Of a stretch of 64,000 nucleotides of DNA, positions 1 through 64,000 are shown piece by piece. Each line of letters begins with the position of its first letter. The first letter of the stretch is position 1. The stretch comes from an uncultured delta proteobacterium (lineage in GTDB: Bacteria; Desulfobacterota; Binatia; Binatales; Binataceae). The DNA is taken from the NCBI GenBank assembly GCA_963794325.1, contig CAWCDG010000009.1:32001-96000 (forward strand), written 5' to 3'. A program made the position numbers and the translations under genes. The notes below the pieces were generated by a model. It was not told where the DNA came from and ran no database searches. It saw only the letters and a program-made list of their open reading frames with translations.

Positions 1-202
1 CGCGCGGCTGCTGGACGATCTTCGCCGTCACCGACGCGCCCGCAACGACCGGAGTGCCGATCTTCGGCGCTTCACCGCCAACCGCCAGCACTTGGTCAAG
101 TGAGATAGCCGCGCCAACCTCGCCGACGAGCCGCTCGACCGTAATCTGGTCGCCGACGCCGACGCGGTACTGTTTTCCGCCTGTCTTTACTATTGCAAAC
201 AT
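1..202 (-). CDS. rplU: 50S ribosomal protein L21 (runs off window edge)
   Basis: Manual translation [25 protein letters not shown]...[22 protein letters not shown] matches the L21 signature; absent from the ORF track. Confidence 0.96.
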
Positions 203-262
203 CGGTATGCCGAACGAACACAATTATCGGACGCAGTGGGGCAAGTCAACGCATCGCCCGTA

Positions 263-478
263 TCAAGGAAGGCAATCGGCAGATGGATGGGGATCGCAAT
301 CGCAATTTACGCCCGCCTTGTTTACCAGAGAAAGGTGATTTAGGAATCTTGCGGCTCCGCATGAGTCCGTAAAGTGGTAGGCGGCGTACATTGAAGCCAG
401 CGCGACGAGGATCGCGACCGTTGAGCCGATCATTATCTGTGCCAGCGAGCCTATTGCGGTTCTCATGCCAGCCATCAA
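263..478 (-). CDS. small hypothetical membrane protein
   Basis: 71-aa ORF with one hydrophobic helix and Cys-rich tail, co-oriented between sufT and rplU. Confidence 0.45.
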   Translation of the reverse strand: MMAGMRTAIGSLAQIMIGSTVAILVALASMYAAYHFTDSCGAARFLNHLSLVNKAGVNCDCDPHPSADCLP

Positions 479-500
479 CGGAGCTGGTACGCGAGGTTAG

Positions 501-1043
501 TCAGTCGATGCCGAGGCGCTCGCGGCCCTCAGGCGAAATCATCTGCGGGGTCCATGGCGGATCCCAGACCAGGTCGACGTCCGCTTCCGACACGCCCGGC
601 AGCGTCATGATCTTGTAGCGCGCGTCGGTCGCGATCGAGGCGCCCATGCCGCAGCCCTGCGCCGTCAGCGTCATCTTGACTTCGACTTTCTTGGTGCCGT
701 CGTCGGCGTCCTTCACTTCCATTCCATAGACGAGGCCGAGGTCCACGATGTTGACGGGAATCTCGGGATCGAAGCAGGTCTTGAGCTGCTCCCACACCAT
801 CGCTTCGAGGTCGCCGCCGCCCGATGCGGACACGACGCCCGCGTCTTCAGGAGTCTTGCCGAGCGCATCGGCGTCCTTGCCCGCGACGCGGAACAGCCCA
901 CCGTATGCGGGAACTTGCAGGGTGAAGGTTCCGCCGAGCGATTGCGTGATAAAGGCTTCGAGGCCCTTTTCGAGCATCATCTTGTTTCCGGCCGGGACCT
1001 GGACGCCCTCGATTTCGCGGGCCAATTCAACGCGTTCCATCAT
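501..1043 (-). CDS. sufT: Fe-S cluster assembly protein SufT (DUF59/MIP18)
   Basis: DPEIPVNIVDLGLVY, MTLTAQGCGMG, VWDPPW motifs. Confidence 0.9.
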   Translation of the reverse strand: MMERVELAREIEGVQVPAGNKMMLEKGLEAFITQSLGGTFTLQVPAYGGLFRVAGKDADALGKTPEDAGVVSASGGGDLEAMVWEQLKTCFDPEIPVNIVDLGLVYGMEVKDADDGTKKVEVKMTLTAQGCGMGASIATDARYKIMTLPGVSEADVDLVWDPPWTPQMISPEGRERLGID

Positions 1044-1170
1044 TGGACGAATACCTTCCTTGTCAGACCCACTATTGTAACCACTGAACGGAGGGCTGTC
1101 ATCCAGCCGGATTGGCCGTCAACCTTACGATGTGCGATATTCCGATCAAATTCCCGGAGGTAATATTGCG

Positions 1171-1464
1171 ATGCCCCATTACGTGGTTTTTTTCCATCTG
1201 ACTCATCAGGGACTCGACCATCTTCGAGGTTCGCCCGACCGTGTCGATGCGGCCAAGAAGACCTTCAGCCAGCACGGCGCCAAGGTGACGGCCTTCTACT
1301 CGATGATGGGGCAGTACGATTCGATGTTCATCGTCGAGGCGCCGAACGACGACGTGATGGCGCAGTTGTCGCTGACAGTAGGGGCGCAGGGCAACGTGCG
1401 CACCGAGACGCATCGCGCATTCAACGAAGAGGAGTATCGGAAGATCGTCAAGAGCATTCCGTGA
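1171..1464 (+). CDS. GYD domain protein
   Basis: MGQYD motif, GNVRTETHRAF; GGAGG upstream of ATG 1171. Confidence 0.85.
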   Translation: MPHYVVFFHLTHQGLDHLRGSPDRVDAAKKTFSQHGAKVTAFYSMMGQYDSMFIVEAPNDDVMAQLSLTVGAQGNVRTETHRAFNEEEYRKIVKSIP

Positions 1465-1483
1465 TTGAAGAGGTCTGGAGAAG

Positions 1484-1522
1484 AACCTAACCCCTAACCC
1501 CTTCCCGCGCGGGAAGGGGAAC
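1484..1522 (+). repeat. REP-like palindromic element family A, copy 1
   Basis: AACCTAACCCCTAACCCCTTCCC-GCGC-GGGAAGGGGAAC; related copies at 3640, 11897 and 23282. Confidence 0.85.
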
Positions 1523-1601
1523 GGTCGCAGAGAGCCACCCCCGCTCGAGTCCTTCCTTACCAGAGAGTTCTAACAGGGACGAAGCCCCGCATCTTTTCTT
1601 A

Positions 1602-1659
1602 ACACTGGGTGCAGGGGTCACCCCTGCCGAAGGAAGTGTGAAACCCATCGCGGGTTTCA
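1602..1659 (+). repeat. double-hairpin repeat family B, copy 1
   Basis: ACACTGGGTGCAGGGGTCACCCCTGC..GGAAGTGTGAAACCC..GGGTTTCA; copies at 10245, 13438 and 23433. Confidence 0.85.
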
Positions 1660-1753
1660 AATTTAATTAGTGAATTGTTTTCCGCCGCGATGCAGAGCGT
1701 TGCCGTTGCTAAGCGGCCCTGATAAAGCGAAGAGGGGGCGAAGGGGCAGGCGG

Positions 1754-3646
1754 ATGGAAGCAGCGAGCATACCGGGCGGGAATCAGAGTCAATTCGGCGT
1801 TTCGGCCAAGCAGAAGCTTTATCACTTTCTCTGTTCGCGGCCGGCTGGCGCCGACGCGGGCGAGCTGATCGGTCTGCTGCTCAGCGGAGTCGGCTCTGAT
1901 CCTGAACTTGGCGCGCGCTTGGTCCGCCAGCTCCTCGACTGCGATCCGAATTTCATCTTCGACGCGGACACGGCGCAGTGGCGGCTGGCGCAGAGCGATC
2001 GGCTGCGCGTCGGGCTCGACGATGCCGAGTTCACCGTGGTTGATCTCGAAACCACCGGCGGACGAATTGCGCCCGGCAATATCATCGAGATCGGCGCCTA
2101 CCGAATGGTCGGTAAGCGGCTTACCGATACGTTCTCGCAACTGGTGCGCCCGCAAGGCGGGATCGTCCCGCGCTTCATCACGGGGCTTACGTCGATAACG
2201 ACCGAGATGATTCGCGAGGCGCCGCCGATCGAGCAGGTGCTGCCGATGTTTCGCGAGTTCATGGGCGATCGCGTGATGGTCGCGCACAACGCCGCCTTCG
2301 ATTTCGGATTTCTCGATTTTGAATTTCGCCGCATCTTTGGAATCGGGCTCAGCAATCCGGTCCTGTGCACGTTTCGGATGGCGCGGCGGTTCATGCCGTC
2401 GCTTAAGCGCCGCCGGCTCGATTTGCTCGCGGATCATTTCGGACTCTCGCAAGCGGGACGGCATCGCGGCCTCGGCGACGCGCGGATGGCGGCGGAGATT
2501 CTCTCGATTTTTCTCGAAATGGCGCAGAAGATGGGAATTACGCGCCTCGACCGCCTGCTCGACGACCATCATCGCGGAATTGCGGGTCGGAGGATCGAGC
2601 GGCACGTGGCGCCCGAAGAAATCACAGCGCTTCCGCATGCGCCCGGCGTTTACCTGATGCGCAACGAGCGCGGCGACCTGCTGTACATCGGCAAGGCGCG
2701 GCGGCTCCGGGAGCGGGTGAGCTCGTATTTCTCGGCGTCGGTGAGGGCGAAGACGGCGGAGCTAATCTCGCACGTTTACAAAATCGAGACGCGGGTGACG
2801 CGTTCGGCGCTCGAGGCGGCACTCGACGAAGCGCGGCTCATCCGCGAGCTGAAACCTCCGTACAATCGGATGCTGAAATCGGCGGCGCCCGCGTTTTTCA
2901 TCAAGGTCGATCTGATGGACGAGTTTCCGCGGGTGACGCTCTCGACCAGGATGACGGCGCGACGCGGCGTGATGCATCTTGGTCCGTTCATCGGCCGCCG
3001 CGGTATCGAGCATTCGGTTCGCGCGCTGTCGCGAATCCTCGGGCTGCGCACCTGCGGCGGCAAGCTGCGGCCGAGCGAGGAAATTTCGCCGTGCATTTAT
3101 GGGCAGATGGGCCACTGCACCGCGCCCTGCAACATGAGTATCGACGCTGACGGTTACGCGGAGCGGGTCCGGCGCGCGGTGAGTTTTTTGCGCGGACGCA
3201 GCGGTCCGATCCTCGGTGAACTCGCAAGGGCGCGCGATCAGGCCGCGGCCGCGATGCACTTTGAAGAGAGTGCGCGCTTTCAGCATCATCTCGAGGCGCT
3301 GACCACCCTGGCGCATCGCGCGACACGCCTAAGCGAAGTTGTGACCGAAAATAATCTCGTGATCGTGACCGGCGAGGATGGCGATCGCGCAGCGCACATC
3401 GTGCTGTCAGGACGTCTCGCGATGACGCGCGGCCTGGACCGCGAAGACGCCGCAACTGAGGTACAGGAATTCGTCGCCGCGAATTACGAGCGATACAAGC
3501 TGAAAGCGATCGAACGCAGCGAACTAGAACCGATGTCGATCGTCGCGCGATGGCTCCGGGAGCGCACCCCCGACGAAGGCCGGCTCATTCATTTGAGCGG
3601 CCCACACCTGGATCTGCTCGCGTTGGCGAATGAGAGGGGAACCTAA
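1754..3646 (+). CDS. DEDDh (DNA Pol III epsilon-like) exonuclease fused to GIY-YIG UvrC/Cho-like endonuclease
   Basis: VVDLETTG, AHNAAFD, HRGLGDA exonuclease motifs; PGVYLM...LLYIGKA GIY-YIG motif; Cys cluster and UVR-like helix. Confidence 0.88.
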   Translation: MEAASIPGGNQSQFGVSAKQKLYHFLCSRPAGADAGELIGLLLSGVGSDPELGARLVRQLLDCDPNFIFDADTAQWRLAQSDRLRVGLDDAEFTVVDLETTGGRIAPGNIIEIGAYRMVGKRLTDTFSQLVRPQGGIVPRFITGLTSITTEMIREAPPIEQVLPMFREFMGDRVMVAHNAAFDFGFLDFEFRRIFGIGLSNPVLCTFRMARRFMPSLKRRRLDLLADHFGLSQAGRHRGLGDARMAAEILSIFLEMAQKMGITRLDRLLDDHHRGIAGRRIERHVAPEEITALPHAPGVYLMRNERGDLLYIGKARRLRERVSSYFSASVRAKTAELISHVYKIETRVTRSALEAALDEARLIRELKPPYNRMLKSAAPAFFIKVDLMDEFPRVTLSTRMTARRGVMHLGPFIGRRGIEHSVRALSRILGLRTCGGKLRPSEEISPCIYGQMGHCTAPCNMSIDADGYAERVRRAVSFLRGRSGPILGELARARDQAAAAMHFEESARFQHHLEALTTLAHRATRLSEVVTENNLVIVTGEDGDRAAHIVLSGRLAMTRGLDREDAATEVQEFVAANYERYKLKAIERSELEPMSIVARWLRERTPDEGRLIHLSGPHLDLLALANERGT

Positions 3647-3678
3647 CCCCTAACCCCTTCCCTCGAGGGAAGGGGAAC
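3640..3678 (+). repeat. REP-like family A, copy 2 (supplies the TAA stop of the upstream gene)
   Basis: AACCTAACCCCTAACCCCTTCCC-TCGA-GGGAAGGGGAAC. Confidence 0.85.
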
Positions 3679-3711
3679 AATCGCGCGGAGTGTCTGATCG
3701 CGCGCTCGCGC

Positions 3712-4410
3712 TCACCCTTTCAAATTTGCGGCGAATAGCTTCAGTGTTCGCTCCCATGCGTCTTTTGCTTCTTCAGGACGATAGACGTCGGGGCGGGTGT
3801 CGTTGAAGAATCCGTGCGAGCATCCCTTGTAAATCTTGACCTCGCCCTTCTTGTCGAACTTTTTCAGCGCCGCCGCCAGCCGATCCACGTCGGCCCGCTG
3901 GATCCATCCGTCGTTTTCGCCGTAAGCATAAAAGATCGGACAGTTGAGATGCTGGAGTTTTTCGTCCGGCGGGATCTCGCCATAGAACGGCGCCGCGGCT
4001 GCAATCTCTTTGCTCTCGCATGGCAACAGCAGCGCGTAGCTGCCGCCCATGCAGAATCCCGTGATGCCGATGCGGGTCGATCGCGTCTCCTCCTGTGCGC
4101 GCAGCCATTCTACCGTGGTCTGAAGATCCGCGATGCCGTCCTCTTTCTTCAATCCACCCATCAGTTGCGCCGCCGTATTGGGATCGGTCGCGACCTTGTG
4201 GCCCTGGCGCGAGTACAAGTCCGGAGCGATCGCGAAATAGCCTTCGCGCGCCAGACGACGGGCGATGTCACGGATGTGGTCGTTCAGCCCCCACCATTCC
4301 TGGACGACGATCGCCGCCGGTGACGTCGCAGCGCTCGCCGGTTCGGCCACAAACGCCTTGATTTTGCACGCGCTGCCCACATAACTCACTTCACGAGTAA
4401 CCATTGTCAT
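3712..4410 (-). CDS. dienelactone hydrolase family protein
   Basis: QEWWGLN, GFCMGG nucleophile motif, HGFFND. Confidence 0.92.
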   Translation of the reverse strand: MTMVTREVSYVGSACKIKAFVAEPASAATSPAAIVVQEWWGLNDHIRDIARRLAREGYFAIAPDLYSRQGHKVATDPNTAAQLMGGLKKEDGIADLQTTVEWLRAQEETRSTRIGITGFCMGGSYALLLPCESKEIAAAAPFYGEIPPDEKLQHLNCPIFYAYGENDGWIQRADVDRLAAALKKFDKKGEVKIYKGCSHGFFNDTRPDVYRPEEAKDAWERTLKLFAANLKG

Positions 4411-4653
4411 TCACCTCGAAAAAAACAGCTATATTCGACGAATGCTCGCGCTTGGCGCCTTTTCAATTGCAGTCGCCTCACGAAGAGCGGCGCGAGCGAG
4501 AATGCGTGTCGAGTCCAGAATCGGTAGCGCCGAGTCGGCTGCGCTGATGAGCAATGCGATGTGCTTCACGAGTACATTCATTCCAACGCAAACAACTAAA
4601 TTAAGCTGTCACCCCCGCCCTATCGTGTTCCCCAACTACTCAGCCGCTCCCCT

Positions 4654-5550
4654 CTACTCGGCGGCGGCTACTGGGATGAAGCCGGTCGTGCCGTTCTTGA
4701 GCCGGATTTGCAGGTAGTCGCCGGTGATGCCGGTGACGTGGACGTACTTCCTTCGGCGCACCTCGCCGATGGTCATGCTGGCCGCATCTGGATTTTGATA
4801 GACCGGCGAATTTTTGGTCAACAGGAAAAGCTTATTGAGCGGCTTGATCTGCGGACCTGCCGCTCCCGGTGCCGACGCGGTCGTCGTGGCAGGCGCCCCC
4901 TCCGGCGGCGGCGCTGCGGCAGCGGCCGTCGCGGCGGCAGCGGGCATCAGCTTGGGGTCGAGTGCGCGCACTTCGTCGAACTCCGCGTTGGCTTCGGTCT
5001 GGCGACCGGGCTCGAGCGCCAGCAGATTCGCCAGCGCCAGGTGAGCCTTCGCGTCTTTGGGACTGAGTCCGATCGCGGTGCGAATCTGATCCTCCGCCGC
5101 GCCCATCTTGCCTTCCTGCTTGAGCACCTCGCCCAAATCGAGATGGTAGTTGTCGCGGTCCGGCTCGAGCGCTACCGCGGCGCGGTACTGATTCTCCGCG
5201 AGGCCGTGCTGATTCTGATCGTTATAAAGATTGCCGAGCGCGACGTGGGTCGCCGCATTTTTCGGATCGATCACGAGGACCTTCATGAACTCGATCTGTG
5301 CGTCACCCGGCTTGTGCTCGAACACATAAAGATTCCCGAGCGCGATATGAACGCGCGGGTCGTTCGGCGCTATCTTCTCCGCTCCCAGATACGCGACCTC
5401 CGCCTGCGGCAGTTGGGTTGCCTGCAGGTCGGCATCGCCCTCGGCGAGATAGTCATCGACAGTCTTATGATGGCATCCGACCCCAATCAGGATCATCGCG
5501 CCAGCCACGATCATTGCCCCGAATCGGGCCGGTACGCTGCGTTTCATCAT
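4654..5550 (-). CDS. TPR lipoprotein with Ala/Pro linker and C-terminal SH3-like domain
   Basis: Lipobox-like IGVGC, repeated TPR helices (HIALGNLY, HVALGNLY), C-terminal YLQIRLKNGTTGFIP. Confidence 0.8.
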   Translation of the reverse strand: MMKRSVPARFGAMIVAGAMILIGVGCHHKTVDDYLAEGDADLQATQLPQAEVAYLGAEKIAPNDPRVHIALGNLYVFEHKPGDAQIEFMKVLVIDPKNAATHVALGNLYNDQNQHGLAENQYRAAVALEPDRDNYHLDLGEVLKQEGKMGAAEDQIRTAIGLSPKDAKAHLALANLLALEPGRQTEANAEFDEVRALDPKLMPAAAATAAAAAPPPEGAPATTTASAPGAAGPQIKPLNKLFLLTKNSPVYQNPDAASMTIGEVRRRKYVHVTGITGDYLQIRLKNGTTGFIPVAAAE

Positions 5551-5783
5551 CGGACAAGAACCTCCAGGACCCTTTTGCGCCCCCGATTTGAGCAATGATC
5601 GGACCAGCGATGGAAAAATCTACAATTTATGTTGAATTGCGGAGGGAAACCGTGTCAAGTATGCCACGCCGGTCACGTTACAGCGCGCGAAATCGGTAAT
5701 TTTTACGTCGGCGACGCACGACTCTTTACCGCTGAGCAGTTTCCCGTTGGATGCCTGTGTTTGTTAGGTTATAAAGAAACGCC

Positions 5784-6428
5784 GTGCGCTTCATCCTGAT
5801 TGCCGCCAAGCAGCTCGAATTCGCCAAGACCCGGCTCGCGCCGGTGTTGCCCGCGGCCGAACGTCGCGAGTTGGCCGAACAGATGTTTCGCGACGTACTG
5901 GCCGCTTCGCTCGGCGCCAATTCGACCGACCACGTCGCGGTCATAACCTCCGACGCAGGCCTGCTCGCGATAGCTCGCGCGGCCGGTGCGTTGGTTATCG
6001 ATGAGGAATTTCCGCGCGGCCTGAACGTCGCGGTCGCACTTGGCACCTCCGCGCTCATCGCTCAAGGCGCCAGGATCGTCTGCACTGTGCTGTCCGACAT
6101 CCCGCTGGTCGCCGCCGAAGACCTCGATGAAGTATTTGCGGCGATGCCCGACGGACGCGGCGTCGTGCTGGTTCCCTCGCGCGACTTTTCCGGCACCAAC
6201 ATCATATGCCGCTCGCCGGCCGACGCGGTGCCCACTCGATTCGGCCGGATGAGCCTGGTGCGGCATCTGGACGATTGCCGCAATGCCGGCGTTCCAGCTA
6301 GAGTGCTGCGACTTGCCCGACCGGCGCTGGACCTTGACGTGATCGCGGATCTCGCCGAGTTCGAGCGCGCCGGGTCAAGCACGCATACACAAAACCAGTT
6401 ATCCCGGCTCGGAATTGCTCACCATTAA
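5784..6428 (+). CDS. cofC: 2-phospho-L-lactate/PEP guanylyltransferase (F420 biosynthesis)
   Basis: AKTRLAPVL, GLNVA, SDIPLV, GTN, LDLD motifs. Confidence 0.88.
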   Translation: MRFILIAAKQLEFAKTRLAPVLPAAERRELAEQMFRDVLAASLGANSTDHVAVITSDAGLLAIARAAGALVIDEEFPRGLNVAVALGTSALIAQGARIVCTVLSDIPLVAAEDLDEVFAAMPDGRGVVLVPSRDFSGTNIICRSPADAVPTRFGRMSLVRHLDDCRNAGVPARVLRLARPALDLDVIADLAEFERAGSSTHTQNQLSRLGIAHH

Positions 6429-6445
6429 AAATTGAAAAACGCCTG

Positions 6446-7222
6446 ATGTCGATCGTTGAAATGATTGAGCGGCTCGGCGCTTTTGTGCTCGACGGCATTG
6501 TCAGCCTGGGCGACTTCGTGCTGTTTTTGCTGAGCTCGGTCTTTTATGTTTTTCTTCCGCCGTACAAGCCGCGCCTGTGGATTCGGCAGACGCGAATCAT
6601 CGGCGCCGATTCGCTTTTTCTGATCATTCTGATCGGCGGCTTCACCGGCATGGTGCTTGGCCTGCAGGGTTACTCCACGTTGCGCCGCTTTGGTTCAGAG
6701 GGCGCGCTCGGCACCGTCGTCGCGCTGGTGCTGGTGCGCGAGCTTGGCCCCGTGCTCGCCGCAATCATGATCACGGCGCGCGCCGGTTCCGCGATGGCGG
6801 CCGAGATCGGCTCGATGCAATCCACCGAACAGATCGACGCGCTCACCGTGATGGCGATCAACCCGGTCCAATACCTGGTCTCGCCGCGGATGCTGGCCGG
6901 AGTGATCAGTTTCCCGCTGCTGACGTCGATTTTCGACGTGGTCGGAATCTACGGCGGCTACATGGTCGGGGTCGGCCTGATGGGCGCACCGTCGGGCGCC
7001 TACTTCAACGGCATCGCCGCCAACATGGTCGGCCACGACATCATGATCAGCCTCTACAAAGCGCTGGTCTTCGGCGTGATCGTGATGTGGGTCTGTTGCT
7101 ACAAGGGATACCACGCCGAACGGATGGCAACCGGAGTCAGCCGCGCCACTACCGAAGCGGTCGTGCTGTCCAGCGTGCTGATTCTTGCTTTCGACTATTT
7201 TCTTGGGTCAATACTTCTGTGA
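6446..7222 (+). CDS. mlaE: Mla ABC transporter permease
   Basis: RELGPVLAA..ARAGSAMAAEIGSM..EQIDAL. Confidence 0.93.
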   Translation: MSIVEMIERLGAFVLDGIVSLGDFVLFLLSSVFYVFLPPYKPRLWIRQTRIIGADSLFLIILIGGFTGMVLGLQGYSTLRRFGSEGALGTVVALVLVRELGPVLAAIMITARAGSAMAAEIGSMQSTEQIDALTVMAINPVQYLVSPRMLAGVISFPLLTSIFDVVGIYGGYMVGVGLMGAPSGAYFNGIAANMVGHDIMISLYKALVFGVIVMWVCCYKGYHAERMATGVSRATTEAVVLSSVLILAFDYFLGSILL

Positions 7223-7246
7223 TAACGCGGATCGATTCAACGAATC

Positions 7247-8071
7247 ATGAATCAAACTGAAACATCCCCTCACGGCAACCCGCAGCCAGCCGGCGCTGCT
7301 GCCGCGGGCAACGCGATCGAAGTGCGCGATCTCCGCAAGCGCTTCGGCCAGCAGCAAGTGCTCGACGGCGTCACACTCGACATTCCAGCCGGCAAGATTA
7401 CGACGATCGTCGGCCCCAGCGGCAGTGGCAAGACCGTGCTGCTCAAGCATCTTAACCTGCTGTATCGACCCGACTCAGGCACGATCATTTTCGACGGAAC
7501 CGATGTAACCAAACTAAACTGGAGAGGCCTGGACGCGGTCCGCGAAAAATTCGGGATGCTCTTTCAGGCCGGCGCGCTGTTCGATTCGATGCCGGTATTC
7601 GACAACGTCGCGTTCCCACTGGTCGAGAAGACCAACCTCTCGCGCGAGGAGATCGCAGAGCGCGTGCATGAAACATTGAAGGCAGTCGGCCTCGAAGGCA
7701 TGGAATCCAAGTTTCCCTCGCAGATAAGCGGTGGGATGCAGAAACGCGCCGCGCTGGCACGAGCATTGGTGCGACGCCCGAAAATTCTAATGCTCGACGA
7801 GCCGACCACCGGCCTCGATCCGACGCGGACCGGCGCGATTCACGAACTCATCCGGCGCACCCAGGAAAATTTTCATCTGACCGCGGTGATGGTCAGTCAC
7901 GACGTGCCCGCGGTGTTCCAGGTTTCCGACCGCGTCGCATTTCTGCATAACGGCCGAACTCGCCTCAACGGCACTGTCGATGAGGTGATGGCGGCGGACG
8001 ACGACGTCTTCAAGCGCTTTTTGGCTGGCAAAGCATCCGGCGAGGAGAATGAAACAGCCCTCGCGGGCTGA
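7247..8071 (+). CDS. mlaF: Mla ABC transporter ATPase
   Basis: GPSGSGKT, ISGGMQKR, LDEPTTGLDP; operon context. Confidence 0.92.
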   Translation: MNQTETSPHGNPQPAGAAAAGNAIEVRDLRKRFGQQQVLDGVTLDIPAGKITTIVGPSGSGKTVLLKHLNLLYRPDSGTIIFDGTDVTKLNWRGLDAVREKFGMLFQAGALFDSMPVFDNVAFPLVEKTNLSREEIAERVHETLKAVGLEGMESKFPSQISGGMQKRAALARALVRRPKILMLDEPTTGLDPTRTGAIHELIRRTQENFHLTAVMVSHDVPAVFQVSDRVAFLHNGRTRLNGTVDEVMAADDDVFKRFLAGKASGEENETALAG

Positions 8072-8082
8072 GACGAAATCCT

Positions 8083-8601
8083 ATGTACGCAAGTCGAACT
8101 ACCCAGTTTATCGTCGGGATTTTCGCCCTTCTAGGGATTGCCGCGCTGGCGATTCTGTCAATATCGCTCGGCAAGATTTCACTGTTTCCGCCGCCGGGGT
8201 ACACCCTCTATGCAAGTTTCGATAATATTTCAGGCCTGAAGACCGGCGACCAGGTTCAACTGGCGGGCGTGCAGGTCGGCAAGGTTGTGGATATCGGAAT
8301 CAAGGACTACCGCGCGAGAGTTGCAATGCGCATTTACAACGCAGTGCCGATCGATGAGGACGCGATTGCGGCGATCAAGACCAGCGGAATTATCGGCGAC
8401 AAGTATGTCTCCATCCAGCTCGGCCCGAGCGATCACTACCTCAAAGACGGCGACACGCTTCGGCAAACCCAGTCAGCATTCGTCCTCGAGGACGCCATCG
8501 GCCAACTGATCAACAATAGCGGCAGCAGTGGAGACAAAGACAAGGACAAGGATAAGTCCTCGAGTTCCGAAAACGAGAAGCCTGCAAAACCGGAGAAATA
8601 A
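8083..8601 (+). CDS. mlaD: MCE-domain protein MlaD
   Basis: FDNISGLK..VQLAGVQVGKV, SGIIGDKYV. Confidence 0.92.
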   Translation: MYASRTTQFIVGIFALLGIAALAILSISLGKISLFPPPGYTLYASFDNISGLKTGDQVQLAGVQVGKVVDIGIKDYRARVAMRIYNAVPIDEDAIAAIKTSGIIGDKYVSIQLGPSDHYLKDGDTLRQTQSAFVLEDAIGQLINNSGSSGDKDKDKDKSSSSENEKPAKPEK

Positions 8602-8607
8602 CCCCGA

Positions 8608-9276
8608 GTGAAATTTATGATTATGCCAAGTTCTTTCCGCCGATTCCTGCAGCGACGCGCGACCGTGACGCTGATGGTGGCCGTCGCGCTCGCCGTCAGC
8701 CTTGCGCCATCGCGCTTTGTCGCGCCGGCGTGGGCCGACGATCCAATGACTGTCGTTAAGACCACTGTCGACCAAGCCCTCGAAGTGCTGCGCGACAAGA
8801 GCACTCCGCTGGCCCAGCGCCAGGATAAGCTTCGTCAAATCGTCGCGCAGACTTTTGATTTCACCGAGATGGCCAAGTCGGCCCTCGGCTATCATTGGAA
8901 GGAGATCACGCCCGCTCAGCAGCAGGAGTTCACCAACGCCTTCATCGCCTTCATCGAGGATTCCTACCTGAGCAAGATCAACGACTACCGCGGCCAGCAG
9001 GTCAGTTTCCTCAGGGTCAGCAATGAGGGCGCTCAATACGCCCAGGTCGCCACCGACATCGTCCAGCCAAAGGGCGATGCGATCCACGTGAATTACCGCC
9101 TCGAGCAAGAGGGCAACACCTGGAAAATCTACGATGTTACGGTCGACGCAATCAGCATCATCGCGAACTACCGTAACCAGTTTAATCGCGTGATGAACAA
9201 TAAGGGTTATGAAACGCTGATTGCCGATTTGAAGGCTAAGCAGGCCGCCCTTGCCGCGAGTCTCGCCAATCACTAG
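8608..9276 (+). CDS. mlaC: periplasmic phospholipid shuttle MlaC/Ttg2D
   Basis: FDFTEMAKSALG, WKIYDVTVDAISIIANYRNQF. Confidence 0.9.
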   Translation: MKFMIMPSSFRRFLQRRATVTLMVAVALAVSLAPSRFVAPAWADDPMTVVKTTVDQALEVLRDKSTPLAQRQDKLRQIVAQTFDFTEMAKSALGYHWKEITPAQQQEFTNAFIAFIEDSYLSKINDYRGQQVSFLRVSNEGAQYAQVATDIVQPKGDAIHVNYRLEQEGNTWKIYDVTVDAISIIANYRNQFNRVMNNKGYETLIADLKAKQAALAASLANH

Positions 9277-9356
9277 CCGCGGGTATGGATTCGGCGAGGT
9301 TAGACAGGTACGCTTCTAGGGAAGATTCTGGGACGATGGCCCACATGGAGAGGCAA

Positions 9357-10172
9357 ATGAGATCTGGTTCGAAAGTAGTCACAAAGACAAGCGTTCTGTG
9401 GACGATCCTTGCATCGTCCCTGCTCGCAGTCGTTTCGTTTGCTATCCCCGCGATGAGTGCGGATGTCGCGCCGTTCTCGCAGAACCCGGCGGCCCAATCG
9501 GCCGCGGCCACGCAGCCCCCGCCGGGCGAGAACCAGGGCGTCTATTCCGATCCGTTGTCTGGATTCAACGAGCCGATGTTCACCTTCAACCTGAAGCTCG
9601 ACGATTGGGTGCTGAGCCCGGTCGCACGAGGTTACTCGTTCATCACGCCACAGCCTGTGCGCGAAGGCGTCGGCCGCTTCTTTGACAACGTCCGCGTCAT
9701 CCCGCGTTTCGCCAACAACCTGTTCCAGCTCAAACTGGCCGAGGCCGGCACCGAAGTCGCGCGCTTCGGGATTAACTCGACGCTCGGATTGGCAGGCTTT
9801 TTCGATCCCGCCGATCTATGGTTCGGACTCGAAGAGCATCCCAACGATTTCGGCTTGACGATTCGCTACTACAACATCCCGACCGGACCCTACGTCATGC
9901 TGCCGTTCTTTGGACCTTCGACGGTTGGCGATACGGTCGGCTTGGTGGCGGATGGTGCGATGAATCCGATGGACTATCTGCTTCCGACATGGATAACGCT
10001 GGTCGTGAATACCGGGCAGCGCGCGGTTGAAGCGGTAAACTACCGCTCACTGCATATGAACCAGTTCGAGGAAGCCGATCGCTATGCGGTCGATCTCTAC
10101 GGCGCGGTTCAGGACGCATACCTGCAGACCCGCGACCACGAGGTCAAGAAGCTCCACGAGGAACAGTGGTAA
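9357..10172 (+). CDS. mlaA: MlaA/VacJ family protein
   Basis: DPLSGFNEPMFTFN, RFGINSTLGLAGFFDPA, GPYVMLPFFGPS; start codon uncertain. Confidence 0.9.
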   Translation: MRSGSKVVTKTSVLWTILASSLLAVVSFAIPAMSADVAPFSQNPAAQSAAATQPPPGENQGVYSDPLSGFNEPMFTFNLKLDDWVLSPVARGYSFITPQPVREGVGRFFDNVRVIPRFANNLFQLKLAEAGTEVARFGINSTLGLAGFFDPADLWFGLEEHPNDFGLTIRYYNIPTGPYVMLPFFGPSTVGDTVGLVADGAMNPMDYLLPTWITLVVNTGQRAVEAVNYRSLHMNQFEEADRYAVDLYGAVQDAYLQTRDHEVKKLHEEQW

Positions 10173-10204
10173 GCCGGACTTAGTTCGACTCTCAATTTTC
10201 TAAT

Positions 10205-10244
10205 AAACGCGCCGCGAGACAGATGTCCCGCGGCGCGCTTTTTT
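10205..10244 (+). terminator. Rho-independent terminator of the mla operon
   Basis: GCGCCGCG...CGCGGCGC stem followed by T6. Confidence 0.7.
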
Positions 10245-10303
10245 ACACTGGGTGCAGGGGTCACCCCTGCTCAGGGAAGTGTGAAACCCACGGTGGGTTT
10301 CAC
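10245..10303 (+). repeat. double-hairpin repeat family B, copy 2
   Basis: GCAGGGG-TCA-CCCCTGC plus GTGAAACCCA-CGG-TGGGTTTCAC. Confidence 0.85.
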
Positions 10304-10309
10304 ATTAAA

Positions 10310-11203
10310 TCAAGTGATTTCCCCTTCCCGCGTATGGTCCGACTGCACATGCTCCCACGCGTGATACGAACTCCGGACCAGTGGCCCGGACTCAACATGA
10401 TGGAATCCCATCGCGAGCGCCGCCGTCTTGATCTCCGCGAACTCCGCCGGCGGCACGTATCGCGCGACTGGAATGTGATCGGCTGACGGACGCAGATACT
10501 GCCCGAGCGTCAGAATGTCGCATTCGACCGCGCGCAAGTCGCGGATCACCCCGAGCAATTCGTCGTTGGTCTCGCCCAGACCGAGCATCACCCCGGCCTT
10601 GGTGAACATCGGCTTGCCGATCTTTCGCGCGACGTCCTTCGCATGGCGGATCACATCGAGCGAGCGCTGGTAATTCCCGCCCGGCCGCACCGCGCGATAG
10701 AGACTCGGCACCGTTTCGATATTGTGGTTGTAGATATCGATTGGCGATTCGACCACCGTCCGAACGCTGTCGAACGATCCCTGGAAGTCGGGCACCAGCA
10801 CTTCGACCCGCGCCGGCTCAGGATTCGATTTGATCGCATGCGCAGTTGCCGCAAAATGCGCCGCGCCGCCGTCTGGCAAATCGTCGCGATCGACCGACGT
10901 CACGACGACGTGTTGCAGGCCCAACCGCGCGACCGCTTCCGCGATTCGACGCGGCTCGTCACTGTCGAGCGGACGCACCTTGCCGTGCGCCACCGCGCAA
11001 TACGGGCAATTGCGCGTGCACACATCGCCCATCAGCATGAACGTCGCCGTGCGATGCGAAAAGCATTCGCCGATATTCGGGCAGCACGCCTCCTGGCAGA
11101 CCGAATGCAGCTTCAGCTCGCCGAGAATCGCCTTCGTCCGAAAGTACTCCGGCGACACCGGCGCGCGAACCTTGATCCAGTCGGGATGCTTCCGTTCAGC
11201 CAT
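10310..11203 (-). CDS. lipA: lipoyl synthase
   Basis: CQEACCPNIGEC, CTRNCPYC, RSSYHA. Confidence 0.97.
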   Translation of the reverse strand: MAERKHPDWIKVRAPVSPEYFRTKAILGELKLHSVCQEACCPNIGECFSHRTATFMLMGDVCTRNCPYCAVAHGKVRPLDSDEPRRIAEAVARLGLQHVVVTSVDRDDLPDGGAAHFAATAHAIKSNPEPARVEVLVPDFQGSFDSVRTVVESPIDIYNHNIETVPSLYRAVRPGGNYQRSLDVIRHAKDVARKIGKPMFTKAGVMLGLGETNDELLGVIRDLRAVECDILTLGQYLRPSADHIPVARYVPPAEFAEIKTAALAMGFHHVESGPLVRSSYHAWEHVQSDHTREGEIT

Positions 11204-11966
11204 CGTTAGCCATCAACACAGCGGTCGGAATAATCTGCGCCGCGGACACAGAAGCAATTTCACTATAATTGAATACGCGCGCGAAACTCTCGCACATCAC
11301 GCCGGCGAACTCCCTAACTGACACCGCGCGATTCATCAATTCGGACACCGATGTCATGCGGCATCCTTCGATTCCGCATGGCACGATCGAATCGAAGTAG
11401 CTGAGATCGGTGGACACGTTCAGCGCGAAGCCGTGCCACGTTGTCCAGCGCCGGATACCCACGCCGATCGACGCGATCTTGCGCACTCCGACCCACACCC
11501 CGGTCATCGCATCGCGCCGCCCCGCGTCGATGCCGAAGTTTGCGAGCGCGTCGATCATCGCCGCCTCGAGATTTCGAAGATACTTGGTAACGTCGCGATC
11601 GCGCCCTTCAAGTTTGAGAATCGGATACCCGATCAACTGCCCCGGCCCGTGATACGTGACCTGCCCCCCGCGCGACACCCGCCGAACCGGCACCCGGTCT
11701 TTATTGCCAATAATAAACCGCTCATCAGCTCCGCGCCCAAGTGTAAAAACATGGGGATGCTCCATCATCAGGAGCGTATCGCCAATCGATCCCTCGATCC
11801 GCGCCGCGAGCATCGAAGTCTGAATCGCAAGCGCGTCGTCATAATCGACAACCCCCAACTCCGCAACGGCGACCGCTCTTCCCCTCTCCCCGTCCGGTTC
11901 CCTTTCCCGCGAGGCCCGAAAAAAGGGGTTAGGGGTTAGGTTTCTTGCATCGGCTTGAACGTCCAT
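11196..11966 (-). CDS. lipB: octanoyltransferase LipB
   Basis: EHPHVFTLG, RGGQVTYHGPGQ, KIASIG, HGFALNV, IVPCG; ATG 11966 lies 2 nt after the lpdA stop. Confidence 0.95.
   Translation of the reverse strand: MDVQADARNLTPNPFFRASREREPDGERGRAVAVAELGVVDYDDALAIQTSMLAARIEGSIGDTLLMMEHPHVFTLGRGADERFIIGNKDRVPVRRVSRGGQVTYHGPGQLIGYPILKLEGRDRDVTKYLRNLEAAMIDALANFGIDAGRRDAMTGVWVGVRKIASIGVGIRRWTTWHGFALNVSTDLSYFDSIVPCGIEGCRMTSVSELMNRAVSVREFAGVMCESFARVFNYSEIASVSAAQIIPTAVLMANDG
11897..11942 (-). repeat. REP-like family A, copy 3, in frame within the lipB N-terminus
   Basis: Minus strand AACCTAACCCCTAACCCCTTTTTTCGGGCCTCGCGGGAAAGGGAAC, encoding NLTPNPFFRASRERE. Confidence 0.75.
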
Positions 11967-11968
11967 CG

Positions 11969-13381
11969 TCAAAAGTCTATCGCTTCCCCATCAGCCGCCA
12001 AAGCCGCCTGCATGATCGCCTCCGACATCGTCGGATGCGGATGCGCCGTCTTTCCGATTTCCGTGACCGTCGTCTCGAGCGCCTTGCCCAGCACGACCTC
12101 CGAAATGATGTCGGTGGCGGCGTGTCCGATTATCTGGCATCCAATCACTTCGCCGTACTGCTTGGTCGCAACGATCTTTACGAAGCCCGCGGTCTCGCCA
12201 ATCGCCACCGCCTTGCCCATCGCGCGAAACGGAATCTTTCCGACCTTGACCTCGATACCGCGCGCCTTCGCCTCCGCCTCGCTGAGTCCGACCGTCGCAA
12301 CTTCCGGCTCGCAGTAGATACATCCCGGGATTGCCAGCAAGTCGAACCCCGGCTCGCGCACCCCCGCCATGATTTCCACTGCCGCGATTCCCTCCGAGCT
12401 CGCCTTATGCGCCAGCAGCGGCGGCCGAATCACATCGCCAATCGAGTAGATACTCGGGACCGTAGTCTGGAACGAATCGTTCACCTTGATAAACCCGCCA
12501 CGCTCCAACTCGACGCCAACTTTCTCGAGCCCGACGTTCATGCTGAGCGGAGTACGACCGACCGCGACCAGTACAACCTCGGCCTCGACAGATTTTTCAG
12601 TCCCGTTGGCATCCACCGTGACCGACCACGAATCGCCCTTTCGAGCCATCGACTTGTAGCCATGCCCCAGCATCACCGTGATGCCGCGCTTTACGAACGC
12701 GCGCCGCAACTCCTCGGCGACCTCGGCGTCGAAGCCGGGCAGCATCTGCTTTTCCAGTTCGACGATCGTAACCTTCGCGCCGAACGCGCTGTAGAAATAC
12801 CCGAACTCGAGCCCAATCGCGCCGGCCCCAATCACGACGACACTCGCCGGCATCTTGTCGAGCACCAGCGCCTCGTGGCTGGTGACAACCCCGTCGCCAA
12901 CCTTCATCCCGGGAAAGAGTTTCTCGCCGGACCCCGCCGCAATCAGAATCCTCTCCCCTTCGAGCGCCGCTGCCGCCGGCGCCGCCTTCCCCTCGACTTG
13001 GCGGAGCGCAACGGTGTGAGGCCCAGTCACAAGCGCATCAGCTTCGAAGTAATCGATCTTGTTTTTCCGTAACAGGTAAAGCACGCCCTTGGAGAGCTTC
13101 TCCGCCGCCGCCCGGGACCGCGCGATCACTTTCGCAAAATCAAACCGAATCTCCCCGGTCTCAATCCCATGCTCTTTGGATGCGCCCCGAATCGTATCCA
13201 TCGCCATCGCCGAACTGAGCAGCGCCTTGGAAGGAATACACCCCCAATTGAGACACACGCCCCCAGGCCGATCCCGCTCAATCACCGCCACCCGCATCTT
13301 CAACTGCGAGGCCCGAATCGCCGCAACATACCCCCCAGGCCCAGAACCAATCACAACAAGGTCATACCGAGAATTATCCAA
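11969..13381 (-). CDS. lpdA: dihydrolipoyl dehydrogenase
   Basis: GSGPGGY, GGVCLNWGCIPSK, HPHPTMSE. Confidence 0.97.
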   Translation of the reverse strand: MDNSRYDLVVIGSGPGGYVAAIRASQLKMRVAVIERDRPGGVCLNWGCIPSKALLSSAMAMDTIRGASKEHGIETGEIRFDFAKVIARSRAAAEKLSKGVLYLLRKNKIDYFEADALVTGPHTVALRQVEGKAAPAAAALEGERILIAAGSGEKLFPGMKVGDGVVTSHEALVLDKMPASVVVIGAGAIGLEFGYFYSAFGAKVTIVELEKQMLPGFDAEVAEELRRAFVKRGITVMLGHGYKSMARKGDSWSVTVDANGTEKSVEAEVVLVAVGRTPLSMNVGLEKVGVELERGGFIKVNDSFQTTVPSIYSIGDVIRPPLLAHKASSEGIAAVEIMAGVREPGFDLLAIPGCIYCEPEVATVGLSEAEAKARGIEVKVGKIPFRAMGKAVAIGETAGFVKIVATKQYGEVIGCQIIGHAATDIISEVVLGKALETTVTEIGKTAHPHPTMSEAIMQAALAADGEAIDF

Positions 13382-13437
13382 GATGAAGTCCTTCCAAGTG
13401 TTTTAATCATTATTCCCCGAATCAGAGTCTGATCGTA

Positions 13438-13494
13438 GTGAAACCCGCCGTGGGTTTCACGCTTCTTTGGGCAGGGGTAACCCTGCACCTTGGT
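13438..13494 (-). repeat. double-hairpin repeat family B, copy 3
   Basis: Minus strand GGTGCAGGGTTACCCCTGC..AAGCGTGAAACCCACGGCGGGTTTCAC. Confidence 0.8.
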
Positions 13495-13557
13495 ACCAAG
13501 ATGAGGGCGTGTACCTGGAGCGGGGTCTGCTTCTTAGCTTGGCAGAAACCATCAGCC

Positions 13558-13830
13558 TTAACGCCGCGAGGTTGCGAGCCACCGCTCCACAATGCTTCTC
13601 GCCAGTGTCGTGTGACCGACTCCGCGACGTTTCGCCAGCTTCTTGAGAGTCGCCAGATCGTCCTTGTAAAGCCTCAAAGCGATCTGCTCGGTGCGCGCGG
13701 GTCGAATCTGGACGTCGAGATCCTCGAGTTCGTCGCCGAATTCCTCGACGCTATGACGATTCCAGAATTTGCGCTCGGCTCTATCGCTCTCGAACTTCGG
13801 AAGCTTGCGTATTTTATCAATCATCTTCAT
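13558..13830 (-). CDS. CopG/BrnA-like antitoxin
   Basis: LPKFESDRAERKFWNRH N-terminus and RHH-like C-terminus (IALRL..DLATLKKLAKRRGVGHTTLARSIV). Confidence 0.75.
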   Translation of the reverse strand: MKMIDKIRKLPKFESDRAERKFWNRHSVEEFGDELEDLDVQIRPARTEQIALRLYKDDLATLKKLAKRRGVGHTTLARSIVERWLATSRR

Positions 13831-14206
13831 CGTCCTTTTCCTCGCCGCCAGGTGCGGTAACCCCGGACCTCGTCCGGCGCGGAGACGCGTGCACTAACGC
13901 ACAGTCGCATTGATGCGTCGAATTTCAATCGCTGACCGGCTTGACTCTCAGGCTGCATAAAAGCACTCCTTCCTCGTCGAGATCGCGCGGCTCTGCTGCG
14001 CGCAGGACACAGGTCAAAAACGCTCCGTCAGCCAACGGAGCCACCACGAACCATCTCGTTCGAGTCCCTCGTCCACCGCGCCGGACGCGCGCCAGACCAT
14101 GGCGACCGAAGACGGCGTCCGCTACGTCATCGGCATCTATGTCGCGCTCGGCCAGATGTTCAAGGCTGGCGGCGGTGAACACCAGCGTCCAGCCCAACCT
14201 CTGCAT
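13827..14206 (-). pseudogene. BrnT-like toxin with a 1-bp frameshift near 13958
   Basis: N-terminal LEHLAERDIDADDV; the -1 frame continues as ...RLCVSARVSAPDEVRGYRTWRR* (BrnT-type ISAR..E..Y motif) and ends in an ATGA overlap with the antitoxin. Confidence 0.65.
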
Positions 14207-14269
14207 ACCATAATGGTATGCAGAGAGTTTATAACTCGCAAGAGGCCGGCCCGCACGACTTCGCCCAAC

Positions 14270-15070
14270 TCACTTCTTCTGAATCGGTGCGGCCGCCCAC
14301 GATTGCTGGGTCAGGATGAAAGGGTCGGGCGAGACGCTGATCTCGCCGCGAAACGGCCAGTCGAGCGCGATGATCATCACGATGATCAGCCCGAGCGTCG
14401 CCGCGAGCGTTCCGGTCATCGCCAGATGCATCGCGAAGTTCTCGTAGCCGAAGAAGTAGGTGTATGCCGTCGTGATCGCCGCTCCGAAAAACACGATCGC
14501 CCAGATGACGCCCGGGATATGTCCCTGCACCGCCGACAGCCGCGCGCTCCGCGCGTTGTACAGCTCGTTCCACGTCTTGAGCATCTCCGCTTCGATTACC
14601 GCCTCGCCTTGGGTATGCGGATCGATCGTCGCGATTGCCGTCGCGAGGTCGCGCAGCGGCTTCCATCCCTGATCCGGCGTCTTGCCGGCCCTCTGGATGG
14701 GCCATTCCTCGTCGACCACAACGCTGACGTACTTCGCCAGCGCGTCGCGAATCTCTTTTCCCTTGGCATCCGGCAAGCCCGCGGTGTCGAGGTACATGCC
14801 GCCGGCATAGTCCGATTCGTTCTCGACGATGTCAGACGCCCGGCTGAAAGATTCCCACGTGGCGATTGCGATGAATGCCAGCAGCACCGCGTACAGCACG
14901 CCGACAATCGCAAACGTGAACCCGGCCAGGTCGTTGTGAGCCCGGCGCAGGCTGACGTGGACCAATCGATGGAAGATCAGCAGACCACCGCATGAAACCG
15001 CGATGAACAGCGCGATCAGAATAGGCCCCCAGAGCCAGGTCGGGTTGTTATAGATCCAGTCGACAATCAT
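14270..15070 (-). CDS. DUF4239 / bestrophin-like membrane protein
   Basis: GVLYAVLLAFIAIATWE, LDWPFRGEISVSPDPF. Confidence 0.8.
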   Translation of the reverse strand: MIVDWIYNNPTWLWGPILIALFIAVSCGGLLIFHRLVHVSLRRAHNDLAGFTFAIVGVLYAVLLAFIAIATWESFSRASDIVENESDYAGGMYLDTAGLPDAKGKEIRDALAKYVSVVVDEEWPIQRAGKTPDQGWKPLRDLATAIATIDPHTQGEAVIEAEMLKTWNELYNARSARLSAVQGHIPGVIWAIVFFGAAITTAYTYFFGYENFAMHLAMTGTLAATLGLIIVMIIALDWPFRGEISVSPDPFILTQQSWAAAPIQKK

Positions 15071-15202
15071 TCGTGCCCCTTATCTTTTACTTTTCGGATT
15101 TAGATGCCCATTATTGTACCAAAGTACAATACCCGCTTCGCTTCAGTTATGAGCGAATAGACGCAATTGACCTTGCAGAACCAGCACTATGAAGGGAGAT
15201 GG

Positions 15203-15946
15203 ATGATGATCAACAGCTTACGAAACAGAATGTTTGCCGGTGTGGCCGCGGCGAGTTTGGCTGCCGCGCTACTGGCTTCGGGATGCTCGACGACGGTCGA
15301 GAGTGCGCCGCCCGCGGCGAAGGCGCTCGAATCGGGCGGTCCGTTGCCCAGCGCGGTGACGGGATTCCTCGGCCCCGACGCGTCGAAGCTGGCCCCGGGC
15401 CCGGAAGGCGGCGCCGCACTCGCATGGATAAATCCCAACGCTCAATGGGCCAGTTATACCAAGATACAGTTGATGCCGGTTGAGTTCTGGGCCGCTGCCG
15501 ATTCGAAAGTGTCGACAGCCGATCAGGCGGTGCTGACCGAATACTTCTACAACCAACTGCAAACCAACCTGTCCAAGAGTTTCACCCTTGTCGATCAGCC
15601 GGGACCAGGCGTGATGACTTTGCGAGTGGCGCTGATGGACGCGACAACCGCCGTCCCCGGACTTCGCACCGTCTCGGTAATCGTCCCGCAGGCGCGCGTG
15701 CTCAACATGGCGCAGTCGCTGGCGACCGACAGCTATGCGTTCGTAGGGTCCGCCGAAGCCGAAATGAAGATGACCGATTCGGTGAGCGGTGAACTGCTGG
15801 GCGAAGCAGTCGATCAGCGTGCCGGTGGCATGGGCCTCAAGGGTGCGGCGTCATTTCAATGGGGCGACGCGCAGAACGCGATGGATTACTGGTCGCAGAA
15901 AATCCCGAATCGCATTTCGCAGTTGCAGGGAAAAACTCAAAGCTAG
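15203..15946 (+). CDS. DUF3313 family lipoprotein
   Basis: Lipobox LASGC; TGFLG, PGPGVMTLRVAL, DSVSGELLG..VD. Confidence 0.8.
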   Translation: MMINSLRNRMFAGVAAASLAAALLASGCSTTVESAPPAAKALESGGPLPSAVTGFLGPDASKLAPGPEGGAALAWINPNAQWASYTKIQLMPVEFWAAADSKVSTADQAVLTEYFYNQLQTNLSKSFTLVDQPGPGVMTLRVALMDATTAVPGLRTVSVIVPQARVLNMAQSLATDSYAFVGSAEAEMKMTDSVSGELLGEAVDQRAGGMGLKGAASFQWGDAQNAMDYWSQKIPNRISQLQGKTQS

Positions 15947-16025
15947 CTGACAGAATCGCGCCACAAAAAAAGCGGGCGTCCCCGATGCGGGGCGCCCGCC
16001 TGCAAACTCGCCGTGAGGGGCGCAA

Positions 16026-16496
16026 ATGCAACCAACCGGTGTAGGCGCATGGGCTGGCGACTGGGCCTGGAGCCTGCCCCTGATCGTGCTGACCGTCGTG
16101 ATTCATGTATGCGGCCTCGCCGCGATCGGCGAGCGAGTCATTCGCGCTCTCGGCGAGACCGTCGAGCGCCACAGATTCATGCTCAAGTTCGCAGTCGTGA
16201 TGGGCGTGACGTCTCTGCTCGCCACTATGCTGCATGGGATCGAGGCGGCGATTTGGGCGGCCGCGTACTGGTTTCTGGCTGCGTTGCCCGACGCCAGAAT
16301 CGCGATGCTCTACTCGCTCAGCGCGATGACGAGTTACGGCCACGCCAACCTGTTCTTGAAAGGTCGATGGCAACTGATGGGTGCGTTGGAGGCGCTGAAC
16401 GGGATGCTGCTGTTCGGGCTGACGACTGCATTTCTGTTCGCGATAATCCAAAGAGTATGGCCCCTGGGAAGCAGGGATCATCATCGCGATCGCTAG
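16026..16496 (+). CDS. small ion-channel-like membrane protein
   Basis: HGIEAAIWA..Y, YSLSAMTSYG (pore-loop-like), EALNGMLLFGLTTA. Confidence 0.7.
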   Translation: MQPTGVGAWAGDWAWSLPLIVLTVVIHVCGLAAIGERVIRALGETVERHRFMLKFAVVMGVTSLLATMLHGIEAAIWAAAYWFLAALPDARIAMLYSLSAMTSYGHANLFLKGRWQLMGALEALNGMLLFGLTTAFLFAIIQRVWPLGSRDHHRDR

Positions 16497-16515
16497 TACA
16501 ACGTGATCGGATCGC

Positions 16516-17922
16516 TCACAGCAGGAGGCTCGAGGGGTTCTCGAGGAAGCGTTTCAGTTCTTGCAAGAAGCGGCCGGCCACGACGCCGTCGACGATGCGA
16601 TGGTCGAACGATCCGGTCATCATCATCGTCTTGCCGACCGCCAGCTGCCCGTTGCGCACGACCGGCCGATCCTTGATTGCACTCACGGCGAGAATCGCGG
16701 CTTGCGGCGGAACGATCACGGCCGCGAAATGCTCGACGCCGAGCATGCCCATGTTCGAGATCGAGAACGTCGCGCCGGACAGTTCGCCCGAGGTGAACCC
16801 GCCGCGGCTCGACTTGGAGACCAGTCGATGCGCCGCCCGGGAGATTTCGAGCAGCGATAACTGCTCGCATCCGTGAATCACCGGCAGGATAAGTCCGTCC
16901 TCGACCGCGACGGCGACGCCGATATTGATATTGGGATGGATGACGATGCCCTCATCCACGTAGCTGGCGTTGATCCGCGGGTAGCGGCCGAGTGCGAGTG
17001 CGCATGCCTTCACGATGATGTCGTTGTAGGTGATCGCCTCTTCGAACATCTCGGTTGCTTCGAGTGAGTCCTTCAGTCGCACCGCGTCTTCCATCGCGAC
17101 TTCGACGGTGACGTAGAAGTGAGGGATCTCGCGCTTCGACAAGGCCATTCGCTTGGCGATCGTCTTGCGCATCGCGGACAGCTCTTCGCGGGAGCCGGGC
17201 GCTCCTTCGCGCGGCGACACCAGCCGGCGAAACTTGAAGAGCTGCTGCTCGCGCAGAAAGTTGTCGATGTCGCGCTTGGTGATGCGCCCGTCGGGTCCGG
17301 TGCCGCGAACGTGAGTAATATCGACCCCGGCCTCCTCGGCGGCGCGTCGCGCCAGCGGAGAGGCGCGCAGCTTGTGACCGTCGCCCGCGTCGGCGTCGGC
17401 TCTGGGAGCGGGCGGCTCGGGTTTAGGTGGAGGCGCCGCGATCGCTGTCGGCGCGGCACTGGGATTGGCGGACATCGCAGGATGCACGTGCAAGTCGCCT
17501 GCGGACCCGTCGGTCACGACGGCCGCGGCAGCGATGGATTTTTTTGGCGTCTCTTTGCGCTCGGCGGCTTTCGGCTTGATTGCAGTTGGCTTCGGCAACT
17601 CTGTAGTCGCCGCTGCCTCGACCGCGGGATTCTCCATCGCCGACCCCGGCATCGATTTGCTATCCGCCTTCGAGTCTTTCGCACCCGCGGATTTCATCGT
17701 CGCAATCACCGCGCCGACCGGCGCGCTCTCGCCTTCGTTCAATTTGATCTGATCGAGCACGCCCTCGTCGAACGCTTCGAGCACCATGTCGGCCTTGTCG
17801 GTCTCGACCTCGGCAATCGGCTCGCCGCGTGCGATCTTGTCGCCGGGATGCTTGAGCCATCGAAGGATCTTTCCTTCCTCCATCGTGTCCGAGAGCTTGG
17901 GCATCGTGATTTCGTTGCTCAT
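16516..17922 (-). CDS. pdhC: dihydrolipoamide acetyltransferase (PDH E2)
   Basis: Lipoyl motif EVETDKA, ASPLARR E3-binding domain, DHRIVDG. Confidence 0.93.
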   Translation of the reverse strand: MSNEITMPKLSDTMEEGKILRWLKHPGDKIARGEPIAEVETDKADMVLEAFDEGVLDQIKLNEGESAPVGAVIATMKSAGAKDSKADSKSMPGSAMENPAVEAAATTELPKPTAIKPKAAERKETPKKSIAAAAVVTDGSAGDLHVHPAMSANPSAAPTAIAAPPPKPEPPAPRADADAGDGHKLRASPLARRAAEEAGVDITHVRGTGPDGRITKRDIDNFLREQQLFKFRRLVSPREGAPGSREELSAMRKTIAKRMALSKREIPHFYVTVEVAMEDAVRLKDSLEATEMFEEAITYNDIIVKACALALGRYPRINASYVDEGIVIHPNINIGVAVAVEDGLILPVIHGCEQLSLLEISRAAHRLVSKSSRGGFTSGELSGATFSISNMGMLGVEHFAAVIVPPQAAILAVSAIKDRPVVRNGQLAVGKTMMMTGSFDHRIVDGVVAGRFLQELKRFLENPSSLLL

Positions 17923-17939
17923 TATTTCCCGCCCAATGG

Positions 17940-18914
17940 TTAGGTCAATTGCTCCGCCGCCTTGACTATGTCACCTGCGCTCGGCAGCGACGCGTGCTCG
18001 AGATGCTTGTTATACGGCATCGGACTATCCAGTGCGGCAACCCGGACGACCGGAGCATCCAGCGAATCGAAGGCCGCCTCGTGAATCTGTGCGGCGATCT
18101 CAGCGCCGGCGCCTCCGGTGCGCCATCCCTCATACACGACGATTGCGCGGCCGGTCTTTTTCACCGACGCGACGACGGTCGCCATGTCGAGCGGGTTCAG
18201 CGTTCGCAGATCGACTATCTCGGCGTCGATCCCCGAGTTCTCGAGCACCTCGGCCGCCGCGATCGCGTCGTAAACGCACTTCGAGTAAGTGACTATAGTC
18301 ACATCCTTACCTTCCCGAATTACATTTGCCTTGCCGAACGGGACCATGTACTCGGGATCTTCCGGGACCTCTCCTTTGATGCCGTATAGCGACTCGTGTT
18401 CGAGGAATATCACGGGATCAATCTGGCGAATCGCGGTTTTCAGCAGTCCTTTCGCGTCTGCGGGTGTGGCGGGAATAACCACGCGCAGCCCGGGGCAATG
18501 GAGGAAATACGCTTCGAGGCTCTGGCTGTGTTGCGCGCCGAGCTGATGGCCCCCGCCCTGCGGCGCACGAATGACTAATGGCACGGTAGCTTTGCCACCG
18601 AACATGAAATGTATTTTGGCCGCGCTATTTACTATTTGGTCTATAGCCAGTAGCGCGAAGTTGATAGTCATCAGTTCGACTATCGGTTTCAGCCCGCCCA
18701 TCGCAGCGCCGACGCCCGCGCCGACGATAGTCAGTTCGGAAATGGGAGTGTCGCGGACGCGCTTCTCCCCATAGACCGCGAGCAGGCCGTCGGTGACCTT
18801 GAATGCGCCGCCGAAGTAGCCGACTTCCTCGCCCATGATAAAGACCCGCTCATCGCGATCGAGCTCCTCGCGCAGGGCCTGGTTCAGAGCTTCGCGGTAA
18901 GTGATCTGCGCCAT
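17940..18914 (-). CDS. pdhB: pyruvate dehydrogenase E1 beta
   Basis: DTPISE, GAQHSQ, DLRTLNPLD. Confidence 0.93.
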   Translation of the reverse strand: MAQITYREALNQALREELDRDERVFIMGEEVGYFGGAFKVTDGLLAVYGEKRVRDTPISELTIVGAGVGAAMGGLKPIVELMTINFALLAIDQIVNSAAKIHFMFGGKATVPLVIRAPQGGGHQLGAQHSQSLEAYFLHCPGLRVVIPATPADAKGLLKTAIRQIDPVIFLEHESLYGIKGEVPEDPEYMVPFGKANVIREGKDVTIVTYSKCVYDAIAAAEVLENSGIDAEIVDLRTLNPLDMATVVASVKKTGRAIVVYEGWRTGGAGAEIAAQIHEAAFDSLDAPVVRVAALDSPMPYNKHLEHASLPSAGDIVKAAEQLT

Positions 18915-18919
18915 TCAGC

Positions 18920-19933
18920 TTATTTGTCTTCCGAGGCGTAAACGCCCTTGCCGAGTTCATCCATCGACGGCTCCGGGCTTTCGTCGGCGAACTTGACCGC
19001 GTCGTCTATTGTGGCGGCGACTTCGTTTTCGACGTCGTTGAGTTTCGATTCGGTTGCGCGCTTTTCGGTCAACAGGCGGCGGCGCAGATTCTTGATCGGA
19101 TCGCGCTCCTGCCAGATTCGTTCCTCGCGCTTGGATCGGTACTCGGCCGGGTCGGACATCGAATGACCGCGAAAGCGGTAGGTGACGGCCTCGATCAGCG
19201 AGGGCCCGTCACCGGCGCGGGCGCGAGCGACCGCCTCGGTCGTGGCCGTGTAAACGTCGAGCACGTCCATCCCGTCCACGCGCACGCCGGGCATCTTGTA
19301 CGGCTCTGCGAACCGGTAGAGCTCTTCCTGGCTGATCGCATTCTGGACCAGCGTGCCCATCCCGTAGAAGTTGTTCTCGCAAATGAAAACCAGCGGCAGC
19401 TTCCACAGCGACGCCATGTTCAATGTCTCGTGGAACGCGCCTTGTGGAAGCGCGCCGTCGCCGAAGAAGCAGCAGACCACCTCGGGACCTTCGTTGTAGC
19501 TGACCGCAAGCGCGAGGCCGCATGCGATCGGCAATCCACCGCCGACGATCGCGTAACCGCCCATGAAGCGCAGGTCCTGATCGAACAGATGCATCGAGCC
19601 GCCGCGGCCGTGCGAGATGCCGGTGGCCTTGCCGAACAGCTCGGCCATCACGACGCGCGGATCGGCGCCCTTGGCAAGGCAATGCCCATGCTCGCGATAG
19701 GTTGAGACGACGTAGTCCTTGTCGTAGAGCGCGTAAATCGAGCCGACGGCGACCGCCTCCTCGCCGGCGTAGAGATGACAGAACCCGGTGATTTTCCCGC
19801 GGCTGTACATCTCGGCAGTTTTCTCCTCGAACCGCCGGATCAGCGTCATGCGCCGATAGAGGTCGAGAAGCTGGCTCTCGTGCAGGGTCAGCAGCGCATG
19901 CTGCGCGGTATGCTTATGGGGTTCGAGCGCCAT
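18920..19933 (-). CDS. pdhA: pyruvate dehydrogenase E1 alpha
   Basis: GFCHLYAGEEA, GRGGSMH, FFGDGA, RFRGHSMSDP. Confidence 0.95.
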   Translation of the reverse strand: MALEPHKHTAQHALLTLHESQLLDLYRRMTLIRRFEEKTAEMYSRGKITGFCHLYAGEEAVAVGSIYALYDKDYVVSTYREHGHCLAKGADPRVVMAELFGKATGISHGRGGSMHLFDQDLRFMGGYAIVGGGLPIACGLALAVSYNEGPEVVCCFFGDGALPQGAFHETLNMASLWKLPLVFICENNFYGMGTLVQNAISQEELYRFAEPYKMPGVRVDGMDVLDVYTATTEAVARARAGDGPSLIEAVTYRFRGHSMSDPAEYRSKREERIWQERDPIKNLRRRLLTEKRATESKLNDVENEVAATIDDAVKFADESPEPSMDELGKGVYASEDK

Positions 19934-19988
19934 GAACTTAATTGTAGTGAAACCCCCGCTTTGTTTCAGCAGGCAATGCATCGCCCGA

Positions 19989-20223
19989 TCCTAACCTCTC
20001 CTTGTCCGAGGAGAGGTCGGCGCGAGCCGTAGGCGAGCGACGGGAGTGGTGCAGCGCTGGCCGTCGCTACAAGGCGCGTTGTGCTGCTGTCGAGTGGCGA
20101 ACTGGTTTCTCTGCATTGAGATTAAACGAGTCCGCGTTGGTGGACTGTCGCGCGTTGTACCACTCCCGGCGACACCGCTGCGCGGCTTTCGCCGACCTCT
20201 CCTCGGACAAGGAGAGGTTAGGA
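19989..20223. repeat. MITE/BIME-like element with 34-bp perfect (about 65-bp imperfect) terminal inverted repeats
   Basis: TCCTAACCTCTCCTTGTCCGAGGAGAGGTCGGCG at 19989-20022 and its exact reverse complement at 20190-20223. Confidence 0.85.
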
Positions 20224-20224
20224 A

Positions 20225-20851
20225 TCAAAACAATGGGCGTTGCGCTGACGCTGCCACCGGCTGGAACGAGCGGCGATGGATTGGCGATGGGCCGAGCTTG
20301 ATCAGCGTTTGCATGTGGTCGTTGGTGCAGTAGCCCTTGTGTTGCGCGAAGCCATAGCCGGGATACTGGCCGTCGAGTTCGACCATCATGCGGTCGCGCG
20401 TGACCTTGGCGATGATCGAGGCAGCGGCGATGCAGAAACTCTTGCGGTCGCCGCCGACGATCTTTGTTTGCGGAAATTCGAGACTCGGGATCTCGCGACC
20501 GTCAACCAGCACGTGGCCGGGCGTGAGACTGAGGGCGGATAGCGCGCGGCGGCTCGCAGACATCGTGGCCCAATAGATATTGAGCCGATCGATTTCGTTG
20601 ACCTCCGCGATACCGACGCCGATCGCGATGGCGCGCTCGCTGATCGGCGTGAAGAGGTCCTCGCGCTGTTCGTGGGTCAACTGCTTTGAATCGTGCACGC
20701 CTCGGATGAAAATCTCAGGCGCGAAGATGACCGCCGCTGCGACCACCGGACCCGCCATCGGGCCGACCCCGGCTTCATCGACGCCGGCGACAGCGTCGAT
20801 GCCAAGTTTCCAGAGCCGTCGTTCGTAGCGCAGGTCGGGTCGCTTGCTCAT
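20225..20851 (-). CDS. rnhB: ribonuclease HII
   Basis: GVDEAG.GPMAGPVV, DSKQL, AAASIIAKVTRD, HKGY, HRRSF. Confidence 0.95.
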   Translation of the reverse strand: MSKRPDLRYERRLWKLGIDAVAGVDEAGVGPMAGPVVAAAVIFAPEIFIRGVHDSKQLTHEQREDLFTPISERAIAIGVGIAEVNEIDRLNIYWATMSASRRALSALSLTPGHVLVDGREIPSLEFPQTKIVGGDRKSFCIAAASIIAKVTRDRMMVELDGQYPGYGFAQHKGYCTNDHMQTLIKLGPSPIHRRSFQPVAASAQRPLF

Positions 20852-21390
20852 TACGCCATCCGCTTCAAACGTGCCTTGCGAATCGTCTCTGCCGCAAGAT
20901 CGGGATCGTAAATCTCGTTAAGCCGGATGGCATAGTCGGCGCTGGCCGCCGATGCGATCGTAACGTCGCCGAGTCCGAACATCCTTTGAAAGACGCGCTT
21001 GGTGACTTCGACCGAGCGGATGTCGGCCAGTTCCATCTCGCGCCGGCGTGACGCGACCAGTCCGCGCTTTTCGATCAGGCGATCGGAAGTCAGACTCCAA
21101 CTGATGGTCCGCGCGCGAATCATAGTGATGATCCAGAACAGCACGCCGAGGCCGATTACTCCAAAGCCGGCCTGGATCGGTTGAAATTTGACGTAGAGAA
21201 GGCGGCCGCCAGCCGCGATCAGGATTCCGCCGACGATGAATCCGTTCGCGTAGTAGAACAGCGAAGGCCGGAAGGTGGCGAGTGCGTACTCGCGAACTGC
21301 CGACGGCTTGGGCGCGAACAACCGCGTCCCGCATCGCGAGCAGAATGCGGCGCCTTGCTGGTTGTCGTTACCGCACTGGGGACATCTCAT
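20851..21390 (-). CDS. zinc-ribbon + bacterial PH (bPH_2) domain membrane protein
   Basis: CPQCG..FCSRCG, two TM helices, LTSDRLIEKRG..QRMFGLGDVTI. Confidence 0.8.
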   Translation of the reverse strand: MRCPQCGNDNQQGAAFCSRCGTRLFAPKPSAVREYALATFRPSLFYYANGFIVGGILIAAGGRLLYVKFQPIQAGFGVIGLGVLFWIITMIRARTISWSLTSDRLIEKRGLVASRRREMELADIRSVEVTKRVFQRMFGLGDVTIASAASADYAIRLNEIYDPDLAAETIRKARLKRMA

Positions 21391-21522
21391 CGCGCGCCCG
21401 CCTCATCCGCATCATCGGCCAGAGTCGTAGTCGATGCGATTATGATGATGGCCGGCGTGCCGCGTCAATGCAGTGGCGCGAACAACTGGCCTGAATCTAC
21501 AGGGTCGTGGTAATCGTCGTTC

Positions 21523-22371
21523 ATGAAAATCGGATTATTCGGAATCAACAACGGTCCGTGTGCGTTTCCCAAATGCGCCGCCAGTGTCGCGCGTGCGGCC
21601 GAGGACGCGGGCTTCGAAAGCGTGTGGACCGGCGAGCACGTGATACTGCCCGACCCGCAGGCGCCGCCGTCGCCGGTAGCGGCCGACTACCCGATGCTCG
21701 ATCCTGCGGTCTCGCTCGCGTTCATCGCGGCGCATACGACCAAGCTTCGGCTCGGCACCGGCATCATCATATTGCCCCAGCGCAACCCGGTGGTGCTCGC
21801 GAAGGAGCTCGCCTCGACCGACGTGCTCTCGAACGGACGGCTGATTTTCGGAATCGGTGTTGGTTACCTGAAGCCGGAGTTCGAGGCGATCGGTGCGCCG
21901 TTCGATCATAAGGGTGCGCGTTCCGAGGAATGGCTGGCGGCGATGATCGCGCTGTGGTCGATGCCGAAGCCGGAGTTCGCCGGCAAGTGGATCAAATTCA
22001 AGGGCGTCAATGCGATGCCGCGGCCGGTGCAGAAGCCGCATCCCGAGATTGTCTTCGGCGGACATACCAAGGAAGCGTTCAGCCGCGCCGCTCGTCTCGC
22101 GAAGGGCTGGTATGGATTTGCGCAAGACCTTGACGGTACTGCGAAGTGCGTTGAGGGGCTGAAGGCCGCATGCAAGGCGGCGGGCCGCCGGTTCGAGGAG
22201 TTAGAGATAAGCATCACGCCAAGTCCGCGAGTGAAGGTTGATCGCGACACAGCCCAGCGTTACGCCGAGCTCGGCGTGAGTCGTCTGATACTGTTGCAGC
22301 GCGGCGCGGACGAAGCAGAGTTACTGAAAGGCGTCGGCGAGGTTGCGCGCGAACTGATCGGGAAAGTGTAA
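21523..22371 (+). CDS. LLM-class F420-dependent oxidoreductase
   Basis: GFESVWTGEH, LRLGTGIIILPQRNPVVLAK, PRPVQKPHP. Confidence 0.9.
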   Translation: MKIGLFGINNGPCAFPKCAASVARAAEDAGFESVWTGEHVILPDPQAPPSPVAADYPMLDPAVSLAFIAAHTTKLRLGTGIIILPQRNPVVLAKELASTDVLSNGRLIFGIGVGYLKPEFEAIGAPFDHKGARSEEWLAAMIALWSMPKPEFAGKWIKFKGVNAMPRPVQKPHPEIVFGGHTKEAFSRAARLAKGWYGFAQDLDGTAKCVEGLKAACKAAGRRFEELEISITPSPRVKVDRDTAQRYAELGVSRLILLQRGADEAELLKGVGEVARELIGKV

Positions 22372-22572
22372 GGCGTCAACTGATAGTTAGCGGAATCGAG
22401 CCGGTCAAAACAGGACGACAAGTGTCCCAGAAGCGCGACGGAGTGCATTGACGAGTCGCGTTCACGGCACGACCGTCATTTTTCGGTCGTAGTGGCAAAA
22501 TCCTACCGTCTGCGGCGTTCAATTTCAGCCGCATACTGCTTTATTCGAGTGACATTCAGGCTGGTATCCCCT

Positions 22573-22587
22573 CGGCACGCAGCTTGC
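22573..22587 (+). promoter_or_regulatory. sigma54 -24/-12 promoter
   Basis: CGGCACGCAGCTTGC (GG-N10-GC) about 70 nt upstream of the HTH gene. Confidence 0.7.
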
Positions 22588-22659
22588 GATAGCCCTCTGA
22601 GAGTCCGCTGTGGCAATCACACGAATCAATAAAGGAAAGTGAAAAGAGGGAGCTGACAG

Positions 22660-22854
22660 ATGCTGAAAAATGACAGCAGTCACGTACTGACGGTCAAGGA
22701 ACTTTCTGACTATCTGAAGGTTCATCCGTCGACGATATATCGCCAGCTCAAGCGCGGGCGTTTGCCGGCGTTCAAGGTTGGCAGCGACTGGCGCTTCAAT
22801 ATCGAATCGATCGACCGATGGCGTCTGGAGCAGGACGCATTCAAAGAGATGTAG
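22660..22854 (+). CDS. helix-turn-helix (HTH_17, excisionase-like) DNA-binding protein
   Basis: LTVKELSDYLKVHPSTIYR..GRLPAFKVGSDWRF. Confidence 0.85.
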   Translation: MLKNDSSHVLTVKELSDYLKVHPSTIYRQLKRGRLPAFKVGSDWRFNIESIDRWRLEQDAFKEM

Positions 22855-23048
22855 TACTGCCGGGGGGCACGCTCGTGGTGGGGACCAACGGGGGGAGCTG
22901 GGGGAAAGAGGGGAGTCACGCAGAGGGCGTCCGCAAGGACGCCCGGCGTGGCTAGTTTTCGGCGTCAGTGGGACGGGCCGCGTCAGTGGGGCGGGCCGCC
23001 TTGCCCGCCAAGGCCAAGCTTGAGGAGTGTGAGCGTCGAGGAGAAATT

Positions 23049-23255
23049 ATGCGTTTGACTATTGTGGCGGGATTGATCATGGGCCTGTCGCTGGCAGTCC
23101 AGTCGATGCTAGGCGCTCACGCGAAGGCAAAAGTCGGTGATGCGGCGAGCTCAGTGCGGTCCAATGCGCGCGTGGTCGCGCCGTGGTACGTCGCGGCAAG
23201 TGATGCGCGTCGCGAGAAGCACAGCGTAGACACGGCCACTGAGTCGCGAACCTGA
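23049..23255 (+). CDS. small secreted hypothetical protein
   Basis: GAGGAG RBS and a signal peptide ending AHAKA. Confidence 0.5.
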   Translation: MRLTIVAGLIMGLSLAVQSMLGAHAKAKVGDAASSVRSNARVVAPWYVAASDARREKHSVDTATESRT

Positions 23256-23281
23256 TTCGATCGCATCTCCGCGACCGACCG

Positions 23282-23310
23282 GTTCTCCTTCCCGCTCGTG
23301 AAGGGGTTAG
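23282..23310 (-). repeat. REP-like family A, copy 4 (partial, degenerate)
   Basis: Minus strand CTAACCCCTTCACGAGCGGGAAGGAGAAC. Confidence 0.6.
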
Positions 23311-23432
23311 TTGATCATGCGCTGCGCGCACCCTGACGGATGAAAGCCGAACATCTGTTACGCGCTCCATCGATCCGCCACCCCTGAGAGCAAAAGCGCG
23401 TCCTCGCGATTTTTGCGATTTCTTTCTCTTAA

Positions 23433-23458
23433 TACTGGGTGCAGGGGTCACCCCTGCC
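23433..23458 (+). repeat. repeat family B, copy 4 (first hairpin only)
   Basis: TACTGGGTGCAGGGGTCACCCCTGCC. Confidence 0.75.
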
Positions 23459-23550
23459 GCCCGCCGCGCAGGCGATTATTTCTTTGTTTTATTTTCCATC
23501 TGGCGACGTGCCAGACACATCAGACTGTTCTTATCGCGCCGGTCGATGCC

Positions 23551-25512
23551 TCATCGGCAGGAACCGACGAAATCGAATGCGAGCCATCCGCGGAGCGGAT
23601 CGACGCGGCTCACTTGCACCATGATCGGTAGCTGATTCGGAAGGCTGGGCGCTCCGTGCAAGGTTCCTCGAACCGTGAAGTCGACCAGCTCTGCGCTCTG
23701 GCCTTCGCGTGCGACGTAGGCGAGCAACGGGCCGTCCTGGGCGTGACGTTCAAGATAGCGAAGGATCCAGTAGCGCTTCGCACGCCGCTCGAGTTCGCGG
23801 CCCGACGCTTCCGCATTCTCGGCGCCGGCCAGCACGGTCAGCAATTCATCGACGGTATATATCGCGGTGTCGTGGTCGCGATTCGCAAGCGCGCCCAACA
23901 ATTGTCGCTGCAGGACCAGGTCGGCATAGCGGCGGATCGGCGAGCTCAACTGGGCATAAAAGTCGAGTCCGATCCCGGCGTGATATTCCGGGTGCAGCGA
24001 CAGCCGAGGGCGCATCGACGCCATATCGCCTCCGCCCATTTGCGGCTGCACGCGGTAGATGATCGGAATGCGATTCGCCGCCGCGTATCGAGCTGCGACG
24101 AAATTGTTCAGCACCATGAACTCCGCCACAAGCGTGCGGCCGGGAGACGCGTTGTCGAGCACAGAGATTTGAACGTCGTCGCCATGCACGCGAACCTTCG
24201 CCTCACGCCGCTGCACGAGCACCGCGCCGGAGGTACGTCGTCGTTGGCGAAGCTTGATCGCCGCGGCGTTGAGGCGAGAGACGGTCGCCGCGGTTTCGTC
24301 GCCGTCATTTCCTGATTCGAGAAACCGATCGACCTGGTCATAGTCGAGCCGGCGCATGATTGGAATTCGCGCTGGGTAAATCGAAGCTTCGAGCAGTTCG
24401 CCGTCCGCCGACAATCGCACGTCGGTGGTCAGCACCGGCCGATCCTGGCCCTCAATCAGACTCGCCGCGCGGCATGAGATCGGATCAGGTAGCATCCTGA
24501 TAGTCGTCTCGGGCAGGTAGACCGTGGTGGCGCGCGAGGCCGCTTCCTGATCCATCGCGCCGCCCTTGGCGACGAAATCCGCCACCAGCGCGATATGCAC
24601 CCGGACGCGGATGCCGCCGTCGGCGAGTGGCTCGCAACTGAGAGCATCGTCGACCTCGACGGTATCGTTGTCATCGACTGTGACTGCGAAGCCGCCGTCG
24701 GAAATCGCGCGCGGACCCGGCACCACCTCGGACGCCTCCTTCATCACCGCATCGCTGAACTCGTCCTTGAGCCCGGCGATGAATGCGAAGCGTGGCACGC
24801 GCAGCGGAGCGCCGAGCCGCTCGAGAATTTCGAATGCTGCTTCCGCCGGATCGACGTCGGGCGCCGCCTGCGTGAGCATCTGCGTCATATCGCGGTTGCG
24901 GGTGTGCGGATTTTTGAGAAAACGCGTTAGCTCTTCGATAAGCGCAGCCGCTTCGTCGGCGGGCGGCTTCTCGGCGCCGATCAGGACGTCGCGCAGATGC
25001 TTCTGGATTTTGCGAGAGTCCTTGCTGCGCGCACGAATCCGATCGTTCTGTATCCGCAGGCGTTCGACCTGTTCGGGTGTGCGCGGCACGAAATCCATGT
25101 GGCGGCGGACAAAGTAAGTGCGATCATTCAGCAAAGCTTCGAGCATCACGGAGGCGGCCGCGTTCGAGCGACGGCCGAAAAACAGATCGGCCAGCTCGAC
25201 CGCCGAAAAACTGCGGCTCTGCTCCTGCGCGACTTGCCAGAGCAACTCGAGATCGAGTTCGGCGGCTAGTTGGGCGCGCTCATGTTCGAGCTCCGCGATC
25301 GCCTCGGCAACGTTTTCGCGATCGGCATGTCGCTCCGGATGGCGCATCAGCACCAGGTCGCGTGGAACCAGCTTCTCGTGTCCCGCGGCATCGACCACCG
25401 CGAGATGGCGTTCCTGTTCGCGGGTCACGAGCGCAGGTTTCAGCCGGCCCTGATCGAGGTACTCGATTATAGTACCGATAAATTTTACTGGTGATGACAC
25501 GTCTGAATTCAT
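23551..25512 (-). CDS. RNB-domain ribonuclease (RNase II/R family)
   Basis: TVDDNDTVEVDDAL, RATTVYLP, VAEFM, SSPIRRYADL. Confidence 0.9.
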   Translation of the reverse strand: MNSDVSSPVKFIGTIIEYLDQGRLKPALVTREQERHLAVVDAAGHEKLVPRDLVLMRHPERHADRENVAEAIAELEHERAQLAAELDLELLWQVAQEQSRSFSAVELADLFFGRRSNAAASVMLEALLNDRTYFVRRHMDFVPRTPEQVERLRIQNDRIRARSKDSRKIQKHLRDVLIGAEKPPADEAAALIEELTRFLKNPHTRNRDMTQMLTQAAPDVDPAEAAFEILERLGAPLRVPRFAFIAGLKDEFSDAVMKEASEVVPGPRAISDGGFAVTVDDNDTVEVDDALSCEPLADGGIRVRVHIALVADFVAKGGAMDQEAASRATTVYLPETTIRMLPDPISCRAASLIEGQDRPVLTTDVRLSADGELLEASIYPARIPIMRRLDYDQVDRFLESGNDGDETAATVSRLNAAAIKLRQRRRTSGAVLVQRREAKVRVHGDDVQISVLDNASPGRTLVAEFMVLNNFVAARYAAANRIPIIYRVQPQMGGGDMASMRPRLSLHPEYHAGIGLDFYAQLSSPIRRYADLVLQRQLLGALANRDHDTAIYTVDELLTVLAGAENAEASGRELERRAKRYWILRYLERHAQDGPLLAYVAREGQSAELVDFTVRGTLHGAPSLPNQLPIMVQVSRVDPLRGWLAFDFVGSCR

Positions 25513-25584
25513 TTTGACGACCGCCGCGAGCTAAGACTATATGGAAGGACGAACAATCGCGGAAAGTGTATTGAGCGAAGCAGC

Positions 25585-25800
25585 TTGAGCAGGAAAATTC
25601 AGATCGACGTGCCCGACGAACTGTTCGAGCATCTCATTCGGGTTGCGCAGGCGATGGGGATTTCGAATCCCGAAGAGGCTGCGACCGTTGGGCTGGCCGA
25701 GTGGGTGTTGCGCCGCAAGTCGGAGCTGGACGATCTGGATCCGAACGAAAAGTACGAAGTCAACGAGGCACTTGATGAACTTCTCGAAAAGAAAAAATAA
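25585..25800 (+). CDS. small hypothetical protein (RHH-like N-terminus)
   Basis: IQIDVPDELFEHL..AQAMGIS. Confidence 0.55.
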   Translation: MSRKIQIDVPDELFEHLIRVAQAMGISNPEEAATVGLAEWVLRRKSELDDLDPNEKYEVNEALDELLEKKK

Positions 25801-26819
25801 CTTTTCTATCTTCGCCGCAGCGTTCGCCATCGTTGCATTGACGATCGCCGCGTTGCCGGGCTTGACCAACTCGATCGCGCGCGCGTCGGGTCCCGGCCTC
25901 GAAGTCGAAGTCCCATTCGAGATCAAGGCGCTCAAGGCGCCCGGCCTCGTCGCACCGTACTTTATCCAGGACAATCACGGCACCATGGTGGTGTCCGATC
26001 AGGCTGGTGGCGTTTACTCGGTCACATTCGGAGGCAAAGCGACACCGCTGGCCGACAAGACGAAGACTCAAAAATCCGGCCGGATTGGCAATCGGCCCCG
26101 CAGGATTCGGATCATATGAGGGCAACGTTTTCGTCCTGGCCGCGACCGGCGGTATCAAGGGACCGTGCGAAGTCGAACGTATCGACAAGTCGGGCGCTGT
26201 CAGTACCTTCGCAAAAATGCCGGATGCGGCCGCGACGCAATGCAGTGACCTGGAATTCGGCAAGGCTAGCTCACCGTTCGCCGGCAAGCTTTACGCGATA
26301 ACGAATGGCAACGCATCGATTTATGCCATCGACGCCTCGGGCAAGGCGACCACATTTGGCTCGTACAACAAGCCGGTCGCGTTCGAGCTGACGACGATAA
26401 CATTCCCACCGTCGTCCGATTCGAAAGCGGCGGGCACGATGCTGATCGGGATGCGCGCGAAAGGTGGTTTCGCGGCGAAGGTTGGCCGCATCGGGATGAT
26501 CACTCCCGACGGCAAGTTGAAGGACGACGTTTACCTGGTCGGATTCATCCGGCCGGCGGGCTTTGCGTGGTCGCCCTCAACCTTCGGATCGTACAGCGAC
26601 GAATTGATGATCGCGGACACCGGCAAGTTTGCTTCCGAGAACAACAACGAACGCGACGGAACCGTCTACCGGGTCGAGAAAGATATTGCGCGGTCGTTCG
26701 CCTCGGGCTTGATGGATCCGACCGACATGAAGTTCATCGGCAGCAAGGCAGTGATTTGCGATCCCGCCGAGAAGGGCAAGGGGCAGGGCGCGATCGTGAT
26801 TATCTCGTCGATGCTGTAA
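25775..26819 (+). CDS. secreted beta-propeller-like protein with a frameshift near 26065
   Basis: The signal-peptide ORF joins the downstream frame at ADKTK/LKNPAGLAIGP; NHL-like repeats. Confidence 0.6.
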
Positions 26820-26826
26820 GCGCGAA

Positions 26827-27534
26827 TCAGTGCCAGGGCTCGCGGACTACTTCGGTGTCGCCGGTCTCGCGATCGACCAGCAGCATCTCAACCTGGTTAT
26901 ACTGTCCCTTGGGGAAAAAGACGTAGCCGCTGACAGTAAAGTCCTTGCGCACTTCCTCGGGCTTGAGTGAAACCGCTTCGAGCTGTTGATTGGCCTGCTG
27001 GTCGGCTTTTGACTGTCCTCGCTCAGCGCCCCTGAAAATGCCGCCCGCAGCTCCGAACGCCGTGCCCACCAACGCGCCCGCGCCCGGAGAGCCGAAACCA
27101 TACCATCCAGCGGAACGTCCCGCCGCACCGGCGATAGCGCCGGCACCCGCACCTACCGCAGCACCGCCAACGCCGCTGATCGCAGCGCTCTTCACTGCGC
27201 CTTCGAGTTCGTTAGCGCCGCCGGCCTGGCGCGCAGCTTCACCCGGAGCAAGAGGCGCCACTCGCTCGCCGGCTTCATTGAGCGCGAAGATCTGGCTGGG
27301 AATCACCGACCGCGGCGCATCAGTGCCGTTCGCGACCGACACATAAACCGGGGTTACTTCGCCGACGGTTGGCGCGGCCGCGACGCTCACCGCAACTCGG
27401 CCCTGCTGCGGCGTCGCGACGATATTGGGCGTATGCGCAATCGGCGCCGGCGCCACAGCGCAACCGGCAGTCACGACAACCATCGCGACCGCTCCGGCCC
27501 GCAGTGCAGCTAAGCGATTTTTTATCAGCGTCAC
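26827..27534 (-). CDS. glycine-zipper lipoprotein
   Basis: Lipobox TAGC; GxxxG-rich segment. Confidence 0.65.
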   Translation of the reverse strand: MTLIKNRLAALRAGAVAMVVVTAGCAVAPAPIAHTPNIVATPQQGRVAVSVAAAPTVGEVTPVYVSVANGTDAPRSVIPSQIFALNEAGERVAPLAPGEAARQAGGANELEGAVKSAAISGVGGAAVGAGAGAIAGAAGRSAGWYGFGSPGAGALVGTAFGAAGGIFRGAERGQSKADQQANQQLEAVSLKPEEVRKDFTVSGYVFFPKGQYNQVEMLLVDRETGDTEVVREPWH

Positions 27535-27704
27535 GAATGCAAACCCCTGCTCTTCATTTCAGTCGATGGCGCGCGGCAAGTCTATACCTCGCACGGCTCG
27601 CATCATTAGACGTTGCTCGCAGCGCCGGACGTTTCAGATGAACGAACGTTTATTTCAGGTGCGTTTTCGAGGCTTTTCCGGCAAGCTCTGCTAGGATTCA
27701 CTCG

Positions 27705-29222
27705 ATGAGCCCGGCCGATACGCACCGCCCGAAGAACGCCATCGTAATCCTGCTCGACAGCCTCAATCGTCACATGATCGGCGCCTATGGCGGCCGCGAG
27801 TTCGCGACGCCCAACCTCGACAGTTTCGCACGGCGCGCGATTCGCTTCGATCGTCATTACTCGGGGTCGCTGCCGTGTATCCCGGCGCGTCACGATATTC
27901 TTTGCGGCGCGATCGATTTTTTGTGGAAGCCATGGGGATCGATCGAAATCTGGGAGCGGCCGCTCACTGCATATCTTCGCGCGGCCGGCGTCGTCACCAA
28001 GCTGGTCTCGGACCATCCGCATCTGTTTGAAGTCGGCGGCGAAAACTATCACACCGATTTCACCGCGTGGGACTACCAGCGCGGGCATGAGAGCGACCCA
28101 TGGCAGACGCGGCCCGATCCGAGCTGGATGGGCGCGCCGTCGTTCGCGCGCGGGCATACTCCGTACGACAACTCGCGCGGCTACTTTCGCGGCGAAGCGG
28201 ATTTTCCGGGGCCGCGCACGATGGCGGCGGCTACCGAATGGCTCGAGCGTTCGGCGCGCAGTCACGATCGTTTCATGTTGTTCGTTGATGAGTTCGATCC
28301 GCACGAGCCCTTCGATACGCCGGAGCCTTACGCCTCGATGTACGATTCGTCGTGGCAAGGTCCTCACATGATCTGGCCGCCGTATATGCGCGGCGCCCTG
28401 GAGCGTGGCGTGCTCACACTCGAGCAGGCGGCGCAAATTCGCGCGTGCTACGGCGCGAAGCTGACGATGATCGACGCGTGGCTCGGCAAGCTGCTCGGGG
28501 CAATCGAGCGCGGCGGGTTCTACCACGACACCGCGGTGATCGTATGCACCGATCACGGGCATTACCTGGGCGAGAAGGACATCTGGGGCAAGCCCGCGGT
28601 GCCGATTTACGAACCGCTCGGGCATACGCCGTTGCTGATCGCGATGCCGGGAGTTGGCAACAGAAATGTCGATGCGCTCACCACTAACGTCGATATCTGC
28701 GCGACGCTCGCGGATATTTTCGGCGTCGAGATGAAGCATCGGACCCACGGACGCTCGATGATTCCGCTGATGACGGGCGAAGCGCACTCGATTCGCGACT
28801 GGGCTTTAGCGGGAGTATGGGGACGCGAGGTTCATTTGATCGACGCGGAAGCGAAGTATGCGCGCGCGCCGTCGGGCGATAACGCGCCGCTGAGCCTGTG
28901 GTCGAATCGATGGTCCACGATGCCGATACATCACATGCCGGAAATCCAGATGCCGCCGCCCGACGATCGCGCGATCCTCGACCGGATGCCGGGCGCACGG
29001 ATTCCAGTTATCCGCCAGCCTTATCGCGCCGGCGACCTGCTGCCTTTCTGGGCGATGGGCAAGTTCAGTGGTAATCATTTGTATCGCGTGCGCGACGATC
29101 CTGCGGAAGAAGCGAACCTCGCGGGCGGTGTCGAAGAAAAACGCGCGGCGGAAAAACTTCGCGCCGTTCTTATCGAGATGGAAGCGCCCAAGGATCAGCT
29201 CGAACGCCTCGCGCTCGCATAA
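27705..29222 (+). CDS. Cys-type (formylglycine) sulfatase
   Basis: CIPAR motif, DPHEPF, TDHG. Confidence 0.9.
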   Translation: MSPADTHRPKNAIVILLDSLNRHMIGAYGGREFATPNLDSFARRAIRFDRHYSGSLPCIPARHDILCGAIDFLWKPWGSIEIWERPLTAYLRAAGVVTKLVSDHPHLFEVGGENYHTDFTAWDYQRGHESDPWQTRPDPSWMGAPSFARGHTPYDNSRGYFRGEADFPGPRTMAAATEWLERSARSHDRFMLFVDEFDPHEPFDTPEPYASMYDSSWQGPHMIWPPYMRGALERGVLTLEQAAQIRACYGAKLTMIDAWLGKLLGAIERGGFYHDTAVIVCTDHGHYLGEKDIWGKPAVPIYEPLGHTPLLIAMPGVGNRNVDALTTNVDICATLADIFGVEMKHRTHGRSMIPLMTGEAHSIRDWALAGVWGREVHLIDAEAKYARAPSGDNAPLSLWSNRWSTMPIHHMPEIQMPPPDDRAILDRMPGARIPVIRQPYRAGDLLPFWAMGKFSGNHLYRVRDDPAEEANLAGGVEEKRAAEKLRAVLIEMEAPKDQLERLALA

Positions 29223-29242
29223 CATCGAACAGGAGGAATGCA

Positions 29243-29653
29243 ATGGCAGCAAAAATTGTCGGTGGATGCATGTGCGGTGCGGTTCGTTACGAATCCACGG
29301 CGGACGCCGTGATGCAGGCGAGCTGTTACTGCCGCGATTGCCAGCGTTCGACTGGCGCGGCGTTCGCGCCGGTCCTGCTCGTCCCGAAAGACGCATTCAA
29401 GCTGACCAGGGGCGAGCTGAAACACTACGAGGTGAAAGGCGACAGCGGCAACAAAGTCAGCCGCGCGTTTTGCGCCAACTGCGGATCGCCGATCATGAGC
29501 GTCCTGTCGGGCATGCCGTTCACCGCGATCAAGGCCGGCAGCCTGGACGATCCAAGCCAGTTTCAGCCGACCGCGAGCATTTTCGTAGCCAGCGCACCGA
29601 AGTGGGCACCGCATTTTCCGGGCGTTCCAACCTTCGCCAAAAATCCCGGCTGA
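29243..29653 (+). CDS. GFA/CENP-V family protein
   Basis: GGCMCGAVRY, CYCRDCQR, FCANCGSP. Confidence 0.9.
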   Translation: MAAKIVGGCMCGAVRYESTADAVMQASCYCRDCQRSTGAAFAPVLLVPKDAFKLTRGELKHYEVKGDSGNKVSRAFCANCGSPIMSVLSGMPFTAIKAGSLDDPSQFQPTASIFVASAPKWAPHFPGVPTFAKNPG

Positions 29654-29704
29654 TACGGCGCCAGTTACGCGTGCCCATCTCGAGAGGAGCAATTCTCCCG
29701 GCAT

Positions 29705-30295
29705 CTAGCGGTGCCCACCTCCACCATGCCCCCCTCCGCCGCCGTGTCCTCCCGCATGCCCGCCACCGCGGTGACCTCCGCCGTGGCCGCCACCGCCGAA
29801 ATGCGGCGCGGGGGCGAATCCTCCGATCCAGAATGTTGGCGGCGGAAAGAACGCACCGTTCAAAGCGTTCAGTGACGCGACCTGCTGATCGTCGGATTGA
29901 GCGGCATATTGCGCAGTGTCACTCTCCTGCCGTTGCGCCACCTGGTAGCGGTCGTAGTCGCTTTGATGGCCTTCATAAACGCAGACGCAAATGTCGGGAT
30001 CGTAATACCAGTAAACCGCGCCTGATTGTGCGGTGTACTTGCGAATCTCGTAGGGCGGCAAATCTTCCACGAGGCCGCCCTCGTCATCAGTGACGACTTT
30101 GATCGTCGTGAATCCCGCCTCTGAGAGCATCGCCTCGGTTTTCCGAACGGTCTCCGGCTTCGAGGCTTCATAGCGCCGGTATAGTGCACAACTTGATACG
30201 ATCAGCGCCAGCAGAACCCCAACAATGAACCGTCTGTACAGCAAGCGAAGCCGATCATATATGCCTCGCTCCCCGGACAGAATGAACAATCGCAA
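29705..30295 (-). CDS. hypothetical lipoprotein with Gly/His-rich tail
   Basis: Lipobox-like VSSC, YWYYDPDICVCVYEG, GGGH repeats; start codon uncertain. Confidence 0.6.
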   Translation of the reverse strand: MRLFILSGERGIYDRLRLLYRRFIVGVLLALIVSSCALYRRYEASKPETVRKTEAMLSEAGFTTIKVVTDDEGGLVEDLPPYEIRKYTAQSGAVYWYYDPDICVCVYEGHQSDYDRYQVAQRQESDTAQYAAQSDDQQVASLNALNGAFFPPPTFWIGGFAPAPHFGGGGHGGGHRGGGHAGGHGGGGGHGGGGHR

Positions 30296-30356
30296 TCAAC
30301 CCGCCATCTTCGCCCGCCGGCGTGTTTATGATTTAACGATCTTGCTCGCCCAAAAC

Positions 30357-30441
30357 GCCGGGGTGGCGAAATGGCATACGCAGAGGACTTAAAATCCTCT
30401 GGAGCGAAAGCTCCGTGCGGGTTCGACCCCCGCCCCCGGCA
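30357..30441 (+). tRNA. tRNA-Leu (anticodon TAA), CCA not encoded
   Basis: GCCGGGG acceptor stem, AGAGGA-CTTAAAA-TCCTCT anticodon arm, long variable arm GGAGC-GAAA-GCTCC, GGTTCGA T-loop. Confidence 0.96.
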
Positions 30442-30528
30442 TCGAAACAAAACGGGCTTAGCGGACTAGGCGGCGGCAAGCGGGATTGAATCGATACGGC
30501 TGCTAGCGTCTACAATCTTTCACGACCT

Positions 30529-31719
30529 TCACGATCGCATTTCGCTCGAACCTTTGGGCGCCGCCGACGCCATCGGATCGACCCTCAAGGGAATCTCGAA
30601 ACTGACCGACTGCGGAATCTTGCAAATCTGATCGCTGCATTCCTGAAAACTGAGCGTGCCCTTCAGCTTGTAGTCGCCAGGCTTCAATCCGGAACGCACG
30701 AGGATTCTTCCTTTGGCTCGAAAGCTACCCGCATAGACCGGCAGGGTCTCGCCCAGTTCGGGGAAAGCGACTTTCTGTGGATCGGGATACTCGAACGACT
30801 GCTTCGCGACGCAGTCGCTATCAAATACGATCGCAGTCGGCGTATAGTTTGTCGGAAGCGGTTGCCCGTAAATGTGCCATCCCTTCGCAATTGAGAAGTC
30901 TGCGGCGACCCCGATCTCCTGGCCGGCTACCGCGCGATCCATCGACGGAGTGATCATGATTCGAATGTCTTCCGCGGTTAACGATACAGATTTGCCACTC
31001 GGGTCCGCACCGAGTTCATTAACCAGGATTTCCGACGAAGCCACCCTCGTCTGATAATCGGGTAGAAAGTACTTGGCCTGGATTACGCCATCGGGAGAGA
31101 TAAGGTAATCGCCCGGGAACGGAATACCGTAGAACGGATGACCCTTTGGAATATTCGAATTGAGGATTCCGAACTCGCTAATAACAACGCTGCCCTTGTC
31201 GGATAGACACGGAAATCCGAGTTCATGCGCGGCGCTGAAGCGGTGGAGAATCTCCTGAGAATCGTAGGTGACGACCGCGATCTTTACGCCCCGCTGTTCG
31301 AAGGCTCGGCGCGACTGCTCCAGCTCGACGAGCTGGCTTCTGCAGTAGGGTCACCAATCGGCGCTTCGACTAAAGACCAGAAGAAGTCCCGCGGGGCCGG
31401 TGAGATCGCGAAACTTTCTTTCGTTACCGTTCTGATCCACGAGTGCGAAGTCAGGTATTTTCTCCCCGACCTTAAGACCGGTGGTTGCGCCATCGTTTTG
31501 GGCCTTAACGAAATCCTGAAACTCGCCCGGCGCGATCTTCTCGCCACTGCGCATTTTTTTCAGGACCTGTGTGAGAACCTCGCCGTTCCTGGAATTCGAG
31601 TCTGGCATCGCTACCTCCTGGGCAGACACCAACGGGATTCTGCCGCAAAATCCCACGATCACCGAAAAGATCGCGGGAATTACACTACCTTTGAAATCAA
31701 AGTGGGATCGCGATTTCAT
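30529..31719 (-). CDS. putative selenoprotein: exported AhpC/TSA redoxin (UxxC) fused to a DsbD N-terminal-like domain, 396 aa
   Basis: In-frame TGA at 31351-31353 in SADW-U-PYC; the frame stays open into the 30529..31044 ORF; SECIS-like hairpin follows the TGA. Confidence 0.85.
31315..31345 (-). promoter_or_regulatory. candidate bacterial SECIS element
   Basis: Minus strand CTGC-AGAAG-CCAGCTC-GTC-GAGCTGG-A-GCAG; apical G is the 22nd nt after the UGA. Confidence 0.65.
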
Positions 31720-32342
31720 ATCTCTCGCGTGAGTAAAGCTCTGTGGGCACCCATGTATTCAATCAGTCGCACGGCCAGTAGCGCCGCAAGCACGAGCCCA
31801 TAGGCGAGTGGCTCGCTTTCGTCGCGTTTGACCCTCAAAGTGAAATGAAGGACCGCGAGCGCCGGTGCCAGATAAGCAAGGCGATGGAGCTGCTTCCACC
31901 GGACGTAACCGATGCGTCTGAGGGCGGAATTCGTCGATGTCGCGGCCAACGGAATCAGTAGCACAAAAGTAGAAAATCCCAAGAAGATAAACTTCCGCTT
32001 GACAACATCGTCCACGATAGCGTTCCAGTCCAGACCCTGATCGAGCACTGTATAAGTGATGACGTGCAAGAGAGCATAGAAGAAAGCGAGCAAGCCGAGC
32101 ATCCGCCGGATACGCATTGGCCATGTCCAACCGAAGGTCGTTTTCAGCGGCGTGCAGCCGAGAGCAGCAACCAGGAAGACGAGAGCGATCAGGCCGAGCT
32201 GGTTCAAAGCTTGCGCAATTGGATCGGGGCCGAGATCGTCACGCCAGGCCCGCTCGAGAATAGCCGCGATCGGGACTAACGACCCGGTGAGCACTGCCGG
32301 CTTGAGCCACGGCAACGGCGATTTCTTTCTTCGCGCTTCCAT
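31716..32342 (-). CDS. msrQ: MsrQ heme-binding membrane subunit
   Basis: RRMLGLLAFFYALLH, PLAATS, WKQLHRLAY. Confidence 0.92.
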   Translation of the reverse strand: MEARRKKSPLPWLKPAVLTGSLVPIAAILERAWRDDLGPDPIAQALNQLGLIALVFLVAALGCTPLKTTFGWTWPMRIRRMLGLLAFFYALLHVITYTVLDQGLDWNAIVDDVVKRKFIFLGFSTFVLLIPLAATSTNSALRRIGYVRWKQLHRLAYLAPALAVLHFTLRVKRDESEPLAYGLVLAALLAVRLIEYMGAHRALLTREI

Positions 32343-32344
32343 GC

Positions 32345-33349
32345 CTAGAAGAACGTCCTAAGGTCCATCCCCGTATAGAGGCTTGCCACCTGGTTCCCGT
32401 AGCCGTTGAAAGGCAGGGTTGGGCGACGGTGATACTCGCCGATCCGTCTTTCGGTCGCCTGGCTCCAGCGTGGATGGTCGACTGCGGGATTCACGTTCGC
32501 ATAAAAGCCGTACTCGTCCGGCCCCGCGATGTTCCATGAAGTAGGCGGCTGTTCCGCGGTCAGACTAATATTCACAATCGATTTGATCCCTTTGAAACCG
32601 TATTTCCACGGAACCACAAGGCGGAGAGGCGCCCCGTCCTGGTTCGGTAGCCGCTTACCGTATAGACCGACCGCCAGGATCGTCAGCGGATTCATCGCTT
32701 CGTCGATGCGCAGACCTTCGACGTAGGGCCATCGTAGAAGATCGGTGCGCTGACCCGGCATCTGTTGAGGATCTAGGAGTGACTTGAAGGCAACGTATTT
32801 CGCTCGCGAGGTGGGCGCGACAAGCTTCAAGAGATCTCCTAGCGGGAAACCCACCCATGGGATAACCATCGACCAGGCTTCGACGCAACGCATCCGGTAG
32901 ATACGTTCCTCAAGGAGAAACGATTTGATGAGCTGTTCAACCTCGAAAACTTGCGGGTGCGCCACCTCGCCATCGATCGCCACATGCCAGGGACGCGGTC
33001 TCAGGCTGTCGGCGTTCGCGGCCGGATCACTCTTGTCGGTGCCAAACTCGTAGAAGTTATTGTAGTTGGTTACGCCGTTGTAAGAGGTGTTCTTTTCCCC
33101 GGACGCGTAGTCGTAGTGCCGCGCAATGGTGAGCGCCGAGTCATCATCGGGCGCTCCAGTCGCGGTTGCCTTAGCTGTTTTCTCGTGGTCCTTTGCTCGA
33201 AGGCCTCGCATAAGCCAGAGCAGAGTGCTGCCAACCCCACTGCTTGTCGCCGCGAAGAGCAGCGAGCTCTTGATGAATTCGCGCCGCTGAAGGTACACCC
33301 TCTGGGGGGTGATTTCGCTCGTTGCGGGAATGTTACCGATGTCAGACAC
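32345..33349 (-). CDS. msrP: MsrP molybdoenzyme (periplasmic methionine sulfoxide reductase)
   Basis: Tat motif [48 protein letters not shown]. Confidence 0.95.
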
Positions 33350-33458
33350 CGCGGCCTGTACCTTCTCTCCAAAGCCTCAAACAGACGAAAATCGCATCGG
33401 CGCAGAAAGTTCCTCGCTAGTCGGGCGAATTTGCCACAACGACAAGCGTTCATGTCTT

Positions 33459-33486
33459 TAGATGCCGTGATTGTCCGAAGGGTTAC
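33459..33486 (-). promoter_or_regulatory. ECF-type promoter upstream of msrP
   Basis: GTAACC-N18-TCTA. Confidence 0.65.
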
Positions 33487-33595
33487 CAATATAGCGGATG
33501 ATTCATCAGCCGCTTAGTCACGAATCAGGTGTCGTAGCCGGGAGCGTTACGCGCGATGTCGAAGCGCTCGAGGTCAATGACGGCCTGGCGCAACG

Positions 33596-33997
33596 TTATT
33601 CTGTCGGGTTCAGTAAGGGCGCGGGCGCGCAAGCGATTAACACAGTGCGTTCTAGTCCAGCTTCACGATGCTTGTGGATTTGCTGATATTCCGCCGTCAA
33701 TCCCATTTCGAATAGAGCCTTCGCACTTGGATATTCCACGAGTGCGACGGCGTCCCACTCGTCGGACGAATCGCCGATCAGCACCGACTCCGGCCGCCCA
33801 GACCACAAGACCTTCCCTCCGACTGCCTCGATCATTTTTACCACCCTTGAGCCGTATCGACCATACGCCTCCGCACCGGTTCCGGCCTCTTCTTGAGCCT
33901 TCGCCCTGAACTTGAGCAGGTTGAGCATCACGATCGGACCGGGGTGCTCTTTAATCAGTTCTGCGAACTTATTCGGGTCGGGACTGATATTGTTCAT
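33596..33997 (-). CDS. DUF1330 domain protein
   Basis: GPIVMLNLLKFR, WDAVALVEYPS, HREAGL. Confidence 0.85.
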   Translation of the reverse strand: MNNISPDPNKFAELIKEHPGPIVMLNLLKFRAKAQEEAGTGAEAYGRYGSRVVKMIEAVGGKVLWSGRPESVLIGDSSDEWDAVALVEYPSAKALFEMGLTAEYQQIHKHREAGLERTVLIACAPAPLLNPTE

Positions 33998-34057
33998 TTG
34001 GCTATCCTATCTACCTTTTTGGGATTCGTCAGCAAATCGAAACCAATTCAGGAACAC

Positions 34058-34750
34058 TCAAGTGTCATACCCCGGAGAGTTACGCGCGACGTCGGAGCGA
34101 TCGAGCATACGCTTCCGCCAAAGCGCAACCGGGTCTTCGTCTTGCAAAACCTTGAAGGGACTCACACTTCGCGCCCACATGAATCCGCTGAAGGCGATGT
34201 AGTCTCCGTAGTCGGGTTCATTTCCAGCCAGGAACGGCTGCATCCTAACAGTAGCGCGAAGGAGCTCGATACTCTGTTGAAACTCGGTGACCCGACTTAA
34301 GCGATGCGCGCCTGCCTGCTCAAGCGACATGCCTAGTTTACGCTCACGGCTGGACCGAAAGTACTCGCGATCCTTTTCGTGGAGATGGTTAAACAGATCC
34401 ACAATTATCAAAGGCATTAGCCCAGGCATCAGAACGGTATCGGTCCACAGCTCCATGAATCGCGCGAATGCCTTCCCACCACGTCCGCGGAACAGGCTAG
34501 GACGTTCGGGATTAGTCTGTTCCAGATGATTCGCGATCTCCCAGGAGCCCACCACGGCTTTCCCCGAATCAACCAGCACAGGTACACGGCCCTGACCTGA
34601 GAAAGCGATTACGTCTTTATCGGTGAACCGCCAAGGTATCGTCTCGACGGGTAGACCTTTATGTTCAAGCGCCAGCGTATCCGCCAGCCGTAAGGGCTGA
34701 ACCGCCGAGCGGGGTCTGCGCCCGCCAGATCGTAAAGGATGAGTGACCTC
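34058..34750 (-). pseudogene. glutathione S-transferase (LigE-like) with a frameshift near 34676 and no evident start codon
   Basis: ILYDLAGADPARRFSPYGWRI | LALEHKGLPVETIPWRFTDK..GRVPVLVD..SWEIANHL. Confidence 0.75.
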
Positions 34751-34809
34751 TAAGTGTATGATCCTCAGTAGCTTATCGCAGATTAGGTTATTGAACAGGC
34801 GACACCGGA

Positions 34810-35703
34810 TTAGCTGTTGCTAAGCATGAAATTGACGACCACGCGTGCCAGTTCCTCACCCTTATCTTCCTGCAGGAAATGACCCGCTCCAATTATCGTC
34901 GTATGCGGCTGATTGCGAGCTCCCGGAATTGCCGACTGGAGCAACCGCTCTCCGCCTTTCGTGACCGGATCGCCATCGCTGAACGCAGTAAGAAATGGCT
35001 TCTCCCACCTTCGGAGGACTTCCCAAGCCTTGCGATTTGCCGGCACTGCGGGATCGTCGGGCGCGATAGGAACGAGAATAGGAAATTGGCGCGCACCAGC
35101 CTTGAAGCGCTCGTCGGGAAAGGGCGCATCGTATGCGGCGGCAACCTCGGGCGGAAGTGCGTTCGCACATCCACCCTGGACAATCTGACCGATCGGGAAA
35201 GTCGGTGTCTCCTGCGAGAATTTGCGCCATGCCATGAACGCGTCACCGATTGGGCCTTCACCGGTCGGCAGTCCGGTATTCGCCGCGACGATGCGCGCAA
35301 ATCGCTCTGGATGCTCTGCTGCGACGCGCAGTCCTATCACTCCTCCCCAGTCCTGGCACACCAGAGTTATTCCACGAAGATCGAGCTTCTGAATGAATCG
35401 GGCGGTCCAGTTTACATGCCCTTGATAAGTGTAGTCTCCACGATTAGCTGGCTTATCCGACCGTCCAAAGCCGACCAGATCCGGCGCGATAGCGCGCAAT
35501 CCCGCGGAGACAAAAACGGGAATCAATTTTCGATACAGGTATGACCACGACGGCTCGCCATGGAGCATCAGCACGGGCGGCGCGCTCTGCGGTCCTTCGT
35601 CAACGTAGTGCATTCTCAAACCGCCAACTTCCACATAGCGCGGCTTGAATGGGTAACCGGGCAGATTCGAAAAGCGCTCATCAGGCGTGCGCAATATTTC
35701 CAT
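34810..35703 (-). CDS. haloalkane dehalogenase (DhlA/DhmA-like)
   Basis: LRTPDERF, HGEPSWSYLYR, QDWGG, GHFLQED. Confidence 0.92.
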   Translation of the reverse strand: MEILRTPDERFSNLPGYPFKPRYVEVGGLRMHYVDEGPQSAPPVLMLHGEPSWSYLYRKLIPVFVSAGLRAIAPDLVGFGRSDKPANRGDYTYQGHVNWTARFIQKLDLRGITLVCQDWGGVIGLRVAAEHPERFARIVAANTGLPTGEGPIGDAFMAWRKFSQETPTFPIGQIVQGGCANALPPEVAAAYDAPFPDERFKAGARQFPILVPIAPDDPAVPANRKAWEVLRRWEKPFLTAFSDGDPVTKGGERLLQSAIPGARNQPHTTIIGAGHFLQEDKGEELARVVVNFMLSNS

Positions 35704-35743
35704 CAGATTTCCTCCCAGAAATTGTGCCGACCCTTCAGTCTTC

Positions 35744-36121
35744 TTAATGGTGCCGAAGTGCCATCCGAATCGCGCGCAGCAAGCTTTCTTCATCAAAGGG
35801 TTTGACCAAGCTCGCGATCGGGTTAGCTTCGCGCATCATTTGCCTGGTCCACTTATCATCACGGCCGCTCATCAGGATGGTCGGCACGTGCCATTTTGAC
35901 GCAGCCAGACTCCAGCATAATTCGATCCCGTTCATCCCCGGCATATACACATCCAACAACAGGCACGCGTTGCCTATTGGGAGGTCGCCGCTCAGTAACT
36001 CTTCCGCGCTCTGAAAGTCGAGCACGATGAATCCCAAAACCTGCAACTGCCCTCGCAGCGCGCGACGTAGTGAGGTGTCGTCATCCACCACAATTACCGT
36101 GGCCGCCGCTCTATTCCGCAA
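35744..36121 (-). CDS. single-domain response regulator receiver (FixJ-like)
   Basis: VVDDD, LLLDVYMPGMNG, KPF. Confidence 0.85.
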   Translation of the reverse strand: MRNRAAATVIVVDDDTSLRRALRGQLQVLGFIVLDFQSAEELLSGDLPIGNACLLLDVYMPGMNGIELCWSLAASKWHVPTILMSGRDDKWTRQMMREANPIASLVKPFDEESLLRAIRMALRHH

Positions 36122-36338
36122 CTAACGATACCAACTGAGATGAAGAGTATCGTTCGGAAGGAAGAACAGGCGGCCTTGCAACATCTTGTCGGGGGAGGGA
36201 CCGATGCCCGGTACGAAGTGCGCCGGATTGAAGGCCGCCTGTCCAATCTTGGCGAAACAGTTTCCGTGATTAGGATTCAGCATGACTCTGCCAGCGAGCA
36301 CATAAGTCGATCGGCGCCGTCTCTAGGCGTCGCGCTCG

Positions 36339-36639
36339 TTACCAAATCCAAACCGGTTGAAGCGCTTGGTCCACCTGCTCCTGCGCGACCTGCTGCCCGC
36401 TCTGCATGCGTTGCACGAGTTGATCGATTTCGTAGCTCTTCTGCGCGAAGGCTGGGTTGTTCTTATTTCCTTCGCGGGCCTCGCGCTGCGTTGCTTGGGA
36501 GGCATGCTCTAGTTCAGCAATGGTTTGTGCGTTGGGCTGAACGGCAGAGTAACTTCTCGAAATTCCGACAGACCCGGCTAGAGCCGGCGACGAGAGAGTC
36601 AAAGCCACCGTTCCGGCGGCGAAAATTGTGCTTCCTCAT
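36339..36639 (-). CDS. small secreted helical protein (1-bp frameshift just after the ATG)
   Basis: ATG AGG AAG C | ACA ATT TTC... restores the signal peptide M(R)STIFAAGTVALTLSSPALA. Confidence 0.55.
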
Positions 36640-36658
36640 TGACTAACACCTCGGTAAT

Positions 36659-36686
36659 TAGAGTGGCGAAACCGGCGGAAGGTTAC
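36659..36686 (-). promoter_or_regulatory. ECF-type promoter
   Basis: GTAACC-N18-TCTA. Confidence 0.6.
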
Positions 36687-36805
36687 AGCCCAGCACTGAG
36701 TTTTGTGCACTTGGACCCAGATGAGATCGCCACCCGCGGGATGTTAGGATGGGCTCGCCGGTTGCAAGCGACACTAGTTGCGCCCATCCAGGTGCTGTCG
36801 AAGCA

Positions 36806-37630
36806 TCAGTTCTTAGCGACTGGGTACTCCGCGCTAGCACCCTCAATTCTGAGCGACGTAAGGTCTTGAATGAACGCCGCGACACCAAGATGCTCCAGTG
36901 ACCATGAAGGGTCGAGGTCAATAGTCATCTCCTGGACGAAAGAGCCAGGCTGCGTCGCGTCCAGTTCAAATGCCGGCAGCAATTTCCTCACGGTGTAATC
37001 GTAGGTGATTTCGCGCCCGCCGTTCTCGCCTGCGCCAATCTTGCTGACCAGACCGTTCTCGTAAATCGCCAGCATTACCACGAGCCGTCCGGACCCTGCG
37101 GAGCTCAACAATTGCGCGTTAACTTTGACCTGAAGTTTTCGAGACCCCGCTGGAGCGAGGCTCGTTTGAATGCTTGTGCGACCGCGCGGCGAGGTCGCAT
37201 GCGCAGCGGCCACCGCGCGCTCGATACTTCCAGCGTCAGAACCACTGCACTGCCACGCGCCGCCGATCACCATTTGAGGCGTGTACTCGCCGTCCAGGTT
37301 CATCGCCCGAGCGTAGTCGCTTTGTCGCTCAGACCATTGACGTGACGAAAACGGGTCAGCCCACCCTTGATTCCAGTAATCCACGTGGTAGGCCAGTGGG
37401 ATCACCGATTTTGACGAGGCGCCGAGCTCACTAATGAGCCCGTCGGCGGGCGGACAGCTGGAGCATCCTTCGGAGGTGAAAAGTTCCAGCACAACTGGCG
37501 CGCCAACTGCCGCTCCGTCCGTCTGAGAGAACGCAACTGCTTTATGAAAGAGACCGAATCCGATCGCGGCAACGGTTGCGACACTGACAATCCAGGGAAC
37601 AAGACCGAATCGCCCACGGGAGTTTCGCAT
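36806..37630 (-). CDS. DUF1223 thioredoxin-like secreted protein
   Basis: VVLELFTSEGCSSCPPAD, HVDYWN..WADPFS, YTPQMV. Confidence 0.9.
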   Translation of the reverse strand: MRNSRGRFGLVPWIVSVATVAAIGFGLFHKAVAFSQTDGAAVGAPVVLELFTSEGCSSCPPADGLISELGASSKSVIPLAYHVDYWNQGWADPFSSRQWSERQSDYARAMNLDGEYTPQMVIGGAWQCSGSDAGSIERAVAAAHATSPRGRTSIQTSLAPAGSRKLQVKVNAQLLSSAGSGRLVVMLAIYENGLVSKIGAGENGGREITYDYTVRKLLPAFELDATQPGSFVQEMTIDLDPSWSLEHLGVAAFIQDLTSLRIEGASAEYPVAKN

Positions 37631-37703
37631 AGTGACTGTACCTCTCAAGCGTAAACTCGCTGCCGGTCGCGAGGTTGAAGCAATGTTTCGATCTGCGCTG
37701 GCG

Positions 37704-38738
37704 TTACAAAGCATCTTCGATCTCCGGAATGCTCATGGAATCGGCGGTCAAGCCTGGATGGGCTACCTGCACGCATGCCGAGTCAGGGTCTGTTCGCTTC
37801 GCCATGATCGATCGCACAATCGAGGCTTGCGGCGCATTTTGATCGAACGTGACTGAATCGCCGGAGGGGCGAACGCCCAGATCACGCCACATCGCACCGA
37901 GGTCGGGCGTTACTGGAGTTGCTTTCATTTGGTCGTACAACTCCGTGAGGACCGGCACGCCGACGGCGTCGTCTCCAACCTTCAGAGCCCGAACCAGCGG
38001 CCACTCGTGCTCCATGTTGCCGCCAGCGCGGACAATTCCCCGCAGCGCGTCCTGGAGCCCATATCGATTGTTCGTGCGCTGATGAATCTCGACATCCGCC
38101 ATCAGGCAGAACAGCGCGCCGCCCCAATAGGTGCGGCCCCACGTGTGGGTGTTATCGAGGCCGCGATCGCCGGACGCGGGCAGTCCTTTCGGAAGGCCAT
38201 CCACCAGTTCAAGCCAGACTGTCTCCGGCGAAAGATCGCCGACTTGTGAGCGCGCGATTGGCTCGACGTAGGTGGCGATCCCTTCCTCGATCCAGTGGTG
38301 CTCGTGGGGAACCGAAGGGAACGCTAGGTGGACCATCTCATGCGTCATTACCCAGTCGTCTCGCAGGCTTGATTCAGTGGCGAACCTCGACAAGCCAACC
38401 CTGATCACCAAAGTCTCATCGACTAATACTGTCCTGCCGAAGATTACGCCCCTGCCTTCGCCGATCGGCACTACCTTTACGTCCACTTTCCGAACGGGGA
38501 AACCGCCGTAGTATTCGCTTACGGCGCATGCCGATCTTCGAACCCAGTCGAGGACCTCAGTGCGCGCCACGCCGAGCTCACCGGGATCGATTTCCACCTT
38601 GATCGAGGCGCCGCCAATCGAGAGTGACTCATTCGGAGCCGGAGTCTCAGCGGCCGCGTTCATCACGGCAGCGACGCTGAAGAAAAACAAAGCCGCGAAC
38701 ACGATTCCCACTGCGGATCTTAAGCTACTGAAATCCAT
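37704..38738 (-). CDS. secreted gluzincin-like metallopeptidase (putative)
   Basis: HEMVH plus WIEEGIATY; signal peptide. Confidence 0.7.
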   Translation of the reverse strand: MDFSSLRSAVGIVFAALFFFSVAAVMNAAAETPAPNESLSIGGASIKVEIDPGELGVARTEVLDWVRRSACAVSEYYGGFPVRKVDVKVVPIGEGRGVIFGRTVLVDETLVIRVGLSRFATESSLRDDWVMTHEMVHLAFPSVPHEHHWIEEGIATYVEPIARSQVGDLSPETVWLELVDGLPKGLPASGDRGLDNTHTWGRTYWGGALFCLMADVEIHQRTNNRYGLQDALRGIVRAGGNMEHEWPLVRALKVGDDAVGVPVLTELYDQMKATPVTPDLGAMWRDLGVRPSGDSVTFDQNAPQASIVRSIMAKRTDPDSACVQVAHPGLTADSMSIPEIEDAL

Positions 38739-38817
38739 CGTCGCCTTGTTCAAGAACGGGGCGAAGCGACTCTCGCCGCTTCGCCCCGTCTTGGAGGATT
38801 CGGCCTGCCAGCCGCCT

Positions 38818-40110
38818 CTATTGGCCCGAGAGCGACGCTGCTTCCATCGCACGGACCGTAAAAAATTCCTTATCGACCGCACCCTGATTGATGTACCAGC
38901 ATTCGTGTTCAGGAGTATGTTGCCCGGGCAGATAACACATCGTAGAGAAACCCCCTTGCGTGTCGATCCCGGCCGTGCCAACTACGAATTCCCGCTTGAA
39001 AGGATAAATCGCGATGCGCGCGTCGGGCACAGGCCGGTCACGATAAGCCAGCCAGTAGATGTGCGTGCGCCAGAGCTGGCCGCGCTGGTCGTAGGTGTCG
39101 ATGTAGGGCTCGAACCACACCTCGGAGTCCAGATACACGACCGTCTTCTGGTCGAGCGCGCCAGGGTTGTTGACGTCGCGACGCGGAGTCGCCTCGACGA
39201 TGTACATGTGGCGAGTCTCCCAGTTCTCCGGGCAGGCTGAAGCGCCGCCGTCGGTCGCACAGGTCACCTCCGGCGAATGAGCTGCGTGCACCGAGGCGAG
39301 CAACTCCTTCTCACCCAGAAATTTGTAGTCGTACTGCTCCGTCTTTGGGTTGAAGCCTGAGTAGTGATCCGGATCGTTGACCTGGGCGCCGGTTGCGGTG
39401 CTTAGAAGGGCTTCGTTCAGGCGGCGGACGCGTCGGCTGCCGGGGTTCCAGTCCCAGCTATCGTCGCCACGCTTGGGATCGGCGTAACGATAACGGATAA
39501 GTCCGGTTCCGCGTGCATCCTGTGGCGCTAGTACCGGGTAAAGCGCGAACAGCCAGAACCGGCCGGTCTTTTTGAAGTCGGGATCGACCGGCAGCGGCTC
39601 GACCTCGGTGCGACCGACCAGGTTGTAGCCCGCATAATGGCCGACTTCTATGTTGTCGATTATCTGCTGCTCCTTGCCGGGACGAATATATTCGCTCTGA
39701 CAGTCGAAAAAGCGCAGATCGTAATCGTCGCTCTGGATTGGCCGGAAGACGTTGTTCCAGATGACCTTGTTGGCAACGAAAGGATCATTCGCGTCGATCA
39801 GCGGAAAGGGCTGGCCGGCGACGTAGCCCACCATGCTGCGATGGTCCATCGTCAGACGAACCTGGGACGAGTACTTCTCGGTCGCGTCCATGTAGGGCGG
39901 TGGCCAATCGACCCGTTGAGTCGGCACGATGTTCATCTGCATCCCATGCTGAACCATGTAGTAGACGCCAGGCGAAATCAGGCTCTTGACCTTGGCAGCA
40001 TTCTCGGGCGTGATCACATCCCCCGGCTTAACCTGGGCATTCGCCATCGATGCCGCAAGAATAGACACTCCCACGCCTAGCATCGTCATCCTAAGTACTT
40101 TGCGAAGCAT
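38818..40110 (-). CDS. DUF1329 domain secreted protein
   Basis: VKPGDVIT, ATEKYS.QV, YVAGQPFP, RRVRRL. Confidence 0.8.
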   Translation of the reverse strand: MLRKVLRMTMLGVGVSILAASMANAQVKPGDVITPENAAKVKSLISPGVYYMVQHGMQMNIVPTQRVDWPPPYMDATEKYSSQVRLTMDHRSMVGYVAGQPFPLIDANDPFVANKVIWNNVFRPIQSDDYDLRFFDCQSEYIRPGKEQQIIDNIEVGHYAGYNLVGRTEVEPLPVDPDFKKTGRFWLFALYPVLAPQDARGTGLIRYRYADPKRGDDSWDWNPGSRRVRRLNEALLSTATGAQVNDPDHYSGFNPKTEQYDYKFLGEKELLASVHAAHSPEVTCATDGGASACPENWETRHMYIVEATPRRDVNNPGALDQKTVVYLDSEVWFEPYIDTYDQRGQLWRTHIYWLAYRDRPVPDARIAIYPFKREFVVGTAGIDTQGGFSTMCYLPGQHTPEHECWYINQGAVDKEFFTVRAMEAASLSGQ

Positions 40111-40178
40111 TACCCGAACCTCCTTGAAAGTGTTGGGCGTGTGGGCATCGATCTCCCCGCGCCGTGAAACCTTGTGTT

Positions 40179-40730
40179 TCAATGACTATCGTGTTGAGAG
40201 AGTAAGTGAGGATCTTCAACCAGGCCGGCCTCGTCATTAGGAGCTTCAGCCGAGCTCTTCGATTTGTTTTGTTGTAGCCATGAACTGATAACTGGCTTGA
40301 TAAGACCATCCATGCTCAGCCATCCGGCTCCCGAAAAGAACAGCCAGACGAAACTCAGCGCATAGAGCGGTTCATCGAGCTCGGCGAAGTCATCAAGGCC
40401 ACCGACATTCTTTAGCTTTACAGTCAGGATCGCGACGATCATGTTGATGATCATCGGGACCGAGACGAAGCGCATTCCCAGACCGAGAATTGTCAGCGCT
40501 CCGCCGAGGAACTCCGTGTATGCCGACAGTGCGGCGTTGAACCCGGGGTAAGGAATTCCCCATCCCTGGAACCTGGTCGTGAACGCGTCGAGGTTGTGAA
40601 TCTTGGCCCATCCGGTCTCCATGAAGAAGTAACCGACGAACAGTCGCATGAGGAGGGCGGGAATCCACCAGGCAGCCGATAGCCGATCGGAGAGTTCAGC
40701 CGCTGCCGTTACGAGCCTTTTGTAGTTCAC
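40179..40730 (-). CDS. DoxX family membrane protein (BufD-like)
   Basis: LMRLFVGYFFMETGWAKI, TEFLGG, GAGWLSMD; GGAGG upstream of GTG 40730. Confidence 0.88.
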   Translation of the reverse strand: MNYKRLVTAAAELSDRLSAAWWIPALLMRLFVGYFFMETGWAKIHNLDAFTTRFQGWGIPYPGFNAALSAYTEFLGGALTILGLGMRFVSVPMIINMIVAILTVKLKNVGGLDDFAELDEPLYALSFVWLFFSGAGWLSMDGLIKPVISSWLQQNKSKSSAEAPNDEAGLVEDPHLLSQHDSH

Positions 40731-40757
40731 TCTGCTGATGCCTCCATTCGCGCTAGT

Positions 40758-40784
40758 TAGATGCGGCATGGCGGCCGAGGTTAC
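40758..40784 (-). promoter_or_regulatory. ECF-type promoter upstream of doxX
   Basis: GTAACC-N17-TCTA. Confidence 0.65.
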
Positions 40785-40864
40785 AGACTCCTGTTCGGCA
40801 GAGATTTATCCCAACCCATAGCAGCCGGGATGAGACGTTTCATTCGGCAAAGCATCAAAGTTGT

Positions 40865-41155
40865 ATGTATCGCGCAGACAGTATCGCAGAGCTGACAGGA
40901 ACCTTCCGGGTCGAAGAGCGCACAAAGCTTCGAATCGCACCACTGCTCCAAGCTGCCTCTTCCTTCAACGTACGAGCATTCCCTCTCTCTTCGAACGTGC
41001 CGGAGCTCCCGTCGAGGATCCCTGATCAAATTATCGACTTTTACGCTTTCGTGTTTTGCCAGAGCGGGTTTCGAAACTTGGGTCTGACTTTCGAGCAGTT
41101 CCTGGCGGTCATCTCCGTCGTCAAATTTCCGGAATTGCGGCCGACAGACCGCTGA
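40865..41155 (+). CDS. hypothetical protein
   Basis: 96-aa ORF in a gene-sized gap (FYAFVFCQSGFRNLGLTFEQFL). Confidence 0.5.
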   Translation: MYRADSIAELTGTFRVEERTKLRIAPLLQAASSFNVRAFPLSSNVPELPSRIPDQIIDFYAFVFCQSGFRNLGLTFEQFLAVISVVKFPELRPTDR

Positions 41156-41162
41156 TACGTTA

Positions 41163-41835
41163 ATGATGCCTCTTCCACATCAACGCAGCCCAATCAGCGC
41201 CGGAGAAAGACCGCTTTGGTGCTGGCGGGCGGTGGCATTACGGGCTTCCTCTACGAAGTCGGAGTCTTAACCGCCCTTGACGAGCTGGCCGGCCGAGCCC
41301 TGTCGAACGACTTTGATGTCTATGTCGGGACCAGCGCCGGTGCGGTGCTGGCTGCCCTGCTCGCCAATGGTGCTCGCGCGGCGGAGATCTTCGCAGCGAT
41401 GACTCAGAACGAGGCGGGGAGTCCTTTCTACTTTGAGTCTCGCGACATCCTGGGGGTCGGCTCTGGCGGGCCGCTGCGGATGATGGGTCAGTTCGCGCGC
41501 GCGACGTTCGGAACTCTGGGACGCGCGCTTCGGGCCAAACAACGGCCTCGTTCGCACAGATGTTTGCGGACTTTCAAGAGCATCATCCGCCCGGCTTCTA
41601 TTCGACCGCAGCCCTCGAGATGACGCTCTGCGACCGATTTTCAGTGCTTGGGTACAGCCACCAGTTCGACAAGCGATCGCGGGAACTTTTTGTTACCGGG
41701 ACAGACATCGATACCGGCGAGCATCTGGTTTTCGGCGCAGGTGAGTTCGCAGATTCTCACATTTGCCGTGCGGTCGCCGCCTCATGCGCAATCCCAATTC
41801 GAAAGCATACCGGCGGCCCTATGAGATCGGTGTGA
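41163..41835 (+). pseudogene. patatin-like phospholipase, frameshifted and 3'-truncated
   Basis: LVLAGGG and GTSAG present, frame change near 41550, similarity stops at AASCAIP with no DGG motif. Confidence 0.75.
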
Positions 41836-41861
41836 AACCTTTTTCTCGCTGCGGACATCAA
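41834..41861 (+). promoter_or_regulatory. ECF-type promoter upstream of the RiPP precursor
   Basis: GAAACC-N18-TCAA. Confidence 0.6.
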
Positions 41862-41898
41862 AGCCACATACTAAACCACTCCTTAGGAGGAGAAAAAA

Positions 41899-42162
41899 AT
41901 GAACGCGAAGAATGCTCTGATCGCCAGTGCGGTGGCGATGCTGTTGGTCACCGGTGCCGTGAATGCGCGCGCCCAAGAGGGCACGGCCACCAACCAGGTG
42001 AAGTGCGTCGGTGCCAACAGCTGCAAGGGACAGTCGTCCTGCAAATCCGCCCAAAATGACTGCAAGGGCAAGAACGCCTGCAAAGGACAGGGCTTCGTCC
42101 AAACGTCCACGCAGGATTGCAAGGACAAGGGCGGTACCGTCGCACCTCCGGACGGCAAGTAG
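41899..42162 (+). CDS. bufferin-type (BufA2-like) Cys-rich RiPP precursor with Sec-pathway signal peptide
   Basis: Six Cys: KCVGANSCKGQSSCK..NDCKGKNACKGQGF..DC; AGGAGG RBS; directly upstream of DUF692. Confidence 0.85.
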   Translation: MNAKNALIASAVAMLLVTGAVNARAQEGTATNQVKCVGANSCKGQSSCKSAQNDCKGKNACKGQGFVQTSTQDCKDKGGTVAPPDGK

Positions 42163-42209
42163 ATCAACTGGGGGGACCTCGGCTTCGCCGCCGGGGTCCT
42201 GCCAAATCC

Positions 42210-43052
42210 ATGAGCTTCTTACCCCATCTAGGGCATGGCGTCGGTCTTCGGACGGTTCACTACCCGCACGTTCTGGACAAGTCGGCGGGTGCGGACTGGT
42301 TCGAAGTGATCTCGGAAAACTTCATGATTGCGGGCGGCCGGCCTCTACAGATTTTGGAGAAGGCCCGGGAGCTCGCGCCGGTAGTTCTTCACGGCGTGTC
42401 GCTCAATATCGGCGGAACCGATCCTCTAAGAGAGGACTATCTGGCCGAACTCGAATTGTTGATTCGACGGTTCGCTCCTGCGTGGGTTTCCGATCATCTT
42501 TGTTGGGGAGCAGTCGGCGGACGCTTTGCCCACGATCTCTTGCCGCTTCCTTACACTGAAGAAGCGGTAAGGCACGTCGCCGCTCGAATCCGCCACGTCC
42601 AGGACCGACTCGGACGCCGCATCCTGATGGAGAATGTTTCCAGCTACCTCACCTATTCAATTTCGTCCATGCCGGAATGGGTGTTCGTTTCCGCCGTCGC
42701 CGAGGAAGCCGATTGCGGCATCCTGTTGGACGTAAACAACATTTACGTCAACGCAATCAACCACGGCTTCTCTCCGCTGGAATATCTTTTGGGAATTCCC
42801 AGGGAGCGGGTCGGGCAGATCCACCTGGCCGGTCATAGCAGCTCGGGAGATTTGCTGATCGACACTCACGACCATCCCGTTCCGGCACCGGTATGGCGGC
42901 TCTATCGCGAGGCGGTGCGACGGTTCGGGCGGGTATCAACGCTGGTGGAATGGGACGATCAGATACCTCCTTTTGAAGTACTCCTGGCCGAAGCAAATCG
43001 CGCGCGTGAAATTGAGGGCGAAGTACTCAATGCCAGCTCCATCTCTCTATGA
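42210..43052 (+). CDS. DUF692 multinuclear non-heme iron oxidase (MNIO, BufB-like)
   Basis: GVGLR, EVISENF, HGVSL, SDHLCW, ENVSSY, DVNNIYVN, IHLAGH, IDTH, EWD. Confidence 0.95.
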   Translation: MSFLPHLGHGVGLRTVHYPHVLDKSAGADWFEVISENFMIAGGRPLQILEKARELAPVVLHGVSLNIGGTDPLREDYLAELELLIRRFAPAWVSDHLCWGAVGGRFAHDLLPLPYTEEAVRHVAARIRHVQDRLGRRILMENVSSYLTYSISSMPEWVFVSAVAEEADCGILLDVNNIYVNAINHGFSPLEYLLGIPRERVGQIHLAGHSSSGDLLIDTHDHPVPAPVWRLYREAVRRFGRVSTLVEWDDQIPPFEVLLAEANRAREIEGEVLNASSISL

Positions 43053-43815
43053 AGTCCAGCGCTTGTTCTGGGAGTCTGTAGCGGTCCAGCCCGGCCGAGA
43101 CTCAATTGCACCCGCCTTCGTGCGTCTGGTTCGCGGTCACGACGACAGCGATCGGAAAGCACGAATCGGTGTTTACGCGGAGGCTTACTTTTTGCGGCTC
43201 CGCGACGTCCTGCGAGAAGACTTCCTTCGCGTAGCCGCTCTGGTCGGCCCCGCGCAATTTGATGAAATTGTCAAAGGTTATCTTGAGGCGTTTCCTTCGA
43301 GGTGGCCGTCGGTGCGTCACCTGGGCCACGCGCTGTCTGAATTCCTCCGGCACAGAACAGACACGCCCAAGTGCCTTGCCGATCTCGCCGAACTGGAATG
43401 GGCCCGCATTGAGGTCTTTGACGCGCCCGATGCTGAATGTGCGACAATCGAGGACTTTATCTCCGTTCCGGCAGATGCCTGGCCGGCTCTGCGCTTCTCG
43501 GCGATACCCGCGATCAAAACTTTGCGCGCTCAATACCCCGTGCAGCGCCTTTGGTCTGGTGGCTCATCACTCGACGTGTCAGCGGAAGAGACCGCTCTGC
43601 GTGTCTGGCGCGCAAATGACTGCCGAGTCTTTCATGCGCCGATGGACCAAAGAGAGTCGGCGGCGCTCCGGAAGATGATATCGGGCCAACCGTTCGCGAC
43701 AATCTGTGAAACCTTCGCTGACTTGCCCGAGGATGGAGCGGCGCAAGAATCGGCGGCGCTTCTTGTACGATGGATTGAGGACGGAATCATCCATCGAATC
43801 GACCAAGCGGCGTAG
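43030..43815 (+). CDS. DUF2063 MNIO partner protein (BufC/HvfC-like)
   Basis: RIGVYAEAYFLRLRDVLREDF, DLAELEWA. Confidence 0.88.
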   Translation: MPAPSLYEVQRLFWESVAVQPGRDSIAPAFVRLVRGHDDSDRKARIGVYAEAYFLRLRDVLREDFLRVAALVGPAQFDEIVKGYLEAFPSRWPSVRHLGHALSEFLRHRTDTPKCLADLAELEWARIEVFDAPDAECATIEDFISVPADAWPALRFSAIPAIKTLRAQYPVQRLWSGGSSLDVSAEETALRVWRANDCRVFHAPMDQRESAALRKMISGQPFATICETFADLPEDGAAQESAALLVRWIEDGIIHRIDQAA

Positions 43816-43816
43816 C

Positions 43817-44104
43817 CTACGAACCACTTCCATTCTTGAGTCTACTGTCCAGGATCCTGTTGACAAGAGACTTCGGCATCATCGTTTCCGCGGAATTGTT
43901 CGGGTCGTCCGCTATCCGCTTGGCCGCGCTGATTGTCAGCTCATATCCCTTCAGATAGTCGGAGCATCGCACGCACTTCTGGCCGTGCTGCAAAAACGAT
44001 CGACGATCAACATCGCTCAATTCACCGTCTCGTAATCTACCAATCAGGCCGACGAACTGGCGGCAAGTCACTTCACGCTGCACGATTTGCTTCCCTCTCC
44101 TCAT
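43817..44104 (-). CDS. zf-HC2 zinc-finger anti-sigma factor
   Basis: C...DGEL...HGQKCVRC (HxxxCxxC); start codon uncertain. Confidence 0.8.
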   Translation of the reverse strand: MRRGKQIVQREVTCRQFVGLIGRLRDGELSDVDRRSFLQHGQKCVRCSDYLKGYELTISAAKRIADDPNNSAETMMPKSLVNRILDSRLKNGSGS

Positions 44105-45455
44105 CAGAGCCTTTCGATGGCGTCGTGCTCAGAGGACGTCTGGCAGTCACGCATGCGAAATCCTTTGCGAACCATAGATCGAGCGTCCAATCGAGGGCAA
44201 CTCGTACCTTCTTCTCTAGCCGCGGGAGCTTGAATAGGTAGATAGTGCGCCAGAGCCACCAGGCAAGAAACCCTGAGAAATTGATGCCAAAAACATTAGC
44301 CACCCCGCTGCGTCGGCCGATTGCGGCGAGCCGGCCTAACGTCGAGAACCGAAAGGATTTCTTTTTTCCTCCCAGAATGTCCGCGGCGACGTTGCGTGCA
44401 ACGCATCTGCCTTCGCGAATCGCGTGCTGAGCGGTAGGTGGATGAAATCCTCCGGTCTTGCGGTCGGGAATCGACGCGCAATCGCCCACCGCCCAGACAC
44501 CGGGAAAGTCTTTAACCTGTAGATAGTCATTAACGAGAATACGTCCCTTGCTTTTGGGGATCGGCAAAGCCGCAACGAGGGGATTCTGTGCATTCCCGGC
44601 GGCCCAAATCAGCGTGGTGGCGGGGATTGTCTTACCATCTGAGAGTTCGACCAGACCGCCGCGCACCGCAGTGACTCGCACGCGCGTGAATATCTCGACG
44701 CCGCGGGCAGCCAGCTTTCGTTGCGCATAGGCGCCGAGCTTGGCGCCTAACTCAGGCAAGATAAACTCCTCGGACGATATCAGAATCGTGCGAACAAATT
44801 CCGGTGTCAGGTTTGGATAAAAACGAATCGCGGCGCGGACGAAGTCATGGATCCCACCCAGCGTTTCGACTCCGGCAAAACCGGCCCCCACTACCACGAA
44901 CGTGAGCAGAGGCTGGCGCTCGCCGGCCGCGCACTCCGAGTTCGCTTCCTCGAGATGCGTGATCAGACGGTTCCTCAATTCGATCGCGTCGTCGAGGGTC
45001 TTGATAGTCAGCGCTGCGTCCTGGACTCCCGGTAGGCCGAAGAAGTTCGTGCTCGAACCCAGCGCGATTATCAGATGGTCGTACGGGAGTTCGTGGACGT
45101 GGCGATCGAAGCCATGGGTGACGGTAACGCATCGTCGTTCGAGATTTATCTTTTCTATATTCCCAGTGAACGTCTTTACGCGCCGGAGCAGCTTCCGAAG
45201 GGGATTGATGATGGTGTTCATTTCAAGATCGCTCGCCGCGACTTCATGCAACATCGGCGTGAATAGAAAGTAGTTATCCCGCGTCACTAGGGTGATGTTT
45301 ACGTTGTCACGGTCGCGGAGAGCGTGTTCCAGTTCAATCGCGGCGTATATGCCGCCGAATCCGCCTCCGAGTATAAGGACGCGGCAGGCGCGATCTGCGC
45401 CTGTTTCAGGCTCCGCCCCCCGGCATCCGAAGTCATGGTTTACCGCTTGGTCCAA
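44073..45455 (-). CDS. NDH-2 family NAD(P)H/FAD oxidoreductase
   Basis: GGGFGG, FTPMLHEVA, GAGFAGVE, GDCA, PPTAQHA, AWWLWR.IY. Confidence 0.9.
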   Translation of the reverse strand: MDQAVNHDFGCRGAEPETGADRACRVLILGGGFGGIYAAIELEHALRDRDNVNITLVTRDNYFLFTPMLHEVAASDLEMNTIINPLRKLLRRVKTFTGNIEKINLERRCVTVTHGFDRHVHELPYDHLIIALGSSTNFFGLPGVQDAALTIKTLDDAIELRNRLITHLEEANSECAAGERQPLLTFVVVGAGFAGVETLGGIHDFVRAAIRFYPNLTPEFVRTILISSEEFILPELGAKLGAYAQRKLAARGVEIFTRVRVTAVRGGLVELSDGKTIPATTLIWAAGNAQNPLVAALPIPKSKGRILVNDYLQVKDFPGVWAVGDCASIPDRKTGGFHPPTAQHAIREGRCVARNVAADILGGKKKSFRFSTLGRLAAIGRRSGVANVFGINFSGFLAWWLWRTIYLFKLPRLEKKVRVALDWTLDLWFAKDFACVTARRPLSTTPSKGSDEEREANRAA

Positions 45456-45505
45456 ATGATTTCTCCGCTGTGGAACCGTTGAAATTACCGGATTGTTCCA
45501 TACCT

Positions 45506-45532
45506 TAGATGCGCCTCTGGCCGCGGGGTTTC
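45506..45532 (-). promoter_or_regulatory. ECF-type promoter upstream of NDH-2/anti-sigma
   Basis: GAAACC-N17-TCTA. Confidence 0.65.
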
Positions 45533-45617
45533 ATTATTCCTGTTGGCGTACTGCCGCATCGGCACTAGAATCGATCCGGCAGACAACTCCGTGACGATAG
45601 GGCTGGAGTTCTCCTTG

Positions 45618-47576
45618 ATGGGGAAGAACGGGTTCACGACAGAAGGCTCTTCCGGCGATGCAGCGCTGCGCGAGATCGTCGAGGGCATAGAATCGGAAAC
45701 GGGCGAGCGTTTCTTCTACTCGCTCGTCAAACACCTCTCGTCCGCACTCGGTTGCGAGTACGCGTTCGTTTCCGAACTGCCGGCAGACCGTTCGCGCTTT
45801 CGGACGCGTGCCGTGTGGGGACGCGGAAGTTTCATGGAAAACTTCGAGTCTCCTCTCGATGGTACTCCGTGCGAAGCAGTTCTGAACGGCAAGGTCTCTC
45901 ATCATCCCGAACAGATCCGCCAGCTCTTCCCCGCCGACGCCGGCCTCAAGCAGTGGGGTGTCGAGAGCTATTGCGGCGTTCCCTTGCTTGATTCCGCCGG
46001 AACCGTCGTCGGCCACCTGGCGATCCTGTCTGAGCGGCCGATGTTGGACGGACCCCGCGGGCTCGCGATCATGCGAATTTTCGCGGCCCGCGCGCGCGCC
46101 GAACTAGAGCGCCTACGCACAGAGGAAGCACTGCGCCAGGTGAACGAGGCGTTGGTACGGAGCGAAGAACGCTTTCGCGACCTATTCGACGAGGCTCCGA
46201 TAGCCTACGTCCATGAAGGGCTTGACTCGCGGTTCATCGAGGCTAACCGCACGGCGATGAGGATCCTCGGCCTCAATGCCGAAGAGATCGACGGAATGAC
46301 GGGGAAGTCTTTGATGCCCGATACTCCCGAGGCCCAGCAACGCTTAGGCGAGTGGCTCGCTTCAATGGAGCGCGGCACCGCTACGACAGGCACCGTCCTC
46401 GAGATACGCCGCAAAAATGACGGTAGGCCCGCGTGGATCCAGTGCTGGTCAAGGCCAGCTCCCGACGGCAGTTACACGCGGACTATGTTCATCGATGTAA
46501 CGGACCGCGTGCTCATGGAGCGAGAGAAGGTGCGCCTCCAAGCTCAAAACACGTACCTGATTGAAGAGATCAAGGAAACGCACAACTTCGAGGAGATCGT
46601 CGGGCAGAGCCGGGCTCTCGCCGAGGTAATCGAAAAGGTAAAGCTCGTCGCGAGTACGGATTCGTCGGTCCTGATTCTGGGCGAAACCGGCACCGGAAAG
46701 GAGCTGGTGGCGCGCGCCGTGCACTCGAACAGCGAGCGCAGGAATCGGCCGCTGGTCAAGGTGAACTGCGCCGCTCTTCCTGTTGGTCTCATCGAAAGCG
46801 AGTTGTTTGGTCATGAGAAGGGAGCCTTCACCGGCGCGACCGATCGCCGTATCGGCCGGTTTGAGCTCGCGCACGGAGGGACTATCTTTCTGGACGAAAT
46901 CGGCGAGATGCCGCCGGATTTGCAGGTCAAGCTGCTGCGCGTTCTCCAGGAGCACGAGTTCGAGCGGGTCGGTGGCTCGAATCTGATCAAGGTCGACGTG
47001 CGTGTGATTGCCGCGACCAACCGCGACCTTCTGCGATCGGTTTCCGAAGGAATGTTTCGGCAGGATCTCTACTACCGCCTCAACGTCTTCCCGGTTCACC
47101 TGCCGCCGCTGCGCGATCGGCGCGAGGACATTCCGCCGCTGGTACATTACTTCGTCCGCCGCTTCAGCCTGAAAATCGGGCGCAAGATAACTCGCATCCA
47201 GCGCGAAACGATGGAGCGGCTGGTCAGCTACGCTTGGCCGGGAAATGTACGCGAGCTCGAAAACGTGATCGAGCGATCGGTAATCCTGTCGCGGGGGAGC
47301 GAACTTGAAGTCGCGCCCGGCGTCTTGGCAGAAACCGCGGCTGTTGCGCACACGCAAACCGGCAGGCCCGCGCATGAGGATAAGAACCTGTCGGTTGCTC
47401 CGCCGCAAAGCATCGATCAGGTGGAACGCAATCACATCCTCGAAGTTCTGATGCGAACCAACTGGCGAATCGAAGGAGCCGATGGAGCGGCGGCGTTGTT
47501 GAACCTCAATCCCAGCACATTGCGCAGCCGGATGAAAAAGCTCGGCGTTCAGCGGAGCACGCAAGGGGTTTCGTAG
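45618..47576 (+). CDS. sigma54-dependent activator (GAF-PAS-AAA+-HTH, FhlA-like)
   Basis: [41 protein letters not shown]-terminal HTH. Confidence 0.93.
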
Positions 47577-47658
47577 GTCCGCGATATGTCGTGGGCGCGC
47601 TTCGCGGCTCGCGGTACCCAAAAAGCCTAAATCCCCGGAATCATTGCGATCTCGGTCG

Positions 47659-47674
47659 TGGCCTGCGCCTTGCT
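47659..47674 (+). promoter_or_regulatory. candidate sigma54 promoter
   Basis: TGGCCTGCGCCTTGCT (GG-N10-GC) just upstream of ATG 47687. Confidence 0.55.
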
Positions 47675-47686
47675 CTACCAGAGGTC

Positions 47687-48613
47687 ATGATCAGAATCAC
47701 CGTCGTTCCCCGTGAGCACAGTGCGACTCGAGTCATCGTCGAGGGGCGGATAGCCAAGGCCGCATCGCTCGAATTGGCCGGTGTATGTGACCAGCATCTT
47801 GCCGGCGGAGAAAACCTTGAGCTCGATCTGTCGGCTGTGACATTCGCGGACAGTGACGGCGTGACCCTGGTGCGTGATCTGGTTAAGAAGGGCTGCGTAC
47901 TAGAGGAATGCTCCGAGCTGGTACGTACTCTGGTCGGGGATCAATCGTCGCAATCGCCAAAGTCCAATGGTGCTGGCAACGAAAACGAACGGCAGATGCT
48001 CGCGCAACTACGCGCCGGCGACGACGGCGCCTTCGAGCTGGTCGTGCAGCGATACGGCGACCGCATGCTGGCGACCGCCCGCAGATTTCTTAAAAACGAG
48101 AGCGACGCGCAAGACGCTGTCCAGGAGGCGTTCGCCTCTGCATTTCGCGCGCTCAACAAATTCAATGGCGACGCGATGCTTTCTACCTGGCTTCATCGCA
48201 TTGTCGTGAACGCGGCGCTCGTGCAGTTGCGGTCCAAAAGACGTAGAGCCGAACGGACGATACAGGACTTGCTTCCGCGCTTCGACCAGGAGGGCGAGTG
48301 GATCGGCGATCCGGTCACTTGGACCGATGCCAGCGAGACCATTTTGGAACGTCGCGATTCACGCGAGATGGTGCGGCGATGCATCGAGCGACTTCCCGCG
48401 ATATACCGTTCGGTCGTTCTGCTGCGCGATATCGAGGAGCTGGATACAGACGAGACTGCACGATCCCTTGCGATCACCCCGAACACAGTCAAAGTGCGGC
48501 TCCATCGTGCTCGCCAAGCGCTCAAGACTCTCATTGAGCGAGAGCTTGGCCTCCAGTTCTCTAATTCGAACCAAATCGGCTCATGCGATCGTGAGCACCG
48601 CACTTCGCTCTAG
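47687..48613 (+). CDS. ECF sigma factor with N-terminal STAS (anti-anti-sigma-like) domain
   Basis: LDLSAVTFADSDG STAS motif; DAQDAVQEAF, STWLHRIVVN, TVKVRLHRAR. Confidence 0.88.
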   Translation: MIRITVVPREHSATRVIVEGRIAKAASLELAGVCDQHLAGGENLELDLSAVTFADSDGVTLVRDLVKKGCVLEECSELVRTLVGDQSSQSPKSNGAGNENERQMLAQLRAGDDGAFELVVQRYGDRMLATARRFLKNESDAQDAVQEAFASAFRALNKFNGDAMLSTWLHRIVVNAALVQLRSKRRRAERTIQDLLPRFDQEGEWIGDPVTWTDASETILERRDSREMVRRCIERLPAIYRSVVLLRDIEELDTDETARSLAITPNTVKVRLHRARQALKTLIERELGLQFSNSNQIGSCDREHRTSL

Positions 48614-48721
48614 GCAAAGGTTCTGTAGGCAAGCCGCGAGACCAATCTCTTATGCCTTGGCTCCTCGCAGTCGAACCCGGCCGGAGTGTTGCCAGCTCAC
48701 CGAAAATGAACGCGAACCCTT

Positions 48722-49528
48722 GTGGCAGGCAACTCGCAGATAAGTAAAGCTCCAGGTCGATTTGCCTTCATTGCGTCGGCAGTGTTCGCCTTTCCGGCGA
48801 TAGCGTTCGCGCAATTCGGTGGTCAGGGCCTTGGTAGCGCACTTAGCAACGATCCCTTGTCCCACCAAGGTCAGGTCCGCCCCGGCGTCGATGATACCGC
48901 TGGTCACGCCGCGCAGGAGAAGCCCTTCAATATCATCAAAGACGTAAAGCTGGGCCTCAAAGATGCTGATCCGAACGTGCGCGTGGGTGAGTTGACCAAA
49001 TTACGCGATCTGCAAGATCCAGAGGTGAACGCTATTCTCATGGAATCGATGGCCGACCCGGATTTGCGCGTGAAGCTTAAGGCGATCGACATCCTTGGTG
49101 CACGCGAGGCTGATGAGGCAGTAGCGCCGATGTCGTCGATGCTGTTTCAGCGATCGACGGAGCAAATCGCGAGACTTCATCTGATTGCGGAGCTGGGCCG
49201 AATCGGCGACGGGCGAGCTGCAACGGCTATTATGCAATTTCTAGCGGAGCCCGAAGACGAGCGCGGACGCGGCACTGCGGTATTCGCGCTGGGCGAGATT
49301 GGAAATGAGAAAGCGACGCCGCTCCTCAAAAGCGTTCTGATCGAAGACCAGAGTCCGACGGTACGACGGCTGGCGCGAGAAGCGCTGCGCAAGATCGACG
49401 GCGAGCTTCCTTTCGAGCACCAAAAGCAGCTGGCGTCGCGACAAGACCCGCATGCCCCGGTCCCGACCGATCAGAAGCTCGCAAAGCTGCGCGAGCTCGA
49501 CCAGAAGTTGCAGAACCAGGAGCGTTAA
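48722..49528 (+). CDS. secreted HEAT-repeat protein
   Basis: Signal peptide; DPNVR, DPDLRV, ALGEIG repeats. Confidence 0.75.
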   Translation: MAGNSQISKAPGRFAFIASAVFAFPAIAFAQFGGQGLGSALSNDPLSHQGQVRPGVDDTAGHAAQEKPFNIIKDVKLGLKDADPNVRVGELTKLRDLQDPEVNAILMESMADPDLRVKLKAIDILGAREADEAVAPMSSMLFQRSTEQIARLHLIAELGRIGDGRAATAIMQFLAEPEDERGRGTAVFALGEIGNEKATPLLKSVLIEDQSPTVRRLAREALRKIDGELPFEHQKQLASRQDPHAPVPTDQKLAKLRELDQKLQNQER

Positions 49529-49575
49529 ACCGGGGTGTTCTCGATTGCGGCATTCCTGAGCCTCTTGCCGCCTCT

Positions 49576-49989
49576 TTATCCTTCAAGCCGAGACCTAAGG
49601 GCTCTCCCGCTTGCTAGCTTCGCCGTAAGCACGGGAGACCGACGAATCATCCGCGGTGCTTCGCCCGCAAGCTCGCGGTCGCCCCAACGGAGTAGCTCCC
49701 TTCTGAGGAGGCTAGGATCGACGTCGAGGGCATCACAGATGTACTGGACGGAAAATGGCCCGCTTCCCTTGTCGCAGAACAGCCACCACTCGGCATCGGA
49801 AAATAGCCCGTGGCGAGGTCCTTGCTCCGATGCAGCCCCCATACGAAAGCACCGCACGGCGTCGCTGAGCACCGCTAACATAAGGCGTTTCTCTGGTTCA
49901 AGACACCTGGTTCGCGAGTCAAAGTGTTGCGATGGCAGGATGATGTCAGGCGCCAAGATCCCATCGACTGTCCAGTTCGCCGTGGACAT
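49576..49989 (-). CDS. hypothetical protein
   Basis: PDIILPSQHF, PEKRLMLAVLSDAV, FSVQYICDALDVDP. Confidence 0.65.
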   Translation of the reverse strand: MSTANWTVDGILAPDIILPSQHFDSRTRCLEPEKRLMLAVLSDAVRCFRMGAASEQGPRHGLFSDAEWWLFCDKGSGPFSVQYICDALDVDPSLLRRELLRWGDRELAGEAPRMIRRSPVLTAKLASGRALRSRLEG

Positions 49990-50221
49990 CTGGCGATCTT
50001 CTGTTTCCGTGGACTGTCGGAGACGTGACACGCGGGTGAGGCCTACAAGGTTGTGCGAGGACTTTCCGAACCGTGCCAATTGGATGCAATGAGAGGGCCT
50101 CGGGTTACACATAGGCGCGGAGGTCGACCCCGCATCCGATCGAAGGATCGAGCGGCGCAATCGCGGGTGCTCGCTCACGGCCTTCGCGAAACCAATGGTC
50201 CTCGCCGGCATCTTAGTAAAG

Positions 50222-51385
50222 ATGACCTCGGCTCTCGATTGCGATGTGCTTGTCGCCGGCGGTGGACCCGCTGGGCTTGCCGTTGCAATAGCAGCGCGAA
50301 TGAACGGTCTGAGTGCAATCGTAATCGAGCGCCGCCCCTCTCCACCTGACAAGGCTTGCGGCGAATGCCTTATGCCGCCGGCGGTGCTAGCGCTCGACCG
50401 AATGGGGGTGCTGGATTTGATCGATCCCGCCCATCGCCCGTCGATCGACGGCATTCGCCTTAAAGTGGGCCCGGCGTCGGCTGAGGCACATCTGCCCCCA
50501 CCCGGTGCAGTGGCCGTCCGAAGGACCACGCTGACTGGCGCAATGATGCGTCGAGCTCGCCGACTCGGCGCGGAAGTTCAAACGCGCATCAGCGTGCTCG
50601 GCTATCGTGTCCAGCAGGACACGGTGCTTGCGGAAACGGATGTGGGACTAGTGCGCGCCCGATTCCTTGCTGCCGCAGATGGTCTCCATTCGCGGCTGCG
50701 CGCGGTGGCCGGATTGCAGGCGACATCGAGCGGCCCGCGTCGATTCGGGATACGCCAACATTTTCGCGTTACGCCGTGGAGCCGCTTCGTCGAAGTGCAC
50801 CTGACCGATGGTGTTGAGGCCTATGTCACTCCCGTCGGTCCTGAACGAGTGGGTGTCGCGTTCCTGTGGGACGAAGCGAGCGTGGCGCGGCAATCGATTG
50901 ACAAACTTCTTGAACGATTTCCTTCTATTTCGATGCGTCTCGCAGGAGCGGTGGCGGATTCCCGTCCTCGGGGCGCGGGCCCAATGGCATGTTCAGCGCG
51001 CTCGCGAATCTCAGATCGATTTGCGCTCGTGGGAGATGCGGCAGGTTATATTGATGCAATCACTGGCGAAGGGTTGTCACTCGCGCTCGTCTCGGCGCTC
51101 ACTCTTGGCAGGATACTTCCCGCCGCGCTCGAATTAGGCGGGTCGCGTGAGACGCTGCTCGCGTACCAGCGCGAATCCGAGCGCCAGTATCGCCGCTACG
51201 CATTTGTGACGAAGACTATGCTCGCCTTTGCGCGCCGTCCTGCGCTTCACAGGCCAGTAATCGCAATGCTCGCGCGACACCCTCAAATGTTCTCCGCGAT
51301 ACTCTGCCTCGCTGTCGGCTCGCGGCCGGCAAGAGAACTGCCCGAGAACACCCCATCCCTGAGCCCTGCGGAATCGCAAGATTGA
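50222..51385 (+). CDS. FAD-dependent monooxygenase / geranylgeranyl reductase-like oxidoreductase
   Basis: GGGPAG, DKACGE, AADG, GDAAGYIDAITGEG. Confidence 0.85.
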   Translation: MTSALDCDVLVAGGGPAGLAVAIAARMNGLSAIVIERRPSPPDKACGECLMPPAVLALDRMGVLDLIDPAHRPSIDGIRLKVGPASAEAHLPPPGAVAVRRTTLTGAMMRRARRLGAEVQTRISVLGYRVQQDTVLAETDVGLVRARFLAAADGLHSRLRAVAGLQATSSGPRRFGIRQHFRVTPWSRFVEVHLTDGVEAYVTPVGPERVGVAFLWDEASVARQSIDKLLERFPSISMRLAGAVADSRPRGAGPMACSARSRISDRFALVGDAAGYIDAITGEGLSLALVSALTLGRILPAALELGGSRETLLAYQRESERQYRRYAFVTKTMLAFARRPALHRPVIAMLARHPQMFSAILCLAVGSRPARELPENTPSLSPAESQD

Positions 51386-51406
51386 ACCCTATCTAGGAGG
51401 AAGAAT

Positions 51407-51850
51407 ATGCGTTCATCGAAAATTCTAACATTGCTAGCTATCGGACTGGCGCTCGCAAGTTCCGGCTGCGGTGCGCTGGAGGCCGCAAGGTCAGAGCAGG
51501 TTGAAAAGCAAATAGCTTTCGAGCATCGCGTTGACACTGCTCATGTCTGGGTCACCACGGAGTCGCCTCCGGCCGGCCAGCCTTATTCCACGCTTGGCGA
51601 GTTAAGTTACACCGAACCGTTCTCGCCCGATGCGATCGACGAGGCCAGGATCAGCGACAAGCTGAAGAAAATAGCCCTCCAGAAATGGCCGGACATGATC
51701 GACGCGATCGTCAACGAGAATCAGACGGTTTCCGCCGACGGCTCGCAGATCACGGTCACGGGAAAGGCAATTCAATACGACTCGTCGGTGGACCGGGCTG
51801 CCTTGCATCACCTTAACGACGACCTCGTCGCGTCGCCGAACGGCAACTAG
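51407..51850 (+). CDS. hypothetical lipoprotein
   Basis: AGGAGG RBS; lipobox-like SSGC. Confidence 0.7.
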   Translation: MRSSKILTLLAIGLALASSGCGALEAARSEQVEKQIAFEHRVDTAHVWVTTESPPAGQPYSTLGELSYTEPFSPDAIDEARISDKLKKIALQKWPDMIDAIVNENQTVSADGSQITVTGKAIQYDSSVDRAALHHLNDDLVASPNGN

Positions 51851-52112
51851 TAGCCGACAGGGGCAAGCGGAAACCGTTCGCGACGCGCCCGACCGGCTAC
51901 AGAAACCGTCGCTTTGCAGACTGCCCCCGACTGGTTCTCAGTGTGGGAGTTCCGAAGAGACTGCAGAGAAGAGAGAAAAGCTCCAGAAACGACAGAGGTG
52001 AACATGCTTGATATTGTTGGCCCTTTTTCAATACTTACACGGAAACTTACACACTTTCACATTTGATGGAAATAAAGCCAATAAAACAGGGAACTTTTCG
52101 CTACAATCAAAC

Positions 52113-52168
52113 GACTTAAAATCCTCTGGAGCGAAAGCTCCGTGCGGGTTCGACCCCCGCCTCCGGCA
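52113..52168 (+). repeat. right att site: duplicated 3' part of tRNA-Leu
   Basis: GACTTAAAATCCTCTGGAGCGAAAGCTCCGTGCGGGTTCGACCCCCGCCTCCGGCA. Confidence 0.93.
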
Positions 52169-52239
52169 ACCACTATTTTGGCGTGGCCAGCTTTATCCGG
52201 TTAAACTGCCATCGACTATCGGTATTAGTTGAGTCGCGA

Positions 52240-52905
52240 TTAGATGCGCTCGGCCACCAGCACCTCGGAACTCAGGCTGAAGGAGGAAACCACCTCGCGG
52301 AACTCGACTCGCCAGTCCGGTGACGAGACGAAATCCAGCAATTCTAGCGGTCGGCATCCGCCAACCAGCGACGGCCGGGCATCGTGGATGCGGCTCCAAA
52401 CGCCGGAGACCGCCTTCTGAAATGCTGAAGTCCCATGGGTGAGACTGACCAGGCATAGCACCCCGCCGGGTTTGAGAAGGCGATGCGCTTCAGACAGCAG
52501 TTGTCCAGTAGATTCGCGGCTGAGTAGATCGAGCACGTAATTCGAAATGTAGCGATCGAAGCGACCGTCCGGCTCGCCGACGGTTACGTTTCCATCGGAG
52601 AGGCGCACTTCGGCTCGGTCGGAATAGCTGGAAAGGCGGGCTCGGGCGAGTGCTGCCATCGTCGAGCTGAGATCGACTCCCAAGTAGCGGCAATCCGCCG
52701 GCGTGATTTCGGACAATATCTGCTGCGCGAATCGGCCGGTACCGCATCCAAACTCTATGATGGAGTGAGCGGCCTGAAACTTAGCCGCTTGAAGCAGCCT
52801 CTGGAGCGGAGGATCTTCGTAAAACCGCTGCCAGTCCTGCCACGCCCCCATGCGATCGTAAAACGCTCGGGCCTGATCCACGGTCAGTACGCGTTCCGCT
52901 GTCAC
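52240..52905 (-). CDS. class I SAM-dependent methyltransferase
   Basis: EFGCGTG, GVDLS, RLLKPGG. Confidence 0.85.
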   Translation of the reverse strand: MTAERVLTVDQARAFYDRMGAWQDWQRFYEDPPLQRLLQAAKFQAAHSIIEFGCGTGRFAQQILSEITPADCRYLGVDLSSTMAALARARLSSYSDRAEVRLSDGNVTVGEPDGRFDRYISNYVLDLLSRESTGQLLSEAHRLLKPGGVLCLVSLTHGTSAFQKAVSGVWSRIHDARPSLVGGCRPLELLDFVSSPDWRVEFREVVSSFSLSSEVLVAERI

Positions 52906-52990
52906 GATCCGCAGAATACGTCACTTCTCGACAGAATGCTGCGGTCGGCGGGAGCCTATTTCGTGGAGACCCAGGTTCTTTCACTCATAG

Positions 52991-53056
52991 ATGAATCTAT
53001 TCATTTTTGTTGACCCACCACGCCAATCGGCGCTATAAAATAATGAATGGATTCAT
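52991..53056 (+). promoter_or_regulatory. sigma70-like promoter flanked by two palindromic TetR operators
   Basis: ATGAAT-CT-ATTCAT (52991-53004), TTGACC-N18-TATAAA, ATGAAT-GG-ATTCAT (53043-53056). Confidence 0.75.
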
Positions 53057-53721
53057 CTTTGGACGCACGGCCAGTCGGACTCCGCGACCGGCAGAAGCTG
53101 GAGCGCGAGCGCCGTATCGTTAGGGCGGCCGAGAAATTATTCGCCAGGAAGGGCTACGCTGAGGTTGCGATGGAAGATGTTGCGGCGCGCGCGGGCCTGG
53201 CGGTCGGCACGATCTACAACTATTTTCCGTCCAAATCTGCGCTCCTGCTCGCGATCGTCAGGAGTGAAACGGAATCGCTGCTTGCGCGAGGGCGGAAGAT
53301 CCTCGACGACCCGCCGCGCGACGCGGTGGCGGCCGCGTGCTCGTTCACCGAGATTTTTCTCGAGGACTTTACCCGTGACGACCGGCGGCTGTGGCGCGAA
53401 CTGTTCGGCGCTGCGATCGCAGAGCCGGCCACGGTGGGGCGGCGCCTGTTCGAAGGCGATGCGCAACTGGTAACGCAGCTTGCCTCGCTCCTCGAGCGAT
53501 ACCGGATCGACGGGATTCTCGCATCCGATATAGAACCCATGCCCGCGGCGACCGTCCTTTACGGCGTCTGCTTCACGTGGATGACCGCTTATTTGATGAA
53601 CGACTCGATCAGCGCCGAGATGGTGCGCAACGAGATTCGTCGCGGTACCGCGATCGCCATGAGCGGGTTGTTTCCGCGCGCCGACACAATCTCAATTACC
53701 AGGAGAGGACAGGCACCATGA
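53047..53721 (+). CDS. TetR family regulator
   Basis: VAARAGLAVGTIYNYFPSK. Confidence 0.92.
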   Translation: MDSSLDARPVGLRDRQKLERERRIVRAAEKLFARKGYAEVAMEDVAARAGLAVGTIYNYFPSKSALLLAIVRSETESLLARGRKILDDPPRDAVAAACSFTEIFLEDFTRDDRRLWRELFGAAIAEPATVGRRLFEGDAQLVTQLASLLERYRIDGILASDIEPMPAATVLYGVCFTWMTAYLMNDSISAEMVRNEIRRGTAIAMSGLFPRADTISITRRGQAP

Positions 53722-54083
53722 TCGAAATTATCGAAGGCTTTCCAGAAAATGTAGTGGGAATTCTGGCCAAGGGCGAAGTGACGAGAAAGGACTACCTCGA
53801 GGTGGTGATACCGGCAATAGACAAGGCGCTGAAGCGAAATGCCAAGCTGCGGCTTTACTACGAGCTGGGTTCCCAATTCAGCGGAATCGATTTCGGCGCC
53901 GAATGGGAAGATTTCAAACTCGGAGTTGAGCATCTTTCCCGTTGGGAACGGGCGGCCGTCGTCACCGACGTCGCCTGGATCAGGCATCTGGTCGGCGCTT
54001 TTCGCTTTCTGATGCCCGGAGAAATGCGAGTCTTCACTTCCGCCCAGACATCAGAAGCCCGGAAATGGATCGTCGCCGCGTAG
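53718..54083 (+). CDS. SpoIIAA-like (STAS/SEC14) protein
   Basis: GEVTRKDY, WEDFKLG, AVVTDVAW, EARKWI. Confidence 0.85.
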   Translation: MIEIIEGFPENVVGILAKGEVTRKDYLEVVIPAIDKALKRNAKLRLYYELGSQFSGIDFGAEWEDFKLGVEHLSRWERAAVVTDVAWIRHLVGAFRFLMPGEMRVFTSAQTSEARKWIVAA

Positions 54084-54117
54084 CCCGACGCCGCGATCCG
54101 ATCTCAAAGGAGTAGCC

Positions 54118-55128
54118 ATGGCTCCGGACGATTTTATTCCGAATCAGTGGTACCCGATCTTCGACAGCTCGAAGTTGAGACGGCGCAAACCCGTCGGCAT
54201 CACGCGCCTCGGCGAGCGACTGGTGTTGTGGCGCGACAGTAGCGGCGCCGTCGTATGCATGGCGGACCGTTGCCCTCATCGCGCCGCCCAGCTCAGCCTC
54301 GGATGGGTCCGAGACGACTGCCTGGTGTGTCCGTTTCACGGACTGCGGTTCGATTCGGCCGGCCGATGCGTGCTGATTCCCGCCAATGGCGAGGGCGAGC
54401 CGGTGCCGCGCGGTTTCGATTTGCCGTCACATCAGGTCCGCGAGGCGCACGGCCTCGTCTGGTATTGGTTCGGTGATTCTCAACCCGCCAGCGAAATCCC
54501 GTGGTTTCCCGAAGCGCCTGATCCAGGTCCGCGAACCAGCTTCGTGCAGCGCGATTACCCCGTTTCATACCTGCGCGTGATGGAGAACCTTGGCGACATG
54601 CATCATGTACCTTTCGTTCATCGAGCGACAATTCCCGGCGCAGGAACTCGCGTCGAGATGCAGGAAGCGCGGCTCGACGGCGCCATCATTCGAATGAAAG
54701 TCTCGCTGCATCAAGAACGACCCGGCTGGATGCGGCCGACGTACAACTTCACTTACGCAATTCGCTTACCCACGCTCGCGACGATTGAGGTCGCACGAGG
54801 GATACAGTTTGTCGCCAGCGCGACGCCGATCGATCACGACCATACGTGGCTGTGGGCGCGATACGGACAGGACTATATTCCAGGATGGCTGGGTGGCAGA
54901 GTCATCGCGCGGCTGGCGGCGAAGTTCGACCTCGAGCTGGTGTTCACGCATCAGGACATGCGGATGCTCGCGAGCCAGCAGCGCAATGAACCTGGGGATA
55001 TCTCGTCCTACCACCTGTTCGAGGCAGATCGCGCGATCGCGCTGTATTTTGGTCTGCGCAAACAGGCGATGGACGAAGCTCACTCGCGAGTCAGTTCGAT
55101 CAAACTTCGCGCCGCTGGCGCCGAGTGA
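54118..55128 (+). CDS. Rieske non-heme iron oxygenase
   Basis: CPHR...CPFHG; ENLGDMHHVPFVH. Confidence 0.9.
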   Translation: MAPDDFIPNQWYPIFDSSKLRRRKPVGITRLGERLVLWRDSSGAVVCMADRCPHRAAQLSLGWVRDDCLVCPFHGLRFDSAGRCVLIPANGEGEPVPRGFDLPSHQVREAHGLVWYWFGDSQPASEIPWFPEAPDPGPRTSFVQRDYPVSYLRVMENLGDMHHVPFVHRATIPGAGTRVEMQEARLDGAIIRMKVSLHQERPGWMRPTYNFTYAIRLPTLATIEVARGIQFVASATPIDHDHTWLWARYGQDYIPGWLGGRVIARLAAKFDLELVFTHQDMRMLASQQRNEPGDISSYHLFEADRAIALYFGLRKQAMDEAHSRVSSIKLRAAGAE

Positions 55129-55144
55129 AACGGCTGAATAGCAA

Positions 55145-56287
55145 ATGGGGAAGTTTGCGACACTGGTGTGGAGGAATCTACGCCGCAGTCCGCGGCGCAC
55201 CATCCTCACCATCATGGCGATTGCGCTGGCGGCGTTCACGTACTCGTCGCTGTCGAGCCTTCCAAATATTATGCGCGCAACGCTGAGCACCCCCGATTCC
55301 GCACGGCGCATCATCGTGACGAGCGACTCGGGATTTTTCAATCGTCTGCCCGATTCGTACAAGCCCAAAATTCTTGCGGCGCCGCACGTCGTCGCAGCTT
55401 CGGGATTGGTGTACTTCGGCGGAATCTATCGTAGTCCCAGCGACCAACTCGGAATCGCGGTCGATGCAGACCAGGCGGAACTGATGTGGCCCGATTGGGG
55501 CGTCACCCCGGAGCGGGCCGGCGAGTTCCGCGCCAGCGCCACGGCGTGCCTGGTGCCGGCGGCGATGATGCGAAAGTACGGCTGGCACGTCGGCGAGCAG
55601 ATCATCCTCAGAGGCACCATTGTGCCGGTGGACGTGACCCTGCGCATCGCCGACACTTTGGGCGCGAGCGCGCCGCCTGACTCACTGCTATTTCGCCGCG
55701 ACTACCTGGAACGGTCGCTGGGTGGGAGCCCGACCGTGAATGCGTATCACGTCATGCTCGATCGCGCCGATTCGGTGCCCTCTGCGATCGCGGCAATCGA
55801 CGAAATTTTCTCGAACTCGGCGGCCGAGACTCATAGCGAATCCGAGGCTGCGTGGTTTTCAAACTTCATCAACCTCGACACGCTCTTCGCGATGCTCCGG
55901 GCGATGGCGATCCTGGTAGTAGCCTCGGTCGCCCTGGTAGCGCTCAACAGCGTCGTGATCGCGGTGCGAGAGAGGCGCAGTGAAATTGCCGTCATGCGCG
56001 CGATAGGTTTCAGTCCCTCATTGATCATGTACCTGACGGTCGCGGAATCGGCGCTGCTGGGCTTGGTGGGAGGGGCGGTCGGGTGCGCGGCTACTTTTCT
56101 CATCGCGAAGAATTTGCCGCTCTCACTCCTGCCGCTGGGACCAATAGATCTGCTCGGGATCATTTCGCCGGGAGTGATCGTGCAGGCCTTTGTCTTATCG
56201 ATCGCTATAGGAGCGGCGGCTGGATTGATTCCGGCGCTTGGTTCGGTGCGCCAATCGGTGGTCGAGTCGATCCGCGCAATAGCCTAG
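55145..56287 (+). CDS. FtsX/MacB-type ABC permease
   Basis: RNLRRSPRRTILT, VRERRSEIAVMRAIGF. Confidence 0.85.
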   Translation: MGKFATLVWRNLRRSPRRTILTIMAIALAAFTYSSLSSLPNIMRATLSTPDSARRIIVTSDSGFFNRLPDSYKPKILAAPHVVAASGLVYFGGIYRSPSDQLGIAVDADQAELMWPDWGVTPERAGEFRASATACLVPAAMMRKYGWHVGEQIILRGTIVPVDVTLRIADTLGASAPPDSLLFRRDYLERSLGGSPTVNAYHVMLDRADSVPSAIAAIDEIFSNSAAETHSESEAAWFSNFINLDTLFAMLRAMAILVVASVALVALNSVVIAVRERRSEIAVMRAIGFSPSLIMYLTVAESALLGLVGGAVGCAATFLIAKNLPLSLLPLGPIDLLGIISPGVIVQAFVLSIAIGAAAGLIPALGSVRQSVVESIRAIA

Positions 56288-56433
56288 GCGATGAATTTTC
56301 GGCCGCGCGCGCGTACCGATCCGGCAGTTAGCGCCGGCCTTACGTTTCCCTCGGTGCGCGCTGCCAATAGCGGCCTCGAATCGCCGCGCGTCGTGTGAGG
56401 TTCTCGTGATAGAGCGGCTGTCCTCCGGCTAGA

Positions 56434-57822
56434 TCAAGATCCGGCGCGCCGCTTGACGCCGGCGAGTATCGCATCGGCGAGTGCGCCGTAGTTGCCGTCA
56501 TAATGATGAGCGCCATTCCTGCGGAACGTTTCGACGCCTCGCTGCGCGAGCGCAGGACAGGCAGTATCGGTCTCGTCCTGTCCGTAGAAGCACTGGATGA
56601 GGTGCGCCGGAATTTTTGTTGCTTGCGGCAACACTGGAAGTGCGTCGGGTCCGGGCGGTTCGCCCAGCCATCCGCGAACCGAAATTTCGAAATCCGCAGA
56701 TTTCGAGAGTCCCAGCAAAGAGATCAGAACCACGTGGTCACGCAAGCTCGGCGGCAGAAGGTTGTAGGCGAACGGCATCACGTCGGCGCCGAATGAGTAA
56801 CCGACCAACACTACTTTGTCGGCGTGCCATTTTGTCATGAACGTCTGGATCAGCGCGCCGACCACATCCGCGGTCTGCTGCGGCGTCTTCTTGCTCCAGA
56901 AATATCGAAGAGTGTCCAGGCCAACGACCGGCACACCTTGCTGCTGAAGGTCCTCCGCGATGGTCTTGTCGAGGTCACGCCATCCGCCATCACCTGAGAG
57001 GAGGATCGCCATCAGCTTCGACGGATGGTCAACCGGCAGCTCGGCGAGCGGCAAGCCAGAGATATCAACCGCCTTCGGAATATTCGTGGGAGCGTTGGTT
57101 ACCGCGGGCCGGAGCGGCGCGAGATGCGGCTCGATCAGCGATCGCAGTGCGTCGCCCGGCGCCATGCTGGGCGGCATCTCGTGGAGATCGATCGGCGCGC
57201 CCTCGTGACGCAGTCTCATCAGGTATTCGCGGTCCGCTCTGCGGACGTGATGGGTCAATCCGACTATCCAGAAGCCAGGCAATTTTTTTGGAGCGCCATA
57301 GCGAAATCCACCCCTGCGCGCCGTCGTGGGCAGGTCGGAACAAATTGGTTGCCTGCTCGCTATGATCTCCGCGGGATCGATCGACACGGCACCCGCAATC
57401 GTTACTGCGGGAGCCTGGACCAGGTTCAATTCGGCGAGCGTGCCGCCTTCGCCGACGCCGGCAACAATCGGTGTCAGGTAGGTTGGAAGCCGGCGCTCTC
57501 TCTCCAGTTGGCGGGTGAGCAATTCCGTATCGTAGACCAACTCGTGGCACTTCTCCTTGAGCTTATCGAGCCCCCGCAAATATTTTTTGCTATCAACCTC
57601 GGCCACCAACGCGCCGCCTTTCGCCATCGCTCGCGCGGCAGCCTCATCTGCCTTCGTCAATCCCTTGCGGCCGGAAAAGTAGATCACGACCGCACGAGCT
57701 TCACCCGTCGGCTCGGCTAGTTTGACGCTGCCGTAGCGGCCCGGCTCGAACGCATATGCGGTCGATGCAGAGAGGCAAAAGGCGGCAGCGATGAAAGCGA
57801 GCGCACGACGCAATCCAATCAT
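56434..57822 (-). CDS. acvB: AcvB/VirJ family lysyl-phosphatidylglycerol hydrolase
   Basis: SGDGGWRDLD, GYSFGADV, HHYDGNY. Confidence 0.85.
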   Translation of the reverse strand: MIGLRRALAFIAAAFCLSASTAYAFEPGRYGSVKLAEPTGEARAVVIYFSGRKGLTKADEAAARAMAKGGALVAEVDSKKYLRGLDKLKEKCHELVYDTELLTRQLERERRLPTYLTPIVAGVGEGGTLAELNLVQAPAVTIAGAVSIDPAEIIASRQPICSDLPTTARRGGFRYGAPKKLPGFWIVGLTHHVRRADREYLMRLRHEGAPIDLHEMPPSMAPGDALRSLIEPHLAPLRPAVTNAPTNIPKAVDISGLPLAELPVDHPSKLMAILLSGDGGWRDLDKTIAEDLQQQGVPVVGLDTLRYFWSKKTPQQTADVVGALIQTFMTKWHADKVVLVGYSFGADVMPFAYNLLPPSLRDHVVLISLLGLSKSADFEISVRGWLGEPPGPDALPVLPQATKIPAHLIQCFYGQDETDTACPALAQRGVETFRRNGAHHYDGNYGALADAILAGVKRRAGS

Positions 57823-60417
57823 GTCGCGGAGGAACCTCGCCTGTATCCGCTGGCGAGCGCTGCCACGTCCGCGAGGGTGATGAATGGACCGGCCGCGCCC
57901 GATGCCGCCAGATACCGAGGTTCCCAGACCGGGCGAAACTTATTCTTGAAGCTGCGCAGTCCCTGAAAATTGTAGATGGGTCTGCCGTGTTGCCATACCA
58001 GGCCTGCGATGCGATTCCACCGTGACGAAAGCGGTCTCCGCGCGATACCTGCCAGTGGCGCCATCCCAAGGCTGAGCCGCTTGAAGCCTCGGGCTTTCAG
58101 ATCCAACGCCAACTGCGTGAACAAGCATTCCATCGTACACGGTGGCGCGCCTGGCACCTGCCGCATAAGTCCTACCGTCGCTTCGGTCTGCAGATCCGTC
58201 GTCATGAAGGTGACGAACGCGATCGGCTTCCCATGTTGCGATAACAACGCTGCCGATTGAGCCGCGACAAATCGCGGCTCGAAGCCCGCGACCGAGAACC
58301 GTCGCTCAGCGGCGTGATTTCTGGCAAGCCACCTATCGGAGATCTCACTGAGCACTTCCCTGCTCCTGGCATATCTGTTGAGGAGGCAGAATCTGGAATG
58401 TCAGTCCTTCTCGTTCGCCGCGCTTCAGCGCCTGGCGCAGCCCATAGCGCTCGGAACCTTCCATGCTGAACTGCTCCAGGTAAATGCAGGCCTCTTCGCC
58501 GACCTTCACGACTCTAAGGCCCGCGTCGAGGTAGAGCGGCAAGCTATCGGGACGAACCTGGTAGAAGGCGGCGCGTCCGCCGTGCTTGTCGGCAAGTTCG
58601 ACGAAGCGCCAAACCAGTTCCGGCCATTCCTCGCAGCGTCCTACGGGATCGAACAGCGCAACCCAACTCCGGCCGCGCTTGGCATACATGAGGAACGAGT
58701 TTCCCGAGCTGGAAAACAGAAAGCTCTTGTCGCCCATCAGCGCCAGCGTCGCGGCACTGCGCTCCTGGCCGCCAATGATGGCAGTTGCGCGCGACAGGTC
58801 TGGTTCCGAAGGTGGCTGGATGCGTCCGGGCGCGGTCCGCAGCAACTGCCATAACGAAATGCCGAGCGCCAGAATCGACGCTCCGAGAATCGCTCGCAAT
58901 GCCCGGGATGCCTGAGCATCGAATTCAAACTGCCACCAGATTTCCCGCCGATAGGCGACGTCACGAAAGGCGAACAGCAGGATACCGATCGCGCAGGCGA
59001 TGACGACGGCAATCGCGATGAACCAGCCCAGCCTGAACGGCTGATGCAGGAACGCGGCCGGGCGAGTGAACTCTCGGCGCGTCGCGAGCAGAAGACATAT
59101 CAGGAAAACAATTGCGGCGGTTTCGCCGAATGCCAGGCCTTTCGCCAGACTGAATGCAACGTTGACCAACGCGACAATCAGCGCGACCCACCATGCGCCG
59201 TCCAGCCGATGATACAGGCCGCGAGCCACGAACAGCAGAAAGACGCCCGCCAGGGTCGCGAGCAAGTGCGAGATCTCAACGGCCCAGAGCGGCAGGACAC
59301 CTTGCAGCGCCGCCAGCCGCCAATCCAGCGCGGGAGTCGCGCCCGATAAGACCAGCATGACGCCGACCGCGAAGGTGACGGCGCTCAGAAAAATAGGCGC
59401 GAGAAGTTCGGCTCCCAGCGAAACCCGTTCCCCGGCTTTTGAGCGAAAACGGCCCGGCACGCTCCGCAGTTCGAATCCCGCCAATGACGCTGCGGCAAGC
59501 AGTAGCGGCAGCACGAAATACACGCCGCGATAAATCAGCAGTGCTGCCACCAACTGGTTGGAATCGACAAAGCGTCTCAGCGCGAGGAAGACGACGACGT
59601 CGAAAACGCCGAAGCCGCCCGGGACCCGGCTGATCAGACCCAGCGCAGTCGCCGCCGAAAAGACTGCCGCGAAACTGAAGAAGTCGATCCGCGCGCCTGG
59701 CAACAGAAACCAGAACGCCGCGGCCGCCGCCGTCAAATCGATCGCGCTAGCCACGAGCTGAAGGAGTGTGATCGAAAGTGCGGGCATCGCGATCGAAAGC
59801 CGCCCGATTGCTATCGGTTGCCGCCGCCATGAACGAAGCAGCAGCGCGAGCAGGAGTGCGAGCAACGCGGCGGCGCCGGCTAATCGAATCGACGTGATCG
59901 AAACAGGCAACAAGTGCGCGATCGCATTCCCGGAAAGCATCAGACTGAGTGCTGCGAACGCCGCCAGGCCAATGCCGAATGCCACGTTGATGAAGAGCAT
60001 GACGCGCGCCGTCTGCTCAGGGCGCACGCCGACCGCGCCATAGACGCGATCGCGAACCGCGTCGGCGGTCAGCGCCTTGAAACTGACGGCGTTGCCCAGT
60101 GCAGAGCCGCAGAACGATGCGAGCAGCAGGGCCGGCGTCGATACTTGCACGCCGACATAACTCAATGCGCACAGATCGCGGGCGACCAGCGCCAGGTAGC
60201 TCAATCCCGTCAGCAGAATAGAAATCCAGATGAGCCTATGTGGTGTCGCTCGAAGCGCCTGTGTCACTCCGTGATAGTCGAGCCCGCGTGACAAATCATT
60301 GAGAAGGAAGAGCACTAGCGCACATGCAGCGACCGCGGCGATAGGACCCGCGATACGCCGCAAAATCTTCGCGCGACTGGTCAGCGAGCGATTGGTATGC
60401 AGCAGTTTTTTGTCCAT
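57819..60417 (-). CDS. mprF: bifunctional lysylphosphatidylglycerol synthase/flippase, frameshift near 58358
   Basis: VPGGFGVFD, WWQFEFDAQASRALRA, KVGEEA, SLGMAPLAG, YNFQGLRSFKNKF.PVWEPRYL; removing one G in CAG-G-GAA joins the two frames. Confidence 0.85.
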
Positions 60418-60442
60418 GAGCGACAGCGTCTGCGTCTTTTCA

Positions 60443-61429
60443 TCAGGAAGCGTCTCTCGCGTCGGTGAAGGTGGAGTCGCGTTCAGTAATAGACGCGTCG
60501 TCGATGATTCGGGCCAGCGTCCAGCGAGACGATTGCGATAACATCGGTGCGCGCGCGACGACTGCCCATTCTCCCTCTCTCACCGTGAATCTGTGCGCTT
60601 CTGCCATAAGTTCCGGCGCTGCGGCAAGACTTGGATTCTTCCAAAGCAGCGCGCGTATGCGAGCGCGTTCCAACCCGATCCTGGTCTTCAGGCTCGGGCT
60701 GCAGCGCCCCGCCTGCCACGCCCTCAGCTTGTCCATGAGTCCCGCCAATGATTCGATCACAGTGCGTCGAACCGAGGTTGCCACGCTCGAGATTTCCTCA
60801 GCAATGCCGACCGGATCCAGTTCGTCAAATTGTCGGGACCGAGCGGCGGCTGCCTGCGCGCGACACCACGCATAGTGATCTTGATCGGAATCGCCAGTTT
60901 CGTCGTCGGAATTTGTTGCGACGCGAAGCTTTAGCCGGATAATGCGAAGGCTGAGCCGCATGAGGGCAACGGCCTCAGTTTCCGCCTCGGGTTCATCAGT
61001 GGTGACCAGCACGAGATCCGAAGTTAGGACCTCGTGCAAAGCTGCTTTCTCCCCCAGAATCAGCATCGCAGCAAAGCAAGCGCGTCTGTACAAACTCCTC
61101 CACTCAAGCTCGATCAGTCCCGCAAGCGAGGACGATCGGGAAAGGGCGTCGTCAATTTTGAATCTTGCCGATTCGATTTCAGAGCGCCGAGCCGGGCTGT
61201 GATACTGCGAGCCGACGTTCCAAATCGTCAGATGAGTCAGGAGTTTCTCAACCGCTTCCCTCAGTGGGTTCGAATCATTCACTCGCGCGCTTTTTTCCAG
61301 CACATCTCCGACGGCGTCCCAGTCGATTTCATAGATCCGGCGATCCAACAGTAGGAGTTCGGTCGCCTTGCTCCAGGCGTAAAGGTCTCGCTCGCGAAGC
61401 CTTCGATTTTCGTCATCTTTGTCCGACAC
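60443..61429 (-). CDS. tandem DUF29-like protein
   Basis: Two repeats of D.YAW....A/ELL.....D.....E; second repeat ends in LWKNPSL. Confidence 0.65.
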   Translation of the reverse strand: MSDKDDENRRLRERDLYAWSKATELLLLDRRIYEIDWDAVGDVLEKSARVNDSNPLREAVEKLLTHLTIWNVGSQYHSPARRSEIESARFKIDDALSRSSSLAGLIELEWRSLYRRACFAAMLILGEKAALHEVLTSDLVLVTTDEPEAETEAVALMRLSLRIIRLKLRVATNSDDETGDSDQDHYAWCRAQAAAARSRQFDELDPVGIAEEISSVATSVRRTVIESLAGLMDKLRAWQAGRCSPSLKTRIGLERARIRALLWKNPSLAAAPELMAEAHRFTVREGEWAVVARAPMLSQSSRWTLARIIDDASITERDSTFTDARDAS

Positions 61430-62118
61430 TCTGTTCTCTCCCAGTGGGCCGATTCCGCGCGGCTGGATAGCATCCAGTCTCCGCGACGGTCGGTTTCGGA
61501 TATCAGGCGAATTGTCGGCATGCGCCCGCGGCTCATGCTCGGCGATATCCCGCGAAACGCGACTATTGGAGAGAGCTAAATTCTCAGACGGCAGAGGAGC
61601 GCAAGAGGAAGGGAGCTTACAGGTGCAAGAGAAAAAATGCGCACCGAAAAACGCGACATCCGCCGCAGGCGTGCATCGAATACTCTTCCGAACGACCCTT
61701 GAGGCGCGGAAACCTCTTGCAGAGAGCGCGAGCGAAGGTTCTCCTCAAACGGCAGTGTCCTGCTTTGACGCCGGGCGCTGCGCAGTGGGAGATTGAAGAC
61801 AACGGGCGCCGAATCGCCTTTCGTCGTTCCACTCGGTGCAATCGCGCCTGGCAATGCGCAAGTGATTGCGAGCAACGACGTCAGCAACCATAGACCGAGC
61901 GTCTTCACGTCACTGAGTGTACATCCAATTTTCGATCGGAGCGAACCGTAAGAACCGCCGCGCAAGGGTCTTTTTGCCACCTGATTAGAGGCAGCAGAGC
62001 CCGAAGTTGCACGCGTGCAACGATCCTTAAGACGCAAAACAAGGAAATTCCAATTCCTTTTTTCTGGTTCCTCTTTTGCTTGCCGTTGGGTGAGAGAGAT
62101 TCTAGTGACAGTCGACTC

Positions 62119-63258
62119 ATGACGGCCTTCGAGAAAAATCGGTTCTATATGCCCGAGCTTGACGGGTTGAGGTTCTTCGCTTTTCTGGCGGTGTTCCTGT
62201 CGCACGTCGCGGTGTTTTCCAACGGCAACCACGGATCAAGACCCGCAGTAGTAGAACTCTGCAACATGTTCGGCCGGTTTGGCGTCGACCTGTTTTTTGC
62301 ACTCAGTGCCTATCTTCTGACCTGCCTGATGCTTGCCGAGAGGGAGAAATCCGGCACGATTCGGATTGGCGCTTTCTATATGCGCCGCCTGTTGAGAATA
62401 TGGCCGCTCTATTTCGCCTGGTTGGCCGCGCTGATGCTGACACGGCATCTATGGTCTGATTATTCGCTGAGCTTCTTCGTCCCTTTTCTATTATTCGGGG
62501 GAAATTTCGCGGCTTCGCTCGGCGTGGTTACGAGTCTGGTCATCCTGCCGCTGTGGAGTCTTTCGGTCGAGGAACAGTTTTATCTCGTGTGGCCGCTGCT
62601 CATGCATAACCTGACCCGCCGCGGCGTGGTCGTGGCCGGCGGCGCAATCTGGATATTCACGAGCTGGGCCCGGTTCGAACTGCTTCGAAGCGGGATGACG
62701 CCTCATCAGATCTGGTTTATTGGGTTCGCGCGGCTCGGCGCGATTGCGCTCGGAATCATGATGGCCGTACTCCCGCGACATTCGCCTCGCGCTCGCGGGC
62801 TGTGGTTTCTGGTGGGCTCGGCTTGTTGGGCGGATGCTGCCATGTGCCACCTCTATAGAATGCACTCCGAGGGATTTGCGCCTCCGATGGTCGGCTTTGC
62901 GATGGCTGCGATTGGCGCTGCAGCGTTCCTCTTTGCTGCGATCGGAATCAAGGAAGGCGGTATTCTGACCAAGCCCACTTCGGTCTACTTGGGGCGTATC
63001 TCATACGGCCTGTACATTTTCCATGGCGCCGCGCTGGTGCTGGCCGCCCATATCTTGCCCGCGTTGCCAGATCCTGCGTTTTGGCCGGCGTTATCGATTC
63101 TGGGTTTCGGTCTGACACTGGCCCTTTCGACGGCATCCTACCGATGGCTTGAAAGCCCTTTCCTCCGTCTGAAGAAACGCTACGAAGTCATCAGCGCCGC
63201 GCCGGTGATTTCGGGTCGCCTAGGTCATGAGCGTCTCGCGGTCAACGAAAGCGACTAA
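62119..63258 (+). CDS. acyltransferase-3 (OafA-like) membrane O-acyltransferase
   Basis: LDGLRFFA, GVDLFFALS, FYMRRLLRIWP, WSLSVEEQFY, GRISYGLYIFH. Confidence 0.9.
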   Translation: MTAFEKNRFYMPELDGLRFFAFLAVFLSHVAVFSNGNHGSRPAVVELCNMFGRFGVDLFFALSAYLLTCLMLAEREKSGTIRIGAFYMRRLLRIWPLYFAWLAALMLTRHLWSDYSLSFFVPFLLFGGNFAASLGVVTSLVILPLWSLSVEEQFYLVWPLLMHNLTRRGVVVAGGAIWIFTSWARFELLRSGMTPHQIWFIGFARLGAIALGIMMAVLPRHSPRARGLWFLVGSACWADAAMCHLYRMHSEGFAPPMVGFAMAAIGAAAFLFAAIGIKEGGILTKPTSVYLGRISYGLYIFHGAALVLAAHILPALPDPAFWPALSILGFGLTLALSTASYRWLESPFLRLKKRYEVISAAPVISGRLGHERLAVNESD

Positions 63259-64000
63259 AGCGACAAATTGCCGGCGACACGCGCATTACCTGGATTTCCG
63301 TACCGCGCCAGAACACTTCAATGCCGTAAGGATACTCCGCGGCGAAAGCGGCGCTCGATCGTCTTACCGGCGTCCCTCACGGAGATGCCCGACGAATGAA
63401 AAGTGGGACTCATCGAATTGCCGGAATCATCGTAGATATTAGATTTGCGGCGGGGCGCTCGATGAAACGGGATGGCGAGTACACAAGGGCGGCAAGAGCC
63501 GATTCTCGAGCGGGGCTACGATATCCAGGGCACACGAGCGAGCAGGGTCATACGCGCGCTCGAGAGTCACACACCTGTATCCTGATCGGCGATCAACGAA
63601 GCTACGCAGGTCTCCGATGGCTTCTCGGATGTCTTTGGCTGACATTCGAGCGAAAGTGCGACGTGTGCAAGCAGCGCTGACATTCGGTCAAGCGGAGCAA
63701 GATCTCGCAGATGACAAGGTGCACGCTCGGCGTGCCGAAGGCGGCGATTGTCTTTTGGTGGGCCGTTGGAGACTCAAGGCAGCTGAATAAGAGTCGGCGA
63801 AACAGCCCTCTTCACTGCTAAAATGGATCGTCGTCCGACGTATGAAAAATGAACATTCGAAGCAAACATATCGTCACATGTAATAGGTGCCCGCGCAGAG
63901 GCCGCGACGAGTCGCGAGCTCTCTGTCACCCCCAAAAAAGAGGCGACCCGTGGCGGCTCGCCGTGGCATCCGAACCTCATCCCGCGCAAGCGCACATGAA

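Follow-up and report, generated by a model that had tools for sequence, protein, structure and literature searches.

We found that the promoter motif recurring in this DNA probably belongs to a cascade of two tiers encoded on a tRNA-Leu island, in which a sigma-54 activator would drive synthesis of a STAS-ECF sigma factor and the latter a regulon of motif-bearing genes; we give this reading a probability of about 0.72. The window, that is, the whole stretch of 64,000 nucleotides analysed here, comes from an uncultured soil bacterium with a genome of 4.45 Mb.

The earlier note had described the pattern G(T/A)AACC-N17/18-TC(T/A)A as an ECF-type promoter at five sites, each oriented toward a named unit and four of them reading CATC(T/A)A at -10, and all of this was reproduced. 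However, TC(T/A)A, which it took as the -10 core, is only the local tail of a core conserved as GCATC-N-AA, and the original pattern gives 2 sites across 31 distant loci; the conserved element is GWAAC-N15/16-GCATC, or equivalently GWAAC(C)-N14/15-GCATC-N-AA. When a matrix trained on other loci was applied genome-wide, the island sites, including the two at 50080-50108 and 50188-50215 that the note lacked, ranked as follows.

33459-33486, minus strand: ECF promoter 1, before msrP-msrQ-redoxin; the genome's top-ranked site
36659-36686, minus strand: weak ECF-like site, doubtful member; good -35, -10 core CACTC
40758-40784, minus strand: ECF promoter of the doxX unit; genome-wide rank 2
41834-41861, plus strand: ECF promoter of bufA2BC; -10 GACATCAA, rank 21 of 80
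45506-45532, minus strand: ECF promoter of ndh and the anti-sigma gene; genome-wide rank 4
50080-50108, minus strand: additional ECF promoter site; genome-wide rank 5
50188-50215, plus strand: additional ECF promoter site; rank 6, with an ATG 6 nt behind it

Among the five proposed sites the one at 36659 is doubtful, with the -10 core missing (-10 matrix score about -6) and its gene frameshifted. The 50080-50108 site is kept upstream of full-length orthologues in the loci examined, and the 50188-50215 site has a decayed -35 in several relatives; because of the nearby ATG, the FAD oxidoreductase transcript starting there is probably leaderless. An ECF site of the sigma gene's own was not found in the window.

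Genome counts and shuffles confirm that the five sites cluster far above chance. The original pattern has 65 matches in the genome, 35 of which are one palindromic REP-like repeat; the five matches in 12.1 kb compare with 0.16 expected from all other matches (Poisson P 8e-7) or 0.07 with the repeat removed (P 1e-8), values that are optimistic because the pattern was chosen on these same sites. In 100 dinucleotide shuffles of window positions 30442-49600 the mean was 0.08 and the maximum 2. The motif also precedes ndh, bufA, doxX and msrP in orthologous islands. GCATC-type sites, by a pattern refined after these loci were inspected, number 54 at near sigma loci (21/22 loci) compared to 2.7 in shuffles, the near loci being non-independent because they are kin with common spacer sequence. 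At distant sigma loci (48-64% identity, several phyla) there are 27 sites compared to 2.8 in shuffles, in 16 of the 31 loci, the other 15 having none. Spacers at these distant sites are N15 in 21 cases and N16 in 6, compared to 0-4 at 16 other spacings, and an ATG lies 8-14 nt behind GCATC at 9/27 of them compared to 59/1546 other GCATC. The pattern from the window sites alone gives 39 matches in the distant loci (19/31 loci) vs 7.0 in shuffles. As a control, 20 other ECF loci gave 2 sites, compared to 2.0 in shuffles. Across 20 congeners, 35 motif matches fell in the 9 sigma-bearing genomes and 2 in the 11 sigma-lacking ones; the motif was absent upstream of msrP in 2 sigma-lacking genomes and, except for one distant-spaced site in L064, upstream of the precursor in core Buf2 loci of the genus. 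Genome-wide, N15 and N16 exceed other spacings only slightly (34 and 32 vs 16-30).

The candidate reader of these sites is encoded within the island.

47687-48613, plus strand: STAS-ECF sigma fusion, 308 aa; STAS 1-85, sigma2 + sigma4 core

The protein matches Pfam PF04542 and PF08281 with no region-3 match, as in ECF (group 4) sigma factors, and its core has fold matches to AlgU, sigmaE and SigW. The STAS domain matches the fold of RsbV (6m36_H, TM 0.69 by target); its phospho-Ser position is not conserved (Ser in 25/51 homologues, Arg in 14). All 51 near homologues have Cys34 and Cys75, which 9 and 10 of 15 distant STAS domains, respectively, also retain. The closest characterised relative found is S. 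meliloti RpoE8 (ECF29; 41% identity, the best match on S. meliloti 1021 pSymB). In the tree RpoE8, on a long branch that is not starred, is sister to the island sigma clade (90/87), and the ten other ECF-type sigmas of the genome fall outside. The clade spans Binatia, Planctomycetota, Acidobacteriota and Myxococcota, and the PRK11922 score of 180 bits lies below the ECF29 model cut-off of 204. As judged from its sequence, then, the island sigma is a member of a sister clade to ECF29, and this clade is possibly ECF270, with which it was compared through the group description. Taken together, these results suggest that the sites are probably read by the island sigma, as the earlier note had proposed, since the motif is enriched at its distant homologues and RpoE8 has the same -10 and spacing.

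Upstream of the sigma gene lie the elements of a putative sigma-54 tier, which is absent from the earlier note.

45618-47576, plus strand: GAF-PAS-AAA+-HTH sigma-54 enhancer-binding protein (EBP); GAFTGA intact
47579-47594, plus strand: near-palindrome, candidate upstream activator sequence; the genome's only match to its pattern
47659-47674, plus strand: sigma-54 -24/-12 promoter TGGC-N7-TTGCT; transcript predicted to begin about 2 nt ahead of the ATG

The GG-N10-GC spacing, the upstream palindrome, the GAFTGA-bearing EBP and an RpoN encoded in the genome agree with a sigma-54 promoter, and by its predicted start the sigma transcript would be near-leaderless. A strict pattern (3.8% in the background) places such a site before the STAS(-ECF) gene at 27/33 loci, and a relaxed pattern (6.2%), refined after these loci were inspected, does so at 33/33. 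In distant copies of the EBP, the GAF Cys85 is kept in 16/16 and His133 in 15/15. We infer that transcription of the sigma gene is sigma-54-dependent, and because of its position behind this promoter it would need the host RpoN.

The earlier note placed an anti-sigma in the regulon as a negative loop, and a suitable gene does lie behind the motif.

43817-44104, minus strand: soluble zinc-finger anti-sigma (ZAS); C14, H40, C44 and C47 invariant in 23/23 rows
44073-45455, minus strand: NDH-2-like FAD oxidoreductase; overlaps the anti-sigma start

A ZAS is present at 18/22 near and 13/31 distant sigma loci; 8 of the 13 distant ones are at +1, 1 is fused to the sigma and 4 are divergent. In the window it has moved to the divergent operon, and the gene at +1 of the sigma encodes a HEAT-repeat protein. 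A kinase-type anti-sigma was not seen in the island, and NrsF had 0 matches among 28 proteins scanned. The predicted sigma-ZAS complex scored 0.77, compared to 0.00 for the best control (the mark is reached by 116/157 solved pairs and 2/215 mismatched pairs), with at least 96% contact agreement between runs and partner pLDDT of at least 89; this pass may reflect likeness, because similar complexes (SigW-RsiW) are solved. The named residues of the predicted interface are all in the sigma core (113-283), while unnamed residues are uncertain. We infer negative feedback through the ndh-ZAS unit. In other zinc anti-sigmas, thiol oxidation or displacement of zinc by a metal releases the sigma factor.

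The genes behind the sites encode the outputs.

30529-31719, minus strand: selenoprotein candidate, AhpC/TSA redoxin (UxxC, TGA 31351-31353) fused to DsbD_N
31320-31336, minus strand: SECIS-like hairpin; begins 17 nt downstream of the U of the UGA
31716-32342, minus strand: msrQ; NF003831 above cut-off
32345-33349, minus strand: msrP; NF003767 above cut-off
36339-36639, minus strand: small exported protein, no assigned family; frameshifted directly after the ATG in this assembly
36806-40110, minus strand: DUF1329, HExxH-motif protein and DUF1223, on the same strand behind doxX
40179-40730, minus strand: doxX (BufD-like); Pfam DoxX
41899-42162, plus strand: BufA2 bufferin precursor with six Cys; NF050166 above cut-off
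42210-43052, plus strand: BufB MNIO maturase; NF050167 above cut-off
43027-43815, plus strand: BufC partner (DUF2063); PF09836
49576-49989, minus strand: 137-aa protein of a multicopy family without assigned function, behind the 50080-50108 site
50222-51385, plus strand: FAD-dependent oxidoreductase; start more likely at 50222 than at 50195

Scores of 89.8 vs 60 (NF050166), 367.6 vs 310 (NF050167) and 56.5 vs 27.2 (PF09836) identify a Buf2 cluster. The small exported protein gene is intact in 3/4 orthologous copies. The genes behind doxX are probably co-transcribed with it; the HExxH motif was assigned by eye in a protein with no family match. The redoxin start overlaps the msrQ stop (ATGA), and its reading as a Sec protein proved sound: the in-frame TGA in W-U-P-Y-C, at the redox Cys position, is kept in 4/4 copies, a Gemmataceae copy (L104) retains the SECIS-like stem even though both sides of it have changed, a paralogue on contig C4 carries the same TGA, and SelA, SelB and tRNA-Sec are all encoded in the genome. 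Most of the outputs are exported, but sensing looks cytoplasmic (GAF-PAS activator, soluble ZAS).

The island itself is 21.7 kb long and bounded by att-like repeats.

30357-30441, plus strand: tRNA-Leu(TAA); the left att-like repeat is its 3' 61 nt (30381-30441)
52108-52168, plus strand: right att-like repeat; 95% identity to the tRNA-Leu 3' end

Besides repeats at a tRNA 3' end, it has the patchy presence (11/36 congeners) and shifted GC (57.9% vs about 60%) of an integrative island. There is no tyrosine integrase in the island, with 4 PF00589 matches genome-wide and 0 on contig C9. The motif and the sigma are co-inherited on this one island, and the matrix scan found a few good sites outside it. 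The label "self-contained" was therefore overstated, since RpoN and the Sec machinery on which redoxin synthesis depends come from the host, the island has no tyrosine integrase and some good sites are located elsewhere.

In the proposed mechanism, the cytoplasmic GAF-PAS EBP would bind the palindrome at 47579 and, upon a signal, activate the host sigma-54 holoenzyme at 47659, so that the STAS-ECF sigma is made. The sigma would then read GWAAC(C)-N14/15-GCATC-N-AA, as the footprint suggests, before six units: msrPQ-Sec-redoxin, doxX with the genes that follow it, bufA2BC, ndh-ZAS, the 137-aa protein and the FAD oxidoreductase, with the 36659 small-gene unit perhaps a weak seventh. ZAS made from the ndh promoter would bind the sigma core and shut the system off, and by analogy oxidation of its zinc thiols or metal displacement could free the sigma, a second, cytoplasmic redox/metal gate. 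Since the outputs would serve the repair of methionine sulfoxide and thiols in the periplasm as well as the export of a candidate copper-binding peptide, the trigger is most likely an oxidant or metal stress; by analogy, Cu or HOCl specifically has about even odds.

The same circuit could instead be a broad stationary-phase or general-stress switch answering a metabolic GAF-PAS signal, with bufferin and MsrPQ mere cargo in this genus, which we consider somewhat unlikely. The genes behind distant motif sites are indeed mixed (short-chain and glucose dehydrogenases, a GH63-like hydrolase, ferritin-like, HbpS-like, YHS and DM13 proteins), and thus copper alone is not indicated; of the 31 distant loci, only 4 contain bufB and 2 msrP-like genes, and a further Buf2 locus in the genome has a SigH-like sigma of its own. 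However, redox genes are found repeatedly, in different phyla, downstream of the motif or in its vicinity (ndh 8/31, doxX 7/31), the ZAS has the full zinc ligand set, and the GAF domain keeps Cys85 and His133. It is very unlikely that a chromosomal ECF (e.g. G000:C2:329219, with GTAACC upstream of its own gene) reads the sites and the island sigma has another role. Two chromosomal ECFs have GTAACC in their upstream DNA, the 36659 site has a different -10, and the congener G028 (87% complete), in which the island sigma was not found, has a perfect site upstream of msrB; but by eye those GTAACC sites lack GCATC at the right spacing, the motif accompanies the sigma clade into Planctomycetota and Acidobacteriota and is nearly missing in island-less congeners holding the core ECF set, and RpoE8 independently ties the sigma lineage to GCATC. 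That the motif reflects chance and common ancestry, or relic promoters, is barely credible: the island does show decay (patatin remnant, frameshifted small gene, no tyrosine integrase), with frameshifts in several relatives too, but the enrichment at particular spacers and the placement of start codons, both seen in distant phyla, largely refute it for the clade, and the sigma, EBP, ZAS, msrPQ and bufABC frames are intact.

The two-tier cascade would give an ECF clade adjoining ECF29 a candidate regulon and a promoter consensus, and would add a predicted sigma-54-to-ECF cascade outside type III secretion; the island parts are small, and the circuit can be rebuilt in E. coli. Buf2 precursors of the genus adjoin three ECF systems: STAS-ECF/ZAS, a SigH-like ECF (20/30 core loci) and SigF-NrsF (L144). 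More speculatively, and in our view rather unlikely, the fused STAS could be a built-in thiol/metal sensor that locks the sigma or competes with ZAS, forming an AND gate that opens only if the sigma-54 signal meets a redox/metal signal in the cytoplasm, and the clade an unrecognised cross-phylum Buf2 regulator, one of three unrelated ECF systems on the same genes within one genus.

That an ECF can control MsrP, bufferin and DoxX was known before, and this limits the surprise. Caulobacter SigF (ECF16) reads GTAACC-N16-CGAA under the membrane anti-sigma NrsF (in the portion of PMC3511200 available), and its outputs are nearly the same: yedY (msrP), two DUF692 bufferin operons, DoxX and its own anti-sigma (available portions of PMC3511200 and PMC11626156). 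In Azospira, yedYZ is likewise driven by SigF under reactive chlorine (from part of PMC4436054). The island outputs match this regulon; the regulator differs. The GTAACC -35 is similar, but the -10 is CGAA in SigF and GCATC in the island, and ECF16 has NrsF (DUF1109) in the membrane at +1 whereas the island has a soluble ZAS; the available text of PMC3511200 describes no STAS fusion or sigma-54 tier, both of which the island system has. The GCATC -10, the soluble zinc anti-sigma and the N-terminal STAS rule out a SigF-like identity, and the SigF analogy in the earlier note fails as an identification. In congener L144, doxX, bufA2 and msrPQ belong to a genuine SigF-NrsF locus, from which the island motif is absent.

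RpoE8 has a mapped promoter, GGGAAC-N15-GCATCCAA (PMC6180224), with the same GCATC -10 and 15-nt spacing as the island motif; the -35 differs at one position (GGAAC in ECF29, G(A/T)AAC in the island). RpoE8 overexpression in S. meliloti induced no target, including a gene behind a perfect site (PMC6180224), and therefore the sigma by itself may not suffice at sites of this kind. As far as the available text of PMC6180224 and PMC7826278 goes, no ECF29 member has been studied in detail and no target found. PMC7826278 describes ECF29 as lacking an anti-sigma and as extended at the C-terminus by a segment with RC(E/D), whereas the island sigma clade has ZAS; RC(E/D) is present in RpoE8 and absent from the C-termini at the island sigma clade loci examined. 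ECF270 (Casas-Pastor 2021) is described in the same portion of PMC7826278 with a soluble ZAS at +1, fused in some, in Deltaproteobacteria and Zavarzinella, and with no conserved promoter or further context; distant homologues of the island sigma follow this pattern in 8 + 1 of 13 cases. ECF19s7/s18 have a separate STAS gene at -1 of an ECF-ZAS pair, whereas here the STAS is fused to the sigma, with the fold of the anti-anti-sigma factors RsbV, SpoIIAA and RsfB. In HrpS-RpoN-HrpL, the gene for an ECF sigma controlling an island regulon is likewise transcribed through an EBP and sigma-54 (part of PMC5109040). That system controls type III secretion, whereas the island outputs are repair and metal-binding genes, its activator has GAF-PAS input domains, and its ECF has STAS and ZAS. 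The island appears to place a familiar stress output under a different, previously unstudied control circuit.

Within a host genome of 4.45 Mb (85% complete), the region 30381-52168 is a genomic island, delimited by repeated tRNA-Leu(TAA) 3′ end sequence (61 nt, 95% identical) and with a GC content of 57.9% vs about 60%. No tyrosine integrase was found on its contig, C9. The tRNA-Leu 3′ end occurs a third time just past the window end (G000:C9:97435-97479, G000 being the host genome), which implies a second, tandem island from 52168 onward. An A+T-rich inverted repeat, noted by eye at 52986-53061 ahead of a TetR-like gene, is probably its operator. Inside the island, the motif-free genes at 33596-36121 (DUF1330, a truncated GST, a haloalkane dehalogenase and a lone receiver domain) are likely passengers, and 40865-41155 encodes a 96-aa unknown protein that is conserved in island copies and has two paralogues elsewhere in the genome. 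The regulatory features are as follows.

33459, site ahead of msrP
36659, site ahead of a small gene
40758, site ahead of doxX
41834, site ahead of bufA2
45506, site ahead of ndh-ZAS
43817..44104 (-), soluble zinc anti-sigma (ZAS), behind ndh
45618..47576 (+), GAF-PAS sigma-54 enhancer-binding protein (activator)
47579-47594, palindrome between activator and sigma
47659-47674, candidate sigma-54 promoter (TGGC-N7-TTGCT) between activator and sigma
47687..48613 (+), STAS-ECF fusion (island sigma)

The gene calls made earlier for msrP, msrQ, DoxX, BufA2, BufB, DUF2063, zf-HC2, the NDH-2-like protein, the sigma-54 activator and the ECF sigma hold, as does that of a Sec-redoxin, in which an in-frame TGA (W-U-P-Y-C) would be read through into DsbD_N. 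Conservation of this TGA, and of a hairpin that follows it at 17 nt, extends to 4/4 copies, one of them from a Gemmataceae genome; SECIS geometry is established, and SelA, SelB and tRNA-Sec are all encoded in the genome. A chromosomal paralogue of this fusion (G000:C4:560675-561712) has the same TGA and hairpin and no island motif upstream. DUF692 may have a precedent in Neisseria, on which nothing here leans; a literature search combining Neisseria sigma E, msrAB and DUF692 found nothing. Directly 5′ of the bufA promoter lies a frameshifted patatin-like phospholipase remnant (41216-41835), which is broken or missing in relatives too.

The earlier note had placed G(T/A)AACC-N17/18-TC(T/A)A ahead of five island units. 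All five coordinates were borne out, and the motif occurs 5 times in 12.1 kb against an expected 0.07-0.16, an enrichment that is overstated since these very sites served to define the pattern. The genome holds 65 matches, 35 of them one palindromic REP-like repeat whose copies mimic the -35 of the motif. The proposed -10 core did not stand, as the TC(T/A)A form finds only 2 sites in 31 distant loci. A matrix was derived from 29 sites outside the host genome (loci L086-L117 and L128) and then run on the genome: the island sites rank 1, 2, 4, 5, 6 and 21 among 80 genome hits, and two island sites are added (50080-50108 and 50188-50215). The 36659 site is present, with a -10 that the matrix scored negative and a gene that is frameshifted after its ATG here; of four orthologues of this gene, three are intact and the fourth is broken at another position. 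Beyond the island, good sites are found ahead of an alpha/beta hydrolase (C4:1660701) and of one paralogue of a 137-aa protein (C4:1951072; 1/7 outside paralogues). The 137-aa protein itself (49576-49989) has no Pfam hit and seven genome paralogues. A candidate ahead of an efflux adaptor (C4:1480370) resembles the ndh site and was rejected, its -10 being ACGTCT and the site being absent from the top 40 matrix hits. Three soil/rhizosphere metatranscriptomes, as contigs, which do not give start, strand or level, contained 6-9% of the words and were set aside as evidence.

In orthologous islands of close kin, the -35 and -10 are kept ahead of ndh, bufA, doxX, msrP and the small gene. We compared 73 loci retrieved by searching with the sigma core: 22 near (at least 73% identity), 31 distant (48-64%) and 20 with other ECFs (at most 38%). 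GWAAC-N15/16-GCATC, a pattern refined after inspection of the distant loci, gave 54 sites in near loci (2.7 in shuffles), 27 in distant loci (2.8) and 2 in other ECF loci (2.0). Spacers in the distant loci were N15 in 21 and N16 in 6 cases, with 0-4 at each of 16 other spacings; 15/31 of these loci have no GCATC site. The pattern from the four good sites of the window alone, GWAAC-N16/17-CATC, gave 39 sites vs 7.0, in 19/31 distant loci. An ATG follows GCATC by 8-14 nt at 9/27 distant sites vs 59/1546 other GCATC, as expected of leaderless or short-leader starts. Among 20 congeners, GWAACY-N14/15-GCATCYAA had 35 matches in the 9 sigma-bearing genomes and 2 in the 11 that lack the sigma; one of these two is a perfect motif ahead of msrB (L146:3396-3896) in G028, a genome 87% complete in which the island sigma was not found. 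msrP is present in 8/9 sigma-bearing and 2/11 sigma-lacking congeners, and the motif was not found at msrP of the latter two. Four Planctomycetota loci carry the motif within the coding sequence of the sigma itself, at similar positions (L091:8243, L098:8342, L109:8349, L116:8336), with a ZAS gene downstream in L091, L098 and L116; this may be an internal promoter that serves the anti-sigma, or may arise by coincidence of codons. Overall, the observation is real and, as far as sequence comparison goes, well supported.

The sigma-54 consensus is established, and a strict pattern occurs in the 130 nt ahead of STAS in 27/33 STAS-bearing loci (22 near kin and 11 distant; background 3.8%). A relaxed pattern, set after those sequences were seen, occurs in the last 60 nt in 33/33 (background 6.2%). 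GAFTGA is found in the activator and RpoN is encoded in the genome; the activator is present in 20/22 near and 11/31 distant loci, and a PDB search with its GAF-PAS region gave no match. In 6 distant or class-level loci, STAS forms a gene of its own in the corresponding position; one further row of this type is a long run-on frame. Positive autoregulation was rejected: no ECF site lies ahead of the sigma or the activator in the window, so the loop would be sigma-54 on and ZAS off.

ZAS (95 aa) has Cys14, His40, Cys44 and Cys47 invariant in 23/23 rows, and the chemistry of such proteins is established. In distant phyla its homologues either occupy the +1 position next to the sigma or are fused to it, which ties ZAS to the island sigma despite its divergent-operon position here. 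Modelling of the sigma-ZAS complex gave 0.77, against 0.00 for the best control, with the mark reached by 116/157 solved and 2/215 mismatched pairs; contact agreement was at least 96%, partner pLDDT at least 89, and the named ZAS contacts fall on sigma2 and sigma4 only. Since like complexes are already solved, the model shows likeness more than binding.

The most likely mechanism, to which we give a probability of roughly 0.7, is a cascade in which a signal would act through the GAF-PAS activator and sigma-54 to produce the STAS-ECF, which would then serve six promoters, with ZAS as a brake and perhaps a second sensor. Its weakest step is the stimulus. Oxidant and copper stress would fit the island outputs, by analogy with SigF of Caulobacter and Azospira; a general-stress role, with which the mixed targets in distant loci agree, is a less likely alternative.

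As to which sigma would read the motif in this cascade, the genome gave 12 sigma70-region-2 hits. The island protein joins STAS and ECF in one chain, an architecture that most of the 120 listed homologues share over the full length, and its N-terminal fold matches RsbV; the STAS alignment of distant loci counts 15/17 rows (L028 and L086, with a sigma4 region instead, were dropped). The island sigma occurs in 11/36 congeners searched and, in a phylum-wide draw at E<=1e-35, in 7/301 genomes, a draw informative on its rarity alone. On S. meliloti 1021 pSymB it matches a single protein, the ECF29 sigma RpoE8, at 41% identity. Beside rpoE8 lie two GGGAAC-N15-GCATCCAA sites, and the one ahead of rpoE8 has a mapped start; this RpoE8-GCATC link is independent of motif pattern fitting. 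Counting against it, the available part of an S. meliloti study reports no target induced by RpoE8 overexpression (PMC6180224). A 32-row tree, from which the housekeeping sigma was left out, places RpoE8 on a long branch as sister of the clade (90/87; not starred); the ten further ECF-type sigmas of the genome that were included fall outside. That one of these chromosomal ECFs reads the sites fits poorly and is improbable.

Bufferin loci provide natural controls for reading by the STAS-ECF. A second, core Buf2 locus is common in congeners (BufB in 28/36), with a SigH-like ECF in the 1.5-kb flank of 20/30 loci examined and a precursor often preceded by GGAAC...GTTTAGAC instead. The host has such a locus on C10 (L140:2757-6395). 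There a SigH-like ECF and a membrane-type zf-HC2 anti-sigma adjoin the cluster, whose transcription runs away from them, and GGAAC-N18-GTT precedes bufA. In congener G006 (L144:4889-8936), a SigF-NrsF pair adjoins doxX, bufA2 and msrPQ, and the interval from bufA2 to msrP contains no MNIO gene. Three types of ECF are thus connected to the same outputs, with the GCATC motif tracking the STAS-ECF clade. In the core-search set of 30 loci, this motif also precedes bufA in L060, whose contig carries a sigma of the clade; in L064 it stands 160 nt upstream of bufA, an unexplained case. Seven matches to the earlier pattern in core loci are not the island motif; most of them come down to a match within coding sequence and two sites ahead of the sigma side. 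Chance as the source of the sites fits poorly and is highly improbable.

Literature searches gave nothing relevant, by title, on Binatota bufferin, nor on sigma54, ECF, enhancer binding protein and STAS domain combined, nor on ECF29 or ECF270. ECF26, suggested at first by a PRK11922 hit, is excluded by its described promoter (GGAATAAA/GTT) and transmembrane anti-sigma. The -10 and the anti-sigma type rule out SigF/ECF16 identity, and the island sigma is not an ECF16 member. It departs from ECF29 in two defining features, RC(E/D) being absent and an anti-sigma present, and fits the short description of ECF270, compared by description only. The main text portion available of PMC7826278 does not mention STAS, which appears once in the supplement portion, as a separate gene in ECF19; the clade may be listed in its member tables. 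As far as the available parts of these sources describe them, the Caulobacter SigF regulon is alike in output (PMC3511200, PMC11626156), Azospira SigF acts on yedYZ in response to reactive chlorine (PMC4436054), and HrpS-RpoN-HrpL is alike in wiring (PMC5109040).
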